From NCBI GenBank assembly GCA_963784355.1, contig CAWAQU010000012.1, forward strand, positions 135,760 through 199,759: a stretch of DNA of 64,000 nt. Direction: 5' to 3'. The stretch's first letter is position 1. Every line of letters starts with the position of its first letter. The translations under genes were made by a program, and so were the position numbers. The notes beneath the pieces were generated by a model. That model had not been told where the DNA came from, did no database searches, and was given only the letters and a program-made list of their open reading frames with translations. This document shows positions 1-64,000 of this stretch, in pieces. Source of the stretch: an uncultured bacterium. Its GTDB lineage: Bacteria; Patescibacteriota; JACMRA01.

Positions 1-674
1 TAATTCTGGTCTGTTGAAATTGTTTTGGAAGTTCTGAGCCTGTAACCGAGGCCGCGAGTTGTTGTAATGGGGTCATAAGTAAATTTTTGGCGGATTGATT
101 TTATATGTCTCTCAATTACGTTGGAGTAGGGGTTTGCGGACTGATCATAAATAGCTCGAATCAAGCTGGTTCGAGATATCATTCTGCTTGGATGATCAAA
201 AAAATATTTGAGTATTTTGTATTCTGTGGCTGTTAAATCTACTGGTTCACCTTTTTCCAAAAACCTTTGATTTAGCCTATCTAGTTCAATTTCTCCAACC
301 TTAAAATCCTCAGGTAAAGACCGTCTTAGTAAAGCATTGATTCTGGCAATTAGTTCTGGCCATTCAAAAAATTTAGGTAAATAATCATCAGCCCCAAAAT
401 CCAGCCCGGTTACTTTATCATTTGTTTCACCCTTGGCGGTGAGCATCATTACGGGGGTAAGTAAATGCTGACTTCTCCAGTGCCGCAGTAAATCAATGCC
501 AGAAAATCCGGGCAGCATCCAGTCAAGTAATACCAAATCAAACTCACTGATATTTATAGCTCTTGCAACCAAGCCATTGTTGATTATTGTTGTATCAAAA
601 CCAGCCTGTTTCAAGCCTTTCTCAAGAGTTTTGGCCATTCTATCTTCATCCTCTACAATTAATATGTGAGACAT
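1..674 (-). CDS. OmpR/PhoB-family two-component response regulator (stop codon at window edge)
   Basis: Manual translation from ATG 674: MSHILIVEDEDRMAKTLEKGL...DLVLLDWMLPGFSG...PVMMLTAKGETNDKVTGLDFGADDYLPK...LTATEYKIL...TTRGLGYRL. Receiver plus winged-helix motifs. Missing from the ORF track because it runs off the edge. Confidence 0.93.
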   Translation of the reverse strand, partial: MSHILIVEDEDRMAKTLEKGLKQAGFDTTIINNGLVARAINISEFDLVLLDWMLPGFSGIDLLRHWRSQHLLTPVMMLTAKGETNDKVTGLDFGADDYLPKFFEWPELIARINALLRRSLPEDFKVGEIELDRLNQRFLEKGEPVDLTATEYKILKYFFDHPSRMISRTSLIRAIYDQSANPYSNVIERHIKSIRQKFTYDPITTTRGLGYRLRTSKTISTDQN

Positions 675-793
675 AATTGAATTATAGCCTATCTAAATGA
701 CTTTAAAATGACAAGGCTTGAATTAATATGCAAAAAATAAATGCTACATTTAAGTAGCAAATACTTTTACAGGTGAAGGATATTCAAATGGTT

Positions 794-970
794 TTATTTA
801 TCCTCTTCTATATCCTCATTTTCCAAACTTTGTGTAAATTCATCTATTTTTGCTTTAACGTATGGAATTGCAACAATTATTGCCGCCGCCCTTCTTAATT
901 CTTCTCTATTTTTCTCTTCCTTTGATTTTTCTTGATTGTTAATCTTTTTCTTAGGCGGTTGTTCGTTCAT
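794..970 (-). CDS. small hypothetical protein (58 aa)
   Basis: ATG 970 to TAA 794: MNEQPPKKKINNQEKSKEEKNREELRRAAAIIVAIPYVKAKIDEFTQSLENEDIEEDK. Starts 5 nt after the stop of the upstream gene. Confidence 0.55.
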   Translation of the reverse strand: MNEQPPKKKINNQEKSKEEKNREELRRAAAIIVAIPYVKAKIDEFTQSLENEDIEEDK

Positions 971-975
971 ATAAA

Positions 976-2625
976 TTATTTTTTAGATTTAAAAAAGTTA
1001 TTAAACTTTGAAAATACATTTGATTGTTCTTTTTCTTTTGACTTAGCGATTGCAGACAAGTTTACACCGTTAACTAATTGTCGCATTATAAAGCTATTTT
1101 TAGTGTTTTTAAATTTATCTGATGTGGCGTAAGCAAGAAATAGATTTACAATCAAGAAATTTTTATCGTTGGGACTATATAGTTTTTCTCCACCAGGATA
1201 GTTTGAGCTATCAAGCATTGTAAACAAGTCTTCAAATACTATTTCGAATTTTTCCAGACATGAGTCAAAAACTTGGTCATACACATTTTCTATTCCTAGA
1301 TTTTTTTTCCATGTTTTTTGACCGTAGGTACTCCTATACACTAATTTTAACATATCGTCAAGACTGAAGTCTTCGCCTGTTTCATTTACAAAATGGTATG
1401 TATTCAACTTCTTCCATACAAAATTTAAGAAATCATTGGACACTTCTTTTAATTCAGCTAGTACATTTTTGTAATTCTGACTATCTGATGTAGATACTAC
1501 AAAATGTGTTGCTTTTTTAAAAGAGTTTAAAAATTTAACTGGGGAGTTTTTATTTGATTCTCTGAGGTAAGTTACAAATTCTTGGTATCCCGGCAACTCT
1601 TTAATATTGATAGAAAGCTCCTCTTGAGGCATAAATTCTTTTGGTGAATGCTTAGGTAGATCTTGATTTGTTGTAAATTCTAATGAATTTTGCTCTTGTG
1701 GTGCTTTTTGAGACTCTTGAGTTGCTTTAAAATTTGACGCGTTGTTAGTTTTAATGGTCTTTGTCGCAAAAGAAGCAAATTTTCTGTTTTTATCATTTTC
1801 CAATTGCTTTTTGTATTCTTTTTCTTTCTCTAATTGTTCTTCTTTTAGTCGATTTGCTTTGTCTTGATTCATTTTATTTGTTTCGCGCTCCTCAATAAAT
1901 TTGCCAAAGATAGGAATAAACTTAACAGATGACTTCATGGAATCAGGGGATGATTCAATTATATCACTATGTAACTTAAAAATTTCTCCAAAATCAGAAC
2001 TGTATTCAGTATTACTATAAAGAATCTCTGGTAATTTTTCATTTAAAGCCTGGTTTATAGCTAAATTTGCAATTTTTTTTGAATCAGTAATTTCTTTAGT
2101 TTTTGAATACTCATTAATAATTTTTCTAGCCCTTTGCTGAATGGATATATCAGATTTCCAAATATTTTTAGTTGTGTTAGCTACCGCTATATCTATTAAT
2201 TTTAGAATATAAAGTCTATCGGCAAATTTTTCGGTATCTTTATTTCTTTTAATATTGATCAGTTCATGTAAAATCTGATTTTGAAATAAATTATGAAATT
2301 CTTTGGATTTCAATATTGTAATTTTATTTTCAGCAAATATTTGAGGTAACGCATCTACCGCGTCTGGATATTTTAACATGATTTCGTGTTTGTGATCTTC
2401 AAATACTTGATCTTTAGTATCTTTAAATGACAATATTTTATTGCTGCGTTCAGCTGTTTTTATTCTTTTATTGATTTCAACGTTGTATTTGGAATTAGGG
2501 CCATCTATTTGATTTACCATCCAACTTTTAGCATTTTCTTCTAATTTTTTAATAACAATCTTTACAGTTTCTATCTTTATAGCTTCAGGATTATTTTTGT
2601 TAGGGTTGTTGGTTTGCTCATTCAT
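976..2625 (-). CDS. hypothetical protein (~549 aa, coiled-coil middle)
   Basis: Long ORF; likely start is ATG 2625 (MNEQTNNPN) rather than TTG 2697. No recognisable motif. Confidence 0.75.
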   Translation of the reverse strand: MNEQTNNPNKNNPEAIKIETVKIVIKKLEENAKSWMVNQIDGPNSKYNVEINKRIKTAERSNKILSFKDTKDQVFEDHKHEIMLKYPDAVDALPQIFAENKITILKSKEFHNLFQNQILHELINIKRNKDTEKFADRLYILKLIDIAVANTTKNIWKSDISIQQRARKIINEYSKTKEITDSKKIANLAINQALNEKLPEILYSNTEYSSDFGEIFKLHSDIIESSPDSMKSSVKFIPIFGKFIEERETNKMNQDKANRLKEEQLEKEKEYKKQLENDKNRKFASFATKTIKTNNASNFKATQESQKAPQEQNSLEFTTNQDLPKHSPKEFMPQEELSINIKELPGYQEFVTYLRESNKNSPVKFLNSFKKATHFVVSTSDSQNYKNVLAELKEVSNDFLNFVWKKLNTYHFVNETGEDFSLDDMLKLVYRSTYGQKTWKKNLGIENVYDQVFDSCLEKFEIVFEDLFTMLDSSNYPGGEKLYSPNDKNFLIVNLFLAYATSDKFKNTKNSFIMRQLVNGVNLSAIAKSKEKEQSNVFSKFNNFFKSKK

Positions 2626-2763
2626 AAATTGGTATTTTTTATTTTTGTTTGAATTTTTTATGCAGGGTATTATTGCATACGTTTTGTTTTTATACAAATA
2701 CTTAACCAGCAGAGCAGGCTTAAATTGACAAATTTTGTCTAAACAGGCTAACTTTCAGTAGTA

Positions 2764-2863
2764 ATTAAATAAATTATGCTTTGCCCAGTTTGTAAAATCC
2801 CATTGAAATTAACATTAAATAAATTATGCTTTGCCCAGTTTGTAAAATCCCATTGAAATTAAC
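2764..2863 (+). repeat. perfect 50-bp tandem duplication covering the start of the zinc-ribbon gene
   Basis: attaaataaattatgctttgcccagtttgtaaaatcccattgaaattaac occurs at 2764-2813 and 2814-2863. Confidence 0.95.
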
Positions 2864-3134
2864 TTTTAGAGAGGATATTGAAATTGACTATTGTGAGCAG
2901 TGTAGGGGTGTTTGGTTAGATAGGGGTGAGCTTGATAAATTAATTGAAAAGTCAAAAAAATACGACAATCATACCTATAGTCAATCAGCTCCTGTACAAC
3001 CTCAGCAAGTAAATGATCACCATTATGCTGAACATAGAGACGATAAAAACCACCACAACCAATATCCACAACATGGCAAACCTCATAAAAAGAAAGATTC
3101 TTTTCTAGGGGATGTGTTTGATATCTTTGGTTAA
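2826..3134 (+). CDS. zf-TFIIB domain (zinc-ribbon) protein
   Basis: CPVC...EIDYCEQCRGVWLDRGELDKLI, His-rich tail and KKKDSFLGDVFD C-terminus typical of this family. Confidence 0.9.
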   Translation: MLCPVCKIPLKLTFREDIEIDYCEQCRGVWLDRGELDKLIEKSKKYDNHTYSQSAPVQPQQVNDHHYAEHRDDKNHHNQYPQHGKPHKKKDSFLGDVFDIFG

Positions 3135-3259
3135 TCAAAGTGCTTTAAGTAATACTTACCTTTTAAAAAGGAAGACAATGGGCTTAAGATAGTCCGAAAT
3201 TTTGTTATACCAAGTCACTTGGCACAAATTGATATATTAAAGCTCTTAGCCAAAGAAAA

Positions 3260-3487
3260 TTAATCCACTTTTTCTACTTCGCTGGACAGTTTCAAAACTT
3301 TATCTCCATCCTTTTGCTTGATCAATAGTGCCGGATTTTTTGAGCTTCCGTGTCTTGTAATTGTGCTGTCTTTAATTTCTTTTTCAATATCTTTTTCGTA
3401 AATCTCCATAACCTTTCCCTAAGCAGTTCCATTCCCCCATTTCCAAGATACTAAATCACCTTTTTGAATTTTATTTTTATTAGTCAT
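3260..3487 (-). pseudogene. DUF2945 / hypervirulence-associated Tudor-like protein with an in-frame TAG
   Basis: MTNKNKIQKGDLVSWKWGNGTA*GKVMEIYEKDIEKEIKDSTITRHGSSKNPALLIKQKDGDKVLKLSSEVEKVD; TAG at 3421-3419. Confidence 0.8.
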
Positions 3488-3764
3488 AGTAACTGCAGCT
3501 TAAAAAATTTCGATGCTTTTCGTCAATAATTTTTGTGTTTAATGTAGTTCTAGAATTACAAAGTATTTTTCAGACATTATCAATTTGATACGCCTACCTT
3601 TTTAAACAACTAGATAACATAAGGCTGGCTGATCTGATTATTATAGTTATACGAAGTAAATTTGATATTATTTTTACTAATTATGGATAGTTATAAGGCT
3701 ACATTTGTATTATAAAAGTAGCAATTTAATTATTTCATATATCATTCATATTCTAAAAAGTGAA

Positions 3765-3793
3765 TTGACAAAAGGTAATAAACTTTTTATATT
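3765..3793 (+). promoter_or_regulatory. sigma70 promoter, likely leaderless transcript of the LexA-like gene
   Basis: TTGACA (3765-3770), 17-nt spacer, TATATT (3788-3793); ATG follows 6 nt later. Confidence 0.6.
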
Positions 3794-3799
3794 CTATAC

Positions 3800-4408
3800 A
3801 TGTCTACAAACGATTTTAGATATCTCGAGCAGCGGCTTTTAGACGAGTTTAGCAAGCCTATGCATATGGGTATTTCTGAGCTTGCTACTGAGCTTGGCAT
3901 GAAAGACAATACAACACTTTTGTACCATATTCGTAAGCTTGTGAATGCAGGGTTCTTAATTAAGCTAAAGAAGGGAAGTTATAAAACATTGTTGAGTGTG
4001 AATACCGTAAATAGTAACATAATGGAAATACCCTTTTTTGGTAATGCCAGATGTGGAGATGGGGGAGAGTTACTTGAAGATTATCCTGACTACTATCTTC
4101 CAATGAGCACTCAAATGGTAAAACACAACTCTAAAGAATTATTTGCCTTGAAAGCTATAGGAGATTCTATGCGACCTGTAATTACTGAGGGTGATACTAT
4201 TATTGCTGAAAAATATACAAGTAATGTACCTGATAAAAAAAGTTTTTATGTGGTTACAAATAACCAAGAAGTATTGATAAAAAGAGTTTTATTTTCTAAA
4301 GATGGTAGCTTTTTACTTTCTACCAACCCTGAACACTTACCGATTCCTATTAATAAGGAAAATTTCAACATTGTCGGAAAAGTAGTAGGAGTATATAAAA
4401 ATTTTTAA
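3800..4408 (+). CDS. LexA/cI-like repressor (HTH + S24 autopeptidase)
   Basis: N-terminal HTH (ISELATELG...YHIRKLVNAGFL), IPFFGNARCG cleavage region, FALKAIGDSM (catalytic Ser), VLIKR (catalytic Lys), IVGKVVGV. Confidence 0.85.
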   Translation: MSTNDFRYLEQRLLDEFSKPMHMGISELATELGMKDNTTLLYHIRKLVNAGFLIKLKKGSYKTLLSVNTVNSNIMEIPFFGNARCGDGGELLEDYPDYYLPMSTQMVKHNSKELFALKAIGDSMRPVITEGDTIIAEKYTSNVPDKKSFYVVTNNQEVLIKRVLFSKDGSFLLSTNPEHLPIPINKENFNIVGKVVGVYKNF

Positions 4409-4445
4409 TAAATATTATGATTTACCAGACTAATTAACAATACTT

Positions 4446-4841
4446 ATGCCTACAGACACAAAAAATTTCTCACTATGGGTTAATCAAAAGACTGAATTAG
4501 AGCAAAATCTGTCCAGATTAAACTTTAGGGAAAGAGAAGTTTGGTCTTGTTACTGGGGCTGTAATATTGGATATGAATTAGATGGTAAAAGTGATTTTCT
4601 CCGCCCTATTTTAATTATTAAAAAAGTGAGCCCTGAGACTTTTTTGGCAGTACCTCTTACTAGTAGATTAAAAGATGGCTCCTGGTACCACAAGAGTAAT
4701 GTTGAGGGTAAAGAAGGAAGGTTTGTATTGCCGCAAATTAGAATGGTTGATGCAAAGCGGTTAAAATATTTTATTTCCAGGTTAAATGAAACTGACTTTA
4801 AAAGTGTCCGGCAAGCCTTTATAAAATTCATTATCTCTTAA
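4446..4841 (+). CDS. PemK/MazF-family toxin (endoribonuclease-like)
   Basis: FREREVWSCYWGCNIGYELDGKSDFLRPILIIKK...AVPLTS...LPQIRMVDAKRL. Confidence 0.85.
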   Translation: MPTDTKNFSLWVNQKTELEQNLSRLNFREREVWSCYWGCNIGYELDGKSDFLRPILIIKKVSPETFLAVPLTSRLKDGSWYHKSNVEGKEGRFVLPQIRMVDAKRLKYFISRLNETDFKSVRQAFIKFIIS

Positions 4842-4861
4842 AGTGTTGACTGAAATTAGGC

Positions 4862-4912
4862 AAAAAAAATACCTCCCGGTTGAGAGGAGGATCGGACTTA
4901 CGTCAAAACTAC
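4862..4912 (-). ncRNA. candidate small RNA convergent on the PemK gene
   Basis: Minus-strand TTGACA (4946-4941), 17 nt, TAATAT (4923-4918). Transcript contains a GAC-GUAA-GUC hairpin, then CCUCC-loop-GGAGG and a U-tract. Confidence 0.55.
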
Positions 4913-5141
4913 TTTTAATATTAGATTAAAATAATGAATTTGTCAAATATAAAATACTGAGCCTAAGGCAATTATATTCAAATAGAAATAAGGCTTAATA
5001 AAAAAAGATGGTCTATCAGACCAGTAAAATCAAGAGTATAATCTACTGTAGAGCTTGACTACATTTATTTTAAACATCCATATTAGCCTAGATAAAAAAC
5101 TAAAAAATATATTACCAAAATAATACATAACACAAAAATTT

Positions 5142-7214
5142 ATGATTACAAACTTTTTTAAAACTATTTTAACAGCTGCCCTAATTTTATTAATAGGAGT
5201 AGGCCTGTTTCCAGTTCAGGCAAAAGCTATGAGTGCTAACTGGCAAAAAGGAATCAGTATATATCCAGCTAACCAAACCGTTTATGGTAGTAGTGATTTT
5301 AGACAATCTCTTTCAAACTACGCACAAACTGGAGGCAATTTTTTCAATTTTGTGGTACCATACTATCAGGCTAACAAGTACTCAAGCGATTTTTACCCTG
5401 GAAATAGTACACCTACTGATGAATCTTTGATTTCAGGTATCAATTATGCGAAAAGTTTGGGTTTGCAAACTGGTATTAAAATATTTGCAGAGATAAGCAA
5501 TGGTGACTGGAGAGCAGCGATAGAAGCAAGTAATAACCTGGCCTGGTTTAGCAATTATGGTAAAATTGTTACAAAATATGGCCAGCTGGGTCAGCAATAT
5601 GGGGTCGAGATAATAACTATCGGCACAGAAATGATAGGTATGTCAATTCCCTCGAAAAATAGTAACAATACCCAGGGCTGGCTTGATATTATTGCAAATA
5701 CCAGAAAAGTTTATTCGGGTAAATTAACTTATGGCGCTACACACCTTGGTGGGCAGGATGATGAAAAAAATCTGATTCAGTTTTGGCCACAATTGGATTA
5801 CATAGGTATTACAGCCTATTTTCAGCTAGCGGATAGTGATATAGGAAATCCGGGGGTAGATTATTTCAAAAACGTTTGGAATACAATAAACAATGAGCAA
5901 ATAAAACCGCTCTACACTAAGTACAATAAGCCCATTATATTTGCTGAGGTGGGTTACGAAAGTATTAACGCTAGCTATATTAATCCAGGGGATTATACAA
6001 GAGATGGTCCGGTAAATACTGAACTTCAAGCCACACTATATGAGGCCCTATTTTCATATTTTAGTAATTACGATTATATTGCGGGTATACATTTATGGGA
6101 GTGGAATAGTAATCCTAACACTGGAGGTATAGGCAATAAAGATTTTACCCCTCAAAATAAGCCAGCTCAAAAAGTAATGGAATCTTGGTTTAAATTTGGA
6201 TCAAGTCCTACAAAATTAAGCTTTCAATCAACCACAACAGTACCAACTACAACCCCAACTCTAAATCAACCTGTACAAGTAAATAATGTAATCAAAAATA
6301 CATCAACCTCAGCAGGATCATCTTTAGTAGATATTGAAATATACAACCAACAAGGACAAAAAGTATTTCAACAATACTATGAAAATCAAGGCTTTACAGC
6401 AAATGAATCAAAAAACTACAACGTAACCTACACTCCAACAACTACAGGTACATATACAGTTAAAGTAGGAGTATTTGGAAGTGGTTGGAATCCTAATTAC
6501 ATCTGGGATGATAAGGCTGTTGAGTTTAATGTAACTAATCAAATTGTAGCTCCTCTGAAATTCACATCAACCACAACAGTACCAACTACAACCCCAACTC
6601 TAAATCAACCTGTACAAGTAAATAATGTAATCAAAAATACATCAACCTCAGCAGGATCATCTTTAGTAGATATTGAAATATACAACCAACAAGGACAAAA
6701 AGTATTTCAACAATACTATGAAAATCAAGGCTTTACAGCAAATGAATCAAAAAACTACAACGTAACCTACACTCCAACAACTACAGGTACATATACAGTT
6801 AAAGTAGGAGTATTTGGAAGTGGTTGGAATCCTAATTACATCTGGGATGATAAGGCTGTTGAGTTTAATGTAACTAATCAAATTGTAGCTCCTCTGAAAT
6901 TCACATCAACCACAACAGTACCAACTACAACCCCAACTCTAAATCAACCTGTACAAGTAAATAATGTAATCAAAAATACATCAACCTCAGCAGGATCATC
7001 TTTAGTAGATATTGAAATATACAACCAACAAGGACAAAAAGTATTTCAACAATACTATGAAAATCAAGGCTTTACAGCAAATGAATCAAAAAACTACAAC
7101 GTAACCTACACTCCAACAACTACAGGTACATATACAGTTAAAGTAGGAGTATTTGGAAGTGGTTGGAATCCTAATTACATCTGGGATGATAAGGCTGTTG
7201 AGTTTAGAATATAA
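5142..7214 (+). CDS. secreted glycoside hydrolase family 113-like protein with three C-terminal Ig-like repeats
   Basis: Signal peptide, TPTDESL, WRAAI, IGTEM (acid/base Glu), FWPQLDYIGITAY, PIIFAEVGY (nucleophile Glu), FTPQNKPA; three 113-aa repeats follow. Confidence 0.85.
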   Translation: MITNFFKTILTAALILLIGVGLFPVQAKAMSANWQKGISIYPANQTVYGSSDFRQSLSNYAQTGGNFFNFVVPYYQANKYSSDFYPGNSTPTDESLISGINYAKSLGLQTGIKIFAEISNGDWRAAIEASNNLAWFSNYGKIVTKYGQLGQQYGVEIITIGTEMIGMSIPSKNSNNTQGWLDIIANTRKVYSGKLTYGATHLGGQDDEKNLIQFWPQLDYIGITAYFQLADSDIGNPGVDYFKNVWNTINNEQIKPLYTKYNKPIIFAEVGYESINASYINPGDYTRDGPVNTELQATLYEALFSYFSNYDYIAGIHLWEWNSNPNTGGIGNKDFTPQNKPAQKVMESWFKFGSSPTKLSFQSTTTVPTTTPTLNQPVQVNNVIKNTSTSAGSSLVDIEIYNQQGQKVFQQYYENQGFTANESKNYNVTYTPTTTGTYTVKVGVFGSGWNPNYIWDDKAVEFNVTNQIVAPLKFTSTTTVPTTTPTLNQPVQVNNVIKNTSTSAGSSLVDIEIYNQQGQKVFQQYYENQGFTANESKNYNVTYTPTTTGTYTVKVGVFGSGWNPNYIWDDKAVEFNVTNQIVAPLKFTSTTTVPTTTPTLNQPVQVNNVIKNTSTSAGSSLVDIEIYNQQGQKVFQQYYENQGFTANESKNYNVTYTPTTTGTYTVKVGVFGSGWNPNYIWDDKAVEFRI
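6227..7206 (+). repeat. 339-bp tandem repeat, ~2.9 copies, identical by eye
   Basis: Units start at 6227, 6566 and 6905; they encode STTTVPTTTPTLNQPVQV...WDDKAVEF. Confidence 0.95.
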
Positions 7215-7254
7215 GGAATCCCAAATAGTAAAAAAACTTAATAAGAAAAATACT

Positions 7255-8262
7255 TTAGGTTAACACCCAAGAAAGATATTCCTCTAAATGATTTAATCTT
7301 GAGGTAATTTGTTTAATCGTTTGGGGTATTTGAATGTGTGCAATTTCTTTTTCATCATTTGAAGAGTTAGATAATATTCGATTTAGATTAAATTCCAGCC
7401 AGCTGATATTATCTACTAAACTAAAATATAAAGCATCTTTAATTAAATTTTTATCTACATCATTCGAGATAGTGTATGATTTAAAAATCTCTCTAAATAT
7501 TAATTCATTTGTTTCTCCGGTCGGTTCACTAGACCAGTCAAAAGCTAACCGAACTAACTCAACCAGTGGATTTGTATAACCGGCACTTTCCCAATCAATT
7601 ATTTGTGGTATACTTTGCTCAGTCCAGATAACGTTTTTTTTATCTAAATCTCTGTGACTTAGTACAATTGTATTCTGCAGGTTGGTAATTGAGGTATTAA
7701 CTAAATCAAAATTAATCCAATCTTTCATGTGCAGTATGAAATCTATACAATCCTTTTTCCAGCTAAAATCGGTAAATTCTATTCTTGTTTTTAAGTCCAG
7801 CCAAGTTGCATAATTTATATTACTCGGTATTATATTAGGCGTATCAAATTGTAAATTAGATTTATGGATTTTAGCTAAAACTGAGGCGATTTTTTTTGCT
7901 GTTTCAACTGTGATTAAATCACTATCTGTCAAAACGGTGCCCTCTATCCAAGGGTAAACAATAAAAAACTTATCATGTATCTTTGAAACAAAGTTATCTT
8001 CTTTACCACTTTCTAAAGCAGGAATGGCTTCAACTCCTAATGTTTTAAATTGTTTGGCAATTTTTTCACACCTATTCATATTTTGTATAAGACCCGGACG
8101 TAGCATAATTTCTGCATTTAATTCCTTAACTGCGTAGTTGCCTGTCTCTGTTTCCAGCATCCACATTTTGTGAATCAACCCTCCAGTTACTTTGGTAGGT
8201 AATTTAATAACTGATTTCAAATTATACTTAGTACAGACAATATTAGCCTCTTCTCCGGTCAT
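7255..8262 (-). CDS. aminoglycoside phosphotransferase/choline kinase-like protein
   Basis: TGGLIHKMW, YAVKELN, Brenner motif SHRDLDKKNVIW, IIDWESAG. Confidence 0.85.
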   Translation of the reverse strand: MTGEEANIVCTKYNLKSVIKLPTKVTGGLIHKMWMLETETGNYAVKELNAEIMLRPGLIQNMNRCEKIAKQFKTLGVEAIPALESGKEDNFVSKIHDKFFIVYPWIEGTVLTDSDLITVETAKKIASVLAKIHKSNLQFDTPNIIPSNINYATWLDLKTRIEFTDFSWKKDCIDFILHMKDWINFDLVNTSITNLQNTIVLSHRDLDKKNVIWTEQSIPQIIDWESAGYTNPLVELVRLAFDWSSEPTGETNELIFREIFKSYTISNDVDKNLIKDALYFSLVDNISWLEFNLNRILSNSSNDEKEIAHIQIPQTIKQITSRLNHLEEYLSWVLT

Positions 8263-8423
8263 ATCATATATTATTTATGTTAGTTTTATCATTAAGAACA
8301 GAGATACTATAGCCAATGTTGTCAATTACTATATCCATATGATGGTTCAATGTATGTGGCGTTACTACCATGATTCAAATGACTTTGACATAAATTAAGC
8401 TACGGTCAAAAATACCACAATCC

Positions 8424-8939
8424 ATGAAACAATTACAAAAAATAGATCTACTTACAAACTTTACATTCAACCGTATTCATAAGAGATTTATGGTGATTTA
8501 TGATTTGGATGATATGCGCAAAGTTTGGAAAAAAGTTAGTTCAGAGTGGAAAAAATATAAAGGTGAAAAATTGCCTAAACGATTTAAAAAATATCCGGAG
8601 ATTTGGGCAGAATTAAATTATTGGATAGAAGAAAAAATTTCTAAATTTGTAGCAGATGGTGGTGAAGACGTAAACTATTTGAATAAAGCTGATTTAAAAG
8701 AGCGTGGCTGGGATGAAAAAATTCTTAAATCTTTATATCCAAATCCTGATAAACGAATTTATTTGGGACGCGGTCGTTGGGCTTATTATTATAATGCTGG
8801 TAGACTAGGGGAGCTAGAAGATAGCGAAGAATTTATTGAGTATGTTGAAGTGAAGTTGGAGCGCAAAAGAAAACGTGAAATGTCGAAATTAGCAAAAAGC
8901 AAGAAAAATACCGGCTTTGGTACAGAATTTATTCACTAG
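8424..8939 (+). CDS. hypothetical protein
   Basis: 171-aa ORF with TTGACA upstream; LKERGW...PD...YY...E.SEEF pattern; function unknown. Confidence 0.7.
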   Translation: MKQLQKIDLLTNFTFNRIHKRFMVIYDLDDMRKVWKKVSSEWKKYKGEKLPKRFKKYPEIWAELNYWIEEKISKFVADGGEDVNYLNKADLKERGWDEKILKSLYPNPDKRIYLGRGRWAYYYNAGRLGELEDSEEFIEYVEVKLERKRKREMSKLAKSKKNTGFGTEFIH

Positions 8940-9010
8940 GGTACAAATCAATTATAGTCTTAACTCAAGTCAATTGACGTTAGGTGAAATCTGTGCTAAA
9001 AGGTTATGAA

Positions 9011-9400
9011 ATGATTAATTATAACGATAGACCAGAAAGATTTGGTTTTTTCCGAAAATTCGGCATATTTCAAATAGTTTTTGTATTACTATTTACGTGG
9101 TCCTTGGCTCCTACATTTATAATCAAGCCGTATTTTGATTTTAATAATCTGAACTATACTACTATAAAAGTGAAAAATAAAGAAAGGACCTGTTACTCAG
9201 ATCGTAATTGCAAATACTTAATTTATACTGAGAATGAAGTTTTTGAAAATACCGACTCTTGGATGGACCAAAAATACAATTCAGCTGATATCTATAACCA
9301 GCTTGATAGTGGAAAAACTTGTTATGTCAAAGTAAGAGGAAAGAGAGTAGTTTATTTTAGCTGGTTTAGAAATATAGTTGAGATAGATAACTGTAACTAA
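9011..9400 (+). CDS. membrane-anchored protein, DUF1523/phage-like family
   Basis: TM helix, then KVKNKER...KYLIYTENEVFENTDSW...KYNSADIY...GKRVVYFSWFRNI. Likely start is ATG 9011 (ORF track uses GTG 8984). Confidence 0.6.
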   Translation: MINYNDRPERFGFFRKFGIFQIVFVLLFTWSLAPTFIIKPYFDFNNLNYTTIKVKNKERTCYSDRNCKYLIYTENEVFENTDSWMDQKYNSADIYNQLDSGKTCYVKVRGKRVVYFSWFRNIVEIDNCN

Positions 9401-10078
9401 TTATACGGATTTACCATTTTGCACTCTAAATTCATTTACAGCGATATGAGCTTGTCTGGTTGGTTCTGGTATTCGGTACCCTTTTAAACACTGTCTAATG
9501 ATCTCTACTGAGCCTAGGAGGTCAATTTTATGCCCAGGTGAGATAAAAATAGGATTAGTTTTAAATTTAGATCGAAAAGCTGCTCCAACCACCTCATCTT
9601 TATCAATCATTTCTGACCAGGATCCTGCTATAAGTTCGGGCTCTTGATATTTTCCGACTAAAACACTTTTAGCTGAGCCAATAGTAGGTTTATCAATTAC
9701 TAAACCGAAATGGGAAGCAATTCCGAGTCTACGGGGGTGTGCAATACCTTGACCGTCTACAACCAATAAATCCGGCTTTATTTTCAAATTATTATAAGCT
9801 TCCAAAAGTAAGGGTATTTCTCTAAATGATAGGAGTCCAGAAATATATGGAAAATCCAATTTGCCTACTACTAAGCTTTTCTCTACTAAAGTAAAATCCG
9901 GAAAACTAAATACTAAGACAACGGCATATCCTATATCAGAAAATCTATTAAAAGAAATATCAGAGCCTGCAATATATTGGATTTGCCCATCAAATGGAGT
10001 AATTTCCACAAGACTTTTTAACTGTTTTTGGATTTCAATTGCTTCTTTAGGTGAGTTAGGTTTTAAGTTAAAATTCAT
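9401..10078 (-). CDS. nfi: endonuclease V (deoxyinosine 3' endonuclease)
   Basis: IAGSDISF, FPYISGLLSFRE, VDGQGIAHPRRLGIASHFG, PIFISPGH, YRIPEPTRQAH. Confidence 0.97.
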   Translation of the reverse strand: MNFNLKPNSPKEAIEIQKQLKSLVEITPFDGQIQYIAGSDISFNRFSDIGYAVVLVFSFPDFTLVEKSLVVGKLDFPYISGLLSFREIPLLLEAYNNLKIKPDLLVVDGQGIAHPRRLGIASHFGLVIDKPTIGSAKSVLVGKYQEPELIAGSWSEMIDKDEVVGAAFRSKFKTNPIFISPGHKIDLLGSVEIIRQCLKGYRIPEPTRQAHIAVNEFRVQNGKSV

Positions 10079-10091
10079 AAATTAGTGCACT

Positions 10092-10120
10092 AAAAAAGCC
10101 TATCCGGTTAGGGACAGGCT
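10092..10120 (-). terminator. intrinsic terminator immediately upstream of nfi
   Basis: Minus strand: agcctgtcc-ctaacc-ggataggct followed by a T-run. Confidence 0.6.
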
Positions 10121-10312
10121 CAAGATTTAAGATGTAAATCTATTTTTTGTTTTTAATAAAATTTGCCTTTAAGTCTAGTTTTCTATGTTCGAGTTGCTAG
10201 TTTTACCTACCTAGCGATTATATAAAAAATAATTTCTTTAAGATTGTCAAAGTGAGCTGATTTTAACTTAGGTAGTTACTGCACTAAAAGGAAATATTGA
10301 TATTTTACATTA

Positions 10313-10888
10313 ATGCGAAATTGTGCAATAAATAAAGCTATGAATGAGAGTGGACAAAATAATAAGAAAGAAATTCTATTGAAATTTATAGCAAATTTTC
10401 TAAATACAATTGTCATCCCTCTAATCACGCACTTTTCTTTATTATATAAACGCTCTGGTTTAAGTGAATTAATTGATAAAAATGAATGTCGAATTACTAT
10501 TAAACCATTAAATTTATATGAACATTTTCCAACATCAAATTTAGATGAGCTATTAGATAAAAAATATATACAAGAAATATCAAAAACAATTTCAGAAGTT
10601 GAGTTTACTATACGGTATTTAAATATTTTTCCTTATACAGTACAGATAATTGCTGGGAATTTTTCACGCACAGACACTAAGAAAGTACTAATAGAAATAA
10701 AAGATTCTAACTTAGGCCAGATTCTTTGGGGCAGTAAGATTTTCTTAAGTCCTATTAGTTTAATTAGGAATAATGAAGGTGAATATTGTGAATATATTAA
10801 CACGGGCTCAGATAAGACGTTAGGTTTTGATGAAAGGTTTACAATTTCTATAAAAGTTGTTGATATGCCACTAGATGAGTATAACTAA
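10313..10888 (+). CDS. hypothetical protein
   Basis: 191-aa ORF overlapping the start of the next gene. Confidence 0.6.
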   Translation: MRNCAINKAMNESGQNNKKEILLKFIANFLNTIVIPLITHFSLLYKRSGLSELIDKNECRITIKPLNLYEHFPTSNLDELLDKKYIQEISKTISEVEFTIRYLNIFPYTVQIIAGNFSRTDTKKVLIEIKDSNLGQILWGSKIFLSPISLIRNNEGEYCEYINTGSDKTLGFDERFTISIKVVDMPLDEYN

Positions 10889-11636
10889 AAAAATTTTTGC
10901 AATAGGCGGATCTGTAGTAAAATGGTCTGATGATTTTAGATTTGATCAAGAAATCATTAAACTATCCGAGCTTGAAAAACCCAATGTGCTGTTTATACCT
11001 ACAGCTACTGACGACGACACTAAGTATATTAATTATTTTCACACTATCTATAACGAAAAATTAGGGTGTAAGGTTGAAAATCTACTCTTAGTTAGTGAAC
11101 AGCCGAATTTAGCTCAAATTGAGGAAAAAATTGATAAAGCAGATGTAATTTATGTAGGTGGCGGAAATACTCTAAAAATGATTAAAATCTGGAAAAAGTA
11201 TGGGGTGGACAAATTGCTGAAAAAAGCCTGGGAAAGCGGAAAAGTTATGTGTGGAGTGAGTGCTGGAGGAATTTGTTGGTTTGATTCCGGTAGTAGCGAC
11301 TCTATGAATTTTTCAGATAAGAGCAATTTCAACTTGATCAAAGTAAAAGGGCTTGGATTTATAAAAGGTATGTTTAGCCCACATCACATTAATGAACCTC
11401 ACAGAACTGCAGGTTTACTGAAAAATATTGATACTTATGGCGGTATGGGTTATGCTGTGGATGACGGAGCAGCCATTGAGATAATAGATGATCAATTTAG
11501 AGTAGTTTCTTTTTATGATTATCCAAATGCATATAAGGTTTACAGAGACAAAGGCTTGCTATGCTACAAAAAAATCAAACAAAACAATATTTATTTGGAT
11601 CTTAAGCAACTATATGACAAAAAGGCAAACATATAA
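10875..11636 (+). CDS. peptidase E (family S51)
   Basis: VLFIPTA, IYVGGGNT, GVSAGGICWF (nucleophile Ser), FSPHH. Confidence 0.9.
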   Translation: MSITKKIFAIGGSVVKWSDDFRFDQEIIKLSELEKPNVLFIPTATDDDTKYINYFHTIYNEKLGCKVENLLLVSEQPNLAQIEEKIDKADVIYVGGGNTLKMIKIWKKYGVDKLLKKAWESGKVMCGVSAGGICWFDSGSSDSMNFSDKSNFNLIKVKGLGFIKGMFSPHHINEPHRTAGLLKNIDTYGGMGYAVDDGAAIEIIDDQFRVVSFYDYPNAYKVYRDKGLLCYKKIKQNNIYLDLKQLYDKKANI

Positions 11637-11701
11637 CTTGCCAATAAGTCTAAAAAGTGTTATGAATAGACTAATATTTTAAATATTAACAGTTTGAAAA
11701 T

Positions 11702-12466
11702 ATGCCCGAGATAATGACACAAGAGAAGCCAAATCAGATAAAGAACCAAATAAAAAATAATCCCGACATACAATGGATAAATCCAGAAGAAAGTTTACCT
11801 AAGACGGGTCAAGAAATTGTTGATAAAGGTTTGCTTGGAAAAGTTGTAGCTGATAGAGAAAATGCTAAAAAAGAATTGGAAGGCCTAAGAGCAGGGAAAC
11901 AGGTCGGAGAAAAGATAAGTATATCAGCCGCTAATAGGGAGATATTGTCTAGGTTTTTGGAAAAGAGGATTAAAAAAATTGATGCACAAATTGAAGCAGT
12001 TAAAACTGTTAAAGATATAGGCTTTGCTGAATTTGATCTGGAAAATGCTCAAAAGTTAAAGCAATTTATAGGTGATCGTAAACCGGTTGTTGTAAAAGAT
12101 ACAAAAGGTGAATACCACCTAGTTGCTCACGGAAACATAGACCCAAATACTGGTAGGCACACACTTGAAAGTAAGGAAGCAGGGAAAACTGTGGATACAG
12201 AGAAATATATACGCCAAATTATTGAAAGTGGGGAAGTGCCTGCAGGCGCAAAATTACACGTTCGATCTTGCAAGCTTGGAGAATACCAAAAAACAAAAGA
12301 TACAAATGGTAATGAAACAAGTTTTGAAAAAACAAAGTGGCCACTTGATGTGCAAGTTAGCAGAACAACTGAGGAGCCAGGTAATCTGCAAATGGGTATC
12401 AAGTCTATACGTAATTATAGGGGAGGGGAAAGTAATATAGTCTCATTTCAAAGAGAGAGAAAATAA
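11702..12466 (+). CDS. hypothetical protein with possible clan-CD (C80/caspase-like) His-Cys dyad
   Basis: HLVAHGN ... LHVRSCKLG spacing; coiled-coil N-terminus. Confidence 0.6.
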   Translation: MPEIMTQEKPNQIKNQIKNNPDIQWINPEESLPKTGQEIVDKGLLGKVVADRENAKKELEGLRAGKQVGEKISISAANREILSRFLEKRIKKIDAQIEAVKTVKDIGFAEFDLENAQKLKQFIGDRKPVVVKDTKGEYHLVAHGNIDPNTGRHTLESKEAGKTVDTEKYIRQIIESGEVPAGAKLHVRSCKLGEYQKTKDTNGNETSFEKTKWPLDVQVSRTTEEPGNLQMGIKSIRNYRGGESNIVSFQRERK

Positions 12467-12565
12467 GGTGTGACTGAAGCGATTACCTTAAATGAAGGTT
12501 GGAAAATTCCACGCTGGGTAAAGATTACTGCCGGGCTCAGTATAGCATTTATTGTCGGAGCTAAG

Positions 12566-13606
12566 TTATTTTAGCAGTTTTTTACTATCTTTTTTATATC
12601 TAGATCCAACCAAAATAGCTGTCATTAAGATACTTATAAGAGTTAAAGGATTAAACTTAGCATATTTTTTTTGACTATAATTTGAACTTACAAACTCTTT
12701 TCGATTCTTTTTATCTTCGGGTAGGGTGTTGTTAGATTCTTCTTTTGGCTGACTGCTTGATTTTTTAGCCAATTTTAAGTCTCCTTCGGTCTCTTTTAAG
12801 AATATACCAGCTTTAGTTACTTCCACTCCAAAAAATAGAATTTGCGCCGAGTAATAAACCCAAACCAATATTATTAGTACTGACCCTGCTGCTCCATAAG
12901 CGGATGAAAAAGTAGATTTGCTCAAGTACAATCCTATCAAAAATTGACCAACTACAAACAAAGTCGAAGTGAAAACCGACCCTGGAATAATTGATTTAAA
13001 TGTTAGTTTCTTATGAGGTAAAAATTTCTGAATACCGATGATTATCAAAGTGACAAGTACATAAGAAATTGCCAAGCCTATGATTCCGGCCAAATCTTTA
13101 TTGAACGGTAAGTATTGAGTAAAGAATCCTAGAACCGCACTGAAAATAAAGGATACTAAAAGTAAAAAAACAATACTCATTACAACACCCATTGAAAGGG
13201 TATATTCTTTTACTGTGCTTAAAAAATTGCTTTTCTTCGGCTCACTTTTCCATATGTAATTTAAAGAGTGTTTTAGCTCGATAATGACACCGAGTGCACC
13301 TGCCAGTAAAGTCACTACACCAATTGTGGTTGCTATTATGTTTCCTGAATTGTTGTTTGAAGTACTATCCACTATTTGATTCAAAAATTGCAAACCTGCC
13401 GGTCCTATAGATGTGCTTAGTTCTTTGAGAATCATTTCTTTAGCTGAACTTTTACCTAAAAATACTCCAATTATGGTGATAAAAAGGATTAAAAGTGGCG
13501 CGAGTGAAAAAACTGTATAATAAGACAGTGAGGACGCTAGGGTAGGGACTTTATCTATTTTCCAGTTTGAAAGTGCTAATTTCAATATTTTGAGGTATTT
13601 GTTCAT
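12566..13606 (-). CDS. YihY/virulence factor BrkB family membrane protein
   Basis: ASSLSYYTVFSLAPL, LNYIW, YGAAGSVLIILVWVYYSAQILFFG. Confidence 0.92.
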   Translation of the reverse strand: MNKYLKILKLALSNWKIDKVPTLASSLSYYTVFSLAPLLILFITIIGVFLGKSSAKEMILKELSTSIGPAGLQFLNQIVDSTSNNNSGNIIATTIGVVTLLAGALGVIIELKHSLNYIWKSEPKKSNFLSTVKEYTLSMGVVMSIVFLLLVSFIFSAVLGFFTQYLPFNKDLAGIIGLAISYVLVTLIIIGIQKFLPHKKLTFKSIIPGSVFTSTLFVVGQFLIGLYLSKSTFSSAYGAAGSVLIILVWVYYSAQILFFGVEVTKAGIFLKETEGDLKLAKKSSSQPKEESNNTLPEDKKNRKEFVSSNYSQKKYAKFNPLTLISILMTAILVGSRYKKDSKKLLK

Positions 13607-13856
13607 AATCTTGTTTGTGTAGTTTTTATTAAGTCGCAGTGCTTCATCGTTTATCTTGGAGCTTGTATGCCGAAAAAATCATTTGAAAGCAAAACACTAC
13701 TATACTTATTTAAGCATAATTAATTAAGTTTGAAAAGGTTTTTTTACAATTCAGGTTCTTAGAGAAAATCACAATGTATTATCAAATTAAAAAGTATTTT
13801 AAATCCTTTACGTAAAATATAATATATGCTATATTAAAATTAAGAAATAAAATATT

Positions 13857-14252
13857 ATGAATGAAAAAAATATTATGAATAAAAATTTTAATATAAAACC
13901 CGAAATTATTAAAGCTCAGGCCAACCAACCAGCAAAAGATACCCCAGAACAACTAACTAAGCACGAAATACTCCCTTATAGGCTAGTTATTACATTGAAC
14001 TTTAATAATAAAGGTCGCGTATATATATCTGGTCCTGTTGATGAAGAGAAATATAATAAGTTAAATGTAATAGAGATTCGAGAAACATTAATGAAATCAA
14101 ATCCCGGTCTAAATGTTAGCGTAGCAAATGGTGATAGTTTCCAAAAGTTAGAAAAGTTAGAAATAAAAGTTGTAGGTGAGGTTGATAAATTAGAATTAAG
14201 CAAGATAAATGCTCAACTTAAAAATTTATTAAGACCAACGAAAGAAAAATAG
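13857..14252 (+). CDS. hypothetical protein
   Basis: 131-aa ORF; no motif recognised. Confidence 0.6.
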   Translation: MNEKNIMNKNFNIKPEIIKAQANQPAKDTPEQLTKHEILPYRLVITLNFNNKGRVYISGPVDEEKYNKLNVIEIRETLMKSNPGLNVSVANGDSFQKLEKLEIKVVGEVDKLELSKINAQLKNLLRPTKEK

Positions 14253-14266
14253 TAAGTTAATCAAGC

Positions 14267-14434
14267 CTAAAAATTTAAATTCATATTCATATTTAATTCT
14301 GGTTTTGTAATAACGTATCTTTGATTGCGGTTTTCAGTATTTAAACCAATACCTAAAATCAAATAAGCTCCGTGTTCAATGCCTTTTGAATCGTCTTTTT
14401 TGAAATGATAGTAAAACTGATTAGGTTGGATCAT
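14267..14434 (-). pseudogene. truncated DUF1653-like fragment
   Basis: MIQPNQFYYHFKK...YLILGIGLNTENRNQRYV resembles the DUF1653 N-terminus, then degenerates. Confidence 0.45.
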
Positions 14435-14526
14435 ATGTACTGTAATATTCCTCAGGTCAAGTTTTATGTCAATTTCCAATATTTTTTGACAAGTTGTAAT
14501 TGTTTTGATTTATTGTAATTTAATAT

Positions 14527-16215
14527 ATGTCATCAGAAAATAACGAAATTAACGCGGTAAATACAACTGAAAAACAAAATAAATCTTCTGGAATCACTCT
14601 GTTTGTATTAGCACTTGCAGTGGCAATAGTTGTTATTGACGGAACAGTACTAAACGTGTCTATTCGTGATATTACCTCCGATCTAAAGATTAGTTTGCAG
14701 GATATCCAGTGGGCTATTACTCTCTATTCACTAATTATTGCCTCACTAACAATATTTGGAAGTAGATTGGGCGATATTTTTGGTCGCAAGATTACATTTG
14801 TAGTAGGGGCAATCATTTTTGGTCTAGGGTCTTTAATTACAGCACTAAGTCAAGATTTGAATGGTTTGATTTTTGGATGGTCAGTTGTAGAAGGTATTGG
14901 AGCTGCTTTAATGATTCCGGCAAGTTCTGCTCTACTTGTAAATAATTTTGAAGGTAAAGCTAGGGGTAGGGCCTTTGCCATGTATGGTGCTACCGCCGGT
15001 GTGGCTTCCGCAATAGGGCCAATTTTGGGTGGTTATTTGACTACCAACTTTAGCTGGAGATGGGCATTTGGTATAAATTTGTTTGTAGTTTTGATTTTAG
15101 TGGCAGGATCTTTATATATCAAGGGCTATAAAGTAATTGGAGATAGTTTGAAAAAATTGGATTTTGTAGGAGTTATATTATCAGGTATTGGTTTGGCTTC
15201 TGTAACTTACGGATTTATCGAATCTTCCACTTATGGTTGGCTTGAGGCAAAGAAACCTTGGGAAGCTTTTGGAAGAAGTATGGATTTAGCAGGAATTTCC
15301 ATAACTGTTTATACTATTTTAATCGGGCTTGTATTGCTAGTAGCGTTTTATTTATGGGAAAAAAGAGTTAAGAGAACTGAAGGAATGGAGCCATTGATTG
15401 ATGTAGATATATTTAAAAATAGACAGTTTTCTTCAGCGATTAGCATGATTGCTATTTTATTCTCAGGCTTTACAGGTATTATTACTTTTGGAGTGGTACT
15501 ATATTACCAAAATGTTTTGAATTTGTCAGCATTTGATTCCGGTGTAGGACTATTAGCTTTGTCTTTAGGTACCTTCATTGCTGCTCCTTTGTCAGCTAGA
15601 GTTTCAGAAAGATTTAGTGTAGGCCGTACAGTTCAAACCGGTCTCTTGATCAGTATATTGGGTTGCTATTTGATTTATCTTTTCTTGGTTGAAGGTGCAA
15701 CTAGATTGTCATTGTCTCCTGCCTTATTTATCTTTGGGTTTGGTTTCGGTTTACTAGTGTCTCAGCTTACAAATTTGGTACTTTCTGCAGTATCACAAGA
15801 TCAAGCGGGTCAGGCCTCAGGACTAAACGGAACTATCCGAGAAGTTGGACGATCTTTTGGAGCTGCTATCATTGGTGCAATATTTATAAGTGCGTTTGCG
15901 TCAAACTTTAGCGACGTTTTGAAAAACAAACCTCAAATTCCAGGACCTCTAAAAGAAACAATGTCAAAAGTACTGGATGATTCAGGTAATCAATATGCAT
16001 TAAATTCTTTTGCAAACAATCCTCAGTTACCGGCAAATACAAAGTCCCAAATCCAAGAGAGTTTGAACTATGCAAATATAAATGCAGGTAGAAATTCAGT
16101 TTTAGTTACTTTATCTTTTGCAATTATAACTTTCTTACTCTCATTTACTTTACCAAAGCACGTCTTTACAGTGCATAAAGATGAGAAAAAAGCTGAGTTA
16201 AGCGAGGTAATTTAA
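14527..16215 (+). CDS. MFS transporter, DHA2 (14-TM) drug efflux family
   Basis: DGTVLNVS, GSRLGDIFGRK, GPILGGYLT...SWRWAFGINL, GQASGLNGTIREVG. Confidence 0.92.
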   Translation: MSSENNEINAVNTTEKQNKSSGITLFVLALAVAIVVIDGTVLNVSIRDITSDLKISLQDIQWAITLYSLIIASLTIFGSRLGDIFGRKITFVVGAIIFGLGSLITALSQDLNGLIFGWSVVEGIGAALMIPASSALLVNNFEGKARGRAFAMYGATAGVASAIGPILGGYLTTNFSWRWAFGINLFVVLILVAGSLYIKGYKVIGDSLKKLDFVGVILSGIGLASVTYGFIESSTYGWLEAKKPWEAFGRSMDLAGISITVYTILIGLVLLVAFYLWEKRVKRTEGMEPLIDVDIFKNRQFSSAISMIAILFSGFTGIITFGVVLYYQNVLNLSAFDSGVGLLALSLGTFIAAPLSARVSERFSVGRTVQTGLLISILGCYLIYLFLVEGATRLSLSPALFIFGFGFGLLVSQLTNLVLSAVSQDQAGQASGLNGTIREVGRSFGAAIIGAIFISAFASNFSDVLKNKPQIPGPLKETMSKVLDDSGNQYALNSFANNPQLPANTKSQIQESLNYANINAGRNSVLVTLSFAIITFLLSFTLPKHVFTVHKDEKKAELSEVI

Positions 16216-16269
16216 TTGTAATTTGGATGTAACAAAGGTTTGACTATATTTAGTTATTAAATCTCTATT

Positions 16270-17295
16270 TTGAGTATGCAAACAGTTGTGACTAAAGATA
16301 TTGATTTATGTGCCAATCTGCTTTTAAACTCGGAGTTGGTCGCTTTTCCTACTGAAACTGTGTATGGACTTGGTGCTGTAGCTACAGATAAAGTGGCTGT
16401 TCAGAAGATTTATGAGGTAAAAAACAGGCCACAAAGTAATCCTCTAATCTGTCATTTTCACTCTTTTCAACAAATTCTGGAGTATGTCGAAAATGTTCCA
16501 ACTTATGTACCTTATCTGATAGAAGCTTTTTCACCTGGCCCTGTTAGTTATATTTTAAATATCCCGGAAGACTCGATACTTAGGGTGCCTGGCCGTATGG
16601 CTGATCAAATTTTTCGTATTCCAGCTCAGAGTCAGACTTTAGAATTGATTAAAAAAATAAATTTACCGCTTGCAGGTCCAAGTTCCAATCTGTCAGGCAG
16701 ACCTAGTCATACCAATCCGAATATGGTGGTTTATGAATTGGATAGTAAAATTGCTGCTGTTTTGGATGGTGGGGAAAGTCAAATCGGGCTAGAATCAACT
16801 ATTTTGGAATGTAAAAAAGATAATGAATGCCGTATACTCAGGCCTGGAGCTATTGGGGAAAAAGAATTGAAAAAAGTTTTTGAAAAACATAATTTAAAAG
16901 TGACAATAGTGCCATATCAAGATGATCTTAAAAAAGATATTCCCGGGAATAAATACCCCCACTACTCTCCCAAAACACCTGTAGTTAAAATTAGTTTAGA
17001 GGCTTTTATTAGTAATTTCGATACTTTGATCCAGGCCAATGAAAAAGTAATCATTTTAGGCTCCACACAAGCTGTAGACTCAATTAAGGCATCAATCAAC
17101 GAGATATCAAATGTGGTGATGGTAGTTGTTGGTCTGGATTTAACTGATTATGCCCACAACCTCTATCACTCCCTACAATCTATTGATCAGGGTAATTTTA
17201 CAAAAGCTTACCTAATTATGGAAGATTGGGGCAATTCAAGCCTAGCTGAAGCTTTAAATAACAGGCTTTCTAAAGTCGGGGCTGGCTACCGATAG
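16270..17295 (+). CDS. tsaC: L-threonylcarbamoyladenylate synthase (Sua5-type)
   Basis: LVAFPTETVYGLG, KNRPQSNPLICH, PLAGPSSNLSGRPS, GLESTI, LRPGAI, PGNKYPHYSP plus C-terminal SUA5 domain. ATG 16276 may be the true start. Confidence 0.95.
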   Translation: MSMQTVVTKDIDLCANLLLNSELVAFPTETVYGLGAVATDKVAVQKIYEVKNRPQSNPLICHFHSFQQILEYVENVPTYVPYLIEAFSPGPVSYILNIPEDSILRVPGRMADQIFRIPAQSQTLELIKKINLPLAGPSSNLSGRPSHTNPNMVVYELDSKIAAVLDGGESQIGLESTILECKKDNECRILRPGAIGEKELKKVFEKHNLKVTIVPYQDDLKKDIPGNKYPHYSPKTPVVKISLEAFISNFDTLIQANEKVIILGSTQAVDSIKASINEISNVVMVVVGLDLTDYAHNLYHSLQSIDQGNFTKAYLIMEDWGNSSLAEALNNRLSKVGAGYR

Positions 17296-17335
17296 CTTAA
17301 TAAAGTGCTATTAATATGCTACAAACAGCTAGAAT

Positions 17336-17354
17336 AAAAACCACCCTGAGGTGG
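17336..17354 (-). terminator. intrinsic terminator of the FMN reductase gene
   Basis: Minus strand: ccacc-tcag-ggtgg-ttttt. Confidence 0.6.
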
Positions 17355-17383
17355 CCTATAAAACAATTACAATAAAGTAAGTT

Positions 17384-17962
17384 TTACTTTTTCAATTGAT
17401 TACCGAGCTCAATTAGTTCATCAAAAAATCCTTGATAACGTCCGCTTCCTTGTCTCAATTTTTCAATTGCCTCTTCGCTCAAAGGCACTTGTTCTTGTAC
17501 AGTAGCTAAATATGTATTCCAGGGAATATGAATTGCATTTTTGATAGAGTACATCTGTAATTCACTAACCACCAACTTCAGTTGCTCAACTACTCTGGTT
17601 CCGGCCGCACTACCATAACTCACAAAACCAACTGGCTTTTTATTCCATTCATAATAGACATAGTCTAAAGCATTTTTAAGTACTGCAGGGTAGGCATGGT
17701 TGTATTCAGGAGATACAATTATGAAAGCCTCGGCCTCAGCAATTTTATCAGCCCATTTTTTAACTACCTCGTTTGTGTAATTTTGTTTAGCCATTAAAGG
17801 AGGGATTGCATCCTCGAAAAAAGGCATAGGAAAATCTCGTAAATCCAACAATTCAGCTTCTACATTATCATGTTTTTGTAGTTCTTGCATTACCCAATTT
17901 GCAGGTTTGTCGCTATAACGTCCTTGTCTTGTACTTCCTACAATTACTTTAACTTTTAACAT
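17384..17962 (-). CDS. NADPH-dependent FMN reductase
   Basis: VIVGSTRQGR, SPEYNHAYPAVLKNALD, WNKKPVGFVSYG. Confidence 0.93.
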   Translation of the reverse strand: MLKVKVIVGSTRQGRYSDKPANWVMQELQKHDNVEAELLDLRDFPMPFFEDAIPPLMAKQNYTNEVVKKWADKIAEAEAFIIVSPEYNHAYPAVLKNALDYVYYEWNKKPVGFVSYGSAAGTRVVEQLKLVVSELQMYSIKNAIHIPWNTYLATVQEQVPLSEEAIEKLRQGSGRYQGFFDELIELGNQLKK

Positions 17963-18095
17963 ATACTTAATTAATTAGTTTTTAATACTTTCTTAAATAA
18001 AGTAAATATATAAAAAAAAGTCAAATGGTTTGTGGTTGAGAAAAATATATAAAATCAGGATGTGTTAATTATTTTTACGAAGTAAGGTTGTATTT

Positions 18096-18162
18096 AAACT
18101 TCTATCTGGCAATCACTTGAAATTTGACAAGCCATAATTAAAAAGGCTAAATTGCTGCAATA
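18096..18162 (+). repeat. 67-bp direct repeat copy 1 (contains TTGACA promoter)
   Basis: aaacttctatctgg[c/t]aatcacttgaaatttgacaagccataattaaaaaggctaaattgctgcaata; one mismatch to the copy at 18723-18789. Confidence 0.95.
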
Positions 18163-18232
18163 TTAGGCTAGGCGGCTAGTGAGTTTATAGATAGAAGCAA
18201 AACTGTTGATACAATTTAGTTTTATTTATTAT

Positions 18233-18739
18233 ATGTTATCAGATCAACCAATTCAAATTTACCAAACAGATAATGGTGCTTTAGAGATACATGCAGATCA
18301 GGAAAATCAGACTGTGTGGCTTACTCAGGATCAGATTGCTTTGTTATTTGAAAAAGATAGAACCGTTATTACACGGCACATTAAGAATATTTATGAGGAA
18401 GGTGAGCTAGAAGAAAATGCAACTAGTGCAAAATTTACACAAGTTCAAAAAGAGGGTAAAAGAGAAATAGCTAGAATTATCCAATTTTATAATCTGGATA
18501 TGATTATTTCAGTGGGGTATCGAACTAATTCAAAACAAGCTACAAAATTTAGGCAATGGTCAAACTCCATTCTGAAAGAATACTTGGTAAAAGGATACTC
18601 TATTAATCAAAAATTACTACAACAAAAACAGGGGCAAATTGAGGAAATCAGACAAACTTTGGATTTTTTAGTTAAAACATCTAAAATGCGGGTATTTTTG
18701 GTTAAACCTTTTTTAGCTATTCAAACTTCTATCTGGTAA
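18233..18739 (+). CDS. RhuM-family protein, probably C-terminally truncated
   Basis: TVWLTQDQIALLF, HIKNIYEEGEL, YNLDMIISVGYR, ATKFRQW, YLVKGYSIN. Ends inside the second repeat copy. Confidence 0.85.
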   Translation: MLSDQPIQIYQTDNGALEIHADQENQTVWLTQDQIALLFEKDRTVITRHIKNIYEEGELEENATSAKFTQVQKEGKREIARIIQFYNLDMIISVGYRTNSKQATKFRQWSNSILKEYLVKGYSINQKLLQQKQGQIEEIRQTLDFLVKTSKMRVFLVKPFLAIQTSIW

Positions 18740-18789
18740 TCACTTGAAATTTGACAAGCCATAATTAAAAAGGCTAAATTGCTGCAATA
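18723..18789 (+). repeat. 67-bp direct repeat copy 2 (upstream of the OLD nuclease)
   Basis: Matches 18096-18162 with one mismatch. Confidence 0.95.
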
Positions 18790-18931
18790 ATAGTCCGAGA
18801 GATTTTGCACTAAATGAGAGGAACTAATCATTATATAAATAGGGCAGTTATAAAATATACCTATATACTAGATATAGGGTTCTTAAGTTAATGTACCTCA
18901 GTATTAAAAAGTAGCAAATTGAAATAAATTT

Positions 18932-20899
18932 ATGATTATTGGTATTTTTTTAAGACATATTAAAGCTTACAAAGGTATAAAATATGTTCCAATAGGTGAA
19001 AAATATAACTTTGCGTCTTATATTGGAGAAAACGGGGTAGGTAAGAGTTCTATTTTGCAAGGTTTAAATGCATTTTTTAACGATACAGACTATCCAATAA
19101 ATAAAAGTTCCTTAAATGAGGGTAATTCTCAGAATTTTCCATATTTTACTACTATATTCTTAATTCAAAAAGACAAAATACCTACTAATTCGACTCACAA
19201 ACAAACTTTTGAAAGTTTAAGTAATTACTTTTGGAATGTAACTAAATCCGATATAACATCAGGTACAGCAGGCGCAGTAAAAGAGTTTTTTGATTTAAGA
19301 TCAGAAATTCCACATAAACGAGATAGCTACTATCTGTTGCTGCTAGGCGAGAAAATTCTACATATAAAACAGCCGTATTTTGGTAGTTTTCATAGAGATA
19401 TTAAATTAATGGAATTATTGGATACAAAACAGACTATGGGTATAGTATTAAATAAAGAAGCAGATAAAGATGATATTGATAAATATGAGTCTAGTTTTGA
19501 TGCTCTAATACAAAAAGAATATAAAACCTTTTTCAGAGAATTGAAGGAAATGTATTCATATGTCTACATACCTGTTGAGATAGATGTGGAAAACTTTACA
19601 AAGATTGAACGGAATGAAATGCAAAAAATTTTTGATAAGAAAATTAAAGATGAGATTGGTAAAATGATAAAAGTTGGAAATATTAATGAAATAAATAATA
19701 AACTAGATGAATTTACTGATGAAATCGAAAAAATACTAGATTATCAATATTTTTATGACACAGGCAATAAAGGAAAAAAAGCGCTTACTTCAAGAGATCT
19801 TGTAGAAAAAATTTTAGAAACTTACTTTCAAATAAGAGTTCTTAATAAAGGTATTACTTCAAGTGATAAAAGCTCAAAAAAAATAAGTGAATTAAGCGCA
19901 GGTGAAAAAAGGCAAGCATTAATTGATGTGGTTTATGCATTTTTAAAAAAGGATGCTGAAAGAGAAAAATCTTTAATAATAGGAATAGATGAGCCAGAAA
20001 ACTCACTTCACACCTCACTTTGCTATGATCAATTTGAAAAGCTTAAAGAAATATCTAAAAATAATCAAATTCTTATAACAACTCACTGGTATGGATTTTT
20101 ACCTGTAATTGATAAAGGATTTGTACACTTTTTAAAATCCGAAAATCAAGCTATTTCTTTTTTTAATAAAATGGATTTATATTCAGATGAATATAAAACT
20201 AAAAATATCCCTGAGGATTTTTCACTAAAAAGCACAAATGATCTCATACAATCAATTTTCCATTCTCTAAAAGCTGTTAAACCTTATAATTGGCTTATTT
20301 GCGAGGGGGCAAGTGACAAAATCTATCTTAATAAATTTTTACATAACGAAATAGCTAATAAAAACTTAAGAATAATTGCTGTTGGGGGCGTAGAGCAAGT
20401 AAAGAAATTTTATAAATATTTAGAGCTTCCAATATCGGAAAATGTAAATGATTTAAAAAGAGGGAAGGTATTTTGTTTAACTGACACAGATAATGATCAT
20501 GGTACAGAATGTAAAACTTCTGAAGAATTAAAAAAAATACTTACTATTCAGAGATTTTATGCGGAAAAAAACAATATAGTATCCTTAATAAAATTTGACT
20601 CACCTAACGGAAAACTCCCTGTTGATATAGAAAAATCACTAAATCCTTTGATTTTTAAGAAAACACTAGATAGTCTAAACGTAAACGAAATTTTTTTAAT
20701 TAACGAGTTGAATATTCAAAACATTGATGGAAATACTAGTAAAGAAAATTTAAGAAGTTGGGATATAGACAACTACTTTTCTTCTGAAGAAATTAAAAAT
20801 ACTTTTGCTGACAAATATGTAGAAATTTTGAGTAAAGAGCAAGATGAAAATAAATATACCCCTCAATGGGTCAAAATGATTAAAGATTTCTTTAATTAA
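18932..20899 (+). CDS. OLD-family ATP-dependent nuclease (ABC ATPase + TOPRIM)
   Basis: Walker A GENGVGKS, signature LSAGEKR, Walker B IGIDEPENSLH, H-loop ITTH, TOPRIM ICEGASD and LTDTD. Confidence 0.85.
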   Translation: MIIGIFLRHIKAYKGIKYVPIGEKYNFASYIGENGVGKSSILQGLNAFFNDTDYPINKSSLNEGNSQNFPYFTTIFLIQKDKIPTNSTHKQTFESLSNYFWNVTKSDITSGTAGAVKEFFDLRSEIPHKRDSYYLLLLGEKILHIKQPYFGSFHRDIKLMELLDTKQTMGIVLNKEADKDDIDKYESSFDALIQKEYKTFFRELKEMYSYVYIPVEIDVENFTKIERNEMQKIFDKKIKDEIGKMIKVGNINEINNKLDEFTDEIEKILDYQYFYDTGNKGKKALTSRDLVEKILETYFQIRVLNKGITSSDKSSKKISELSAGEKRQALIDVVYAFLKKDAEREKSLIIGIDEPENSLHTSLCYDQFEKLKEISKNNQILITTHWYGFLPVIDKGFVHFLKSENQAISFFNKMDLYSDEYKTKNIPEDFSLKSTNDLIQSIFHSLKAVKPYNWLICEGASDKIYLNKFLHNEIANKNLRIIAVGGVEQVKKFYKYLELPISENVNDLKRGKVFCLTDTDNDHGTECKTSEELKKILTIQRFYAEKNNIVSLIKFDSPNGKLPVDIEKSLNPLIFKKTLDSLNVNEIFLINELNIQNIDGNTSKENLRSWDIDNYFSSEEIKNTFADKYVEILSKEQDENKYTPQWVKMIKDFFN

Positions 20900-21211
20900 A
20901 ATAATTAGAATTTAACCTACAATTTTAAAAGTTTTTTGTTGTACAACTTTTAGGTTACACTTTTAAATTGTGTAAACATAGTGTTTATTCCAAGCAAGTC
21001 TATTATAAAGGGAGTTAAAGTTGGTTTATTCTTAAAGAACTACTTTAATTTTTGTATAAAATGACCAAAAGTAATTTATTCTTTTTGATTTATTTTCCTA
21101 ACTCGCTTTGGGCTAAGTAGTTTACAGCTTTACTAGTTTCAAATATTGTAAATAAATAATTTTTGTGCTATTATATAAGGAATATAATTATAAACTTAAT
21201 ATAATTCTTCT

Positions 21212-21505
21212 ATGGAAAAAATTCCTCAAAATTTAAAAGATAAAAAGCAACCAGAAGGTAAATCATGGCATGCTAAAGTATTTTCAGATATAGTAAAAAG
21301 AAAAGAAGAGTCTCTAGATCCGATAGTTTATAACACTATAATGGTTTTATGTAACAATAAAAATAATCGTAGTGTTAGCGCAAAAGAAATTGTTGTAGCT
21401 CTTGATAAAGCCTTAGCAGAAAGACCTTTAACCACTCAACAGGCTGTAGATCAGTTCAATAAAGTTTTTGGGCCTGTTTTGCCAAATCCAGATGATGCGG
21501 TATAG
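21212..21505 (+). CDS. hypothetical protein
   Basis: 97-aa ORF with upstream TG-n-TATTAT -10-like element. Confidence 0.6.
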   Translation: MEKIPQNLKDKKQPEGKSWHAKVFSDIVKRKEESLDPIVYNTIMVLCNNKNNRSVSAKEIVVALDKALAERPLTTQQAVDQFNKVFGPVLPNPDDAV

Positions 21506-21517
21506 AATTTTAGAAAA

Positions 21518-22105
21518 CTAACTAGCTTCACCATTCTTTGTTTTAAGCTTTTTAAATTCTCCGGCTTTATCTAATTCCTGATATCTATCATAAACCGGTT
21601 TGGGAAACATAAGCTGTATTGATTTAAGGTTAAAACTGCCGTCCAGCGTTTCTTTGTGATTTATAATTTTGTAATCAGTGCTGCTATATTCAAATCTTAT
21701 AGGTGTACTGAATCCGTGACCTGATGTTTTATCTGGATTTAGGCTTTCACATAGTGCTCTGGAATAAATAAATTTATCATCATAACCAACAATATAACTA
21801 TCACAATAATAACTTGCGTCTAATGAAGAATTTTTACTGAAAATCACTTCTAAATATTGGCTGACACTTTCACGCAATTTGTCGTTATTATTTAGAACTA
21901 GCTTACCATATGATTCTGGGAATTGTAGTTTTTGATTTTTGAAAATATCGTCTGTATAGCAAGCAATCCTAGGTGCACATGATTCACTATTTATAACCGT
22001 GATAGTTTCAATTTTTTTGTAATTTGAAATTAATATGCCGATTATAATAATTACTATTAAGGTAATGCCACCGATTATCAATGAAGTGTGCTTTTGTATT
22101 TTCAT
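21518..22105 (-). CDS. membrane-anchored exported hypothetical protein
   Basis: N-terminal TM helix and four Cys residues in the ectodomain. Confidence 0.7.
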   Translation of the reverse strand: MKIQKHTSLIIGGITLIVIIIIGILISNYKKIETITVINSESCAPRIACYTDDIFKNQKLQFPESYGKLVLNNNDKLRESVSQYLEVIFSKNSSLDASYYCDSYIVGYDDKFIYSRALCESLNPDKTSGHGFSTPIRFEYSSTDYKIINHKETLDGSFNLKSIQLMFPKPVYDRYQELDKAGEFKKLKTKNGEAS

Positions 22106-22279
22106 AGGTTTAACAAGTTAAAAATGTATTAAAGGAGTATTATTGAAAATAATTTGAAAAACTAACACTGTTATAAGTAAATTCAATAGAATACCGGATA
22201 TAAAACTGAGATTAGTGCAACAACAGGAATTGCATGAACGTAGTAAATATGATATAATTAATCTACAAAGTCAATAAAT

Positions 22280-25036
22280 ATGGACCAGCCATCTTCAGGC
22301 AATAGAAATAATCCACGCCTTTTCCTACCTATAGACAGAGTTTCAAAAAGTAATAAATTAGAATCCCAATCTAAAGCTGAACATGTGGTGGAGGTTGAGG
22401 ATGAAGTCTGGAATGTACTTAAAATAAATCCTACACTTAAGAAAGAACTTAAAAGCGTGAGTAAAAGGCTTATTAATCTTGGTCGAATGACTTATACTCG
22501 CGTGCCAACTGAAAAAGAAAAGCAGAATACCCAAGGTAGAGGATATTCTCATCACATTGATGCACTACCTCCATATCGCCTTCCATTGGACATATATGTT
22601 AAGGGTATTGGATCAGCTTCAATAAAAGAATCTTATAGAGATCCGGAATCCCCAGGTTTTTCCACAGGAGATGTGCATGAGGCAGTCTTTTATGATCAGC
22701 CAGGAAGTTCACATTTAAGAACATGGGGTAATAATACTATTCGTTGGTGTTTGTATGAGTATTGTAACCTAGCTGTGATATTTAAATATTATACAGAAAA
22801 ATATGGTATAAGTACTCTTGAAGAAGTTTTTAAAAAACACCTGCCTTTCCCAGTTGGTATTACGGAATTTCACATTCAAAACGAGAAAAAAAAGCAAGAC
22901 TTCCTTCGTATCCGAGATAAAATAATTACCCAACTTACGGAATTAGGTGAGGATATAAAATTTGAAAGTCTTTCAGATGTTGAAATTCAGGAAATGGCGA
23001 CAGAAAATATAATGCGTATCAAGTCATTAAGCTTATTTTCACATAGTAATGAGGAAGATTTAAAAGTTTTACTCTGGACCCAACTTCGAGATACATACAC
23101 TAAAGATAATCGTTTTGCTTCAATCGTAATCTCAGCTCCTTCATCTTCTCGGGTAGGCGATTTATACCATGGTTATTCAGGTGAGGTATTTCAAAATAAT
23201 CTCCTCAAAACTTCGAACTCAGAAGTAGTTACAAATTTTGCGCAACGGTCCCGTGAATCTATAATCAATTTCGGAGTTTTATTTAGCGGGGGTAGCTGTC
23301 ATGTACAAAATGTTTCTGACAATCCTAATTCAATATTTCCGTTTTTTGACTATTCTGATCTAGCATTTCTTGGTCTTTATCCTTAGCATATTGCAAAATA
23401 TCGAATATTTGAGTTTGTTCGAGGTTCTGAAGAGTTTATTCCAAATTATCAATTTTCTGTAGAAAATGGTATCAATTACGAAACATTTACCGAATCTCAA
23501 AAAACTTACTGGAATACTCTTATGAAAGGTTTTATTCCAGATGATAAGCTTGATTATGTATCACGAATAGCGCCATTTCTCAGGCCTGAAGTTGCTTGGA
23601 CTGCCTCAAATGTACTACATAGTAAATCTGATCATGAGACCTGGAAAAAGATTGGTCAGGACAGACGCCATGTGTATGAAGTGGCTGGTAACACTACCAA
23701 AGAAGATATATTGAGTACAATCGATGATTCTATTGGGTCGACTATTGAGTCCATTCAAAAAAATGCTACTGATTTATATTTAAAACCTGAGTTTAAAGAA
23801 CCTGGGACGAGAGTTTTGCCTGAGCTTTATGAAAAAATTACCGGTAAACATTATACTGGTTACGATACAACCACTACTAAAAGTGCTTACTTAAATTTTG
23901 TAGATTTATTTACTCAACAAGTGACAACTTTAACAGAATCTGAAGATAAAACTTTTTACTATTCCACTCTTTATAACAAACTAATTACTTATAAAGGGTA
24001 TAAAAAACCGGGAGAGCTGATTGATTACTTAAACTCGTGTGAAGGTATTTTTTCACAAATAATTAAATCTCTTAAACAAGGTGACAAAAAGCGATTTAAA
24101 ATGTGGGTTGAAATACTCAAAAGTGGAATGTTCTGTGGAGGTGAAATTGCTGAAATACCTACATCAGTCCAACAAAATTTCCAAAATTCTTTAAAACAAG
24201 TAGCAATTGAAGAAAATCCTTCAACAGAAGCACTTACGCAGCTTGCCGCAAAAGGTCACATAATTGAAGTGCTTTCAAGTAACTTGACTTATTCATTGCG
24301 TGGATTTTTGCAGGCTATAAAAAAAGATGGGAAAAACTGGGCAGATTTAAATTTTGCTTTTTACAGAGAAGCCTCTACGATTTGGGGACATTATGATGAA
24401 TCATTTCCTGCTTATCAAGCACCGTTTAATTTTGAGGCTATGTACAATGTACTTTGTGCTGGTTTAAACAATTCTACCATTGAACTTATCCACTCAGATT
24501 TATATAATCGCTTTAAGTCAGATATTGAACCTATAATAACTAGAGATCTAACATTTAGTGCTTATCTTGAAAAAGTAATTAATGTTTACAAATCTTATCA
24601 GCCACTATTTAAAAGTCGTATTTTATCGGAAGTGCTTCCGTTTGAAAAAATTTCTCCTGACACTATTGATCCAGAGCAACTTGAATCTGTACGTCAATCA
24701 CTTCTAAAATATATTGATAATGAAGCATTATTTCCTGAAGGTTTACGCAAATTGTCTGTTTTGAGAAATGAGTATTTAACAGACTCGTACTTAGAACCTG
24801 AAACAGAAACAAGTAAACTTAGGCTAAAGTTAAAATCAGCTATTGATAAAATAAATAAAGGAATTGAGACAATTGGTGTTGATGAATATATATTTACTGC
24901 AGTGGTATTGGAGAAATTAATTGGGATTCACTCGGCTATCAACACTCTAAGTGAAGAAGAAAAAATTAAGTACACAAAACTTACTAAAGACTTACTGAAA
25001 AAGATATCAAATTATTCACTTATTCTTAAAAAATAA
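22280..25036 (+). pseudogene. ~918-codon reading frame interrupted by one in-frame TAG; N-terminal SelO/kinase-like domain
   Basis: ORFs 22280-23386 and 23522-25036 share a frame, and the 45 codons between them (HIAKYRIFEF...YWNTL) are open. Motifs: YVKGIG, CHVQNV, FFDYSD. Confidence 0.7.
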
Positions 25037-25106
25037 ATCAAAATCATCATTTAAATTTACGAAAAATACTGGATGGACCAAAATAAGTAGGTTAAAGCAT
25101 ATTAAA

Positions 25107-25448
25107 TCAAAGTTTTTTACCACCAATAATATGAAAATGTAGATGTGGTGTATCTTGAAAAGCTCCTAAATTTGAAATTACTCTTGCTCCATAATTTGAG
25201 ATATATTCATCACCCCAGTTGTTTAAGACCAATTGTGCTGTACTAGTTAAGTGTGCAATTAAGTCTGGTGACTGTAGGCTGCGAAAGTCATGAATGTGGT
25301 GTTTCGGAATAATTACTACGTGTTTTTCATATGCTGGTTTTGTATGATGAAATGCAAGTACAAACTCATTTTCAAAAACAATGTCAATCTTTGTTCCACG
25401 TTTTAAAGCTACTTCACAATAAAAATCAAAATCATCCGTTTTAGCCAT
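25107..25448 (-). CDS. HIT (histidine triad) family protein
   Basis: VLAFHHTKP, HVVIIPK, FQDTPHLHFHIIGG. Confidence 0.92.
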   Translation of the reverse strand: MAKTDDFDFYCEVALKRGTKIDIVFENEFVLAFHHTKPAYEKHVVIIPKHHIHDFRSLQSPDLIAHLTSTAQLVLNNWGDEYISNYGARVISNLGAFQDTPHLHFHIIGGKKL

Positions 25449-25486
25449 ATGCTGTGCTATCTATCCTATTCCAAAAAACTAAAGTA

Positions 25487-25513
25487 AACAAAATACCCGT
25501 CTTTGGGACGAGT
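25487..25513 (-). terminator. terminator downstream of tRNA-Gln
   Basis: Minus strand: actcgtc-ccaaa-gacgggt-attttgttt. Confidence 0.55.
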
Positions 25514-25531
25514 TGCTTGATAAAACTTTTA

Positions 25532-25605
25532 TGGTTCGGGGACAGAGATTCGAACTCCGATAGTTGGTACCAGAAACCAAAGTCCTACCATTAGACGATC
25601 CCCGA
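25532..25605 (-). tRNA. tRNA-Gln(CTG)
   Basis: Cloverleaf tcgggga...ttggt-ttCTGgt-accaa...gttcgaatc...tccccga-a-cca. Confidence 0.95.
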
Positions 25606-25691
25606 ATAACATTTTGACTTAAGCTAGCTTTTTTTAAGTTGTCAATAACGAAAAAGTGTGCTAATAGTATATTAAATATAAAACGAATTTT

Positions 25692-26759
25692 ATGAAATCT
25701 AGAATCACTAAAAAGAATATAATCCTAAATCTAGTCCCTGTTTTAGGTCTCTTAGCTGTGCTATCATTTACTCAGTTAAACTTTTTTAATAATGCATTTG
25801 CCGTAGAAGATCCAGGTAATCCAGGTGGAGGAAATGTATTGTTGCCAATCGCACCTAAACCCGTGGAAGCTCCAAAGCCAGTTGAAGAGCCAAAGCCTGT
25901 AGAAAAACCTGCAGAGGAGCCTGCCAAACCTACAGAGACGCCTAGTCCAGTCGAGCAACCTAAACCCGTGGAAGAGCCAAAGCCTGTAGAAGAGGTAAAA
26001 CCAGTAGAGCAACCAACGCCTGTGGAAGCTCCAAAGCCAGTTGAAGAAGTGAAACCAGCTGAAACTCCAGTTCAAAATCCTACAACCACGGTTAATACAC
26101 CACCAGCAAATACAACTAACACAAATACTAATACTACAACTACTACAGTAGATAACACAAACAACACACAACAAACTACTCAAACTAGTAACGTGAACGG
26201 AAATAACCAGCAAACTTCACAACAAACAAGTACAATTACAAACTCTAGCCAACAAACTCAGCAGGCTAGCCAACCTACAAGTAAACCTGTCAATCCACAA
26301 TCAGCTCAAGTAAACACTACTGCTCAGCCGGTAACTGCTCAAACTACGACTAATAATCAAGTTAAAGCTACACAAACCCAGCAAAATACTAGCGATAGCA
26401 CGGTTGTTAATCAGAGGCCTGAAAATCTACAGCCTGGGCTTGGAGAAACAAGAGTAATTACTCCAGGTGTAAGCAACCAACCTAAACCTAATCCAACTAC
26501 AAATTCAACGACTTCTAATACAAACACCAATACAATCCCAACTCAAAGTGGTACTCAAACTCAAACTAGTTCCCAAACTACTCAACAAACACCGTCAGCA
26601 AACAAAACAAGTAACAATACTGCAATAAACCCTGCAGCTGCTGTTTCACTTGCTACCACAGTTCGTACTGGAGGTTACGAAGTTGCAAAAACAGGAGTTA
26701 TCTTGGCTATCGGACTACTGTCTGTATACTTTATTGGTAGTAAGTCAAAGAATTTGTAA
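25692..26759 (+). CDS. surface protein with PVE(E/A)PK repeats, T/Q/N-rich stalk and C-terminal VRTGG-TM-basic tail
   Basis: Signal peptide ending AFA, low-complexity repeats, TTVRTGG followed by a hydrophobic helix and SKSK. Confidence 0.85.
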   Translation: MKSRITKKNIILNLVPVLGLLAVLSFTQLNFFNNAFAVEDPGNPGGGNVLLPIAPKPVEAPKPVEEPKPVEKPAEEPAKPTETPSPVEQPKPVEEPKPVEEVKPVEQPTPVEAPKPVEEVKPAETPVQNPTTTVNTPPANTTNTNTNTTTTTVDNTNNTQQTTQTSNVNGNNQQTSQQTSTITNSSQQTQQASQPTSKPVNPQSAQVNTTAQPVTAQTTTNNQVKATQTQQNTSDSTVVNQRPENLQPGLGETRVITPGVSNQPKPNPTTNSTTSNTNTNTIPTQSGTQTQTSSQTTQQTPSANKTSNNTAINPAAAVSLATTVRTGGYEVAKTGVILAIGLLSVYFIGSKSKNL

Positions 26760-26845
26760 GGATTAATTATCTTGACAATCATCTAAACTCATTACATATA
26801 ATTAGATTATAACTCATAACAGTTTTACTAATTAGTTGTAAGTAG

Positions 26846-26920
26846 GCACGATTAGCTCAGGGGTAGAGCGCTTCCTTGACGTGGAAGATGTCGGGGGTTC
26901 AAATCCCTCATCGTGCACCA
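26846..26920 (+). tRNA. tRNA-Val(GAC)
   Basis: gcacgat...cttcc-ttGACgt-ggaag...ggttcaaatcc...atcgtgc-a-cca. Confidence 0.95.
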
Positions 26921-27024
26921 CATACATTTGCTGTATCAAAATCCCCCAGTAACAGTTATTTATTATCGTAAAAACTATTGCGCTTCACACAGAAACTTAG
27001 ATAAAAGCTTAATACTCTATGATG

Positions 27025-27055
27025 ACCTCCAAATTTTCGGGAGGTTTGTTTTTTT
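27025..27055 (+). terminator. intrinsic terminator after tRNA-Val
   Basis: acctcc-aaattttcg-ggaggt followed by ttgttttttt. Confidence 0.7.
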
Positions 27056-27143
27056 GCCTAAAAATTAAGATTATTACGAATATTACCTGACTTATCTAGA
27101 TAGTTGCTTCATTTTCCAAATAAAATATCATTCCCAATAAATC

Positions 27144-28403
27144 CTACTTTACTAAGGAGAGCAGTAAATATACAGCATTACTTGATTCACCCTCTTGTCT
27201 GACGATTAAAATTTGTCTGATATTACCGATTTTCATGGTAATGTTGTCGATTACATTCCAGCTTCTGCCTTGATTTCTGGTTTCAAATAGTCTATCATTT
27301 AAACTTATCAAAATTTTTTCCAGGCCCAATGTCGGATCGGGCTGAGCATCATACAAGTTTTGCTTTTCGTTTTCCAGTGGTAAGACTAATTTTGCAAAAT
27401 TAGCATTGATATCTCTTGAATACCATAACTGGCTGTCGGCAATCAGTATCCAACTATTTTTATTTTTATCCGCAGTAACGGGAATAATTTTTTCATAAAT
27501 TCCCACTAGCTCCTTTGGACCAAACCCGAAATCGAAGCTATCCTTGCTTTGTTCTTCACCTATAATACTAGCTCGTTTAGAAAGCTTTTGTAAATTCCAC
27601 TTATCTCCATCGTTATCTGAAAAGGCGATACCATTTTTAGGAAAAAGTATAAAAAACTTGTTATCAAACTCAGGAATAAAATTAATTTGAATCGGAGTTT
27701 CCTCGAAGCTTTGTATTTTTTGCCAAGTTACACCACCGTCATTACTTCTAATCAGACTACCACCACTCAAAACAGCAAATACTCTTAATGGACGTTGTGG
27801 ATTTATAGCTAGTAAATTTACAGCAATATTTTGATTTATTTCAGTATAGATTTCATTGAAAGTTTCACCACCATCTATAGATTGATAGATTTTACCAAAA
27901 TTGCTATATTTTCCTGCCAGATAAATAATGTTTTCATTAGATGGGTCGATTGCTAAATCCGTAAAGACTACTGAGTTATTTAAGTTGATTAAATTATTAA
28001 TCTCCGTATCCCTTTGTTTTTGATCTGTTTTATTACTTTGGACTTTAAAAATGTATTTTCTTTGCCAGGTATATCCTCCATCGGTAGTTTTAAATAACCC
28101 TTTACCACTTGTTAAAAAATATAGCGTATCTTTATTGTAATTTACAAGCTTTATACCTGAAATACCACTTAATCCATCTACGCTTATATTGCCGTCTAGC
28201 TGTTTTACTGCATTAATTTTGATATATTTATCTGATTTACTTCTAGGGTCGCCTTTTTTTAAAAGACCTAGTGTGGCAGGAGTCTGGTTGTTTCTAAATC
28301 CGGGAATACTGCAAGATTGAGCTGTGGTTAAAATAATTATACTACTTAAAAATAGCATCAGTACTCGCTTCAAAATTATATTATTGGATAATTTAGACAA
28401 CAT
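27144..28403 (-). CDS. BNR/Ycf48-like beta-propeller exported (lipo)protein
   Basis: Signal with AQSC lipobox-like Cys; Asp-box repeats KTTDGGYTW, QSIDGGETF, RSNDGGVTW, SDNDGDKW, TRNQGRSW. Confidence 0.85.
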   Translation of the reverse strand: MLSKLSNNIILKRVLMLFLSSIIILTTAQSCSIPGFRNNQTPATLGLLKKGDPRSKSDKYIKINAVKQLDGNISVDGLSGISGIKLVNYNKDTLYFLTSGKGLFKTTDGGYTWQRKYIFKVQSNKTDQKQRDTEINNLINLNNSVVFTDLAIDPSNENIIYLAGKYSNFGKIYQSIDGGETFNEIYTEINQNIAVNLLAINPQRPLRVFAVLSGGSLIRSNDGGVTWQKIQSFEETPIQINFIPEFDNKFFILFPKNGIAFSDNDGDKWNLQKLSKRASIIGEEQSKDSFDFGFGPKELVGIYEKIIPVTADKNKNSWILIADSQLWYSRDINANFAKLVLPLENEKQNLYDAQPDPTLGLEKILISLNDRLFETRNQGRSWNVIDNITMKIGNIRQILIVRQEGESSNAVYLLLSLVK

Positions 28404-28405
28404 AA

Positions 28406-29575
28406 CTAAGTTTTTAGTTGATAAAGTAAATTATTTTGTTGATTTAAAATGTATATACTACCATTGCTACCTACATAAATGTTGTAAGCTGAAAATAATA
28501 TATCATTTGAAACTAGAGCTATTTGATTGTTTGTCAAATTAATTTCTACTATAAAATCTCTTTCTTGATTTAAATCAATATTTACTGGATTTTCTTTCAC
28601 TAAGCAAAATAGGTTGTTTTTGGTGCCGAAGCTGCATCTATCTGCTAGTAAGCTGCCCATTACTTTTTTAGCAGCAAGTGCGTTGTTAACATCTAATAGT
28701 TTTGTTTCTCCGCTTGGTTTATTGGTAAAATCAATTATACTACTTTGATAATTTGTGGTTTCAGTTGGTTTTTCAAGTAATGTAGTGTACATTATCCTAT
28801 TCTCACTGAAATTTAAGCTTTCTACTTTAGGCAAATTAATTATTTCTTGTAATTTTTTGTCTTTTAGTAGCTGAATCTTAACTTGACCAGTTCGGTTAGA
28901 ATTTTCGTAAAAAAGTAAATAGATATTTTTGTTTAAGACTTTTAGCTCAAAATTATTTAATGTATTCGGTAATTTAAATTCGGTTAATATTGTCTGATTA
29001 CTTTTTAAATCAACTGTAGGACTTTGTATTATATTGAATTTACTTGCTTCTGATGTTCGTTGAACAAATACATAACCAGATGTAAAGTCTAAATTAAAAT
29101 CATCTGAGATTAAGAAAGGGTTAACTTGTGAAACTTCTGTAGGAAAATTTTTAAACTTACCAGTTTTTAAATATATTTGGCTTTTATCAACATCATTTAA
29201 TATAATGCCGTCATTAGAATTGTATATAGATTGAGGAAGAAATTCGGGGCTATCCGTCACTTCCTGCTTATCAATTCGGAGTTTAAAATTTGAATCTAAA
29301 AAACCTACCTTACCACCTGGAATAAAGAAAATACTACTGGGCAACCCAATAGGCTCATTATCAAATTTTTCTAAAGATCTAGATTCATCAAATGCCGCTT
29401 GTTTAGGCTGGTCAGTGGTAGAGTCTGTAGACTTGTTTTGGCTAGTAGTGTTTTTGATATTTGGAGTACTATTATTTGATTGGCGGAGATTTAGCCAAAT
29501 AAAAAAGCCGATTAGCACTGCCATTACTAGAAAGGCTACTATAAAAAATACGGTTTTATTTTTTGCTAGGTTCAT
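28406..29575 (-). CDS. membrane-anchored exported hypothetical protein (beta-rich)
   Basis: N-terminal TM and S/T/N linker; overlaps the upstream gene (ATGA), indicating an operon. Confidence 0.75.
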   Translation of the reverse strand: MNLAKNKTVFFIVAFLVMAVLIGFFIWLNLRQSNNSTPNIKNTTSQNKSTDSTTDQPKQAAFDESRSLEKFDNEPIGLPSSIFFIPGGKVGFLDSNFKLRIDKQEVTDSPEFLPQSIYNSNDGIILNDVDKSQIYLKTGKFKNFPTEVSQVNPFLISDDFNLDFTSGYVFVQRTSEASKFNIIQSPTVDLKSNQTILTEFKLPNTLNNFELKVLNKNIYLLFYENSNRTGQVKIQLLKDKKLQEIINLPKVESLNFSENRIMYTTLLEKPTETTNYQSSIIDFTNKPSGETKLLDVNNALAAKKVMGSLLADRCSFGTKNNLFCLVKENPVNIDLNQERDFIVEINLTNNQIALVSNDILFSAYNIYVGSNGSIYILNQQNNLLYQLKT

Positions 29576-30705
29576 AATATAGCTATTCTACAAGTTTTAT
29601 CATTTGTAATATTTGTCCAAGCTTCTAGTTTAGCATCTTTTTTGATATCGCTATTTATTTTACAATTAGCCACTGTGAATATAGCTGTTGTAGAAGTTTG
29701 TGAAGTTACACCAGTTGTACTGGTAGGCTGATATTTAACTACAACTGTGTTTGTATCACTAGAAACTGCTAATAATTTAGTGACTGTGACATCAGCACTA
29801 AACTTTACTACTTCTGTAAAATTTTTATTTGTGAGTGGGGGAAGTCCTCCCAATTTTTTATTTATATAAACGAAAACCGGACTATATTCACTATTTTTAA
29901 ATTTTTTACAATTAGCTTCATCTAACTCGGGTATAATTATCTGCTGACAAGGTTGTTCTAGCTTTCTTATATCTTCAAGTTGTTTTTTAGCATTGGTGTC
30001 GATAGGACTATTGGTGGAATGATTCGCCACATAATTGGCTAAAGTAAATAATTCAGTTGGTGTGTCAACATTAGCTGGTGGTGCAGTAGGGTTTAGATAT
30101 TCCTCTTTAGTTGTTTTGGTTATATCAGTCGGAGTTGTAGGAGTGGTTGGTGTAGTTGTGTCAGTGCCTCCCCCTGGAGGAGTAGTACCAGTGGTAGTAC
30201 CTCCACTTGGTGGTGTGGTTGGGCTTGTCGTCGTGTTACCCCCCCCTAGATTACCTAAATTGAATATTTGCAGACTGAGAGTTGTGGGATTTACAACTGA
30301 TAAAATTATAGCTGGAGAGATTAAAAGTACTACACCTATGCTTATATCTCTGATTGCAGTTACGGAATTTTTTATGGCATCTCCGTCACTATTAGGATTT
30401 AAACTGTTAAATGCAGCAAAAGCGACTCTAAATACAATTAAAAATAAGGCTACAACAAAGGCAAATGTCATGACTTGCTTGATACACTTCCCAAAGATTT
30501 CAGTACCTCCCTTTGGATTGTCTTGTATGCTACTGTAATCACAGCCTGTAAAACCGCCGACACCACTAGCTCCGGTGTTTTGGGCGTAAATAGGCTTGGG
30601 AATTGCTACACTCAAAAACAAAAGTCCTAGCATTGCAAAACAGACTAGTTTGTTTAAAGCCCTAGCATATTTCTTTACTTTCGCATGTACAGAGTCAAAT
30701 GTCAT
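29572..30705 (-). CDS. TrbC/VirB2-like pilin-domain protein with T/P/G-rich linker and C-terminal extension
   Basis: Signal peptide, Cys pair, two TM helices separated by a K-containing loop ending ILSVVNP, as in CPR pilin-like proteins. Confidence 0.6.
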   Translation of the reverse strand: MTFDSVHAKVKKYARALNKLVCFAMLGLLFLSVAIPKPIYAQNTGASGVGGFTGCDYSSIQDNPKGGTEIFGKCIKQVMTFAFVVALFLIVFRVAFAAFNSLNPNSDGDAIKNSVTAIRDISIGVVLLISPAIILSVVNPTTLSLQIFNLGNLGGGNTTTSPTTPPSGGTTTGTTPPGGGTDTTTPTTPTTPTDITKTTKEEYLNPTAPPANVDTPTELFTLANYVANHSTNSPIDTNAKKQLEDIRKLEQPCQQIIIPELDEANCKKFKNSEYSPVFVYINKKLGGLPPLTNKNFTEVVKFSADVTVTKLLAVSSDTNTVVVKYQPTSTTGVTSQTSTTAIFTVANCKINSDIKKDAKLEAWTNITNDKTCRIAIL

Positions 30706-30831
30706 TACAGTAGATATAATAATATGTTTCTATTGTAGCTAGCTTTTTAGTTTTTAGCAAGTTTTGCTTGACAAACCCGCAGTTTTCCTTTTAGTCTTGT
30801 GGTGTCTGATTTTTTGAGTTAATTTTTTATA

Positions 30832-31203
30832 ATGAAAGTCTACACATTTAAACATAATTTAAATAAGAACGAAAATAAAGTAAGAGAAAGAGCAGGGGTT
30901 TTAGGATTTAATTTTGCATTTGCTAATCAAAAAAATAGTAGACGTAGAAATAACTATAAAACATTTGGCAACTCTAGCTTACTGGAAAATAGTTTTTTAT
31001 TTCAAGTTTTGGCTATATTTGGTTTAACAATAGCTGTATTTTTGTCAGTGCAAGGTATTTTTAATACAGGAAACGATGCAAACATAGCTACGGCAAAAGC
31101 AGCTAACGAAAATGTTAAATTGATCATTAATTATAATACCTCAAGTATAAACTCAACAATCCTGGAAGATAACTCCAAAGTGATTGAAATGCCCCAGCCT
31201 TAA
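30832..31203 (+). CDS. single-pass membrane hypothetical protein
   Basis: Basic N-terminus and one TM helix. Confidence 0.65.
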   Translation: MKVYTFKHNLNKNENKVRERAGVLGFNFAFANQKNSRRRNNYKTFGNSSLLENSFLFQVLAIFGLTIAVFLSVQGIFNTGNDANIATAKAANENVKLIINYNTSSINSTILEDNSKVIEMPQP

Positions 31204-31247
31204 CCCTTGACAAGACCTATTTATATTTGTACTGTAGTTATTATATT

Positions 31248-31332
31248 GCCCAGGTGGTGAAATGGTAGACACGCAAGGTTTAGGACCTTGTGCCTTAACG
31301 GTGTGAGGGTTCGAGTCCCTCCTTGGGCACCA
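31248..31332 (+). tRNA. tRNA-Leu(TAG)
   Basis: caagg-ttTAGga-ccttg, long variable arm, encoded CCA. Confidence 0.95.
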
Positions 31333-31357
31333 AGTTTTACAGTTTAATATTTTTTCT

Positions 31358-31431
31358 GCGGATATGATTTAGTGGTAGAATACGACCTTCCCAAGGTTGA
31401 TGTGGGGGTCCGATTCCCCCTATCCGCTCCA
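31358..31431 (+). tRNA. tRNA-Gly(CCC)
   Basis: gcggata acceptor stem, cgacc-ttCCCaa-ggttg, T-loop TCCGATT, encoded CCA. Confidence 0.9.
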
Positions 31432-31442
31432 AGTTAATAAAT

Positions 31443-31528
31443 GCGGTTGTGGTGAAATGGTAGACACGCTACCTTGAGGTGGTAGTGAGAGTTTTCTCGT
31501 GGAGGTTCAAATCCTCTCGACCGCACCA
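31443..31528 (+). tRNA. tRNA-Leu(GAG)
   Basis: ctacc-ttGAGgt-ggtag, long variable arm, encoded CCA. Confidence 0.95.
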
Positions 31529-31540
31529 ATTAAAAACTAT

Positions 31541-31626
31541 GCCGTGGTGGTGGAATGGTAGACACGCTGGACTCAAAATCCAGTGGTAGCAATACCGTGA
31601 GGGTTCAAGTCCCTCCCGCGGCACCA
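31541..31626 (+). tRNA. tRNA-Leu(CAA)
   Basis: ctgga-ctCAAaa-tccag, long variable arm, encoded CCA. Confidence 0.95.
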
Positions 31627-31663
31627 AGTAAAATTAAAAGAATTTAAATTAAAACAAAAAGTT

Positions 31664-32371
31664 ATGATAAAACAAGAATTCTTATATATAAATAACAAGT
31701 TTGAAGATTCGAAAAGAGCAGTAATTGTACTACCTGAAATTTACGGAGTGACAGACTTCATTGAAAATACTGTTGATAAATTTGCAGATAAGTTTGAAGC
31801 ACTTAGTTTTGGTTTAGACTTTTTTTACCAGCTCAACATGAAACCTAACAAGCTCGACTATAAAGGAGATATAGAAAAAGCTATGGGTCTCATGAACCAG
31901 ATGGGCGGAGAAGATTTTATAAATATTTTTAATAAATCAGTAGATTTAATTTTTGAGGAATATCCTAATATTCAAGAGCTGATAGTTTGTGGATTTTGTT
32001 TTGGTGGCAGATTAGCTTTTTTGAGTGGGGTTAATCCTAAAGTCAATAAAATTATTTCATTTTACGGAGCGGGTTCCAATAAGCCATTTTACAAGGGTAA
32101 ATCAGCAATTGATAATTTGTGTGAGGCTAGGGAGAGTAGTAAAGACTTAAAAGTGATTGGTTTTTTTGGTACTCAGGATCATATGATACCTAAAGAGGAT
32201 AGCGACTTAACTCTAAAAAAACTAGATGAGGCCCAAATAAATTATATTGATCGCTATTTTGACACCGGCCATGCATTCTTTAATCATGATAGAGAAATGT
32301 ATAGCGAAACATCAGCTAAGCAGGCTTGGGAGATTATTCATACTTTTGTGAGCCTACCTATTGTTATTTAG
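31664..32371 (+). CDS. dienelactone hydrolase family protein
   Basis: VIVLPEIYGV, GFCFGG nucleophile, SFYG, FGTQDHMIP, TGHAFFN. Confidence 0.92.
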   Translation: MIKQEFLYINNKFEDSKRAVIVLPEIYGVTDFIENTVDKFADKFEALSFGLDFFYQLNMKPNKLDYKGDIEKAMGLMNQMGGEDFINIFNKSVDLIFEEYPNIQELIVCGFCFGGRLAFLSGVNPKVNKIISFYGAGSNKPFYKGKSAIDNLCEARESSKDLKVIGFFGTQDHMIPKEDSDLTLKKLDEAQINYIDRYFDTGHAFFNHDREMYSETSAKQAWEIIHTFVSLPIVI

Positions 32372-32383
32372 CTAAACAGGAAT

Positions 32384-32729
32384 ATGATTTACAGTGATTA
32401 TCTAGGTCAGGAGTTTGCCGTTACTGTAGATCGGCCACTTGGTAGCAAACATCCAAAATTTGAAAATTTAATCTATCCTGTAAACTACGGATTTATAGAA
32501 GGCATTATAGCCCCTGACGGACATTAATGCGTATATTTTAGGGGTTTTCGAGCCGGTCAAAAACTTTAAAGGTAACTGTATAGCGATTGTGCATAGATTA
32601 AATGATGTTGAAGATAAATTAATTATTGTACCCAAAAATAAAAATTACACAGAATTACAGATTAAAGCTTTAACTGAATTTCAAGAAAAATATTTTGAAA
32701 GTGAAATAATCTTATTTAAGCCTGAATAA
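32384..32729 (+). pseudogene. frameshifted inorganic pyrophosphatase-like gene
   Basis: MIYSDYLGQEFAVTVDRPLGSKHPKFENLIYPVNYGFIEGIIAPDG, frame change near 32520, then DINAYILGVFEPVKNFKGNCIAIVHRLNDVEDKLIIVP...FQEKYFES. Confidence 0.85.
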
Positions 32730-32815
32730 AGTTAGTTTTAATTTGCATATTTAAGGTAATAATTGTACTAAAAATGAATATTGACAGTAATTTATCTCCA
32801 GTTTAGATTGCTCAC

Positions 32816-33160
32816 ATGACTTTTAAAAAAATTGCTTTTATAGCCAACACTTTGTTTGAATTTGCTGTGGCTATTGGTACATTTGCAGCCGCTGCGGGTG
32901 ACAACATTAGCTCTGCTCCAATAATTACCGGAAATGCTATTGGTTTAGGAACTTTAAGCCTGGCCATGATAAACCGGGAAAACCCTGAACATACCAGAGC
33001 CGGAACTGTTGCTTTAGCCGCTTTTCATACTTCGATTACTCTAATTTGGCTGATTTTTATAGCTCAAACTAAAAATTTTAATCCTGCGGCAATAGTACAT
33101 GCTTTGTTTGCAGCAACATTTATCTACCTGGCTAGAAAAGATTTTGTTAAACAAGTGTAA
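32816..33160 (+). CDS. small 4-TM membrane protein (likely leaderless mRNA)
   Basis: Hydrophobic ORF; TTGACA-17-TAGATT-6-ATG upstream. Confidence 0.75.
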   Translation: MTFKKIAFIANTLFEFAVAIGTFAAAAGDNISSAPIITGNAIGLGTLSLAMINRENPEHTRAGTVALAAFHTSITLIWLIFIAQTKNFNPAAIVHALFAATFIYLARKDFVKQV

Positions 33161-33223
33161 CTTTGTTTTAAATTGACATATTTGGTAGCTTTGGTTATTT
33201 TTCTCTCACTAAGTGAGGGCTAT

Positions 33224-33547
33224 ATGATTTTATCAACTACACCAAATTTAGAAGGAAAGAAAATTGTCAATTATGTCGGCGTAGTGACCGGCGAGGCGAT
33301 TTTAGGTGCTAATTTTTTCAGAGATTTATTGGCGGGAATTACAGATTTTATAGGTGGCCGTTCCGGTGCTTATGAGCAATCGTTGAATGAAGCTAGGGAA
33401 ATTGCCATGCATGAGATGAATCAAAAAGCCCAGGCAATGGGTGCAAATGCTATTGTAGGAATTGATATTGATTACGAATCAATTGGAGGTACTGATAAAT
33501 CAATGCTTATGGTAACTTGTAGTGGCACGGCAGTTGTAATTGAGTAA
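33224..33547 (+). CDS. YbjQ/UPF0145 heavy-metal-binding domain protein
   Basis: [14 protein letters not shown]...GEAILGAN...GGRSGAYE...[12 protein letters not shown]...[11 protein letters not shown]; start adjusted to ATG 33224. Confidence 0.93.
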
Positions 33548-33550
33548 TTT

Positions 33551-34093
33551 ATGTATATTATTACAGGAAACAAGGGGAAATTAGCTGAATATCAAACATT
33601 TTTTCCTGGGATTAGTCCAATGGAGCTAGATTTGCCTGAAATTCAAGAACTTGATGAGTACAAAGTCCAAAAATCTAAAATTGAGGCTGCGCTGAAGTAT
33701 TTGCCTGGTGATTTTGTGATAGATGAAGTATCATTTTACCTGGACTGTATTCCAGGCCTCCCTGGGCCATTTATTAAATGGTTTAACTATACTATTAAGC
33801 CGGAAGGGATATATGAGCTAGCATCAAAATATGACAACTACAAGGCCTCTGCTAAGTGTATTATAAGCTACGTTGAAAGTAATGATAAGGTTTTCCACTT
33901 TGAAGGTGTTGTGGATGGAGAGATAGTTTTACCTAGACAGGAAGGGTTACAAGGTTTCGGTTTTGATAAAATATTCCAACCTTTGGGCTTGGATAGAACT
34001 TATGCTGAAATGGATAAAGAAGAAAAAAATAAAATATCTCACAGAGGTATCGCTTTGCAAAAACTTAGTGATTTTTTAAAAAATAATACTTAG
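33551..34093 (+). CDS. rdgB: non-canonical purine NTP pyrophosphatase (RdgB/HAM1)
   Basis: ITGNKGKLAE, LPEIQE, GLPGPFIKWF, GFGFDKIF, KNKISHRG. Confidence 0.92.
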   Translation: MYIITGNKGKLAEYQTFFPGISPMELDLPEIQELDEYKVQKSKIEAALKYLPGDFVIDEVSFYLDCIPGLPGPFIKWFNYTIKPEGIYELASKYDNYKASAKCIISYVESNDKVFHFEGVVDGEIVLPRQEGLQGFGFDKIFQPLGLDRTYAEMDKEEKNKISHRGIALQKLSDFLKNNT

Positions 34094-34097
34094 CGAG

Positions 34098-34904
34098 GTG
34101 CTAAAAAAAGATCTTGATAATCAGATTTTACTTGTAGATAAACCATTGGGGTGGTCCTCTTTTGATGTGATAAGAAGATTAAAAAAGATCGCTAAATTTA
34201 AAAAAATTGGCCATGCAGGAACTTTAGATCCACTAGCTTCAGGTCTTTTGATCGTAGCTACCGGTGATAAAACTAAGCAAATACCGCTTATCCAGGCTGA
34301 GCAAAAAGAATATATAGCAAAATTTTGCTTGGGAGCTACAACACCTTCTTTAGATACGGAGTTTTTCCCAACAGATTTTGTAGACGTATCAAAAATTACT
34401 CGTGAGGCAGTTGAAAACGTGATCAAAGAAAATTTTATTGGTAAAATATTACAAACTCCACCCGAATTTTCAGCAGTTAGAATCAACGGTAAAAGAGCAT
34501 ACAAACTTGCTAGGGAAAGTAAAGAGTTTGAAATAAGTCCTAAAGAAATTGAGATTTATAATTTTGAAGTAATAGATTTTGAATTTATCAAACCCTTTGA
34601 GCTACCGTACAATGCTAGTTTATTAAAAAGACAGGAAAATCTTATTATAATTGATAGAGAATCTTTGCCGGTAGTAAATTTGGTCTATTTTAATGTCAAA
34701 ATTAACTGCTCCAAAGGTACATATGTTAGGGCTTTAGCTAGAGATATAGCAAAACAATTCAATACCAACGGCTATACATTGGAACTAAAGCGTACTAAAA
34801 TCGGAGACTGCAAGCTTGATGATGCTTTAAATTTGAAGCAATTTGTCGATGAAAACCTTGATATTGATGCAAATACAGTGATGCAAATGTTTGACAATCT
34901 GTAG
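34098..34904 (+). CDS. truB: tRNA pseudouridine(55) synthase
   Basis: VDKPLGWSSFDVI, KIGHAGTLDPLASGLL, QTPPEFSA, CSKGTYVRALARD. Confidence 0.97.
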   Translation: MLKKDLDNQILLVDKPLGWSSFDVIRRLKKIAKFKKIGHAGTLDPLASGLLIVATGDKTKQIPLIQAEQKEYIAKFCLGATTPSLDTEFFPTDFVDVSKITREAVENVIKENFIGKILQTPPEFSAVRINGKRAYKLARESKEFEISPKEIEIYNFEVIDFEFIKPFELPYNASLLKRQENLIIIDRESLPVVNLVYFNVKINCSKGTYVRALARDIAKQFNTNGYTLELKRTKIGDCKLDDALNLKQFVDENLDIDANTVMQMFDNL

Positions 34905-34989
34905 AAATTAAGCATAATTAGCTTTAATTCGGTAGCAAAACATTTTTTTGAAACTATCCGGCCATTAATTTTTTGTATATATTTTATCT

Positions 34990-35415
34990 ATGCCTGAATC
35001 ATTTCCATTTACTAAGGTTTTTAACAAATTTCTTCCTCCAAAGGAAAAAGAGCTGCCAGCTATTAAAATTGATAAAGATTTTTTTCCACAAATCAAGCCG
35101 GAAAGGAAAGCTTATTTAAAAAATGAGCTAGAAAAACTAGGTAATAATATAGTGCTAAACTCAGAAGGAGTAGTCAATTTAGGAGGATTAAAACTGCAAA
35201 GTGAAATGGAAGTGAAATATGCTATATCAAAATTGCATACACAAGCTAGAAAAGGTAAAAACTTTGCTGATTTAGATACTGCCATACCATTGTTTGTAAG
35301 TAGAACTGTAGAAGAAACTGGTACTAAACATTATTTTGTTGCTATGAATCTTAGTAGTGATAAGATAAAGCAGAGAGTAATTGACTTGTTAAACCCTGAC
35401 CATAGAATTTTTTAA
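34990..35415 (+). CDS. hypothetical protein
   Basis: 141-aa ORF. Confidence 0.6.
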   Translation: MPESFPFTKVFNKFLPPKEKELPAIKIDKDFFPQIKPERKAYLKNELEKLGNNIVLNSEGVVNLGGLKLQSEMEVKYAISKLHTQARKGKNFADLDTAIPLFVSRTVEETGTKHYFVAMNLSSDKIKQRVIDLLNPDHRIF

Positions 35416-35511
35416 GTGATGTGTGAAATTTAAAATAGTATAATCTGATCAAAATAACTAACTATTCCTCCATTTAGCTTTACAAAACTCACGAAAGTTT
35501 CTATACCTTAG

Positions 35512-35536
35512 CCGCATTTTTATTAAGTGCGGTTTT
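35512..35536 (+). terminator. intrinsic terminator
   Basis: gccgcattt-ttatt-aagtgcggt followed by ttt. Confidence 0.55.
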
Positions 35537-35563
35537 ATATTTTGTAAATGTAAATAAAAGATT

Positions 35564-36301
35564 ATGAATGAATTTCAATTAAAAACACCCCAAAAAGAAA
35601 CAAAATTATCTTGGGAAGAGATAGCCATGAAAAATTATGAAATTAATCCACAAGGACATATTAAATTTCCAGCAGCAATCCAAAAACAAATTGACAATAC
35701 CAGCAAAGCGGAACTTTTGCGCTCTAAAATCAGTCAAAAGATTGGTCTTGAGTTGCAGGTGATTAAGGAAAATGGTAATTTTAGGATTGAGGTAAAACGA
35801 ACCTTAACAGTTCCTAGCCCTTTGTATTGGCAATCAAGTATGGCAATGTCCAAAATTATTGAGGAAAAGCTGAGTCGGATGAGCATTTATATTTTATCAC
35901 CATTTTTAGCTTTTAATATAAACCATATGCCGGTTGAAAATGAACCATTAGCCGGTAATTCAAGTGAGGGTAAAAAAATAAATCGCCGATCAATTGTAGA
36001 AAAGCAAATAGCTTCAATTCTGGAGTTAATGAATTCTACACCAAATTTATTGAAAAATGTTAATGCAATAGTTTTAAATTTTCAGCATCCAAACGAACTG
36101 GAAAAGGCTGATAATATAAGCAGTGTAGTCATCCCTTTATTGTATATTTGGAGTTTGAAAAATTCTGCCTCAAATGATGGCAAGTCTACTAATACCAACT
36201 ATAATGAAATGGCTGAAAATATTGAAAAGCTCATCAGTCCTTCTTTGAATCACTATAATAGAAATTATGAAGCTTTAAAACGGTTGAAAAGTGGTATTTA
36301 A
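35564..36301 (+). CDS. hypothetical protein
   Basis: 245-aa ORF. Confidence 0.65.
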   Translation: MNEFQLKTPQKETKLSWEEIAMKNYEINPQGHIKFPAAIQKQIDNTSKAELLRSKISQKIGLELQVIKENGNFRIEVKRTLTVPSPLYWQSSMAMSKIIEEKLSRMSIYILSPFLAFNINHMPVENEPLAGNSSEGKKINRRSIVEKQIASILELMNSTPNLLKNVNAIVLNFQHPNELEKADNISSVVIPLLYIWSLKNSASNDGKSTNTNYNEMAENIEKLISPSLNHYNRNYEALKRLKSGI

Positions 36302-36408
36302 ATATAAGTAGTTGGTGTTTTCCACTTTGACAACATATAGGAAATGGAGTAAAATTAAGTTATTAGGGTAGGTATTTCCCAACTAAATACTCAAAACAAA
36401 AATAAAAA

Positions 36409-36819
36409 ATGTTTCTCACTTTATTTCACCCGCAAGTAATTCAGGCTTTTATAGTCTGGTTCTTGTTTGAAAAGCCCATTTCAATAATCAAAAATTCTTT
36501 GGCTTATATGAGGGCCACAGCTGATATTTTTTCATTTTCCTTTTTACTAAAAACTTTGTTTGTACCCTGGAAAAACATGATCAGAGATTACCCTCAAAAA
36601 GGCTTTAATCCACAGCTGGTGATGCAAATTCTTTTTGACAACATGATTGCTAGATCAGTTGGTGCTGTAGTGCGTATTTTTACCATTTTTACTGGCATCA
36701 TGATAGAGCTAATGATTTTAATTTTTGCTTTAATTTATGTAGTACTCTGGTATACTTTCCCTGTTTTGTTATTTTTCGGTTTAATTTACACTTTAGGTTA
36801 TGGATCGATACTACAATAG
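36409..36819 (+). CDS. membrane protein, partner of the downstream Clp-like ATPase
   Basis: FSFSFLLKTLFVPWK...NMIARSVGAVVR pattern; overlaps the ATPase gene. Confidence 0.8.
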   Translation: MFLTLFHPQVIQAFIVWFLFEKPISIIKNSLAYMRATADIFSFSFLLKTLFVPWKNMIRDYPQKGFNPQLVMQILFDNMIARSVGAVVRIFTIFTGIMIELMILIFALIYVVLWYTFPVLLFFGLIYTLGYGSILQ

Positions 36820-39253
36820 ATTTCTCTCTAGAGCTTATGTTGCAAGGGTTTTAAATGGATTGTTTTTTAATCCTTTATCTATTTTATTGTATACTTTAGT
36901 TTTTTCTGGTTTGTTTTATGTCGTGCTTTCGTTTAAGCTTTTGTCCTGGGCTATTTTAATTGTATCAACCTTTTTGTATTTTCTATTTTTGCTTAGGAGT
37001 TTTGTCAGTGAGCGCCTCAGATGGGCCGATAAAAAGCCAATTTTCAATAATAACTTGGCGGATTTGATTGAATTTGAACTTGGCTATAATTTAGTTAAAC
37101 ATGGAAATTTAAGTATCTATACACTGTTTCAAAGTGCCATTGAGACAAAGTCAGGAGTTAGAATTCTAAATAGATTGGGGCTGGATAAAAAACAGATTTT
37201 AGAACAAGTGCAAACTTTTTATACTCAAAATCAACAGCAAAGTCATACTCAAGACCAAATTACAAATGATCTACTTAGGATTTTACAGGATGGAACCGTA
37301 AAAAAATTGGATGCAGGGTTGATTTTTTATTATTTATTTACTCGTGGAGGTATTTTTGCTGATATACTTAATAAACAAAATTTGTCACTAGAGGAGTTTT
37401 GGAAGCTAATTCAGTGGAATGAGATGGAGGTTGCTAAAGAAGAGTGGAATCATTTTCAGATTACAGAAGGTCTCAAGCGAAATTTTGACTCTTTTGGTAG
37501 AAACTGGGCACTTGGGTATACTTTAGCTTTGGATATGGTGACCGAAGACATTAGTGAAAATATATTACGCCAAAAAGAAGGTGAAGTAATTGCTCATAAA
37601 GATGTGTTAAATTCTGTTGCACAGTCTATTTCAGGAGTGAGGCATAAAAATGCTTTAATATTGGGCAAAAACGGGGTAGGGAAAACCACTTTGGTTTATA
37701 ATTTGGCTTATTTGATGAGAAAGTACGAAAAAGAGCATAATCTTAGATATTCTAGAATTTTAAAATTGAAAACTACTGATTTGTTGTTTGGAAATAAAGA
37801 TGCGGAAAATTATTTACTCAAGGCCTTGTCTGTAGCTGAGAGGTCCGGGGATATTATTATTTATATTGAATCTATTTCTACCTTGTTGACTGCTCAAAAT
37901 GGTAATCTAAACATGGTTATATCAAGATTTTTAAATTCTCCTCGTATCAATGTAATTGGTATAGAAAGTAACGAGAATTATCATGGTCTAATCAAAAATA
38001 ATCCTGCCTTCAACGAATTTTTTGACAATTTTACCCTGGACGATGCTTCAAAAGAAGATACTTTTGCTATTTTGGTGAAGGAAACTCAAGACATGGAAAA
38101 ACATAGTAGCATACGTTTTACTTTTAAAGCTTTGCAGTCTGCCATTGACCTTTCGGGTAGATATATAGGAAATCAAGGCTTCCCCGGAAAAGCAATTAAC
38201 ATAATTAACGAAGCTTTTGATGTGGCTAGAAATGAAGGTAGCCAATATGTTTTGGAAACCCATGTACGCGCTGCGATTGAAAAAGTGGCCCATATAAATG
38301 TATCTGCTGTAGGAGGTGGAGAAAAAACTAAACTTTTAGAATTATTTAATCATCTGAGGCAAGATGTAATCGGGCAGGATCACGCACTCGAATCTATTGT
38401 AGGCGCTTTAAAAAGAGCTAAATTGGATTTAGGACAGGGGCATGGTCCGCTTGGTACTTTTCTGTTTTTGGGTACTACCGGTGTGGGTAAGACTGAAACT
38501 GCCAAATCTCTGGCTAAGAACTATTTCGGTGGTGAAGATAAGATGATTAGGTTGGATATGAACGAGTACAGTTCACCAAACTCGGTTTATAGTATTATCG
38601 GTTCGGAATCCGAAGAAGGTTTTTTGACTAAAAAAGTGCAAGATAATCCATTTTCTTTAATTTTACTTGATGAGATCGAAAAAGCACATAAAACTGTACT
38701 AAATACTTTTCTGCAGATTTTAGATGAAGGTATGATGACTGATAACCGCGGAATTAAAACTGATTTTAGAAATACAATCATTATAGCAACTTCCAATGCC
38801 GGGGCTACTTTTATAGGTGACAAGATTATTAATGAAGGGATTACAGATAAAACCGTTTTGAAAAAAATGCTATTAAAAGAGCTTGTAGAATCTGGTCTGT
38901 ATTCGCCTGAATTTTTAAATAGATTTAATGATATTTTGGTATTTTATCCACTTGATGCTAAAAGTGCATTTATGGTTGCAGGTAAAATGATTTATGGTTT
39001 AGAAAAAGAATTTGCAGAGCAGAGGGGTATACAGTTAATGATAGATAACCAAGTGGTAGCTTACTTATCCCAGCTAGGCTACAGTGCTGAATACGGTGCT
39101 AGAGAAATGAACAGGACAATTAAGGATAAACTGGAAAACTATTTGGCCGATTATTTGTTGACCCATGACGTGGCTAGAGGTCAAGCTATACCAATTACCA
39201 TGAATGAAATCAATGGGCAGCAAAATTATCAAAGCTATAACCCAGTGTATTAA
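36800..39253 (+). CDS. membrane-anchored ClpA/ClpB-family AAA+ ATPase
   Basis: Two N-terminal TM helices; D1 GKNGVGKT; D2 VIGQDHA, GTTGVGKTETAK, RLDMNEY, LLDEIEKAH, PEFLNRF, YGAREM. Confidence 0.92.
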   Translation: MDRYYNRFLSRAYVARVLNGLFFNPLSILLYTLVFSGLFYVVLSFKLLSWAILIVSTFLYFLFLLRSFVSERLRWADKKPIFNNNLADLIEFELGYNLVKHGNLSIYTLFQSAIETKSGVRILNRLGLDKKQILEQVQTFYTQNQQQSHTQDQITNDLLRILQDGTVKKLDAGLIFYYLFTRGGIFADILNKQNLSLEEFWKLIQWNEMEVAKEEWNHFQITEGLKRNFDSFGRNWALGYTLALDMVTEDISENILRQKEGEVIAHKDVLNSVAQSISGVRHKNALILGKNGVGKTTLVYNLAYLMRKYEKEHNLRYSRILKLKTTDLLFGNKDAENYLLKALSVAERSGDIIIYIESISTLLTAQNGNLNMVISRFLNSPRINVIGIESNENYHGLIKNNPAFNEFFDNFTLDDASKEDTFAILVKETQDMEKHSSIRFTFKALQSAIDLSGRYIGNQGFPGKAINIINEAFDVARNEGSQYVLETHVRAAIEKVAHINVSAVGGGEKTKLLELFNHLRQDVIGQDHALESIVGALKRAKLDLGQGHGPLGTFLFLGTTGVGKTETAKSLAKNYFGGEDKMIRLDMNEYSSPNSVYSIIGSESEEGFLTKKVQDNPFSLILLDEIEKAHKTVLNTFLQILDEGMMTDNRGIKTDFRNTIIIATSNAGATFIGDKIINEGITDKTVLKKMLLKELVESGLYSPEFLNRFNDILVFYPLDAKSAFMVAGKMIYGLEKEFAEQRGIQLMIDNQVVAYLSQLGYSAEYGAREMNRTIKDKLENYLADYLLTHDVARGQAIPITMNEINGQQNYQSYNPVY

Positions 39254-39302
39254 TTTAAAAAAAGGCAATACCTAGCGTTTGTAACAATCAAATTTGCTAG
39301 TT

Positions 39303-39896
39303 TTAAACTGCAATAGTGCCTGTTTCCACTTTTCCGGCCCGTTTGTAAGCTGCAATAATCACTCCGGTGGATGTAACGGTGCTATCTATTAATGAAAATG
39401 CTGCCGGAATTGCACCACCATCAAATAACTTTTTTCCCTCACCAAGAGTCACCGGATAAATTTTGAGCCGGAGTTCATCTACTAAATCATTTTTGAGCAA
39501 TAGCTGTATGAGTTCATGGCTACCCCAAACTTGAATATCAGGTCCTTCTGAATTTTTAAGCTTTTGAATATCTGCCAAACTTTCCAGAAATACTGAGTTT
39601 TTCCAATCTGACTTTCTAATGGTTTTGGACATCACGTATTTTGTGCCGCTATTGATACCGGGCCAATAATCTGCATGTTTAGGCCAGTAGTCAGCCCAAA
39701 TCTCAAATGTTTTTCTGCCCAGCAGATAGTCAGTAGGCTTCATTTCCATTTCCACAATTTTACCACCATCTTCATCAAGGTAAGGTTCTACCCAGCCACC
39801 GTATTTGAAATCTCCTGATGTATCTTCTTTTGGACCACCGGGTGCTTGCATTATCCCGTCTAGCGTGATCATTGATAAAACAATTATTTTTCTCAT
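39303..39896 (-). CDS. dihydrofolate reductase family (RibD C-terminal) protein
   Basis: ITLDGIMQAPGGP, LLGRKTFE, VWGSHELIQ, LVDELRLKIYPVTLGEGKKLF. Confidence 0.92.
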   Translation of the reverse strand: MRKIIVLSMITLDGIMQAPGGPKEDTSGDFKYGGWVEPYLDEDGGKIVEMEMKPTDYLLGRKTFEIWADYWPKHADYWPGINSGTKYVMSKTIRKSDWKNSVFLESLADIQKLKNSEGPDIQVWGSHELIQLLLKNDLVDELRLKIYPVTLGEGKKLFDGGAIPAAFSLIDSTVTSTGVIIAAYKRAGKVETGTIAV

Positions 39897-40075
39897 ATTG
39901 ATATATTTAATTATTTAAAAAGCTTTTGTCTTTGATACGTAGACTTAGACCATCAATTCGGCTTGTGTCAATAGGTGCAAAAGTGTGCTATTATTTTGAA
40001 CTAAAATCAATTAATTGACTGGAATCAAATGATAGTAAATAATCATGTTATTATTAATATAACACATCTACAACT

Positions 40076-40423
40076 ATGACAGAAAACACAAATCCGGTTA
40101 GCTTTGAACAATTTAAAAAGTTTTGGGAAGCTACCAAAGAATACGATGCTATTGAAAAAGGTCTTGAGGAAATAACTATATTTACTGAGTGGAGTTTTGT
40201 TCCCGAAATGATTGATACTTTTCTAAATGTAATGGGTGTACCTGAGGATGATGAAGTAAAGGATAAAATTTTTACTATGTGGTATTTAGATTCAGAAGAA
40301 GATAGTTTAGAAGAAGGAGATGAAGAAGTTGGTTCAGCTGATGATACAGATAGCTCAGACAACGTGTCCGTTAACTCAGTTGAGGAGTTGTATGAGGAGA
40401 TATTAAAATTGGTTGTTAAGTAA
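40076..40423 (+). CDS. acidic hypothetical protein
   Basis: 115-aa D/E-rich ORF. Confidence 0.65.
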   Translation: MTENTNPVSFEQFKKFWEATKEYDAIEKGLEEITIFTEWSFVPEMIDTFLNVMGVPEDDEVKDKIFTMWYLDSEEDSLEEGDEEVGSADDTDSSDNVSVNSVEELYEEILKLVVK

Positions 40424-40462
40424 GGTTTGGATTGAATACACTCTAATAAAAAAGCAGGCGGA

Positions 40463-40491
40463 GCAAAACATAATCTTAGATTATGTTAAAT
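40463..40491. other. dif/Xer-like recombination site candidate
   Basis: gcaaaacataa-tcttaga-ttatgttaaat; the right arm is identical to the E. coli XerD arm. Confidence 0.4.
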
Positions 40492-40755
40492 GCATTAACG
40501 CCTGCAACCTATTAGTTATGGAACGAAAATTCGGAATTCCGGACTCCAAACAAATGTTCTGACAGGATCTTCTGGATCAGACCAGAGTTGTATCCGTTCA
40601 AAAATTTATAACATAAATCAAAGTAAATAAATAAGAATTAACTTGGATCCCAACTTGTCGGAATTTCTGATAAGTTCATGTTAAAAACAAATTTTAACTA
40701 GTACGTTAGCTTTTTTAAAACTTCACAATATTCTCACCTCTAAAGCTTTCTCTAG

Positions 40756-41706
40756 TTACAAGTATAACTTTACCAATGTTATATTCAAATCAATAAAGTC
40801 TTTAATAGGTTCGTTGTTCTCATTAGTTAATTGATACTTTTTTGGAATGTCTAAAAAACTTTTATCTGACTGAATAAAAAATGAGAGGAAAGATTTTATT
40901 ACATGATTATAGGCTTGTTCAAAAGTAAGATTTAACTTTTTTGATAAAGATTTACTTAAAGAATGCAGATAGTTACGAAGCATTTTTGTTTCCATATTAT
41001 AAATACCATTATTAATGCATACGGTGCTGTAAAATTGTGGAGGTAATTGGTTTAGTTTTAAGGTCGTAGACTCATCTAAATTGCAATAAATCTTTTCTGT
41101 AATGTATTGCACGCTACCCTCACGAAGATTTTCTGGAATTAACGTTCTAGATAAGTTTTTACCATCCAAATCCATATTTTGCTCTAGGTTAAATAAGTGG
41201 TGCAAAATTTCATGTATAAGTGCACTAAGGTCAATATATGCTTCTTCATAGTTTCTTTGACTGGTGGACACTTCCAAACATGAGCTTACAATTACAATAA
41301 TATTGTTTTGGATTTTGCCATCAATTGCTGTTTGTCCAGAAATGTTTAATTCCCCATTGTCGGTTTTTTTAGGAGGCATTTTGAAATATTGGTAGGTGTG
41401 TAAATCATACAAATCGATATCGACCCCCCAGTCTTTAAAGTAAGCTTTAATTGCTGTAATAGCTGTGTTTACTAAGAAGTGTGGTAATTCAGTCCAGCCT
41501 AATTTTTTAACATATCTGAGCAATTCTTCTTTATCTACAGTTCCGAGAAATTTTTGACCGGCAAGGTGCTCTGACATAGTTTTGTAAATATACTTCTCAA
41601 CTATTGGTGCCACTATATCTTTCCCAATTTCATTTATTTCTATGCCATTTTCGGTAGCGGCTGGGATGTATTTTCTTACTATCTCGTTTCTTGTAATTTG
41701 CTCCAT
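40756..41706 (-). CDS. hypothetical zincin-like metalloprotease
   Basis: ALIHEILHHL (HExxH) plus downstream LREG glutamate. Confidence 0.65.
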   Translation of the reverse strand: MEQITRNEIVRKYIPAATENGIEINEIGKDIVAPIVEKYIYKTMSEHLAGQKFLGTVDKEELLRYVKKLGWTELPHFLVNTAITAIKAYFKDWGVDIDLYDLHTYQYFKMPPKKTDNGELNISGQTAIDGKIQNNIIVIVSSCLEVSTSQRNYEEAYIDLSALIHEILHHLFNLEQNMDLDGKNLSRTLIPENLREGSVQYITEKIYCNLDESTTLKLNQLPPQFYSTVCINNGIYNMETKMLRNYLHSLSKSLSKKLNLTFEQAYNHVIKSFLSFFIQSDKSFLDIPKKYQLTNENNEPIKDFIDLNITLVKLYL

Positions 41707-41925
41707 AATGATGATTTATATTATATTGTTCACTTAAAAAGGTAAATAAAATTAAAGCTAAATTCTTTGTCTAAAAGTCACCTTCAGCTTTTCGCCATTG
41801 GTGCTTTATTTCAGTATAGATAGCCTAATTTTGAGCGCTTGTCAAAGCTAATAAGATAGACGATTATAAAAAATATTGACTGAAAGTTAACCATTATCAA
41901 AGATACTGATCACTAAATAAGATTT

Positions 41926-42603
41926 ATGTGTTGTCGCTTTGCTATTATCCCTGACAACATGAAAGCTAGATATAAACTAGAAGGAGAATTAATTGAGTTA
42001 ATACCAAATTACAACGCTGCGCCTGGTCAAAACTTGCCTTTAGTTGTACGAATTGAAAGAGAAAATAACTTAGATATAATGAGATGGGGTTTAGTTCCAC
42101 ACTGGAGCAAAGATGACAAGATAGAATATAAAATGATAAATGCTAGAAGTGAGACATTGCTAGAGAAAGCTTCTTTTAAGCATCCTTTTAAAAGCAAAAG
42201 ATGCCTGGTACCTATCTCAGGATTTTACGAGTGGAAGAGATTAGATGAAAAACATAAAATACCTTACTTTATACATCTTAAAGACGAATCAATATTATCT
42301 CTTGCTGGAATCTATGACTACTGGACTGAGCCAGTAACAAATCAAACTCTGACTACTTTTAGTATTATAACCGCTGAAGCAAATAAAGACATGCAAAGCT
42401 TACACGATAGAATGCCTGTAATTATAAACCCTAAAAATGAAGAGAAATATTTAGAAGCAGATGTTGAAACTGCTTATAGCCTCCTTAAGCCCAGTGACGA
42501 GAAACTAGATATTTATGAAGTTAGCAGGTTAGTAAATAGTCCGCAAAATAATAATGAAGAACTATTAAAACAAAGTAGTTATAAGATAATATGTTGGGAT
42601 TGA
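41926..42603 (+). CDS. SRAP (SOS response-associated peptidase, YedK/HMCES) abasic-site protein
   Basis: MCCRF N-terminus, YNAAPGQ, MRWGLVPHW, INARSET, GFYEW, HDRMPVI. Confidence 0.95.
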   Translation: MCCRFAIIPDNMKARYKLEGELIELIPNYNAAPGQNLPLVVRIERENNLDIMRWGLVPHWSKDDKIEYKMINARSETLLEKASFKHPFKSKRCLVPISGFYEWKRLDEKHKIPYFIHLKDESILSLAGIYDYWTEPVTNQTLTTFSIITAEANKDMQSLHDRMPVIINPKNEEKYLEADVETAYSLLKPSDEKLDIYEVSRLVNSPQNNNEELLKQSSYKIICWD

Positions 42604-42649
42604 GTTTCAAACTCTCTTAACCATTTAACAGTTAGAAAGGAGAGAAATA

Positions 42650-43063
42650 ATGGGAATACCAATTATTGTCATCAAAGATGGAGCTATCATAACGATAACC
42701 CCTAATGTTACACTTCAATATAACTTCCAAGAGGGACAAACTGTCATCAGTCTTAAAGATCGGTTTTACCCTTTTTTTAAGAGCACAAATGTATTTGCTA
42801 CTATATTCTGGCACACAGATGAATTCAAAGATCTATTTTCAATTCATCAGATTATGCTTCCATTTTCTCTTGGTAATCCTAAAAACTACGAAATTGTTAA
42901 GTTTGTGTTTGATAAAGGGGTTAAAGTTCAAGTTCAAGCATCGCTTTTTTCTGGAGCTGCAATCTTTATAGACAATGGAAACGAATGGAGATATTTTCCT
43001 GAGATCTCCGTTGAAAGCGTAATTTGGGCACAAAAACAAGGAATTTTGATTGACTCAGATTAA
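42650..43063 (+). CDS. hypothetical protein
   Basis: 137-aa ORF with a clear AAGGAG RBS and a downstream terminator. Confidence 0.7.
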   Translation: MGIPIIVIKDGAIITITPNVTLQYNFQEGQTVISLKDRFYPFFKSTNVFATIFWHTDEFKDLFSIHQIMLPFSLGNPKNYEIVKFVFDKGVKVQVQASLFSGAAIFIDNGNEWRYFPEISVESVIWAQKQGILIDSD

Positions 43064-43082
43064 AATTCTCTTTTCTAACTTT

Positions 43083-43121
43083 ATGACCTTTGGATTTATA
43101 TTCGAGGGTCATTTTTCTTTT
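43083..43121 (+). terminator. intrinsic terminator
   Basis: atgacctttgga-tttata-ttcgagggtcat followed by ttttctttt. Confidence 0.7.
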
Positions 43122-43370
43122 TAGTTTAGGGGTTATGATTTAGAAAAATGTATTGTTGATAAACTATTTATTGCTCCTTCCATCTTTTTTCCATTATTTC
43201 CACCCTAAAAGTGGAATTTTTGTTTATATTACCGGTACCTCGTTTCTTAATATGCAAGTCTGTTATGTACAACTTGCTCTAATTTCAACATGGATTCTTA
43301 ACTCGAATAAATTTATTGCACTTATTTAATATTTATGCTATTGTAAAAAGAGTGATTGAGGAAGTACAAA

Positions 43371-43496
43371 ATGTTAAATCATGACACAGACCAAGATGAG
43401 ACTACGGTTTTTGAAACTGTAAAAAATCTGCTTTATGCTGCTCTTTACATTTGTATTATCATAATCATTTTAATATTCTCCTTATTTTTTATATAA
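43371..43496 (+). CDS. 41-aa single-TM small protein
   Basis: MLNHDTDQDETTVFETVKNLLYAALYICIIIIILIFSLFFI; GAGG RBS, upstream TTGCAC-17-TATTGT, terminator at 43518-43548. Confidence 0.5.
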   Translation: MLNHDTDQDETTVFETVKNLLYAALYICIIIIILIFSLFFI

Positions 43497-43517
43497 TAAG
43501 TTGAGATTATCAAATTC

Positions 43518-43548
43518 ATCCCATTGATTTATTTTCAGTGGGATTTTT
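43518..43548 (+). terminator. intrinsic terminator
   Basis: atcccattga-tttattt-tcagtgggat-tttt. Confidence 0.65.
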
Positions 43549-43652
43549 AATAAGTAAGTTATAAATGTAGCAGTTTCAAAGCATGTAGCTAAGAAAACCT
43601 TAATGTGAAAATTTATTGACTAAAACAAACATTTTGAACGTAACTAACAATT

Positions 43653-44801
43653 ATGATTCAATTAATAGTAATTTTAATCACTCTTATTGGTTTAGCCATT
43701 ATTGTAGATAACTTTTTAGTCCCGGCTGTTTACAGGTTTAAGGATATTTTTAATTGGACTGATGATCAAACAGGTACTATCATATCTTTTGTTTCTTCTG
43801 CTCCTGAGCTGTCTGTTTCAGCTGTAGCTTTATTTTTAGCGGCAAGTAGTGGGGATGCAAATCAAGCTTCAATAGGTCCGGGTACAGTAATTGGATCGGC
43901 ACTATTTTCCATATTATTTATTGTAGGAGCTTCTGCCTGGTTTAATACCAAAAAATTATCTTGGCCTTCGGTAATCAGAGATATGGTGTATTACGTGATC
44001 TCGGTAGGTGTGGTATATTTAGTAGTATATGATTCTCAGATTCAACCTTGGGAACCCTTTATTTTATTGGGTATTTTTGCATTTTATTCATATCTTGTAT
44101 CACAATGGAAAAAAATACTTCGCTGGATAGATGATCATATTGATTCAACAGTAATAAATGAAGAAGCTGAAATTGCCAAGGAATTGAATAAAGAACTTGC
44201 AACTGAAGAAGAGCAAAAATTATCTATTAGAGAACAGCCTTTTACTACCAAAAACTTCCTTAAAAAAATATTGAGCTATTTGTTTTTTGATTTATACTCA
44301 AGTCAGAATAAAAAGAGTTTGGTCAAAATCAGCTGGAATATTATACTTTCCGTAGCTTTTGTTATCTTTTTTAGTACCTTGATGGTAAATAATGCAGAGA
44401 GTTTTGCGAGACTTTTGGGGATTTCACCCGTTATTATTAGTTTAACCATATTGGCAGCTGGTACTTCAGTTCCTGACTTACTGGCAAGTGTAAAAACGGC
44501 AAGAGAAGGTTTTGGGGACACTGCTATTGCTAATGCAGTAGGGAGTAACATTTTTGATATTTTAGCTAATTTAGGGCTTACTTGGTCAATAGGCATTATA
44601 ATCAGTAAAGGAAAAAATCTACCTGTTGATACAAATAATTTAAATTCTTCCATTGTTTTATTGCTAGCTGCCACAATCTCTCTGGTTTTGGTCATGATTG
44701 CCAAAAAGTTTAATTTAGGTAGGGTTGTAAGCGTGGTTTTAATGCTTAGTTACATTCTTTATGTGATTTATCAAGTATTGCTGGCTACAGGAAAGGTCTA
44801 A
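43653..44801 (+). CDS. calcium/sodium antiporter (CaCA family)
   Basis: Alpha repeats SSAPEL...GTVIGSALF and AAGTSVPD...ANAVGSNIFD. Confidence 0.93.
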   Translation: MIQLIVILITLIGLAIIVDNFLVPAVYRFKDIFNWTDDQTGTIISFVSSAPELSVSAVALFLAASSGDANQASIGPGTVIGSALFSILFIVGASAWFNTKKLSWPSVIRDMVYYVISVGVVYLVVYDSQIQPWEPFILLGIFAFYSYLVSQWKKILRWIDDHIDSTVINEEAEIAKELNKELATEEEQKLSIREQPFTTKNFLKKILSYLFFDLYSSQNKKSLVKISWNIILSVAFVIFFSTLMVNNAESFARLLGISPVIISLTILAAGTSVPDLLASVKTAREGFGDTAIANAVGSNIFDILANLGLTWSIGIIISKGKNLPVDTNNLNSSIVLLLAATISLVLVMIAKKFNLGRVVSVVLMLSYILYVIYQVLLATGKV

Positions 44802-44887
44802 ATGCTGCTTTGTATATAAATTGATATCGCAATAAGTCTCTTCACAAAGTTTGACAATTTCAAGATATTTTAGCTTAACTCTAATTA

Positions 44888-45625
44888 ATGTCCAATCTGC
44901 CTCAAGTTATCATTTTATACGGTCCACCTGCTGCTGGAAAAGGTACTCAAGCCCTGAGATTAAAAGAAATGCTTCCGGAAGACTATTATCATCTTGATTT
45001 TGGTACGGAACTTAGAAAATTTGTATCTGATTATTTGGGTGACTATAATAGCGATAAAGAAATAGTAAAAGAGGGGGCTGACCCTGAGAGTTTGGAAGTA
45101 GCCAGAAGAATGAAAGAGGATTTACCAAAAGGACCTGCTAGAACTGAAGACTTGAAATTTGTAGTTGAAAAAGCTTTTATAGAAAATATTTCTGCAGGTA
45201 AAAGTATGCTTGTAGAAGGACCCGGGAGATTGGTGGAGGAAGCAATTTGGCTGTCAGAATTTTTTGCAAAACATAACGTTTCAATTGCTATTTTCCATTT
45301 ACATCTAGATGTCGAAGCGGTAGTTGCTAGGGCTGTTCATAGGTTTTATATTCCTAGTAGTAAAAAACCTTTTGCATCATATGTAGAGGCCAAAGCAGAG
45401 GCTAAAGAAGGTGAGGAGCCTTATCAAAGAAAAGATGATTTAGATGTTGAGACTATTAGAGCAAGATTTAAAAGCTTATATACGGATCACTTTGCTAAAA
45501 TAATTAGTATTTATCAGCTTAATGCAAAAGCAATAGTTTTGACTCTAGATGCAGCTAAGCCTGTGAACGAGGTAACACAGGATATAAATACGTATTTGGA
45601 TGAATTTTTTGATTATAGAGGCTAG
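44888..45625 (+). CDS. adk: adenylate kinase / nucleoside monophosphate kinase
   Basis: ILYGPPAAGKGTQA, VEGPGR (DGFPR-like), YQRKDD...RARF. Confidence 0.8.
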   Translation: MSNLPQVIILYGPPAAGKGTQALRLKEMLPEDYYHLDFGTELRKFVSDYLGDYNSDKEIVKEGADPESLEVARRMKEDLPKGPARTEDLKFVVEKAFIENISAGKSMLVEGPGRLVEEAIWLSEFFAKHNVSIAIFHLHLDVEAVVARAVHRFYIPSSKKPFASYVEAKAEAKEGEEPYQRKDDLDVETIRARFKSLYTDHFAKIISIYQLNAKAIVLTLDAAKPVNEVTQDINTYLDEFFDYRG

Positions 45626-45681
45626 TTTTTCAAACAGCATTTTCTTGTAAACTTTTAAGTTTTACTCAAATCTAAGACAAA

Positions 45682-45708
45682 ACCTGCTTTTTACGGCAGG
45701 TAGTTTTT
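45682..45708. terminator. terminator between convergent adk and sod
   Basis: acctgct-tttta-cggcaggt, flanked by an A-run and agttttt. Confidence 0.6.
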
Positions 45709-45761
45709 AATGTGACTTGAATTACTAAAATTCAGATTCAAAGCTTGCTTTGATTAGTTTA

Positions 45762-46376
45762 TTACTTAGCTATAGCTTCATTGTATTTTTTGCTAACCAT
45801 ATCCCAATTGATCACGTTCCAAAATGCATTCATATAGTCAGGGCGTCTGTTTTGGTAATTCAAATAATAAGCGTGCTCCCAAACATCCATAGTTAGGATA
45901 GGGGTTTTGCCGTGCATTATTGGAGAGTCAGCATTTGCAGTTTTTTCTGCTACTAAATTACCGTCTTTATCTACGCTAAGCCAAGCCCAGCCGCTTCCAA
46001 ATTGTGTAGCTCCAAGATTGTTAAATTCTTGTTTAAAATTCTCAAAACTTCCAAAGGTTGAATTGATTTTTTCAGCTAATTCTCCTGTGGGCTCTCCACC
46101 TGCATTAGGTCCCATGCTTTCCCAGTAAACGTTGTGATTGTAAACTTGACCTCCATTGTTAATTACAGCTGATTTAATTTTTTCAGGCAGTACATCAACA
46201 CTTTTTAGTAAATCTTCAATGTTTAGAGCTAAAAGGTCATCATATTCAGTCAAAATCTCGTTTAGCTTGGTGACATAAGTCTGGTGATGCTTGTCATGGT
46301 GAAATTTAAGAGTATCAGCTCCAATATAGGGTTCTAGAGCTGTGTAATCGTAAGGTAGTGGCATTAATGTATACAT
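45762..46376 (-). CDS. sodA: superoxide dismutase (Mn/Fe)
   Basis: LPYDYTALEPYI, HHDKHHQTYV, NNGGQVYNH, FGSGWAWL, DVWEHAYY. Confidence 0.96.
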   Translation of the reverse strand: MYTLMPLPYDYTALEPYIGADTLKFHHDKHHQTYVTKLNEILTEYDDLLALNIEDLLKSVDVLPEKIKSAVINNGGQVYNHNVYWESMGPNAGGEPTGELAEKINSTFGSFENFKQEFNNLGATQFGSGWAWLSVDKDGNLVAEKTANADSPIMHGKTPILTMDVWEHAYYLNYQNRRPDYMNAFWNVINWDMVSKKYNEAIAK

Positions 46377-46501
46377 AAAATAGAATGTCTTGGTTGTTAT
46401 TTATTAACCTCTTTCCGTATTAAACTTGTTGGTCTAATTTAGAATGGATATAAACAAATAGTTGCAGAGTAATCAAAGTGTGTCAACTTTGGTGGGGAAA
46501 C

Positions 46502-47629
46502 TTAGTTCTCTTTGAGATAAGTAATATATTCTGGCTCATCCAAAAATCTATTTATAACAATAAAGATGTAGTAATATAAATTTTCTAAATATTCACGTAT
46601 CAATTTATCATTTCTCTTAAGCTTTGAAAAATTGCCATGAGCAATATCACACCTAATATTATAAATTTCTTTTAAATCTTCATTTAATTTTTTTAAATCA
46701 GTGTCTTTTGAGTAATCATGAATTAATATAGATAATTTTAATTTAAATTGTTTTGAAATTGATTCTTCAACATTAAATCTATTATAATCAGGGTTGTGGG
46801 TTAGTAGCATCTCAATAACACTAACCATACTTATAAATTGTATTTTATAGTCAGTGTTCCTGATATTATGTAGTAATTCACAAATATATAAAATTAATTC
46901 CCTGTCTTTTGTCTGTAAAATTTGTTTAAGTTTTGGTTTAAATGAGTTTAAATTTTTTATAAATAATTCAAAATCAAGGTGTATTGGCACTGTGTCACCT
47001 TCTATTATATTCGAACCTTCCATCCAGAGGAATAAGGTGTCTAGACTAATCTCATTCCTAGTACCAACTAAATTAGCAGATATATTCTTGAAAAACATTC
47101 TTGAGTTTGTTCTAAATAGCTCATAATGTGGTTTAGTGTGTGTTTTCAAATTAAAATAAAGGCATAATAAAGCTGTAAATTCAAAATATTCTTGAGCTTT
47201 AGCTATTGCTGGTACCAAAGTACGGTGAGTATAACTAGTTGTATCTATTGTATTTTCTAGTTCACTTTTTTGATCATATTGTTCATGTTTCTTGACGTTA
47301 ATCCTTAAAATAACCCACAACTTCCCTATTTTAGCTAAAGTAGTCTTCAAATCACCAGTCTCATTTTTAAAATTTAAATTCTGTTTATAATAAAACTTGT
47401 TCCATAGATAAAAACTTTGTTCTAATTGCTTTATATATGACTGTGATTGAATTTTATCAGAAATTTTAAGCAAGTACGCATCGCAATCGTTCAATAATAA
47501 TGTTACGATATAGTCTATCTCATCGTCAGTCCTAGGGTTATCTAAAACGTAGTCTAAGTCTTCTGAAAGTGTTAAGCTTTTATCTAATGGATAAATAAAA
47601 TTTGTTAGAATAAAAGGTGAGTTTTCCAT
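46502..47629 (-). CDS. ApeA-like HEPN domain protein (putative RNase)
   Basis: C-terminal QFISMVSVIEMLL...LKEIYNIRCDIAHGN (RxxxxH). Confidence 0.8.
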   Translation of the reverse strand: MENSPFILTNFIYPLDKSLTLSEDLDYVLDNPRTDDEIDYIVTLLLNDCDAYLLKISDKIQSQSYIKQLEQSFYLWNKFYYKQNLNFKNETGDLKTTLAKIGKLWVILRINVKKHEQYDQKSELENTIDTTSYTHRTLVPAIAKAQEYFEFTALLCLYFNLKTHTKPHYELFRTNSRMFFKNISANLVGTRNEISLDTLFLWMEGSNIIEGDTVPIHLDFELFIKNLNSFKPKLKQILQTKDRELILYICELLHNIRNTDYKIQFISMVSVIEMLLTHNPDYNRFNVEESISKQFKLKLSILIHDYSKDTDLKKLNEDLKEIYNIRCDIAHGNFSKLKRNDKLIREYLENLYYYIFIVINRFLDEPEYITYLKEN

Positions 47630-47650
47630 TACAATTAAAAGTAGTTAATT

Positions 47651-47824
47651 AGCTAAATGTAGTTTACAGTCAGTATCTGGTAAAAAAATTACAAACTCTA
47701 ATTACTTATGTAAAATTTACTGAGCATTATTTTACAAGCTACTCCACACTTGATCCATTCATAGTGGTGTGCTGTTTTTCCCTTCAGCTCGGGTTGATAC
47801 TCGCCCTATAAACTACATTTAACT
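47651..47824 (-). ncRNA. candidate structured RNA downstream of the DIP1984-family gene
   Basis: 19-bp closing helix agttaaatgtagtttatag / ctgtaaactacatttagct (2 G-U pairs on the minus-strand RNA), plus internal helices. Confidence 0.65.
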
Positions 47825-47826
47825 GA

Positions 47827-48282
47827 CTAAATAAGGTCAGTAGTCCAATTTAACGATTGAATTTTAGCTTCCAGTTCTCGTCTTTTTTTACTTAAATTAT
47901 CTAGCGATTTTCTATACTCAGGTACATCAACACTTGGGAAAATGCGTATTTCTGTTTTAGTGTAAGGCTGGACTAAGTTTGATGCTTTTTCTAAAAACTG
48001 CCTAAGAATTTTTATTTCCGCGTCTGCAACATCTCTTTCTACAATAAGCTCAGAAAGTGATTTACCACTCTCATCTTTACTAATTGTATTGGCAAAATTA
48101 ATCTTCTGCACTAAATCTTGATATTCAGTCAATATTTTTCGCAATTTACTAAATAATTCCTCTGGTTTTTCTGCCAAAATACCATTTTCTTGAATTTGAG
48201 CATTTGCTTGTAGCCGATACTCAAGTTGAGCAATATTTTTTTGTAAGTCTGCTCGAATAATTAAAGCTTCAGATAATTTCAT
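47827..48282 (-). CDS. DIP1984-family protein
   Basis: MKLSEALIIRADLQK...NAQIQE...KINFAN...LSELIVERD...YTKTEI...IQSLNWTTDL. Confidence 0.88.
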   Translation of the reverse strand: MKLSEALIIRADLQKNIAQLEYRLQANAQIQENGILAEKPEELFSKLRKILTEYQDLVQKINFANTISKDESGKSLSELIVERDVADAEIKILRQFLEKASNLVQPYTKTEIRIFPSVDVPEYRKSLDNLSKKRRELEAKIQSLNWTTDLI

Positions 48283-48385
48283 ATAAAATTTTATAGATGT
48301 ATATAAGGCTAATTTACTTTAGTGTGTCAAATTTATGTTGAGGTAAAAGTTGATATAAAAAATATTTGAAATGTGTAGTTTTGTC

Positions 48386-50203
48386 CTAGAAGAATTTATT
48401 TGGAAGTGCTTTTTTAATTTGATTGTATTTCTTAGTTACTTTTGAAGTTCTTTTTACATCTCTAAATTTAGTTGGAAAAAAATTGTGTATTTCACCATTA
48501 AACTTTTTTTCTTTTAAAATGTTAATTATTTCTTCCAAATATCCCAAACCAAATAGTGCCAGTTCCTCAAAAAACACAGCATCCTGAGACCTATCCATTA
48601 GGTCACTCAATAAGTGTTTAAAACTTAAACTATTTGAAAATGGTGTGCGTAAAAATTCATTATTAGTGTTATTAACTATAAGCAAAGTATTTCTAAAATA
48701 AGATTTTATATGTTCTACAGCATAAGGTTTTTTTACATGTAAATCTTTATCTTCTGAAAATGGATAAGCAATATAATCTGGAGCTCTTAGCCAGAACCAC
48801 TCACTTTTATATAGAATATCAAACAAATTATTTATATTTTTTGTACAAATAGAAACATAATAGTTTTTGATATTCTCCTTAACCTTAATTGTTCCTTCAT
48901 TATAGAAGTCATGAATTATTTCGTTCATTGAATAATTATAATATCCTAAAACTTCATTGATTAAATAAACATTTTTTGTTCTAAATACTTCTTTTCCTAT
49001 ATTAAAAACTAAATTTGGAAAAAAATTCATTTCATTTTCAACATCATGTTTGAAATATTGGTACTCTGAAAAACTCTCTTCGATTATTTCTGAATCTTCT
49101 TTTTCGTTTAAACTATGTAACATTTCTATAGTTTGTGTTGCCATGCCAGTTCTCACCATCACATAGCCATTATTATATTTTTCACGAAAACTTTCATATA
49201 GATTATGAATAAATTTATCAGCAATAAGATCATGGAAACCCTCTTTCTTGATACCAGCTACAAAAAGTTTTTCAATTTTTTCAGAATATCTATATCTATA
49301 GCCCCTTTTCAAACTTACTTGCATATTATGCTTATGAAGATGATAAGGTATCCGCAAACTAAAATTCAAACATAAATTATATATGTTCCGTCTATTTTGC
49401 TCAATTGCTTCAAACCCTACAAAACGGATCCAATTCATAAAATAGTCACAGGACTGAGCTAGGTTAAAATCAATATTTTCAATTTGAATATTTTTTTCAT
49501 CCTTAATTTTTACTATTCCTTCGTAATATTTTATTCTATCAATTAAAAATTCTAATTTTTTATCAAAATATACTGTTAAAAACTTGACGTTATCATTAAC
49601 TACCAAATTTCTTAAAAACTCTCTAATTTCAAGCTCATCTGAATTATATAGAAAATCGGAAATTATATTTGGATCATTTAGTGATAATGTTGTTTTATAA
49701 ATTTTTGGTATTAATATTAATAGCGAAATAACTAAAGTAACTATACCTAGTAAGAAAAATCTGACGAATTTAAATTCAAAATAACCTATTCTTGAGAGTA
49801 AAATTGAAAAAATAAATATTAAAATATTAAACAAATATAACTGAATTAAAAAGTTTAAGGGTGACTTTCTAATAAGATATTTAATACCTAAAAATCCAAC
49901 AAAATTTTGTGATCTTTCGGTTATAAAAATAAATACTGTAAAAACAATAGATATAATTCCACCTAAAAGTCCGACAGCTAAACTAGAAAATTGAATTACT
50001 AAATCTGGATCTACGTTGATCTTTGCATTCAAAAAACCTGTATTTGGTATATACAATAGAGCGATAATAGTAGCAATTAAGAAAAACAATAAAATAAATA
50101 CATGGTTTAGAATATATAAGTTTTTTGACTTATAAAAATATTTAATTTTTCCAGAATATCGCCATTTATACAACCTAATTTTTTCTATTAATTTATTAAT
50201 CAT
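48386..50203 (-). CDS. membrane protein (4 TM + large helical cytoplasmic domain), possibly DUF2254-like
   Basis: 605-aa, very AT-rich ORF with N-terminal TM helices. Confidence 0.7.
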   Translation of the reverse strand: MINKLIEKIRLYKWRYSGKIKYFYKSKNLYILNHVFILLFFLIATIIALLYIPNTGFLNAKINVDPDLVIQFSSLAVGLLGGIISIVFTVFIFITERSQNFVGFLGIKYLIRKSPLNFLIQLYLFNILIFIFSILLSRIGYFEFKFVRFFLLGIVTLVISLLILIPKIYKTTLSLNDPNIISDFLYNSDELEIREFLRNLVVNDNVKFLTVYFDKKLEFLIDRIKYYEGIVKIKDEKNIQIENIDFNLAQSCDYFMNWIRFVGFEAIEQNRRNIYNLCLNFSLRIPYHLHKHNMQVSLKRGYRYRYSEKIEKLFVAGIKKEGFHDLIADKFIHNLYESFREKYNNGYVMVRTGMATQTIEMLHSLNEKEDSEIIEESFSEYQYFKHDVENEMNFFPNLVFNIGKEVFRTKNVYLINEVLGYYNYSMNEIIHDFYNEGTIKVKENIKNYYVSICTKNINNLFDILYKSEWFWLRAPDYIAYPFSEDKDLHVKKPYAVEHIKSYFRNTLLIVNNTNNEFLRTPFSNSLSFKHLLSDLMDRSQDAVFFEELALFGLGYLEEIINILKEKKFNGEIHNFFPTKFRDVKRTSKVTKKYNQIKKALPNKFF

Positions 50204-50405
50204 AAAAAATCATTATAATTTTCCACGTTGTACATTTTGCCGATTTTGTAAGAATATTTTAGGGCCATATTGCTTGCAGGCTAATAAATTGTTATACTTA
50301 AATAAATGAATTTACACTTTTTTTATTTTTTAAGATTACTTGTGTTTTTTGCCGAATAGAGGGGATTAATATTATTTATTCTAGATAGCATATTACCTCT
50401 ACTTC

Positions 50406-50648
50406 CTATCCTGTGGGGATTTCTACAAATTCATCAAAAGGCATTGTAGCTTTAGAATAATTTGGATCACCTGATTGCTCACCAAAATCTTGTATACCAT
50501 AAACAATCATTTCATTTAAGTTAAGATCAACATACGATATTTCTCCATTATCCCACATTAAAACCCAGCGTTTACGATCTATTCCGTTTACTAATTCTTT
50601 AATTTTATCAATTTTATTTTCCTTGATTTTTTTGATAATATGGTCCAA
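50406..50648 (-). CDS. hypothetical / degenerate immunity-like fragment
   Basis: 80-aa ORF with a TTG start only; the frame stays open a little upstream until a TAA. Lies in the post-toxin array. Confidence 0.45.
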   Translation of the reverse strand: MDHIIKKIKENKIDKIKELVNGIDRKRWVLMWDNGEISYVDLNLNEMIVYGIQDFGEQSGDPNYSKATMPFDEFVEIPTG

Positions 50649-50788
50649 TTTGTTTTTGATTTGGTCTAAAACTGTAGGATCTTCATAATTCAGTATTATA
50701 AGAACTTACAATTAGTGAATCATATAAATCAAGTGTATACCATACCTGTCACGATCAATTATTTTTATAGTTATATTTACTTCTCACA

Positions 50789-51146
50789 CTAAATATAATT
50801 TTCAACACTTGGCTTAATTACCATCTCCCATACTTCTTGAGGAGTATTAAATCTGCCTGTTTCCTGCCATCCAACAGATGCGTAAGTGTGAATTAATAGG
50901 TATTTATTTTCGTACTCACAAATATAATCATCTGAACCAAAATCCCTCATAAGTGGAATTAGTTTACCATTATAAGCTTGATTTATACATATCATTAATA
51001 GTTTTAGAAGTCTGGTCATAATCTTTATTATCAAACATTAGTTGCCAGTCTTTAGCGATATTGATGTATTTGCTATACAAGTCTTGTTGATGTAGATATC
51101 CATTTAATTCTGTTGCTAATTTGGTTGGTTTGAATATTTCATTCAT
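50789..51146 (-). pseudogene. frameshifted paralogue of the immunity-like gene
   Basis: ATG 51146 MNEIFKPTKLATELNGYLHQQDLYSKY...INDMY, an extra A near 50984, then NQAYNGKLIPLMRDFGSDDYICEY...FNTPQEVWEMVIKP. Confidence 0.75.
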
Positions 51147-51474
51147 GAATCAATTTTTTAATTACATTATCCCAAACTTCTTCTGCTGTATCATAAATTT
51201 GATAGGATACATCTGGAGGTAATCTCCATGTGTTTAGTACTACATATTTTTCATTCCACACAAATAAAACTTTATCACTGTAACCAAGATCAACAATTGG
51301 TACTAATTCCCGATTAAAATAATTATGAAAAGTGTTATTAAATTGATCAATTAAATCTTGTTCAAATGAATGGGGATTCACAGCTAAGGAGTGGGAATTA
51401 TTTAACCTGAATTCATTATACAAAGGCTGTTTTTCTAAAAAAGCTTTTAAGTTGCTTATTTGTTCTGTTTTCAT
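51139..51474 (-). CDS. putative cognate immunity protein
   Basis: 111-aa ORF starting 8 nt after the toxin stop; similar to the next gene (LVPIVDLGYSD...YDTAEEVWDNVIK). Confidence 0.7.
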   Translation of the reverse strand: MKTEQISNLKAFLEKQPLYNEFRLNNSHSLAVNPHSFEQDLIDQFNNTFHNYFNRELVPIVDLGYSDKVLFVWNEKYVVLNTWRLPPDVSYQIYDTAEEVWDNVIKKLIHE

Positions 51475-51482
51475 AATTAAAA

Positions 51483-54400
51483 TTACTTTATACTTGGATT
51501 ATTAAATGTACCATTTATACTGTCATTTAAAACTGGCTTGTTTATAGCTCGAGTAGTTCTATTAGTGATAGCCTCGCCCCAGGTTTTAGCAAATGTACCA
51601 TTTGTCTCGTTTTTAAATCGATTTACCATATAGTCAGGCAAGGGATCTGTAGCGTTGTGGATTATTACCTTTGCATCAATTCCTGCATTTTTTGCGGCAA
51701 TTAATCTTGTATTATCTATTGACGTAAATACACCGTCAGACATTTTTACAATGTCAATTGGGTCACCAATCCAACCATTTTTTACCATACTGTTATATAT
51801 AATGTTATAATCTGCAATATCAACAAATGCTTGGCTAAACCTTATTTCAATACTCTTTTTAAACTCAATAATTGATTTTACTATCCTTCTAGCCTGATTA
51901 ATAATGATATAGTCATTACCATTTTTTATAATTTTACTGAATTTAAAAAAGTTTGTATCATCAGCATTATCCACAAACTGAAGTGCATCAGAGGCAGATA
52001 CTCCAACTGCATCAGCAGATAACCAGCGTATGGTTACAGATTTCCCGAACAAATCAATAGTCTCGTCAATATATCTGGCAAACTTGTTTACTAACAAATT
52101 ACTTGCCGATATTACTTTAGTAAATAGAAGTTCAACTTTTGTAAAGTTCACTGCAGTTTGAAATACCTTCAAATCTTTTGCTAAAACTGAAATAGTTTTT
52201 GTCGCTGCTACAATTTCTCCAACTCCAATAAATAATGAACCCACATTAACTACAGTTGCCCCAAACATCTTACCAAATATCTCCAGCCTTTCTTGAATAC
52301 TCTTAGTTTTGTAATCATCATAAAACTTAGCTAAGTAGCTTTGAGTGATCTGAGTAATAGCATCCCAATTATTTACTATCTCCGAATTTAGGATTGTGCC
52401 CGTTAAAGTACTAGGTAAATTACCATTAAATGCAGCAAAACTAAGCAAAGCAATCTGCATAGATGATAAATCCTGTAATTTTGCTTTTAGATAGTTCAAC
52501 AGGTTAGTCCAGAAGTTCATGTCAGTAATCTTGCTCATTGCAAACTTACTAAGCTCACCGAAAGTTTTAGGTATTTCTGCTATACCCTTAATAGTATCTG
52601 CTACAGTCTGAGCTGAGCCTTGGATAATACCCCATAATAAATAAACAGTATTTTGTATTTTAGTAAGTAAATCCTGATACTTTGATGCCTGACACTCTAC
52701 TTGGCCTTTTAACCAATTAAATATATCATTTACATTATTTGGAATTAACTTACGCAAGCAAGGATCAGAATTTGTAAGAGTTTGTAGAATAGGAACTATA
52801 GTTTGATTTAAGTCACTGTCTACTTGATTAGACAACAAGCTTACGATATCATTAAGTGATCTATTATCTGATTCAAACAGTGCGGTATTTCCTACTTTAC
52901 TTCTAGTATCTTCCGGTGGTAAATCTTCAAGATCAATGTCACCACTTCCAGTACCTCCAGTTCCACCACCTGTACCGCTGTCTACAACCTCATCAGCGTC
53001 GGTAGCATTGGTATTACAGAAATAGTTTTTCTGGTCCGTAGTAGTTACGTTACCACTACCTTGGTATAGATAATTACCTGGATTTACATACACTCCGTTT
53101 TGCAATAAAGCAAAGTGTAAATGAGGTGCGGTTGAATCTCCAGTCGCCCCCATGATACCGATTTGTTGACCTGCAGCTACAGTTTGGCCTTCTATTACTT
53201 TTACTTCAGGTGAAAGATGAGCATAGAGAGATACTAAACCTCCGCCATGGTCAATTTTTACAACATTTGCAAATCCTCCGTAAGCACCTTTGGCACTAGC
53301 TGCATCAGTCTTACCGTAGTTGTTGGTGAAGCTATTTACTACCTTGATCACTGTACCACCTTTTACGGCTAAAACAGGTTGAGTGTATGGATCTCCACTT
53401 ACTGCCACATCAATACCATTATGTCCTGGTCTTGAACTAGTTTGGAATCCTGAAGACACAACTGCTTGAGCACTTTGAATCGGATTTGCCCAACCTGTAC
53501 TAGAGACAGAACCACTGCATGAAGGACAAGCTTTGGTAGTGATGCTTGTTTGAGCTGTAGTTGAAACATTTCCTGCTCTATCAGTAAGCTTGACTGCAAT
53601 TGTGTAAGTAGCTCCTCCACAAGCTAGATTTGTGCCCAAAATATCACTGGTTTGGTACATACCCGTATCCGGTATGGTTATGGTTCTAGAGGTATTTAAA
53701 TTAGCTGAAGTTGATGTAATTTGAATATCAGCTCTGGTTTTAGCTTCTCCTTGGATTTTCAATCCTAATTTTTCATATAGATCATAAGTAACAGGGGTTT
53801 TAGTGGCAGTTAGGGTAGGGGAAGCAGGACTCACACTATCCCTCTCAACCATCTTCTCAGCCCAACCACTCGTACTAACTCCACCACTCCCACTTCCCAT
53901 CACATTCCCCGCACTATCCGAACTTCTCACCCTAATCAAATACAATCCATCACTACACTTTCCAAGTCTTCTATTCTTAATCGGAATATTAGTAGGGTTA
54001 GTAGCGCCCGTTGTACCAGTATTTGTACTCTCCACCTCTTGAATACAACTAGCTCCTCTACTCTCATCAGTACTTCCATTTCCTAGATTAACTGTATACT
54101 TACCTCTTGTACTATCCCAAACTACTGCTCCAGTGCCTCCACTTCCTGCAACCCCATCAACCCTTGTCATCTTGGTATTATACGTAGTACTAGGAGTTGT
54201 ACCACTTCCTCCATTTATTCCACTAAGATCAAACCCATTCATAAATACTCTACTACCAACTAAACCTGCTCCAGTAGTTACATTACTACTATTTTCTCTA
54301 CCACTAGTTAGATTACCATATTGATACTGAATATCACTTCTCTCATCAGAAGCATGAGTAGCTACTACTCTAACATCTTTAGTAATAGGAGTCTGACCAA

Positions 54401-57400
54401 AAGTAAGGTTAGTTGGACTAATTCCTTGATTGATAAAGCTGTTTTCAATACCTTGATCTACAATAGTACCGGGGTTGATAGTTGTGGTTGTGGTTACAGT
54501 TCCGGTACTTGAGGTTGAAGTTGTTCCATTTACAGTACTACTTCCATAACTATTAGAAGCAAAATCAGAAATACCTACACTTATTGGAGCTTTAGTATCA
54601 TGATAAACAGTAAGAGTTCTACTTCTAGTTTGATTGATAAAGCTATCTTTGTCAGTAGGGGTGATACCTGTTGTAGTTGCTGAGTTAACTACTGTACCTG
54701 GGTTATTCCTATCCTGCAAAGCTGAGTGGAAAGAAAGATTGCCTGCTAAATCTACTGTATAGAAAGAAAGTTGATAGTTGTTGATTGGATTATTACTGAC
54801 ATCAGCTGCCTTACCATCATCAGGGAAAACAAAAGTAAATTTAACCAAACACTTATCTTTAAACTTAGTAACAATTAGATTAGAACCGGGTAGGGGTTGG
54901 CTAGTGTTGTTATCAACAAATGTACCATATTTATCACTACTTACATCAGTACTACCTGTAGTGGTGCAACTTACAGCAGGGTTTGTAGCAGAAGCGTCCA
55001 ATAGTCTATACTGCTCTGTATCAGGGCTGATACTACCGTTTCCATTACCACTACTATTAGCTCCAGTATACTTGTAACCCATCACTACTCTTTGATTTTT
55101 CTCTACAGAGGTATTTAAAGTGATTTGGTTGGCCTTTAATGTATATACAGGGGTGTATTTGTCCGTATCTTGATTAGTTTGCTGGCCGGATTCATTAAAC
55201 CTGGTTTTGAGGTTATCAAAGGCCTTCTCAGTACAAGCCCTACTTAATCTCACATTTGGTGTAGCAGAAGTTGCCGAAGTAGTTGAACCACTGGGACCAT
55301 TGTCAAAGGAATTAAAGTATCTTTGATCAGTTAGGTTTCTATCAGTTTCCGGAGTTAGACCATTGGCACATAATCCGTCTAAACTATCTCCCCAGCCTGT
55401 CAGTTCAAAATCACCTTTTACAGTATTTGTGTTATCAATGAATAAACTGAAATCCAGACTCTTGCTTCTAGCTTGTTGATTATATGGGTAGCTCTTTGGA
55501 ATTGCTGCAGTATCTGAGCCTAGTCTTGTTGGGCCTGCTTGAGCCAGGGGTACCCCAAAGAATATATCTTTTTGCGTTTGAGTTAGATTGGCTTGGGTGG
55601 TGGTATTGGTCTGAACGTCGGTAGTAAGGAGGAAATCAGTATCAAGCAGTTTTTTAGTACCTACATTTTTACTGTGAATTTGCGTACCCATGTAACCTTT
55701 TGTACTGTTTGGTCTCATGCTTTTTAAGATACCCAAAAGATCATCCTGTTTGGTTTGGTTGTTTGTAAATAGAATTTGATTACCGGCTAAGTCCTGTAAA
55801 TATACGCTTGGGTAATAGACACCTTCACCATTTGGTCTATTGATAGTCAGGTTGGCACTATGGATGGTATCGGCCAGATATTTATAATGGCATGAATAAG
55901 GTACATTGATATTATTTTTCAAGTCATAAGCACTGTAAGTAGAACAGGCTACAGCTTGTCCTGTGATCGGATTTACAAAGTCGCCTAAACCTGACTCAGC
56001 TTTATTATTGACATTTTCGGGGTCGCATGGATCGTTAATGCTCATTGCCATCACAGTACCGCCTTCTTTTTTGGTATTACATTCAAAGCCCACTTCATTA
56101 AATATGGAAGATTCTGTGGTTTCTTCATCAGTTTTAAACGTGAATTTTACTTGATCCCCACTATGTATCCAAGGATTAGTTGAAAATTCGTTGTTTAGGG
56201 AATTTGATTGAGTTTGTACCCAGTTGAGTTCGGGAGTTTTGCGATCGTATTTTATCTTATAGTTGTATATAGTGTTGGCAACCGCGGGTCCGACTGAAGC
56301 AGATAGAGAGACGGTGTAAGTCTTTTCGGTGCCTTCGGGTATTTCAGGCAAGGTCAAAGAATTACTAAAAATACCGATGTTGTTGGCTTTAGTAGCTTCA
56401 CCACCTGTAGTTTGATAGACTATTGTCGCACCGTCTTTAATAGTTAGATTGATGTCTGCTTGAGGGTCAGTAGCGCCATATAGTTTGATAATATTAGAGT
56501 TGGTATAAAGAGTAGTAGTGTTATTAACCGGATTGGTAAGTTTGTATACCGGTCTCATTTCATAACATACATCTGAATTTGCCATTTCAGCTACAAAACA
56601 ATTACGATCTTCCTTCAAACTTCTTTTTTCCATTTTAAGTAGAGTAGGAGTGTAGGGCTTGACTCCACTAACTTCAAAAGCAACATATTTATCCAAAATG
56701 CTTTCACCTTTGTATGATCTAATTCTAGCCTGATAACTACCCCCAAGCACATCACTGTCCTGTCCTAAAAGGTAGTTGAAAGTCCAAGTACAGCCACTAT
56801 CCTGATTACATTTATTGGCGTAGCCTAGTTCTTTAGCTGATAAATAATAGGTTTTACCTGCTACATCAACTTTTTTTAAGGTATCTTTTTGGTTTTTCTT
56901 TATAATTGTATCAAGCGTAGGATTTAGACTGCCATTGTCTTCAGCCAGATTGTTGATAGAGCTGATACGTTTGATTGGTACTGGGTTATAATTGGCATCG
57001 GTTTGGGCAGTATTTAAACCATTTACATTTCCAATTAAATCAATATCTGCTGCCTCGGTATTTTTGTCCACATTGACTTTGAAAGTAATATATTTCAGGT
57101 CTTGCAGTTTTAAATATTTGTTATTAAGTGGTGTTTGATTGATAAATGCATCCAGTTCATCTTTGGAATTCAATCCTGCTAAATTGGAGGTCGCCGTCGC
57201 ACTTAGGTTTTGTGTAGATTCGGCTGTGAGAGTTACAGGATCGGAATTTTCAGTAGTATGTCCTAAGTTGTCACTAGCTTTTACTGTAAGCACGTAGTTT
57301 CTAGTTATAGTATCCACTGCAGTAGTTAGAATACCTGAAAAGAAACCTGTGGTTGTGACTTGTGTATTGGCCTTAACTTCACATACCCCATCCCCGTTAG

Positions 57401-60400
57401 GGTAGGTAGTTGTCTTTTCATCCAGACAAATGTTGGCGGTCCAAATACGAGGCATTACAGTAGTTGCTGTATCACTTGGGGTAGCTGCACCCTGGACAGT
57501 TACTACGCCTTTTGTGGTGGTATAGCCATTTTGTGGAGTCTGAATTATGGGCTTACTGTTGACGGGCAGGGAAGTTATGGAGCGAATTACTGTAGATGTA
57601 GTTGCATAGGTTTTTTCATTAGCCAATTTAATTTTAAATACGTAGCTATAGTTTGCGTCAGGAACTCTAGCACCTAGGCTCAAACCATGATTGTTTGCTG
57701 TAGTGGAGGCTACATTTACTTTACCGTCCCAGTAGAAATTGTTTGGAACACTGACTATATTGTTTCCAAATACAGTGCTACCGACGACAAGTGGGTCAGG
57801 GTACTGCCACATCAATCTGCCACCTGCATCTCTTATTTCTGCTCTGTAGTCAGCTTGTACGGGTGTCTCTGCTCCGTTTAAAGTACTATAAACTTTATTA
57901 CTGAAATTGACTGTATCAAATTTGCCGTCATTGTTTGGAGATATTGTGTTTCTTTCAGGACTGGAAACTATATTTACAGCACCCACATCCACTCGAATAT
58001 TACGGTTTAAAGTGGCCATGTTACCTAGATTTACGGCATCAATTTTTAGTTGATTGAGCTTTGGAGTGGTCAGGTCCGCAGAGTTATCTACTAAACTAAT
58101 CTTTAATTCATAATCACATACCTCTTTATCAGGAGTTTGCGGATTATTATCATGATCAACAAATTTATTACAGGTGAATTTTATTGGACTGCCTACATAA
58201 GTTAGAGTTCTGCCAGCTTCTACGCCCTCAGCGGACATAGTCTGTGAAGACAAATTCAACTCTTCAGGTAAAATGTTATTTTTACTAGGATCTACAGCTA
58301 TTCTGATAAATCTACCTAGAGTGCTATTATATATTTTCAACTGGCTGGATTTTTCAACTGTGCCCTTGACTATGGTAAAATTGTTGATGGTAATGTCTTC
58401 TTTTGGCTCACTCCATTGTAAATAAGTGTTGGTTTTAACTGTAAAGGCCTGGTCAAAATTTTGGTAAGCTGTGGTGTCAGCTCCACACTTTATCTCGGTA
58501 TTTATATTGGCCAAGTCTTTCGAACAAATCTGATTACCAGCAATATCGGTAGCTCTGACAAATAGCTTATAGCTAGCCTCACTGCTGAGCTCTTTGATAT
58601 CAAATTTACAGGTGACTTCATCGCTTTTTTTGTTGAGGTTGGGAGCGGTAGCCGGAATTGTAAAGTTACAACTCAAATTTTCGGCTAGTCTTTTTTTGCT
58701 GCTTGGATCGGTAACTGGTTGGCCATCTCTAAACAAAGGTAATTCTTTAGAAGTAGTCCAATTATCGAGAGTTTGTAGTAAAGAAACATCATAGCCGGTA
58801 GGATAGGTACCTATTGTAAGTCCTGAGGTCTGTTTATCATCTGCACCGACCTTATTGTCTTGTATTTTAAATCCTAAGCTAAAATCTTTAGTATTGTATT
58901 GAGTCTGTTGATTGATTGCAACTATACTAGGTTTAGTATCTTCATAGTTAAAATTGAAACTAGAAACACTTGTATTTTGCAACTTATCTTTGGCTTCAAA
59001 AGTGAAGGTATTTAAACCTTTATCTAAAATCTCGTTATTTAAAGAAAAATTGGGATTGGTATTTAGGTTTACCGGAACTGATTTATAAGCATAGCCGGTG
59101 GAGTTTGGTGTGGTACTTACAACATCCTTTTTTACTTTAAGTGAGTCAAAATTGTTGTTGCCTCCTGTTTTAGTAATGATTCCTCCAGATAAATTAATTG
59201 TAGATTTATTGACCCATCCGTCTACTTTGGGGTAGGATATATTTATATCGTTGGCTTTGGTGTCTATGGCTACAAAATTGTTTCCGGCTAGAGTGTAGCT
59301 TTCGTTGCCTGCTTTATCATAAGCTCTTACATCAATGGTGTAAAAACCGTCTTCCATATCTTGTCCTTGTTCATTTTTACCGTTCCAGATTGCTGTTAAA
59401 GTATATTTATCACTGTTGTCTTTGGTAAATGCTTGACTGTTACATGGATATGTAGTAGTTGTGTCCGGTAGTTTTACACATCTAGCTAAGCTGAGCACAG
59501 TTTTATCACTTAAAGTCGGTTGCTTATTTGTATCATCTTTATTCACATCAGTCCATCCGGTCCAGCTTATACCATCACTAGTTGATCTTTGCTTCAATTT
59601 GTTAGTACCTCGCTCAATAAAACTTTGGTATAAATTGCCATCGGAAATTTGAAATACAGGTACTTTATCTGAAGACATGAAATCAGTATGCCAACCTCCG
59701 AAATTTTCTCCGTCACCCTCCCTGGTAAACACGTATTTTTCATTATGAGCTCCAGTGATAGTTTGAAACCATTTTCCTTTAAATACAACACCTGCAACTT
59801 CATCCCAAGTGGAGCCTCCAGTATGTTTCCAACCGGTCCAGGTAGATCCGTCGCTGGAATACCTAGTGTAAATCAAACTATCTGTACCTCTGACTACTTG
59901 ATATAGCTTGCCGTTTAGTATATTTGTTTGAACTTTATTAAGTATATTACCTCCTCTTTCAAACCAGCCTCCCCATTCAATTTGACCTGTGGTATTGTTG
60001 TAAGTACCTACAGTCATAGCAATTGAATCAGTAACATTACCTCTAGTAGCGTAAAATAGCTTGTTTTGGAAAGTTACTAAAGACGGTTCACTAGTAGTTG
60101 AATCTCCTCCGTTTATCGAACTCCAAGTGGTTGGCCAGGTGATACCGTCGGTTGAACTTCTAAATACGTTTCTATTTGTATCTTTTTCTCTGGCAGCTTG
60201 GTATAAATTGTCATTTAAAACAGCCATTTGTACATTACCCGTAATACTACCTGTAGTGGCTACCCAATTAGACCAGACAATACCATCACCGGAGTTTCTG
60301 ATTATCGGAGTCCCATTTTGATTTTTGGCTTGGAAAAGTCTATTTTTAAATTTAATTTGAGTAATATAATTTCCGTCTTTATCTAAGATTCTTGTAGCCT

Positions 60401-63400
60401 CATCTCCGTCAACATAATTTTTCAAAGTATTTTGTCCTAAGATATAGACTTTGGCCGTATCAAAATTTTTATCAGTTACTTCAAAGCTAATTCTTGCTTC
60501 TTTGGCTACGTTGGCAGCAATTTGGGTGCTATTTTGTCTGCCGGCTGGTATAAATACTTGAGAATCATTGCCACTTTGGTCTTTGATACTAAAATTATCA
60601 ACTTTCGGTGCAATACTATCCATGGTAGTACCATCATAATTTTGCCAGTTGGAGATATTAGCCTGCCCACCGTTCATCCTATCCTTAGTTCTGACCCTGA
60701 CGTAGTACTTTTGTCCGTCCTGAAGCCAAAATTGATTTTGATTGTAGGTAGTATAACGCATGTCACTAAATCTCTGAGCGTCACCACCGTTACAAGGCCA
60801 AACTTGTACTTGAGCACCAAACTGAAAATTGCCACCCGGGATATCAAGGCACATCTCTGCATTATTAGGCCCTCTGGATTTTAACTTAATGGCCCCATTT
60901 ACAAATTCCCACTTTTGATTGTCTCCACCATGACACGGGTGAATATATACCTTATCTCCCGTATTAGAATATCTAGCATCTAAACAATACTGATCACTAA
61001 TAGCAGGGCGTAGTTCCATATTTTTAGTGTAAATCCAGCGTTGTTGAGGTGCTCCATGTGCTCCAAAGATGGTTGTATTGCAATTTACATCCATGCAAGG
61101 CTGCTCCAAATTCATTCCGGGCTGATTATTTTCAGTGGTTTTAGTTACTTTAATTTCACCATACCAAATTTTGCTAAAATCAGGATTGTTGGGATATTGC
61201 AATACAGGACTGGTTTGCCAGCCAAGATCAAGGCTATTTTGACCAGTAAAATTGGCATCTTTGGAAACTTGAAAATTATACATTAAATTCAAACCATTTC
61301 CGTATAGGCTATAAGGATTTTGAATACTAAATTGTTGATTCCAGTTGTTGTTGCAGTTTCCAAGTCTTATATCTGTACCATTAGCATCGTTAGCAGTCCA
61401 AGCGTCAGCACATAAAGTTGTATTTTTCAGATTTAGCCTACCTTGAGCGTCAAATATCCATTTTTGAGTAGATTTATTTTGGTCACAATAATTCATTACC
61501 ACATTGCTGCTATCTCGACCTTCAGTACCGTCCAAACAAGAGTTGCCTAGAGTAAACAAACTGATTTGCTGAGTTTTGCTATTATATAGCCATTGCTGGT
61601 TATCGCCTTGGTGGGAATCCCACAAAACAACATCGTTACCGGGAGCTTTGCCTTGAGCATCAAAAGACTTGGTTTTACCCTTTAAAGTTATTCTAAAAGG
61701 CTCATTCATTTTTCGGATTTCCCACTTTTGACTCAAAGACCCGTTACATCTACCAAGCCAAATCAAACGGCCGTTACTAGTATCTCCAAAAGGTACATTC
61801 AAGCACCAGTTTGAATCGTTATTCAACTTTAATTCCTTTGTGTTGTAGTCGTAGGCCCACTTTTGATTATCACCTTCATGACATTCCCATAAATGAATTT
61901 GTACATCATTTGCAAATCCTCCAGAAGAATCTACACACCTGCCTCCTGTGGTTCTAATTCGAAATCTACCGTCAGCCAAATTGCTCTCTAGCCAGAGTTG
62001 CTGATTTATACCGTTGTTAGTGTCCCACAATTCCATTTTAGTGCCATTAGTATAGTATCCGGTGTTGGCATTTATATCCAAGCTTTTATTTATCGGATTT
62101 AGAGAATCCATTTTCCATGTTTGACTCGAATCTTTAGAATCACAGACTTTTACAATAGCCTTGCCTCCAGTATAAATATCACCATTAGCAATAGCCAAAC
62201 AAAGTTCATTACCGCTCACTTCGTCTTTATAAAAAGATTTCAGTTGGTTTTGCCCTGTGACTGTCCATTTTTGATTATCTCCTCCAGCACATGGATAAAG
62301 ATTTACTTCTGAACCATCTGTTCGCTTAAAAATGCCACCTCCAATGTCTTTAGTAAAGATATCCAAACAAAAATTTCTATCTAGTTCGGAGCGTATAAGG
62401 AAATTATCAATATACCACTTTGACTGATTTATATTTTGCACTGATTGTAGGGTAGGGTTGACCGAAGTTGCTGCGGAATTTACAGTCAAACTTAAATTAT
62501 TATCGCTACCAGGTTTTAAATAGACTGTATTAAAAAGTCTTCCGGCACCAAAGTAATCAATGGCATATTTATTTAACAAATTATCACCTGTATCGGGAGC
62601 AACAAGTTCCAATTGGTTTTTACCGGAAAACTCTTTGCTTGGCATGGCCCCGGTTCTGAGTGGAGCTGACGAGTCAACTGTAAATCTGCGTGTATCGGAT
62701 TCTGTTGAAACTCTGTTTCCGGCATTGTCTCTACTGTAGGCTTTGAAATCTACAATACCGTTGGAGTTGGAAATATTGTTATAATCAGGACCACAGCCTC
62801 CAAATTGACCTTTTTCATACCATCTGGTATTTAGAGGGTCAGTCAAATTATCTTTTTGCCAAAGCAACATGGTAGTATTACTACAATTTCCATTACCATC
62901 ATCTACATTTTCCACCCTATAATTTACGTTTAGATTTCTATTACAATTTCCGGTTTGTGGGCTTTCTGATAAATTACAATTACCCATTACGTCCCAATTA
63001 TCAGGATTTATAGGGTTCGGTTTTTTTGGATCACCGTTAGTAAAAATTACTTGTAAATATGGTCCTTCACCTCCGCTCTGACAGGGATGTCCTGCCGCTG
63101 CACCACCATTTCTGGAGCAAAAAATTGCCCCTCTATTTTGATATTCATCAGGATCTCTAAATTCTAAATGAATCCCGCCACTGTTTTTAGAGTTTTCAAC
63201 TAAGTTAGCGATATTACTACTGGTGGTCCACTCTTGACCGGGATTAGTGTATCCAAAATTACGAATCGGAAAATAAATTGAGCCTTGATTGGGATCGCCG
63301 GCGTTAGCTTCAGGATAATTTGCATTCCAGGCTGTATCATTTTCGGGAAAACCCCCATTTAGTCTAAGCACTTTAGCACTAAAATCACCTCCGTTGTGAG

Positions 63401-64000
63401 CATATTGTTTGACTCTAATATAGGCCTGCTCTACTCTAGAATAACCAGCAAAATTGGCAGGGTAACCAAAACTCATTAAAGCTCTGGCATCTCCAATTAT
63501 GTAATCGCTAGGACAATTTCCTGAAGAAACGGTTACACAAACATTTCCACCTACGCCAAGCCACCAAGCACCGCCACGTCTGGTCCCGGGATTATTTAAA
63601 TGGATTACTGTATCAGCACCAGTCAATTGATAGCCGTTATCAAACCGAGGATCAATAAAAATCGGAAATTCTCTATCAGAACTGTTTAAATAATTCAAAT
63701 CAGGATAAATACTCAAAGTTTTTCCGTCATCTGAAATTGTAAAAGTATCGTTATTAAAACCGGAATATTTTTTATCAAAAGTAATCGGGGTTTCTAACTT
63801 AATTGTAGATTTACCTCCTTCTAAGCGTAAAATGTCCCCGGAATTACCTTTATTTTGTACTGCAGCCACCGCTTCTACCAGCTTTTCCTGACTCACTAGT
63901 TGGCCTTGATTCAATTTGCTTTGGATATTTTGCAGTTCTCCTATCTGCTTACTCAAAAAATCTTTTTTAGCCTGTAACTCCGCCTTTTTAACTTTATCCT
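51483..64000 (-). CDS. giant (>4150 aa, 5'-truncated) multidomain polymorphic toxin/adhesin: DNRLRE-like, ricin-B lectin repeats, propeller repeats, Ig/FlgD-like domains, M23 peptidase, ParB-like toxin tip
   Basis: Frame is open to the window end. FPIFIDPR motif; many QxW repeats; WNGKNEQG...YDKAGN; HNGID/YAHL/HLHF; C-terminal IRFSQ...GDPIDIVKMSDG...IDNTRLIAA...TWGEAI. Confidence 0.9.
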   Translation of the reverse strand, partial: DKVKKAELQAKKDFLSKQIGELQNIQSKLNQGQLVSQEKLVEAVAAVQNKGNSGDILRLEGGKSTIKLETPITFDKKYSGFNNDTFTISDDGKTLSIYPDLNYLNSSDREFPIFIDPRFDNGYQLTGADTVIHLNNPGTRRGGAWWLGVGGNVCVTVSSGNCPSDYIIGDARALMSFGYPANFAGYSRVEQAYIRVKQYAHNGGDFSAKVLRLNGGFPENDTAWNANYPEANAGDPNQGSIYFPIRNFGYTNPGQEWTTSSNIANLVENSKNSGGIHLEFRDPDEYQNRGAIFCSRNGGAAAGHPCQSGGEGPYLQVIFTNGDPKKPNPINPDNWDVMGNCNLSESPQTGNCNRNLNVNYRVENVDDGNGNCSNTTMLLWQKDNLTDPLNTRWYEKGQFGGCGPDYNNISNSNGIVDFKAYSRDNAGNRVSTESDTRRFTVDSSAPLRTGAMPSKEFSGKNQLELVAPDTGDNLLNKYAIDYFGAGRLFNTVYLKPGSDNNLSLTVNSAATSVNPTLQSVQNINQSKWYIDNFLIRSELDRNFCLDIFTKDIGGGIFKRTDGSEVNLYPCAGGDNQKWTVTGQNQLKSFYKDEVSGNELCLAIANGDIYTGGKAIVKVCDSKDSSQTWKMDSLNPINKSLDINANTGYYTNGTKMELWDTNNGINQQLWLESNLADGRFRIRTTGGRCVDSSGGFANDVQIHLWECHEGDNQKWAYDYNTKELKLNNDSNWCLNVPFGDTSNGRLIWLGRCNGSLSQKWEIRKMNEPFRITLKGKTKSFDAQGKAPGNDVVLWDSHQGDNQQWLYNSKTQQISLFTLGNSCLDGTEGRDSSNVVMNYCDQNKSTQKWIFDAQGRLNLKNTTLCADAWTANDANGTDIRLGNCNNNWNQQFSIQNPYSLYGNGLNLMYNFQVSKDANFTGQNSLDLGWQTSPVLQYPNNPDFSKIWYGEIKVTKTTENNQPGMNLEQPCMDVNCNTTIFGAHGAPQQRWIYTKNMELRPAISDQYCLDARYSNTGDKVYIHPCHGGDNQKWEFVNGAIKLKSRGPNNAEMCLDIPGGNFQFGAQVQVWPCNGGDAQRFSDMRYTTYNQNQFWLQDGQKYYVRVRTKDRMNGGQANISNWQNYDGTTMDSIAPKVDNFSIKDQSGNDSQVFIPAGRQNSTQIAANVAKEARISFEVTDKNFDTAKVYILGQNTLKNYVDGDEATRILDKDGNYITQIKFKNRLFQAKNQNGTPIIRNSGDGIVWSNWVATTGSITGNVQMAVLNDNLYQAAREKDTNRNVFRSSTDGITWPTTWSSINGGDSTTSEPSLVTFQNKLFYATRGNVTDSIAMTVGTYNNTTGQIEWGGWFERGGNILNKVQTNILNGKLYQVVRGTDSLIYTRYSSDGSTWTGWKHTGGSTWDEVAGVVFKGKWFQTITGAHNEKYVFTREGDGENFGGWHTDFMSSDKVPVFQISDGNLYQSFIERGTNKLKQRSTSDGISWTGWTDVNKDDTNKQPTLSDKTVLSLARCVKLPDTTTTYPCNSQAFTKDNSDKYTLTAIWNGKNEQGQDMEDGFYTIDVRAYDKAGNESYTLAGNNFVAIDTKANDINISYPKVDGWVNKSTINLSGGIITKTGGNNNFDSLKVKKDVVSTTPNSTGYAYKSVPVNLNTNPNFSLNNEILDKGLNTFTFEAKDKLQNTSVSSFNFNYEDTKPSIVAINQQTQYNTKDFSLGFKIQDNKVGADDKQTSGLTIGTYPTGYDVSLLQTLDNWTTSKELPLFRDGQPVTDPSSKKRLAENLSCNFTIPATAPNLNKKSDEVTCKFDIKELSSEASYKLFVRATDIAGNQICSKDLANINTEIKCGADTTAYQNFDQAFTVKTNTYLQWSEPKEDITINNFTIVKGTVEKSSQLKIYNSTLGRFIRIAVDPSKNNILPEELNLSSQTMSAEGVEAGRTLTYVGSPIKFTCNKFVDHDNNPQTPDKEVCDYELKISLVDNSADLTTPKLNQLKIDAVNLGNMATLNRNIRVDVGAVNIVSSPERNTISPNNDGKFDTVNFSNKVYSTLNGAETPVQADYRAEIRDAGGRLMWQYPDPLVVGSTVFGNNIVSVPNNFYWDGKVNVASTTANNHGLSLGARVPDANYSYVFKIKLANEKTYATTSTVIRSITSLPVNSKPIIQTPQNGYTTTKGVVTVQGAATPSDTATTVMPRIWTANICLDEKTTTYPNGDGVCEVKANTQVTTTGFFSGILTTAVDTITRNYVLTVKASDNLGHTTENSDPVTLTAESTQNLSATATSNLAGLNSKDELDAFINQTPLNNKYLKLQDLKYITFKVNVDKNTEAADIDLIGNVNGLNTAQTDANYNPVPIKRISSINNLAEDNGSLNPTLDTIIKKNQKDTLKKVDVAGKTYYLSAKELGYANKCNQDSGCTWTFNYLLGQDSDVLGGSYQARIRSYKGESILDKYVAFEVSGVKPYTPTLLKMEKRSLKEDRNCFVAEMANSDVCYEMRPVYKLTNPVNNTTTLYTNSNIIKLYGATDPQADINLTIKDGATIVYQTTGGEATKANNIGIFSNSLTLPEIPEGTEKTYTVSLSASVGPAVANTIYNYKIKYDRKTPELNWVQTQSNSLNNEFSTNPWIHSGDQVKFTFKTDEETTESSIFNEVGFECNTKKEGGTVMAMSINDPCDPENVNNKAESGLGDFVNPITGQAVACSTYSAYDLKNNINVPYSCHYKYLADTIHSANLTINRPNGEGVYYPSVYLQDLAGNQILFTNNQTKQDDLLGILKSMRPNSTKGYMGTQIHSKNVGTKKLLDTDFLLTTDVQTNTTTQANLTQTQKDIFFGVPLAQAGPTRLGSDTAAIPKSYPYNQQARSKSLDFSLFIDNTNTVKGDFELTGWGDSLDGLCANGLTPETDRNLTDQRYFNSFDNGPSGSTTSATSATPNVRLSRACTEKAFDNLKTRFNESGQQTNQDTDKYTPVYTLKANQITLNTSVEKNQRVVMGYKYTGANSSGNGNGSISPDTEQYRLLDASATNPAVSCTTTGSTDVSSDKYGTFVDNNTSQPLPGSNLIVTKFKDKCLVKFTFVFPDDGKAADVSNNPINNYQLSFYTVDLAGNLSFHSALQDRNNPGTVVNSATTTGITPTDKDSFINQTRSRTLTVYHDTKAPISVGISDFASNSYGSSTVNGTTSTSSTGTVTTTTTINPGTIVDQGIENSFINQGISPTNLTFGQTPITKDVRVVATHASDERSDIQYQYGNLTSGRENSSNVTTGAGLVGSRVFMNGFDLSGINGGSGTTPSTTYNTKMTRVDGVAGSGGTGAVVWDSTRGKYTVNLGNGSTDESRGASCIQEVESTNTGTTGATNPTNIPIKNRRLGKCSDGLYLIRVRSSDSAGNVMGSGSGGVSTSGWAEKMVERDSVSPASPTLTATKTPVTYDLYEKLGLKIQGEAKTRADIQITSTSANLNTSRTITIPDTGMYQTSDILGTNLACGGATYTIAVKLTDRAGNVSTTAQTSITTKACPSCSGSVSSTGWANPIQSAQAVVSSGFQTSSRPGHNGIDVAVSGDPYTQPVLAVKGGTVIKVVNSFTNNYGKTDAASAKGAYGGFANVVKIDHGGGLVSLYAHLSPEVKVIEGQTVAAGQQIGIMGATGDSTAPHLHFALLQNGVYVNPGNYLYQGSGNVTTTDQKNYFCNTNATDADEVVDSGTGGGTGGTGSGDIDLEDLPPEDTRSKVGNTALFESDNRSLNDIVSLLSNQVDSDLNQTIVPILQTLTNSDPCLRKLIPNNVNDIFNWLKGQVECQASKYQDLLTKIQNTVYLLWGIIQGSAQTVADTIKGIAEIPKTFGELSKFAMSKITDMNFWTNLLNYLKAKLQDLSSMQIALLSFAAFNGNLPSTLTGTILNSEIVNNWDAITQITQSYLAKFYDDYKTKSIQERLEIFGKMFGATVVNVGSLFIGVGEIVAATKTISVLAKDLKVFQTAVNFTKVELLFTKVISASNLLVNKFARYIDETIDLFGKSVTIRWLSADAVGVSASDALQFVDNADDTNFFKFSKIIKNGNDYIIINQARRIVKSIIEFKKSIEIRFSQAFVDIADYNIIYNSMVKNGWIGDPIDIVKMSDGVFTSIDNTRLIAAKNAGIDAKVIIHNATDPLPDYMVNRFKNETNGTFAKTWGEAITNRTTRAINKPVLNDSINGTFNNPSIK

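Follow-up and report, generated by a model that had tools for sequence, protein, structure and literature searches.

The toxin gene and the convergent RNA unit

The window (our term for the whole stretch of 64,000 nucleotides that was analyzed) encodes on its plus strand, at 4446..4841, a predicted PemK/MazF-like endoribonuclease of 131 residues with an N-terminal helix of ~25 residues that is absent from canonical MazF. Its match to Pfam PemK_toxin (E 1.2e-7, residues 48-128) was the sole Pfam match at E <= 0.1. In the AlphaFold2 model of the protein (pLDDT 83.6) a helix at residues 4-21 precedes the barrel, and the best fold matches of the model were the MazF proteins of S. aureus and B. subtilis (TM 0.6-0.7); among the fold matches listed were MazF and CcdB chains and no ToxN. 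When a profile of the toxin family was compared with the PDB, all matches were to MazF, EndoA or PemK, with the alignment to MazF beginning only at profile position 21 and the motifs RPV and IR.lD.kRL lining up.

MazF/PemK toxins are textbook components of type II systems, in which they are neutralized by a MazE-type protein. Pfam searches of the window neighbors identified no MazE/AbrB/PemI-type protein antitoxin beside this toxin. The gene 37 nt upstream (3800..4408, plus strand) encodes a LexA-like protein of 202 residues with HTH and Peptidase_S24 domains (Pfam Peptidase_S24, E 1.3e-21), which we rejected as a candidate protein antitoxin because it adjoins the toxin in only three of 19 related loci (L002, L013, and L015, as judged by eye from N-terminal sequences). 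Nor did any small upstream ORF or ORF family recur beside the toxin, the neighbors differing among the 19 loci (ORF listing by eye, with Pfam for the window neighbors only). A search of 3500-5500 revealed no plus-strand terminator, and Tandem Repeats Finder on 3400-5200 returned only an 11-nt repeat of 2.1 copies at 5150-5172. The genome encodes RNase III. There was no match to 2800-6200 in G001, a genome of the same genus, and the borders of the module could not be drawn by synteny.

Downstream of the toxin gene and convergent with it, the minus strand carries a predicted small RNA of ~50 nt (4862..4911), whose start at ~4911 was placed from the -10 box. The predicted sigma-70-type promoter (4918..4946) agrees with the consensus at 10 of 12 positions and consists of a -35 box TTGACA (4946-4941), a 17-nt spacer and a -10 box TAATAT (4923-4918); hexamers at this spacing are conserved in relatives. 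Folding and covariation of the homologous helix both indicate a first hairpin of 3 bp, GAC-GUAA-GUC (4895..4904), which is separated by the linker CGAU from a second, CCUCC-UCUCAACCG-GGAGG (4872..4890). The latter was identified by a terminator scan as well as by covariation of the homologous helix and represents the stem of a predicted intrinsic terminator, having six pairs (four of them G-C) and a 7-nt loop followed by the U-rich, terminator-like tail UAUUUUUUUU, with U8, which extends to 4862 (4862..4871). A gap of 20 nt separates the end of the U-run from the toxin stop codon, and there is no overlap with the coding region. The only ORF of at least 25 residues listed across the unit is a 28-residue plus-strand frame (4843-4929). 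The promoter, the GUAA hairpin, the CCUCC/GGAGG hairpin, the terminator and the spacing of ~20 nt had all been noted in a preliminary description of this DNA and were each borne out at this position. A covariance model also matched the unit (G000:C12:140621-140674, corresponding to window 4862-4915), this sequence being itself in the training set of the model. The 300-nt spacer is unique, with no further copies in its own genome.

Single-sequence evidence for the RNA unit is not beyond chance. A region of 2 kb contained 13 promoter-like sites, compared to 10.3 +/- 3.3 in shuffled sequences, and three terminator-like sites, compared to 0.8 +/- 0.9. The predicted fold of the 51-nt RNA (-10.5 kcal/mol, z -0.80) was equaled in stability by 36 of 200 shuffles, and folding of the whole 300-nt spacer was likewise not significant (z -0.51). 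A permissive scan with Rfam 15 of the site and 19 related loci gave no match at the RNA unit. We accept the unit as real because of comparison: the same convergent unit lies behind homologous toxin genes, and its helices covary.

We also considered masking of a ribosome-binding site by the CCUCC arm but dropped this idea, as pairing of the RNA with the toxin 5′ region had no cognate excess (-13.46 kcal/mol for cognate and -13.23 kcal/mol for non-cognate combinations). The listing of pairings with 5′ regions included no Shine-Dalgarno sequence upstream of the toxin genes.

Conservation of the RNA unit and its association with the toxin

A convergent unit of promoter and two hairpins was found behind the toxin in 17 of the 19 related loci, a comparison that excludes L008, in which a contig end truncates the toxin. 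The -35 sequence TTGAC was invariant and at a fixed spacing in all 17 aligned related units. (L013 and L017 were omitted from alignments A1 and A2, and alignment A6 omits the nine canonical loci and 17 N-extended loci with hairpins missed or mis-assigned by the finder.) This conservation supports the earlier claim of a self-contained small RNA gene, comprising a predicted promoter, hairpins and terminator.

The preliminary description had proposed a search for covariation downstream of homologous toxin genes, and such a search revealed compensatory changes both in family f1 and in the other families of the phylum. In f1 (30 distinct sequences) all 11 pairs were changed on both sides, comprising 4/4 pairs of the four-pair helix homologous to hairpin 1, which was 98.3% paired over 30 distinct sequences, and 7/7 pairs of the helix homologous to hairpin 2; these counts are inflated by the training of the covariance models on sequences adjacent to toxins and by the fitting of the alignments to those models. 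Overall, 93.3% of cells were paired in f1, as against 45-55% when the partner was slid, and the corresponding values for the non-f1 families were 81.2% and 46-57%. The covariation score was 0.709 in f1 (0.06-0.20 when slid) and 0.470 outside it (<=0.135 when slid), and neither score was reached in any of 500 shuffles, a test that overstates significance since the aligned RNA sequences are kin. Several features mark the convergent strand as the one that is probably transcribed: the loop of hairpin 2 is a GNRA loop on the minus (convergent) strand in 19 of 30 relatives, G-U pairs outnumber A-C pairs on this strand by 13 to 5, outside f1 hairpin 1 is most often closed by a G-U pair, and U-tails and promoters fall on the same strand.

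The small RNA gene is specifically associated with an antitoxin-less subfamily of PemK/MazF-like toxins, as had been suggested from the single locus, where the toxin was described as an orphan PemK. Of 33 RNA matches at E <= 1e-6, 25 were convergent with a toxin match and at a distance of ~30 nt or less from it (one at 151 nt), and conversely 38 of 46 toxin matches were accompanied by the RNA, ~21 of these places being outside the training set. A sample of 401 genomes of the phylum contained 59 with a toxin-profile match at E <= 1e-5, a few of them to canonical MazF. Across the phylum, a detector for the promoter and two hairpins found the unit at 54 of 67 loci of the N-extended subfamily and at none of nine canonical MazF loci (L064 was excluded from these counts as a duplicate of L013). 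Controls for the detector gave 3/67, 3/67, 6/67, and 2/67, the figure for the toxin-strand reading of the same DNA being 3/67. Similarly, covariance model R3 had an on-site match in 40 of 48 non-f1 loci and in none of the nine canonical loci; one of its 41 matches (L097:134-181) was off-site.

Eight of the 33 strongest RNA matches had no toxin alongside that was detectable by single-sequence search, and some of these units face a DUF1828/1829, Schlafen AlbA_2 or methyltransferase-like gene; the RNA might accordingly serve a purpose independent of the toxin. The RNA also persists next to toxin remnants and was retained where the toxin was deleted (L053 compared with L006), a deletion deduced mainly from the ORF map, as the L006-L053 alignment is useful over its first ~100 columns only. 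Toxin relatives occur as well on Campylobacterota plasmids and in a Campylobacter prophage, and no RNA unit was seen beside the toxin homologs of Brevibacillus (L088) and C. coli (L083). A search of the contigs of named genomes for related loci confirmed no relative.

Candidate roles of the RNA

The RNA is most likely the antidote of the toxin. The unit is best interpreted as having an antitoxin role, and to this extent the preliminary description is supported; its analogy with the type III toxin ToxN is not, as Pfam, profile and fold all place the toxin with MazF, ToxN is missing from the fold matches listed and there are no tandem repeats. On balance we favor the reading that a constitutively transcribed small RNA of ~50 nt would serve as antitoxin of the adjacent MazF/PemK-fold RNase by a type I-like mechanism. 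Its retention beside toxin remnants, and where the toxin was deleted, would be the evolution expected of an antitoxin, and we count it for this reading.

We infer transcription of either strand, toxicity, read-through by the toxin mRNA in the window, and the steps of pairing and RNase III cleavage, which would proceed as follows. As the toxin gene lacks a recognizable terminator, its mRNA would run through both hairpins; the small RNA would then be perfectly complementary to the 3′ end of the toxin mRNA. Pairing would begin between the complementary hairpin loops and would lead to a duplex of ~45 bp or more, and cutting of this duplex by RNase III would destabilize or silence the toxin message.

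It had been argued previously that the RNA is not a classic antisense RNA because it does not overlap the coding sequence. In most relatives, however, the RNA tail reaches the stop codon of the toxin. In about ten relatives (L068, L069, L071, L094, L097, L098, L104, L109, L120, and L125) hairpin 2 is not followed by a U-run, and these same loci have a third hairpin with a U-run at or inside the last codons of the toxin. As the RNA terminator lies inside the 3′ coding end of the toxin in one subgroup, we read the RNA as a putative cis-antisense, type I-like RNA and not as type III. The window RNA would terminate 20 nt before reaching the stop codon, and antisense action there would consequently depend on read-through by the toxin mRNA.

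It is feasible, if rather unlikely, that the structured RNA instead inhibits the MazF-fold toxin by binding to the protein itself, as pseudo-substrate or decoy, in a type III-like or hybrid mode that would need no pairing with mRNA. The need for a conserved two-hairpin core in an antisense RNA is not obvious, and its conservation throughout the phylum, together with short single-stranded stretches (a U-rich/ACAAAU leader and a C/CG after hairpin 1), while the stem sequences vary freely, resembles shape recognition. In addition, the short form of the RNA, that of the window included, has no overlap with the coding region, MazF proteins bind single-stranded RNA (one of the fold matches of the toxin, 4mdx, is a solved complex of MazF with RNA), and this toxin subfamily has an extra N-terminal helix. 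Nevertheless, the toxin does not group with ToxN/AbiQ, the RNA has neither repeats nor an upstream, same-strand layout, its nearly invariant unpaired positions are few, and the overlap of long-form relatives with the toxin coding end would be superfluous for a pure protein binder. A single-copy, two-hairpin RNA that directly inhibits a MazF-fold RNase protein, or that combines antisense and decoy action, would represent a novel class of RNA antitoxin, one that has replaced MazE throughout the subfamily, with the N-terminal helix as its RNA-docking element, a proposal that we regard as doubtful.

We consider it distinctly improbable that the unit is an insulator and not an antitoxin, in which the convergent promoter and terminator would block or collide with toxin read-through, or would shield the toxin gene from transcription originating outside it, and the RNA would have no target. 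Such a role would suit a unit that is always located behind a gene, directed into its 3′ end, that occurs also behind unrelated genes (and once, in L022, directly after a same-strand ORF, where it resembles a plain terminator), and that adjoins a toxin gene with no plus-strand terminator behind it. An insulator, however, would have no need of hairpin 1 for termination, and yet this hairpin covaries at all four of its pairs; it would not be expected to be tied to one toxin subfamily, being found by the detector there and at none of the canonical MazF loci, nor for its RNA to outlast the decay of the toxin. That the hairpins act on the plus strand, as a 3′ stabilizer or terminator of the toxin mRNA, or as a DNA site for cassette movement, with the minus-strand promoter incidental, is hardly credible, for although the stem arms have the sequence CCUCC...GGAGG whichever strand is read and unit and toxin seem to travel together among unrelated neighborhoods, the detector found 54/67 units on the convergent strand vs. 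3/67 on the toxin strand, loops are GNRA or UUCG and U-runs follow the stem solely on the convergent strand, G-U pairs exceed A-C pairs, and the -35 TTGAC is invariant at its fixed spacing.

The finding is of a whole MazF/PemK subfamily that has no protein partner and has instead a convergent small RNA gene of conserved, covarying fold. If the RNA is the antitoxin, a common toxin fold crosses the boundary between the "types" of toxin-antitoxin systems, many annotated "orphan" MazF genes are not orphans, and reduced genomes gain an easily recognized RNA family, one for which the site and the 19 loci scanned had no Rfam 15 match. At ~500 bp, the module is small enough for rescue and binding to be assayed readily in a laboratory host.

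Comparison with known toxin-antitoxin systems

The module shares the core of its toxin with the type II systems MazEF and PemIK, as the motifs GxE..G.RPV and the C-terminal IR.lD.kRL align with those of S. aureus MazF. It differs from them in having no MazE/AbrB gene upstream and in the extra N-terminal helix. The canonical MazF genes of the same phylum (nine loci) have no RNA unit, and MazF genes of Bacteroides plasmids that are accompanied by MazE match the window toxin from residue 31 only.

In type III systems (ToxIN, CptIN, and TenpIN) an RNA antitoxin controls an endoribonuclease with a fold distantly related to MazF/Kid. The type III antitoxin is a tandem-repeat array, located upstream on the same strand and cut by the toxin, whereas the window RNA is a single, repeat-free unit that is downstream and convergent. 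The window toxin belongs to none of the ToxN/AbiQ, CptN or TenpN families, and there is no upstream tandem-repeat array.

Nuclease-type toxins held by a cis-encoded antisense RNA are exemplified by the type I systems SymE/SymR and RalR/RalA of E. coli. LexA controls SymE, and in the window a LexA-like gene lies just upstream of the toxin. However, SymR overlaps the 5′ end of symE, the fold of SymE is that of AbrB/MazE and not of MazF, and there is no sequence relationship to the window system.

Another small structured RNA, which takes its name from an association with pemK genes, is the Rfam motif RF02913 ("pemK" RNA), which derives from a study of 224 candidates (PMC5737381), whose main text, in the portion searched, makes no mention of it. 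The comparison of RF02913 with the window RNA is one of score: against a gathering threshold of 34.8 bits, it gave no match even at E <= 10 at the site and the 19 related loci, and it matched none of 21 related genomes and also none of 14 control genomes.

A parallel may exist on the C. jejuni plasmid pVir. This plasmid has one ORF of the PemK/MazF family (30634-31038), whose alignment with the window toxin starts at residue 1 and takes in the N-terminal extension (30% identity, E 5e-14), and which is followed by 860 nt with no annotated gene. On the opposite strand there is a TTGATT-17-TATAAT sequence and then hairpins, the last of which (CCCCG...CGGGG) ends 7 nt from the stop codon. An RNA-antitoxin pair of pVir, cjrA/cjpT, was reportedly described by Shen et al. 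in 2016 (Mol Microbiol 101:909, PMID 27291507), and the plasmid reportedly carries a protein toxin that an antisense RNA controls. CjrA is mentioned as a type I antitoxin and an antisense RNA (PMC7826846, PMC10470494), and the passages seen of these two papers make no mention of a phylum-wide RNA family or of a conserved core for CjrA. Apart from such brief mentions of cjrA, the literature searched, as far as its text was accessible, yielded no description of a MazF/PemK toxin with an RNA antitoxin, and it yielded no coordinates of cjpT or cjrA. From the layout of the plasmid, cjrA/cjpT may be the same module as that of the window; cjpT could instead be the other toxin of pVir, virT. Pfam searches of nine other ORFs of pVir identified no second recognizable toxin-antitoxin pair. 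The Campylobacterota units are longer than that of the window, with two to three hairpins before the last one, and their likeness to it is one of layout as judged by eye, neither covariance model having risen above noise at the four other Campylobacterota loci searched (pVir was outside the model search).

Type I systems with a convergent 3′ overlap are known from Bacillus subtilis (txpA/RatA, bsrG/SR4, and bsrE/SR5). Together with pVir, which has a full-length toxin homolog and a similar convergent unit and whose identity with cjrA/cjpT is only possible, they argue against the earlier view that the architecture of the window is undescribed. The B. subtilis RNAs have their own strong promoter, are directed at the toxin gene and are complementary to the 3′ end of the toxin mRNA, with terminator stem-loops in the overlap, and RNase III-dependent decay is usual. 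The window RNA is like them in its own predicted promoter, its convergent orientation and its terminator stem, and in the presence of RNase III in the genome. The overlap differs, being 75-125 nt in B. subtilis, whereas in the window it would be ~45 nt of 3′ flank, with none of the coding region. The toxins differ as well: those of B. subtilis are hydrophobic peptides of <60 residues, a usual though not universal mark of type I, whereas the window toxin is a soluble MazF-fold RNase of 131 residues. We propose that in this module a type II-like toxin is subject to what would be type I-like control.

The small RNA unit and its relatives

The 300-nt spacer behind the toxin gene, in a genome of 1.14 Mb and 13 contigs in which the window spans C12:135760–199759, contains on its minus strand the anatomy that the preliminary description laid out: a promoter with the −35 box TTGACA (4946–4941), a 17-nt spacer and the −10 box TAATAT (4923–4918); about 13 nt past the −10, hairpin 1, GAC-GUAA-GUC (4904–4895); a CGAU linker; hairpin 2, CCUCC-UCUCAACCG-GGAGG (4890–4872); and the tail UAUUUUUUUU, ending at 4862. 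The end of the U-run lies 20 nt from the toxin stop codon. Judged on the window sequence alone, the unit is not beyond chance. Promoter-like sites were not in excess (13 observed vs. 10.3 ± 3.3 shuffled), terminator-like sites were somewhat enriched (3 vs. 0.8 ± 0.9), and the fold of the 51-nt RNA was no more stable than those of shuffled versions (z −0.80; 36 of 200 equally good). An Rfam scan of the site returned zero family matches even at E ≤ 10, and the spacer with the unit has one copy in its own genome. A second minus-strand terminator-like site (TGGUCUGAUAGACCA and UCUUUUUUUA, 5023–5009) lies 3′ of a 32-residue hydrophobic minus-strand ORF (5030–5128, MYYFGNIFFSFLSRLIWMFKINVVKLYSRLYS) flanked by two plus-strand genes; the pair (5009–5128) may encode a small membrane peptide or may have arisen by chance in A+T-rich DNA.

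Comparison at the sequence level settles the predicted RNA gene as real, conserved and specifically associated with the toxin. Toxin homologues were detected by tblastn in 16 of 41 related genomes and, inside the window's taxonomic family (f1), in 15 of 24 other genomes, often in multiple copies (maximum eight per genome). Within the 220 nt 3′ of 19 homologous toxin genes, TGTCAA (the −35 TTGACA on the other strand) recurs at a similar distance in all but one (L013), and 17 loci have a complete convergent unit, in which the −35 and a −10-like box are followed by a U-rich leader, then by a short hairpin and, after a short linker that usually contains CG, by a G+C-rich hairpin whose 5′ arm carries pyrimidines; the U-rich tail of these units extends up to or into the toxin stop codon. 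The exceptions are L013, which has no unit, and the aberrant L017, whose toxin is fused into a 411-residue ORF. TTGAC is invariant across the alignment of the 17 units, and both stems carry paired substitutions, e.g., GAC/GUC, GCC/GGC, GGC/GCC and CGGG/CCCG in hairpin 1 and CCUCC/GGAGG, CCCUC/GAGGG, CCCCC/GGGGG and CCUUC/GAAGG in hairpin 2.

The 17 RNAs were built into a covariance model (R1), which was searched in the same 41 genomes, and its matches were cross-tabulated with those of the toxin. At E ≤ 1e-6, 25 of 33 RNA matches lay just behind a toxin match and on the other strand (gap ≤ 30 nt in 24, 151 nt in one), as were 34 of 52 at E ≤ 1e-3. An RNA accompanied 38 of 46 toxin matches, about 21 of those places being outside the training set; among the eight lacking one are L013, the fused L017, a match truncated where its contig ends, two fragments of pseudogenes and a tandem copy lying upstream. 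Covariation, which the preliminary description had proposed as a check, is present: in an f1 set of 32 R1 matches (30 distinct; kin sequences in an alignment fitted to the model) both sides changed at 11 of 11 pairs, 93.3% of cells were paired vs. 45–55% with the partner slid by 1–3 columns, and the covariation score of 0.709 (0.06–0.20 slid) was reached by none of 500 shuffles.

The window genome has two further strong RNA copies, at C10:32560–32613 (L022) and C3:14667–14722 (L024), the latter behind its second toxin paralogue (C3:14248–14637). One locus of genome G018 (L018, C1:1113502–1116894) is a small array of modules, three same-strand RNA units within 1.3 kb being interleaved with two tandem toxin paralogues. 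In L011 a second RNA-like unit (1235–1288) was seen, and a tRNA gene (2014–2087), about 130 nt beyond the module, may mark an integration hot spot.

Of 401 genomes sampled from the phylum, 59 had a match to the toxin-family profile (A4, E ≤ 1e-5); the weak, shorter matches, which start at profile position ≥ 19, represent canonical MazF without the N-terminal extension. We fetched 48 extension-bearing loci outside f1 and nine canonical ones, and applied a detector that scanned the convergent strand, up to about 170 nt from the toxin end, for −35-like and −10-like motifs with a short and then a G+C-rich hairpin after them. It was positive in 54 of 67 extension-bearing loci (a few picks being mis-registered) and 0 of 9 canonical loci; the controls gave 3/67 for the same DNA on the toxin's strand, 3/67 and 6/67 for the two strands of the upstream region, and 2/67 for shuffled sequence. 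Of the 48 non-f1 loci, a broad covariance model from 50 cores (R3) matched 40 on site, with one further match off site; it matched none of the nine canonical MazF or four Campylobacterota loci. In the 41 matched sequences 81.2% of cells were paired (46–57% slid), and the covariation score was 0.470 (≤ 0.135 slid; 0 of 500 shuffles). The typical non-f1 core reads ACAAAU-GGC(C)-UUCG-(G)GCC-UC(C)G(AG)-hairpin 2, and in the R3 set hairpin 1 is most often closed by a G-U pair.

The toxin gene and its neighbourhood

The toxin gene (4446–4841, plus strand) encodes 131 residues, of which 48–128 match Pfam PemK_toxin (E = 1.2e-7) and nothing else in Pfam at E ≤ 0.1. An AlphaFold2 model from an 18-sequence alignment (pLDDT 83.6) has a helix at residues 4–21, a MazF-type barrel and a C-terminal helix. 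Its best Foldseek matches in the PDB were S. aureus, B. subtilis and M. tuberculosis MazF and CcdB (TM 0.55–0.72), and ToxN was absent among the PDB matches listed. The alignment of the family profile with S. aureus MazF starts only at profile position 21, with GxE..G.RPV and IR.lD.kRL in register; these motifs presumably include the MazF catalytic arginine.

Directly upstream, a plus-strand gene (3800–4408) for a 202-residue LexA-like protein (HTH and Peptidase_S24 by Pfam) ends 37 nt before the toxin gene. Inspected by eye, the 19 f1 toxin genes have no recurrent ORF family 5′ of them, and a LexA-like protein adjoins the toxin in three (the window, L013 and L015), its gene being directly upstream on the same strand in L015 and divergent in L013. 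With such a neighbour, toxin transcription might in some lineages be inducible by damage. Leaderless or non-Shine-Dalgarno translation is suggested because the toxin start codons at 17 loci have no Shine-Dalgarno-like sequence 5′ of them, many starts are A/U-rich (...UUUAUG), and in L004 TATAAT is 3 nt upstream of the ATG. Downstream is a plus-strand GH113 glycosidase gene (5142–7214), its product having a signal-like N-terminus and three near-identical Ig/filamin-like repeats of about 113 residues; identical short ORFs are found at 6266, 6605 and 6944, with a period of 339 nt. A plus-strand cluster of four tRNA genes (Leu-tag, Gly-ccc, Leu-gag, Leu-caa) lies at 31248–31626.

Strand, length forms and mode of action

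The evidence points to the convergent strand as the functional one, because the promoters and U-runs of related units are on that strand, as are the GNRA loops of hairpin 2 (19 of 30; GAAA 10, GCAA 8, GUAA 1), which would read UUUC or UUGC on the toxin's strand, and because G-U pairs outnumber A-C mismatches by 13 to 5. The RNA has two forms. In the short form (~45–55 nt; f1, the window copy included, and many other families) the U-run is directly 3′ of hairpin 2. In the long form (~90–100 nt), found in about ten loci (L068, L069, L071, L094, L097, L098, L104, L109, L120 and L125), an A-rich stretch after hairpin 2 is followed by a longer third hairpin and U-run that lie across the toxin stop codon or inside the last codons, and are thus cis-antisense to the coding end. 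Hairpin 2 of L108 contains the toxin stop codon. The preliminary view that the RNA stays off the coding sequence holds for the window copy, which ends short of the stop codon, but not for these overlapping relatives, and the view that it is not a classic antisense RNA is not supported.

The small RNA gene, real, conserved and specifically toxin-associated by comparative evidence, has a predicted antitoxin role: its product most probably serves as an RNA antitoxin of a MazF-fold toxin, acting as a cis-antisense RNA. We consider antisense action slightly more likely than not, because any toxin transcript that continues past its stop codon would by construction be complementary to the RNA, a scan of 3500–5500 gave no plus-strand terminator, overlap with the coding end occurs in the long form, and the genome encodes RNase III. 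A second contact, in trans, with the toxin 5′ region was not evident (−13.46 vs. −13.23 kcal/mol, cognate vs. non-cognate).

Binding of the RNA to the toxin protein, a reading that draws on the conserved shape of the RNA and on the otherwise unexplained N-terminal helix of the toxin, is in our view unlikely. The type III features that were looked for were all absent: the toxin is PemK by Pfam, its fold is MazF-like and there is no tandem-repeat array. The type III analogy first drawn is not upheld. That the unit serves only as an insulator is more doubtful still, since hairpin 1 would be left unexplained, and a plus-strand or DNA-level role of the hairpins, contradicted by the strand evidence, is very improbable.

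RNA copies that lack a toxin bear on the role of the RNA. Eight of the 33 strongest R1 matches have no tblastn toxin match beside them. In G016:C25 (L054) the RNA is behind a 52-residue ORF that is the toxin C-terminal end by profile, and it stands behind broken toxin genes in G002:C79, G014:C87 and G018 (at 465 and 512 kb). In G022 (L053) an intact unit lies between peroxiredoxin and permease genes with the toxin ORF gone; in the congeneric G018 (L006) the same two genes flank toxin and RNA. Elsewhere the RNA faces genes of unrelated kinds, namely in L035 DUF6978 with DUF1828/1829, in L052 a Schlafen AlbA_2 protein, in L042 a weak DUF1877 match and in L022 a methyltransferase-like gene. The L022 motif comes after a same-strand 77-residue ORF, itself downstream of a ParA-like gene, and a visible −35 is absent. 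Toxin-antitoxin logic predicts that an antidote is kept after its poison decays; the toxin-less copies also leave room for an independent role of the RNA.

Comparison with known systems

The RNA family is unmatched by any Rfam 15 model at the site and related loci scanned. The pemK motif, RF02913, had no match at the RNA site, in 19 related loci or in 21 genomes, the control genomes also being matchless. Bacteroides plasmid MazF genes differ in having an annotated MazE/AbrB partner, and they match the window toxin only from residue 31. Full-length extension-bearing homologues were identified in plasmid and phage searches on Nitratiruptor and Helicobacter plasmids, on C. jejuni 81-176 pVir and in Campylobacter CJIE4 prophages. 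By eye, the Campylobacterota toxin genes have an opposite-strand −10 box followed by one to three hairpins, the final C-rich/G-rich hairpin stopping a few nt from the toxin stop codon. pVir is reported to carry a type I pair, the RNA cjrA and the protein cjpT (PMC7826846; PMC10470494). The sole PemK-family ORF of pVir (30634–31038) has 30% identity to the window toxin over residues 1–121 and is followed 3′ by an 860-nt unannotated stretch; this ORF may be cjpT, but cjpT could instead be virT, the other toxin of the plasmid.

What the first reader, a model, noticed from the sequence alone, without database searches (positions are those of the whole stretch)
47651..47824. Structured ~175-nt RNA immediately after the DIP1984-family gene: candidate ribonucleoprotein system
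Seen: starting 2 nt after the stop, AGUUAAAUGUAGUUUAUAG (47824-47806) pairs over 19 bp with CUGUAAACUACAUUUAGCU (47669-47651). The only two non-Watson-Crick positions are G-U on the gene's strand (A-C on the other), which points to selection on RNA rather than a DNA palindrome. Inside are AGUAUC/GAUACU, GAGC/GCUC, GCUG/CAGC and CACAC/GUGUG helices, and GUAA recurs five times at ~9-23-nt spacing in the 3' half. It has no ORF and is too long for a terminator. Known: DIP1984-family proteins are helical and of unknown function. Inference: the protein oligomerises on its own cis-encoded RNA (repeated GUAA sites), forming an undescribed RNP, possibly defensive.
Basis: partly seen in the sequence, partly recalled or inferred. 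Interest (0 to 1): 0.85.

Follow-up and report, generated by a model that had tools for sequence, protein, structure and literature searches.

The report
New folded RNA partnered with DIP1984 gene
The stretch right after this small gene of unknown function is a divergent copy of a large, conserved, uncatalogued folded RNA that accompanies the same gene family across many bacterial phyla and at least one archaeon, so RNA and protein very probably work together.

Summary
A 19-bp helix (two G-U pairs) closes a ~175-nt non-coding stretch 2 nt after the DIP1984/DUF6847 stop. It folds better than all 200 shuffles (z -4.4) and is single-copy in its genome.

It is not an isolated oddity. In 76 of 83 other DIP1984 loci, a covariance model finds the same ~165-220-nt motif right after the gene, on the gene's strand. 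That model was built from 50 sequences that exclude the window, and it hits the window at 50.3 bits (E 6e-16).

The model's helices covary strongly: 84% of cells pair, against 33-42% when the partners are slid. G-U outnumbers A-C 83:32.

In two samples of 121 genomes each, all 18 RNA hits lie next to a strong DIP1984 gene, and every strong gene has the RNA. No Rfam family matches.

The window's copy is a subtype. It lacks the family's G-rich 3' tail and tRNA-like T-arm and has a lengthened closing helix instead.

Best reading: a dedicated RNA partner made from the gene's own transcript, forming an RNA-protein particle. The association is shown. Binding, oligomerisation on GUA repeats and any defence role are not. 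MITE, terminator and leader-of-the-next-gene readings are rejected.

The parts
47827..48282 (-). DIP1984 / DUF6847 family gene (151 aa), the partner gene of the RNA
   Evidence: PF20935 E 1.7e-42, 145 bits, cut-off 27. NF038048 E 1.6e-43. Solved relative 3kdq, function unknown.
47651..47824 (-). The covariance-model match covers 47661-47814.
   Evidence: R1 hit of 50.3 bits, E 6.3e-16, model positions 9-175 of 197. The window was not in the seed. Fold z -4.37.
47806..47824 (-). Closing helix P1, 5' strand. The family-equivalent core is 47806-47813. 47814-47824 is an extension peculiar to this subtype.
   Evidence: The extension replaces the unpaired GGUA leader of the family. One compensatory A-U to C-G change against L009.
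47651..47669 (-). Closing helix P1, 3' strand. The core is 47662-47669. The extension 47651-47661 stands where the family has its G-rich tail.
47802..47805 (-). Conserved GGYG internal loop between P1 and P2. C47803 pairs with G47671.
   Evidence: Family columns 36-224 covary: CG 26, UA 15. The window was read by homology.
47796..47801 (-). P2 5' strand (AGUAUC)
   Evidence: Long-range helix. Five of its six modelled pairs are 88-100% paired in 50 sequences with 10-20 double changes each. The window differs from the consensus GGCA/UGCC by compensatory changes. C-G to U-A against L009.
47672..47677 (-). P2 3' strand (GAUACU), followed by GA and then P1
47769..47790 (-). P3 hairpin (GCUG/CAGC core) with a 10-nt purine-rich loop
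   Evidence: Aligned to family helix 51-55/71-76, 87% paired.
47735..47752 (-). P4 hairpin (CAAGU/GCUUG) with loop GUGGAGUA. GAGU at 47741-47744 is the proposed pseudoknot strand.
   Evidence: My reading from the sequence and from L009, which has the same stem and loop GCGGAGCA. The model skipped this stretch. Family P4 is 87% paired.
47722..47725 (-). GCUC within the conserved GCYCAGUA block, pseudoknot partner of the P4 loop
   Evidence: The centre pair of the family pseudoknot covaries: GC 43, AU 15, CG 10, GU 3, all 71 cells standard. On the MAFFT alignment 90% of cells pair.
47679..47734 (-). Conserved 3' region of unresolved structure. It holds four GUA(A) sites (47731-47734, 47717-47720, 47702-47705, 47689-47692), UUACA, and UUUACC in place of the family's UUACUACC.
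   Evidence: Aligned with high posterior probability to the model. Family consensus.
46502..47629 (-). Next gene (375 aa), starting 21 nt after the helix. It is not part of the conserved module.
   Evidence: L009 and 80 other loci have different genes here. Only a sub-threshold HEPN_MAE_28990 match: E 0.0013, 19.4 bits, cut-off 26.8.

Best explanation
The element is a divergent member (no G-rich tail, no T-arm, lengthened closing helix) of a widespread, uncatalogued family of ~165-220-nt structured RNAs. These RNAs are genetically locked to DIP1984/DUF6847 genes.

Shown:
- The RNA lies on the gene's strand and typically starts a few bases after the stop codon.
- Its helices covary.
- RNA and gene occur together and only together in the genomes sampled.
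- The module moves as a unit between very different genomic contexts and phyla.

Inferred:
- The RNA is made as the 3' part of the DIP1984 transcript.
- It folds into a compact body: two stacked closing helices, two or three hairpins, and a loop-to-strand pseudoknot.
- It is bound by the newly made, probably dimeric, protein to form a dedicated RNA-protein particle.
- The closing helix, together with the G-rich tail in the main type or a longer helix here, defines and protects the RNA's ends.

What the particle does is unknown. The sporadic, horizontally spread distribution and the tRNA-like half of the main type suggest an accessory module that deals with tRNA-like RNA, or a selfish or conflict function.

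My odds: member of this RNA family 0.95; functional partner of the DIP1984 protein in some way 0.85; physical RNA-protein particle 0.55.
For: 1. Homology. Model R1 was built from 50 relatives that exclude the window and L009. It hits window 47661-47814(-) at 50.3 bits, E 6.3e-16.

2. Family.
- 76 of 83 other DIP1984 loci have a hit of 32-185 bits just after the gene on its strand. 26 of these were not in the seed.
- The gap from stop codon to hit has a median of 6 nt (72 distinct RNAs).

3. RNA structure.
- 29 modelled pairs: 84.4% of 1277 cells pair, against 32.6-42.5% when slid.
- Covariation score 0.509, against 0.07-0.14.
- 28 of 29 pairs show double changes; 0 of 500 shuffles reach the score.
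- G-U 83 against A-C 32.
- One further covarying loop-strand pair.

4. Coupling to the gene.
- In 121 genomes around G028: 9 RNA hits, all next to the 9 full-length DIP1984 genes; 112 genomes have neither.
- In 121 genomes around G029: 9 RNA hits, all 17-20 nt after the 9 strong DIP1984 genes.

5. Not tied to other genes. Upstream neighbours of 73 loci are heterogeneous. L009 (protein 79% identical) has the element but a different next gene.

6. Selection, window against L009.
- Element 150/175 identical (85.7%).
- Coding sequence 75.2% (third positions 55.3%).
- Flank 41%.
- Compensatory changes in P1 and P2.

7. Position independence. In G074 the RNA lies upstream of the gene.

8. Protein. 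A homodimer prediction scores 0.74.
- Best of 3 controls 0.00; runs agree in at least 98% of contacts; partner pLDDT at least 89.
- The mark was reached by 20 of 30 proteins solved as pairs of one chain and by 1 of 23 solved as single chains.
- Relative 3kdq was solved with four chains, so the pass may be from memory.

9. A distant DUF6847 branch without detectable RNA is instead abutted by a B3/4 (PheRS-beta tRNA-binding/editing domain) gene in 3 of 3 loci examined.
Against: - No direct evidence that the RNA is expressed, processed or bound.
- The protein is not basic: median pI 5.8 over 67 relatives, 6.4 here. It has no known RNA-binding fold; the only Foldseek PDB matches at E <= 0.001 are chains of 3kdq.
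- Adjacency and co-inheritance would equally fit a purely cis-acting element of the mRNA.
- This copy lacks two of the family's most conserved parts, the G tail and the T-arm.
- 6 of 83 loci (Bacteroidales) and the A. baumannii plasmid type are missed or barely seen by the model. There, homology rests on my reading and on folds.
- Genomes within a sample are related, so the co-occurrence counts are not independent events.
- The structure between P4/P5 and P2 is unresolved.
Confidence: 0.6

Rival explanations
1. It is a purely cis-acting part of the DIP1984 mRNA. A structured 3' UTR sets the transcript's end, stability or translation, perhaps as an operator for autoregulation by the protein. 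No separate RNA-protein particle with a function of its own exists.
For: - The RNA starts a median of 6 nt after the stop codon, so a terminating ribosome would open P1.
- 25 of 72 loci have a terminator-like hairpin within 130 nt after the RNA, against 8 of 72 control windows.
- There is no room for an own promoter.
- In the window the extended helix overlaps the stop codon.
Against: - About 190 nt with five covarying helices, a pseudoknot and invariant single-stranded blocks is far more than stabilisers or operators usually need.
- The motif works from the other side of the gene in G074.
- Sequence conservation across phyla exceeds that of the coding region.
Confidence: 0.2
2. It is a two-part toxin-antitoxin or anti-phage module. 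The protein is a toxin or effector, and the RNA is its protein-binding antidote or sensor, in the manner of type III systems. This is a special case of the particle reading.
For: - Sporadic, horizontally spread distribution: 2 of 27 genomes in the order, 2 of 401 in the phylum, 8 of 121 and 9 of 121 in two other families.
- 366 plasmid records, 340 of them Acinetobacter, mostly small plasmids.
- Some neighbours are conflict genes: ParE, Fic, GNAT, Imm11.
- The window's neighbours include a HEPN-like gene.
Against: - No PADLOC match at E <= 0.1.
- No nuclease or other toxin signature.
- The RNA is a single complex unit after the gene, not a tandem array before it (TRF finds none).
- Most neighbours are ordinary metabolic genes.
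- Only 5 phage records.
Confidence: 0.15
3. It is a leader or riboswitch of the downstream 375-aa HEPN-like gene, or an insulator between the two genes.
For: Only 21 nt separate the helix from the next start codon, and no terminator lies between them.
Against: The element travels with DIP1984. L009 has it with an Imm11-like gene downstream. In other loci the next gene differs, is often convergent, or lies behind a terminator.
Confidence: 0.03
4. It is a DNA-level element: a MITE or other inverted-repeat relic, a recombination site or a plain terminator.
For: A 19-bp terminal inverted repeat around ~136 bp has the layout of a MITE.
Against: - One copy in the 1.14-Mb assembly.
- No copy in 25 genomes of the family.
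- Always beside one gene family and on its strand.
- Internal helices covary with a G-U excess of 83:32.
- The stem is A-U rich without a U tract, and the scan finds 0 terminators.
Confidence: 0.02

Closest known systems
OLE RNA with its Oap partner proteins (recalled from the literature, not tested here)
   Same: A large, highly conserved, complex-folded bacterial non-coding RNA. It is encoded next to the gene of a dedicated partner protein of otherwise unknown family, and was discovered by comparative genomics before any function was known.
   Different: - The sequence and fold are unrelated, and no Rfam match of any kind was found.
- This RNA is about a third of the size.
- It follows its partner gene.
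- The partner is a small soluble helical protein.
- The distribution spans many phyla and an archaeon.
Bacterial Y RNA (YrlA) with Ro60/Rsr (recalled)
   Same: - A long stem formed by the RNA's two ends closes a body.
- In the main type that body contains a tRNA-like T-arm.
- The RNA is encoded beside the gene of its protein.
   Different: - No Rfam Y RNA or YrlA match.
- The partner is DUF6847, not a Ro ring.
- The T-arm is optional: a GTTCNA word occurs in 50 of 84, and it is absent in the window.
- There is a pseudoknot and a G-rich tail.
Type III toxin-antitoxin systems such as ToxIN (recalled)
   Same: A two-part protein + RNA module, sporadic and plasmid-borne, with both parts made from one transcript.
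   Different: No tandem RNA repeats, the RNA lies after rather than before the gene, and no endoribonuclease family is detected.
Retron msr-msd RNA (recalled)
   Same: Inverted repeats at the two ends close a ~150-200-nt structured non-coding RNA encoded beside its protein gene.
   Different: No reverse transcriptase in the window's flanking ORFs or in 73 upstream neighbours of relatives.
tRNA / tmRNA
   Same: The main type has a 5-bp stem with a 7-nt loop. After 0-4 nt comes a 4-5-bp stem with a UUCGAAU loop. This is the layout of a tRNA's anticodon arm and T-arm.
   Different: - ARAGORN finds nothing in the window at 46000-49000.
- The Rfam tRNA model does not hit the motif in 10 loci.
- There is no acceptor stem.
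- The window's copy has no T-arm.

Membership tests
   The window aligns over model positions 9-175 with both helices formed. Covariation of both helices in 50 relatives.
   Starts 2 nt after the stop codon. Same arrangement in 76 of 83 loci and in 18 of 18 hits in two genome samples, one of them upstream of the gene.
   P3 and the 3' blocks are aligned by the model. P4 and the pseudoknot (GAGU with GCUC) are my reading, shared with L009. Family support.
   Present in 68 of 84 by pattern. Absent in the window and L009, where a longer P1 stands in its place. Also absent in the A. baumannii plasmid copy. The window is therefore a tail-less subtype.
   Found in 50 of 84 by pattern, so it is optional. 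Absent in the window.
Any Rfam 15 family | Covariance-model match | tested here: not met
   No match at E <= 1 in window 44000-52000. In 10 relatives' loci, 6 matches at E <= 0.1, none on the motif.
Retron non-coding RNA | Adjacent reverse transcriptase gene | tested here: not met
   No RT domain in the flanking ORFs or in 73 upstream neighbours. Downstream neighbours of relatives were not scanned.
MITE / transposon relic | Several copies in a genome, beside unrelated genes | tested here: not met
   1 match in G000. None covering the element in 25 genomes of the family.
Intrinsic terminator | Short G+C-rich hairpin followed by a U tract | tested here: not met
   0 terminator-like sites in 46400-50400. 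The helix is 19 bp, A-U rich, and encloses 136 nt.
Type III toxin-antitoxin | Tandem array of RNA repeats upstream of an endoribonuclease toxin | tested here: not met
   TRF finds 0 arrays in 47500-48000. The RNA lies after the gene. No toxin family detected.
DIP1984 family protein (NF038048 / PF20935) | Full-length match above the curated cut-off | tested here: met
   148.4 bits (cut-off 70) over residues 2-150. 145.2 bits (cut-off 27).

The most novel reading that the evidence does not exclude
DIP1984 proteins and this RNA form a previously unrecognised, self-contained and horizontally mobile ribonucleoprotein found in many bacterial phyla and in archaea. Its RNA core imitates half of a tRNA: an anticodon-arm-like hairpin whose loop is clamped by an internal 'codon-like' strand, plus an optional T-arm. 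The particle would sense, sequester or act on tRNA or the tRNA-handling machinery. Possible roles are a stress, plasmid-maintenance or conflict module. The RNA-less sister branch of the protein family achieves the same through a B3/4 tRNA-binding partner protein.
Probability: 0.25. Interest if true: 0.9.

Novelty: categorically new. Interest (0 to 1): 0.8.

Why it matters
Large, complex-folded bacterial RNAs with a dedicated protein are rare, and each one characterised so far has opened new biology.

This one gives a first functional handle on a protein family that has had a crystal structure since 2009 (3kdq) but no function. The family is misannotated as 'septicolysin' and sits on hundreds of small Acinetobacter plasmids and in gut, rumen, soil and archaeal genomes.

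The pair is small: a 150-aa protein and an RNA of about 190 nt, which makes it directly testable. The covariance model made here allows the RNA to be annotated. The tail-less subtype in this window shows which parts of the RNA are dispensable.

Tried and rejected
- **Rfam:** no family matches, in the window or in 10 relatives.
- **tRNA/tmRNA:** none found.
- **DNA-level relatives in the family's 25 genomes:** only 26-50-nt A+T-rich matches, in 4 genomes.
- **Expression:** no RNA holder listed. One soil DNA run holds 0.28 of the words.
- **Promoter scan:** 29 sites against 27.6 expected, so uninformative.
- **RNAalifold on a MAFFT alignment:** gave only part of the structure, so helices were curated by hand from covariation scans.
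- **Pairing of the 5' GGUA with ...UACC:** no covariation.
- **Pairing of the G tail with the AUCUCC block:** always G against C/U without informative changes, and Desulfovibrionaceae copies have the tail but not the block.
- **A target for the tail in the gene's own 5' region:** no conserved C-rich motif in 23 upstream regions.
- **Helices within the GYA/UUACA region:** none convincing. The four Y positions change together with lineage.
- **Protein fold:** the only Foldseek PDB matches at E <= 0.001 are two chains of 3kdq (rmsd 17 A), and everything else has E > 0.1. The ESM Atlas gives unnamed clusters only.
- **Literature:**
  - DIP1984, DUF6847, PF20935 and 3KDQ occur in 3 papers, none on function (listing only).
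  - 'Septicolysin' occurs in 35 papers. The 20 listed include Acinetobacter plasmid and genome surveys, Clostridium septicum, termite gut and Malassezia papers, and none concerns this RNA.
  - No listed paper joins septicolysin with RNA terms.
  - PMC12297434 was read in passages only and is irrelevant.
- **Model R1 on divergent loci:** it does not recognise the Segatella-type loci or L087 even with filters off. That those carry a related element rests on a fold with the same two stacked closing helices.

Full report
**What is in the window.** All features lie on the minus strand.
- A 151-aa gene (47827-48282) is a full-length DIP1984/DUF6847 family member: PF20935 E 1.7e-42, NF038048 E 1.6e-43.
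- Its stop codon is followed after 2 nt by 174 nt of non-coding sequence (47824-47651).
- 21 nt further on, a 375-aa gene begins (46502-47629).
- The ends of the non-coding stretch pair over 19 bp with exactly two G-U pairs on the gene's strand. The repeat finder extends the arms to 28 nt at 82% strict complementarity.
- The stretch folds to -52.8 kcal/mol, against -36.5 +/- 3.7 for 200 shuffles, none of which is as good.

**It is not a repeat, a terminator or a known RNA.**
- The element occurs once in the 1.14-Mb, 13-contig, 81%-complete assembly.
- In 25 other genomes of the taxonomic family it has only short A+T-rich look-alikes.
- No terminator-like site was found in 46400-50400, no tandem array, and no tRNA or tmRNA.
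- No Rfam 15 family matches at E <= 1.

**The decisive step: relatives.**
- A metagenome contig (L009) encodes a DIP1984 protein 79% identical to the window's. It carries a clearly homologous element after the stop codon, with a still longer closing helix, but a different gene downstream, an Imm11-like gene.
- Between the two, the element is 150/175 identical (85.7%). The coding sequence is 75.2% identical (third codon positions 55.3%) and the flank beyond the element 41%.
- Substitutions include compensatory changes in P1 (A-U to C-G) and P2 (C-G to U-A), and two G-U to G-C changes.
- 80 further DIP1984 loci came from species-representative genomes. They include Clostridia, Bacilli, Bacteroidales, Treponema, Desulfovibrionaceae, Dehalococcoidales, Moraxellaceae and a Methanomassiliicoccaceae archaeon. 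Their first 300 nt after the stop turned out to share a conserved motif.

**Anatomy of the family** (50-sequence alignment A2). In order, the motif contains:
- an unpaired GGUA;
- P1, the closing helix, variable in sequence;
- a GGYG / RA internal loop with one covarying pair;
- P2, a long-range helix;
- an AUCUCC-like strand;
- P3, a hairpin with a UGAGAAUGA loop;
- P4, a hairpin with a 5-bp stem and a 7-nt loop of the form NNGNGCR;
- in many copies P5, a perfect tRNA-type T-arm;
- a block GCYCAGUA;
- three UUAC(A) and four GYA sites;
- UUACUACC;
- the 3' strands of P2 and P1;
- a nearly invariant tail GAGGGyGGGnnnGGGGA.

By simple patterns, 68 of 84 downstream regions have the tail and 50 of 84 have a GTTCNA word.

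**Evidence that the helices are real RNA helices**.
- For the 29 pairs of P1-P5, 84.4% of 1277 cells are standard pairs, against 32.6-42.5% when the partners are slid by 1-3 columns.
- The covariation score is 0.509, against 0.07-0.14.
- 28 of 29 pairs show changes on both sides, and 0 of 500 shuffles reach the observed score.
- The sequences are related, so these are not independent events.
- G-U/U-G cells outnumber A-C/C-A 83 to 32, which points to RNA on the gene's strand.
- A scan of the model-based alignment found one more covarying contact. The P4 loop's G-N-G-C pairs with G-C-N-C of the GCYCAGUA block, forming a pseudoknot. Its centre pair is GC 43, AU 15, CG 10, GU 3, all standard. On the MAFFT alignment the centre pair is GC 31, AU 8, GU 2, other 4.
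- I could not resolve the structure of the GYA/UUACA region.

**Membership of the window's element.**
- Covariance model R1 has 197 positions and 29 pairs. Its seed contains neither the window nor L009.
- It matches window 47661-47814(-) at 50.3 bits, E 6.3e-16, over model positions 9-175. This covers P1, the GGCG loop, P2 (AGUAUC/GAUACU, compensatory relative to the consensus GGCA/UGCC), P3 and the whole 3' conserved region, but not the tail.
- By my reading, P4 is CAAGU/GCUUG (47752-47735) with loop GUGGAGUA. Its GAGU pairs with GCUC at 47725-47722. L009 has the same stem and GAGC in the loop.
- The window and L009 lack the T-arm and the G tail. In their place P1 is lengthened: the family's unpaired GGUA region now pairs with new 3' sequence.
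- Tail-less copies with long closing helices also occur after the DIP1984 gene of small Acinetobacter plasmids (L092). This rests on my reading, 17.3 bits with filters off and a fold. A fold suggests the same in Segatella, although the model does not recognise that type.
- A relative in the window's own order (L008) has an A+T-rich copy with the tail.

**Coupling to the gene.**
- R1 finds the motif just after the gene, on its strand, in 76 of 83 loci. 26 of these were outside the seed.
- The misses are six Bacteroidales-type loci and the weak L008.
- The gap between stop codon and match has a median of 6 nt (72 distinct RNAs).
- 25 of 72 have a terminator-like hairpin with a T-run within 130 nt after the RNA, against 8 of 72 control windows.
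- In a sample of 121 genomes of the family around G028, there are 9 RNA hits in 8 genomes and 9 full-length DIP1984 genes in the same 8 genomes, always adjacent. One gene fragment has no RNA, and 112 genomes have neither.
- In 121 genomes around G029, 9 RNA hits lie 17-20 nt after the 9 strongly scoring genes.
- In one genome (G074) the order is reversed: adenosine deaminase gene, then RNA, then DIP1984 gene. The G tail lies about 20 nt before the start codon.
- Upstream neighbours of 73 loci share no family.

The conserved unit is therefore the gene plus the RNA, and nothing else.

**Distribution.**
- The gene occurs in 2 of 27 genomes of the window's order and 2 of 401 of its phylum, one of them marginal. 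The module is therefore a rare, probably horizontally acquired guest here.
- It is on 366 plasmid records, 340 of them Acinetobacter, and in 5 phage-collection records.
- It has no PADLOC match.

**The protein.**
- The AlphaFold model has pLDDT 80.8, with four long helices and two short strands.
- The only significant Foldseek PDB matches (E <= 0.001) are chains of its own family's structure 3kdq.
- Median pI is 5.8.
- A two-copy prediction supports, but does not show, a homodimer. The score is 0.74 and the best of 3 controls 0.00. The runs agree in at least 98% of contacts and the partner pLDDT is at least 89. The mark was reached by 20 of 30 proteins solved as pairs of one chain and by 1 of 23 solved as single chains.
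- Because 3kdq was solved with four chains, this pass may reflect memory of that structure.
- A lead from a sister branch: 18 of the 121 genomes around G029 have a weakly scoring DUF6847 paralogue (28-35 bits) with no RNA hit. In all 3 loci that I examined, the gene abutting it upstream encodes a B3/4 domain, the tRNA-binding/editing domain of PheRS beta. This fits the tRNA-like P4-P5 half of the main RNA type and hints at dealings with tRNA-like RNA. It is an inference from gene neighbourhood only.

**How it most likely works.**
- Shown: a conserved, covarying RNA structure on the gene's strand, in obligatory linkage with one protein family.
- Inferred: the RNA is transcribed with the gene. 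The terminating ribosome sits on P1, so the RNA folds as the protein is released and the two assemble in cis into a particle. The stacked P1-P2 stem, plus the G tail or here a longer stem, protects the RNA's ends. The repeated GYA sites and invariant loops are candidate protein contacts.
- The biochemical role is unknown.

Rivals:
- A purely cis-acting UTR element (0.2) is weakened by the motif's size and complexity and by the reversed order in G074.
- A toxin-antitoxin or defence module (0.15, a sub-case of the particle reading) fits the sporadic, plasmid-rich distribution but has no direct support.
- The leader-of-the-next-gene reading (0.03) and DNA-level readings (0.02) are rejected.

**Comparison and novelty.**
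- It resembles other orphan RNA-plus-partner-protein systems, recalled from the literature: OLE with the Oap proteins and Y RNA with Ro.
- It fails the defining features of retrons (no RT), type III TA systems (no repeat array, no RNase), MITEs, terminators and every Rfam family.
- Literature searches found no description of the RNA or of the protein's function. Papers outside the searchable library cannot be excluded.
- An earlier report of this scan on another genome (e1-5621310) reached the same general conclusion. I re-derived it independently here. It is an unchecked AI note, not support.

Noticed in passing
window 46502-47629 (-): A 375-aa protein directly downstream has an R-x4-H motif (RCDIAH) near its C-terminus. 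It has only a sub-threshold HEPN_MAE_28990 match: E 0.0013, 19.4 bits against a cut-off of 26.8. It may be a divergent HEPN nuclease and is not conserved next to the module elsewhere.
   Followed up: partly
window 51483-63956 (-), 51139-51474 (-), 48386-50203 (-): A 4157-aa protein has a Peptidase_M23 domain and an Ig-like domain in its last 1000 residues. It is followed by a 111-aa protein and a 605-aa multi-pass membrane protein, neither with any Pfam family. This may be a cell-surface or conflict locus upstream of the module.
   Followed up: partly
L095 264-1505, L096 307-1527, L097 275-1496: A distant, weakly scoring DUF6847 branch (171-202 aa, 28-36 bits) has no detectable RNA motif. In 3 of 3 loci examined it is abutted upstream by a B3/4-domain gene (PF03483). 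18 such genomes occur among the 121 sampled.
   Followed up: partly
L091 1477-1664 (-) = G074:C1:12976-13163: This is the one case in which the RNA motif lies upstream of the DIP1984 gene, between an adenosine deaminase gene and the DIP1984 start, instead of after it.
   Followed up: yes
G028:C3:250547-250745 and G028:C16:28272-28491: One rumen Lachnospiraceae genome carries two complete gene + RNA modules at separate loci.
   Followed up: no
L021, L037, L051, L076, L081 (first 40-70 nt after the stop): In some loci a separate G+C-rich hairpin sits between the stop codon and the RNA motif. It may be a partial terminator or a processing site.
   Followed up: no
L010 1282-1724: The DIP1984 gene of this metagenome contig is split into two overlapping frames (1282-1527 and 1488-1724). 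This is a frameshift or an assembly error, and the RNA motif after it is intact (96.8 bits).
   Followed up: no
L092 (NC_025110.1 6332-6793 and about 220 nt after it): The 'septicolysin'/DIP1984 gene of the common ~8.7-kb Acinetobacter baumannii plasmids is followed by a tail-less copy of the motif in a 495-nt stretch annotated as empty.
   Followed up: partly
window 41926-42603 (+): An SRAP (SOS-response associated peptidase) gene, E 2.1e-68. It is ordinary and unrelated to the finding.
   Followed up: no

Follow-up and report, generated by a model that had tools for sequence, protein, structure and literature searches.

The closest described systems are WapA and the Rhs toxins of Gram-positive bacteria, such as S. 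suis WapA-CT1 (PMC12704120) and the DNRLRE-Rhs proteins of Priestia plasmids, in which a Sec signal, an N-terminal domain and a DNRLRE head are combined with a variable C-terminal toxin, a downstream immunity gene and orphan cassettes. For S. suis WapA-CT1, a Sec signal, DNRLRE and LysM are reported together with an N-terminal domain of unknown kind (PMC12704120). Sec-exported stalked toxins with a tripartite plan, including those that pair Tox-ParBL1 with Imm-SUKH, have also been described (Zhang et al. 2012, PMC3482391). RicinB adhesion domains are known in some of these, and the main text of that paper names RHS, FilH, phage tail fibre and ALF as stalk types and has no mention of M23 (PMC3482391).

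Two other groups are similar in part. Umbrella particles consist of separate UmbA, UmbB and UmbC proteins with ALF repeats. Those of Streptomyces are described as multi-protein complexes which combine diversified lectins with polymorphic toxins and so vary on two tiers (PMC13274773). Giant surface proteins of several thousand residues are reported from the small genomes of CPR and Omnitrophota parasites or predators, where they are proposed to attach to or degrade prey; as described, they carry adhesion or degradative domains, not variable tips with linked immunity (PMC8080830; bioRxiv 10.1101/2023.11.21.568195).

The DNA analysed here, hereafter called the window, is the final 64 kb of contig C12 in genome G000. 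It contains a gene for a giant protein which shares its head with the WapA/Rhs toxins, and its tripartite plan, its putative tip family and probably its immunity family and their pairing with the toxins of Zhang et al. Unlike WapA/Rhs proteins, it lacks the YD/Rhs cage, DUF6531 and the DPxG autoprotease, and has instead about 2,000 amino acids of Ig/FlgD-like stalk, a ricin/propeller block and an embedded M23 domain. Unlike the toxins of Zhang et al., as far as these are described, its family alternates envelope-acting and cytoplasmic tips on one chassis. The likeness to umbrella particles is seen as an analogy: lectins, wall hydrolase and toxin are here one chain encoded by a single gene, only immunity-like genes lie downstream, and no ALF match was found on the window protein. 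The diagnostic domains of CdiA, T6SS and T7SS-LXG systems were not found on the protein, nor were the cognate secretion markers BamA, TssC and WXG100 in G000 at its 81% completeness. The best reading of the locus, with a probability of about 0.7, is that it encodes a stalked polymorphic toxin, exported by Sec and belonging to one family of Patescibacteria, in which lectins, M23 and tip would attack neighbouring cells and immunity would be encoded by the next gene.

The giant gene, its head and its lectins

Genome G000 comprises 1.14 Mb in 13 contigs with 33% GC, and is rated 81% complete. It encodes SecY and five Mur ligases, the latter indicating that the organism makes a cell wall. Loss of ribosomal protein L30 is a CPR trait, and L30 was not found in G000 at 81% completeness; neither were BamA/Omp85, TssC and WXG100. 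Together with the small genomes in the phylum sample, these traits support a monoderm organism of the Patescibacteria type.

The giant toxin gene is one open frame at 51483..63998 on the minus strand, with 4,171 visible amino acids, open at the contig end and missing its 5' end. The first-pass annotation had asked for this end to be retrieved. When all contig ends with open frames of at least 80 aa were considered, only the 3' end of contig C8 (61610-62266, plus strand) was found to encode a signal-peptide-like start and head domain, the probable start of the gene by homology. The C8 frame has 50% identity (E 1.6e-35) with residues 152-278 of P0001, a full-length homologue of 4,803 aa, and the window frame aligns with P0001 from residue 401 onward. 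No overlap between contigs was found at the contig ends of G000; the join of C8 to C12 is inferred from homology and not from reads, and would give a protein of probably about 4,500 aa with a Sec-type signal and WapA-like head. As far as aa 3400, the window protein is collinear with P0001, each 200-aa bin having 40-56% identity; beyond this, identity drops to 21-31% across M23, the pre-toxin region and the tip, and the tip of P0001 is a different one.

The position of the gene at a contig end would suit an assembly chimera, or an Ig-repeat adhesin with incidental fusions, as would the stalk profile, which in a library of 1.84 billion proteins mostly retrieves ordinary Ig-repeat giants. However, the independent full-length homologues P0001, P0154 and G001 are collinear, and the next genes are matched in compartment to the tips and accompanied by cassettes (see below), by which this explanation is already largely refuted and very improbable.

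The head occupies 63063..63998 on the minus strand and comprises the end of a WapA-type N-terminal domain and a DNRLRE (CBM96-like) domain. Residues 57-483 of the window protein align at 28% identity to a paralogue of 3,020 aa in the same genome (C3:39074-48136). The NF033679 (DNRLRE) model matches the aligned region in four homologues, the paralogue and three other N-termini (E 2e-12 to 1.5e-19), and does not match the window copy or the full-length P0001, P0154 and P0160, so that the DNRLRE-like domain first proposed stands through its aligned homologues and not through an HMM match of its own. In a search with the paralogue head, 33 plasmid records of Bacillota and Actinomycetota were matched; 24 of the 25 matches listed are annotated as DNRLRE proteins, and the two of these plasmid proteins that were checked are both YD/Rhs proteins. 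Judged by sequence, the head is of the WapA type, known from Gram-positive WapA/Rhs toxins and not new. Since it consists of a WapA/Rhs signal, N-terminal domain and DNRLRE, export would be by ordinary Sec. Signal-like N-termini are present in 14 of the 15 family members examined, that of the window protein through the inferred C8 start.

The paralogue (L001) has no lectins and has M23 and a lipase-type tip; a membrane-anchored gene and then a transposase-like gene lie downstream of it. The genome also encodes a true WapA/Rhs protein of 2,282 aa (L003, C3:171552-178400) with a related head, YD repeats, an Rhs core and a short tip; several small genes lie after it. Other giant frames in G000 are found at C7:125715-143555 (5,946 aa), C10:8553-20141 (3,862 aa) and C6:57554-66589 (3,011 aa). 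In G013, a frame of 4,178 aa (L042:6842-19375) has an M23-like stretch in its N-terminal part and resembles Rhs proteins at its end.

The head is followed by ricin-B (QxW) lectin trefoils (60765..62501, minus strand), a slot which varies in the family. Five stretches were matched by Pfam (E 1.6e-55), and 12 subdomain-sized repeats at aa ~500-1078 correspond to about four trefoils, the number originally proposed. Six repeats of ~47 aa, probably forming a beta-propeller, come next (59529..60386, minus strand). Anchored on Trp by the analyst, these have a mean pairwise score of 46, compared with 22 +/- 1.3 in shuffles, none of 500 of which scored as high; the W-x-x-W-GG signature once given for them holds in part, GG being present in only some repeats. 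The six-repeat region was found only in the window protein and P0001, and its single-sequence fold model had a pLDDT of 35. Because the language-model neighbours, PLL-like propeller lectins (0.90), had low recognition, a lectin propeller is here a lead.

From the stalk to the toxin tip and its putative immunity genes

The stalk (53514..59501, minus strand) consists of ~2,000 aa of Ig/FlgD-like domains with seven DxAGN motifs, as first described, and Big_13 matched one sub-region with E 3.2e-9. Its last module (A1), with the pattern RRxGxCxDG...ERD...DRAGN, is the family marker. It is followed by a predicted M23 peptidoglycan endopeptidase (53064..53492, minus strand; Pfam aa 3525-3640, E 3.6e-23), in which the zinc and catalytic motifs HNGID, YAH and HLH (H3526xxxD, the catalytic His H3594 and H3626xH) are intact, as had been claimed. 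The M23 motifs are retained in all 21 aligned family copies. An acidic, Gly-rich linker (52899..53063, minus strand) leads to a pre-toxin module of ~330 aa (51870..52868, minus strand) with predicted amphipathic helices and one hydrophobic segment (KD19 1.7). This module is common to toxins of the lineage with cytoplasm-type tips (leave-one-out profile E 1e-5 among 1,123 proteins). No relatives were found in a weak search among 598-2,000-aa proteins, and the profile did not match the Bacillota or Rhs tip carriers P0002-P0016, so that a module in common with LXG-type toxins finds no support here.

No YD/Rhs match (TIGR01643/TIGR03696) was obtained on the window protein or on nine other long members; the Rhs protein of G000 itself, the control, matched both the YD and the Rhs-core models. 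Pfam and NCBIfam searches of the window protein gave no haemagglutinin, VgrG/PAAR or LXG/WXG domain. Both results agree with the first-pass annotation, which had seen none of these in the visible part. DPxG was not found in the last 900 aa as an autoprocessing element, nor PT-HINT in G000. As to wall anchors, no LPxTG, TM or SLH was seen in the family proteins examined; G000 has a sortase-like fragment below the cut-off, and no sorting motif was found.

The arrangement of these modules bears on the alternative that the producing cell is what the lectins and M23 act on, with the head anchoring the giant to its own surface, M23 clearing the producer's wall at export and only the pre-toxin helices delivering the tip. 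The lectins lie in the N-terminal quarter, where producer-anchoring domains are placed in the literature (PMC3482391); G000, with its Mur ligases, makes a wall; the short secreted toxins of G041 and G015 share the pre-toxin module and tip without stalk or M23; and the published discussion of WapA treats the passage of proteins of this size across the producer wall as an open question (PMC12704120). However, M23 is ~3,900 residues from the start and directly before the warhead, and the number of subdomains in the lectin block lies anywhere between 0 and ~12 among relatives, a variation beyond what anchoring to the producer would call for. A self-directed role is thus considered unlikely, and a weapon aimed at neighbouring cells is preferred.

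The toxin tip (51486..51851, minus strand) has no Pfam match. Its AlphaFold model (pLDDT 81) resembles ParB/sulfiredoxin chains with a best Foldseek E of 0.009, and the VIA structural match has middling scores (Z 6.7, rmsd 2.7, 82 aligned), nine of 11 VIA rows being titled ParB, KorB, Srx, SbnI, serine kinase or related. The ParB-like tip read from the letters is in this way borne out by the predicted fold despite the silence of Pfam. Alignment revealed IRFSQ with a conserved Ser and an invariant N-T-R (S...DNTR motif), and no sequence match to solved structures. Homologues of the tip (n=15) terminate Rhs, PT-TG and unnamed proteins of other bacteria. Tox-ParBL1 is defined by a ParB fold, a conserved N-terminal Ser and an [NT][RT][RT] motif, with Imm-SUKH and Imm44 given as partners and with a chemistry described as only predicted (PMC3482391). 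The modelled fold and the Ser and N-T-R motifs fit this published definition, and the tip is accordingly classed as putative Tox-ParBL1.

GC content falls from 0.38 in the chassis to 0.32 in the tip and 0.29 in the immunity region. A gene for a soluble, SUKH-like protein of 111 aa (51139..51474, minus strand), the putative cognate immunity protein, begins 9 bp past the toxin stop. Pfam gives nothing for it; its ESM neighbours include SUKH-3 and RhsPI clusters (0.92-0.94). In P0011 a homologue of the tip is fused to SMI1_KNR4. A second copy of the same immunity family (50789..51146, minus strand) has a frameshift near 50985, due to decay or assembly error. ParBL1 tips were found in four of the 27 class genomes (4 tips in all), each followed by a gene of this immunity family: a profile of the other three immunity genes matched the window gene with E 2e-5 and the broken copy with 1e-9 (1,103 proteins; best unrelated 0.05). 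Two of the four tips are on short secreted carriers without a stalk (G041, G015) and one is on a cassette (G008). Farther downstream, a small open frame without a clean start (50406..50705, minus strand) is possibly a decayed orphan immunity gene and was not matched by the immunity profile. The immunity-like genes first noted are thus upheld for the first and, as a frameshifted copy, for the second, with the third left unassigned.

The short secreted toxins (704 and 662 aa; L091:1740-3854, L092:530-2518 and 2738-4849) consist of the pre-toxin module and a ParBL1 tip without stalk; one has Excalibur-like repeats, and the other adjoins a secreted protein with ricin repeats. Past the toxin locus of the window is a low-GC block (46502-50203, minus strand) with a 605-aa protein (N-terminal TM segments, no family, GC 0.245), DUF6847 and a HEPN-like protein. 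The window also encodes an OLD/AriA-like ATPase with a weak TOPRIM match, likely a defence gene (18932-20899, plus strand), and a secreted GH113 glycoside hydrolase with Ig-like repeats (5142-7214, plus strand).

A family with exchanged tips and optional modules

The A1 stalk marker was found in 12 of the 27 class genomes, with up to six copies per genome, and, outside the family, in three genomes of a phylum sample of 377. One of these three (G376) is a true member; G320 and G079 were rejected as plain Ig-repeat surface proteins. One distant member is labelled Dojkabacteria. The Rhs core passes the cut-off in two of the 27 class genomes. With the stalk profile, 11 of the 150 matches listed from 1.84 billion proteins bear the family motif, the search being swamped by unrelated Ig-repeat proteins. 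The member set consists of 33 proteins, 24 from loci and nine from databases, after P0095 was dropped as a duplicate of L030; many are truncated by contig ends and six come from one genome, so that the members are not independent. M23-ending giants (G000 C5, L031, L039-L041) belong to a different family and were left out.

The commonest tip, in 15 of 33 members, is an alpha/beta hydrolase with GxSxG (lipase-type), with Pfam support below the cut-off. WHH/colicin-DNase tips are present in three members, and GIY-YIG, DUF6883, CHAP-like, C39-like, zincin and Ntox24-like tips in single cases, some with weak E-values; further tips without a family match resemble RNases on inspection by eye. The genes after WHH tips are of the SMI1_KNR4 family, and the gene after the GIY-YIG tip is Imm26. 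These pairings, and putatively that of ParBL1 with a SUKH-like protein, are among the toxin-immunity pairs tabulated by Zhang et al. (PMC3482391). The first-pass annotation had named tip polymorphism and immunity linkage among homologues as points on which its reading would be judged; both were found. The next gene changes with the tip, in keeping with the compartment where the tip would act: among 21 first-downstream genes, it encodes an N-terminal TM segment after 10/10 envelope-type or unassigned hydrophobic tips (KD19 >=2.5), and a soluble protein without TM after 11/11 cytoplasm-type tips (KD19 <=1.1). The Fisher value for this pattern (3e-6) is overstated, because related members are counted separately and several tips were assigned to their class by inspection. 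The count excludes members for which the contig offers no clear next gene (L032, L035, L036, L043, L044 and the P proteins).

Well-supported sister chassis carry different tips: the window protein and P0001, L026 and P0140, L033 and P0122, L045 and L050, L047 and L048, and L025, L027 and L029. L026 and P0140 are 62% identical over 489 residues after M23 and then have unrelated tips. In a stalk-module tree, built from 30 of 34 rows and with bootstrap values that had not fully stabilised, six well-supported groups each unite members with different tips, and five to six switches between tips acting outside and tips acting inside are needed. Of eight loci tested, four (L047, L050, L029, L033) have downstream cassettes with alternative tips and arms of DNA homology, and a fifth has a duplicated immunity gene; the duplicated arms are 81% identical over 998 bp and 94% over 1,033 bp. 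No standalone cassette for the window tip was found in G000.

The other modules are optional. Of 11 long members, five have 10, 7, 6, 3 and 2 ricin subdomains respectively and the other six have none, as has the Rhs control. M23 is present in 25 of 33 members; of the eight without it several have cytoplasm-type tips, from which it follows that delivery does not depend on M23. Among the members are also short proteins of 745-1,342 aa that carry a signal peptide of their own. The chassis first described, with lectin adhesin, stalk, M23 and toxin in one polypeptide, is therefore confirmed as one chain, but its lectins and M23 are not constant parts of the family.

Proteins of ~250 aa, N-terminally anchored and without a Pfam match, follow the lipase tips of L001, L024, L029, L030 and L034, and are a candidate new immunity family. 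A linker of the form Cys-x(15-35)-[VI]xxxA-x(1-10)-Cys, resembling the cleavage region of signal peptides of the lineage, lies just before some cytoplasm-type tips (L045, L050:8663-10930 and P0140; partly P0001 and L026). It is a post-hoc pattern, with a strict match in 3/14 versus 0/19, and is absent from the window protein. Similar internal Cys/VxxA motifs lie between the domains of a 2,277-aa multi-hydrolase (G000:C5:10954-17787). The linker is a possible nick site in a disulfide loop, and release in some members may take place at this signal-peptide-like VxxA site in the Cys-Cys loop just before the tip.

Proposed action and meaning for the lineage

The conserved trafficking and stalk region, diverse tips, linked immunity, cassettes and signal mark this, at the level of sequence, as a bona fide polymorphic toxin system. 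Head and lectins would hold the giant protein on cell-surface glycans, and the stalk would bring the C-terminal part of the protein to an adjacent cell whose peptidoglycan is exposed, where M23 would open the target wall locally. In members such as the window protein, hydrophobic pre-toxin helices would put the tip across the membrane; the ParBL1 domain might then act on a nucleotide or nucleic-acid phosphate bond, with the SUKH-like 111-aa protein protecting the producer. Lipase, CHAP and protease tips would act outside the cell and be neutralised by membrane-anchored proteins.

Since a tethered M23 can act only where peptidoglycan is exposed, the targets are probably monoderm; the most likely ones are neighbours of this kind, among them related epibionts that compete for a host surface. 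That the targets are rivals or kin is given somewhat better than even odds, and that the target is the host is possible at clearly lower odds. A related explanation is that the proteins serve feeding by a parasite which cannot make lipids and nucleotides itself: they would bind host glycans and cut the host wall, lipases and nucleases would free lipids and nucleotides, and immunity would be self-protection only. The dominance of lipase tips could serve lipid scavenging, lectins, M23 and weak LGFP-like repeats in the family (E 0.005-0.02) suit attack on a walled host, and giant surface proteins have been linked to host attachment in Vampirococcus, as far as described (PMC8080830). However, tip turnover among sister chassis, cassette arrays and extra immunity copies are the mark of conflict between cells armed with the same weapons, and a diderm host would presumably shield its wall from a tethered M23. 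Feeding is for these reasons regarded as doubtful. Rapid tip turnover and spare immunity copies instead suggest conflict among carriers.

The first-pass annotation had proposed an undescribed contact-dependent system that binds host glycans and cuts the cell wall. A non-Rhs stalked polymorphic toxin with immunity linkage in a genome of the Patescibacteria type is supported, but the head is not new, being that of WapA/Rhs proteins exported by ordinary Sec, and the glycans bound and the wall cut may be those of the host, of rival epibionts or of the producer. Head and tip types are known; the Ig-stalk/M23 middle in place of an Rhs cage appears undescribed, as do the three swappable slots (lectin block, M23, tip) and the expansion in Patescibacteria. 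Neither this family nor any Ig-stalk/M23 polymorphic toxin in Patescibacteria was found in a search of full-text literature, in which subscription papers are poorly covered. A more speculative reading, offered tentatively, is that a weapon made of one chain, able to "aim, drill and deliver" and with three slots that are exchanged independently of one another, has expanded in one ultra-small epibiont family, where it clears rival epibionts from a shared host surface; toxins would then reach the cytoplasm with the help of neither Rhs cage nor HINT domain nor injection machine.

The Ig stalk would be a new stalk class for polymorphic toxins, and the fused M23 suggests a way, open to test, in which giants exported by Sec may get through peptidoglycan. 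The family offers tips and immunity families that await characterisation, and its lectin blocks may be usable as probes for the hosts or rivals of the lineage. Patescibacteria are seen as stripped-down dependants, and yet this lineage spends up to several weapon genes of 9-14 kb per genome of ~1 Mb; an outlay of this size on polymorphic weapons implies that conflict between bacteria is strong, perhaps between epibionts.
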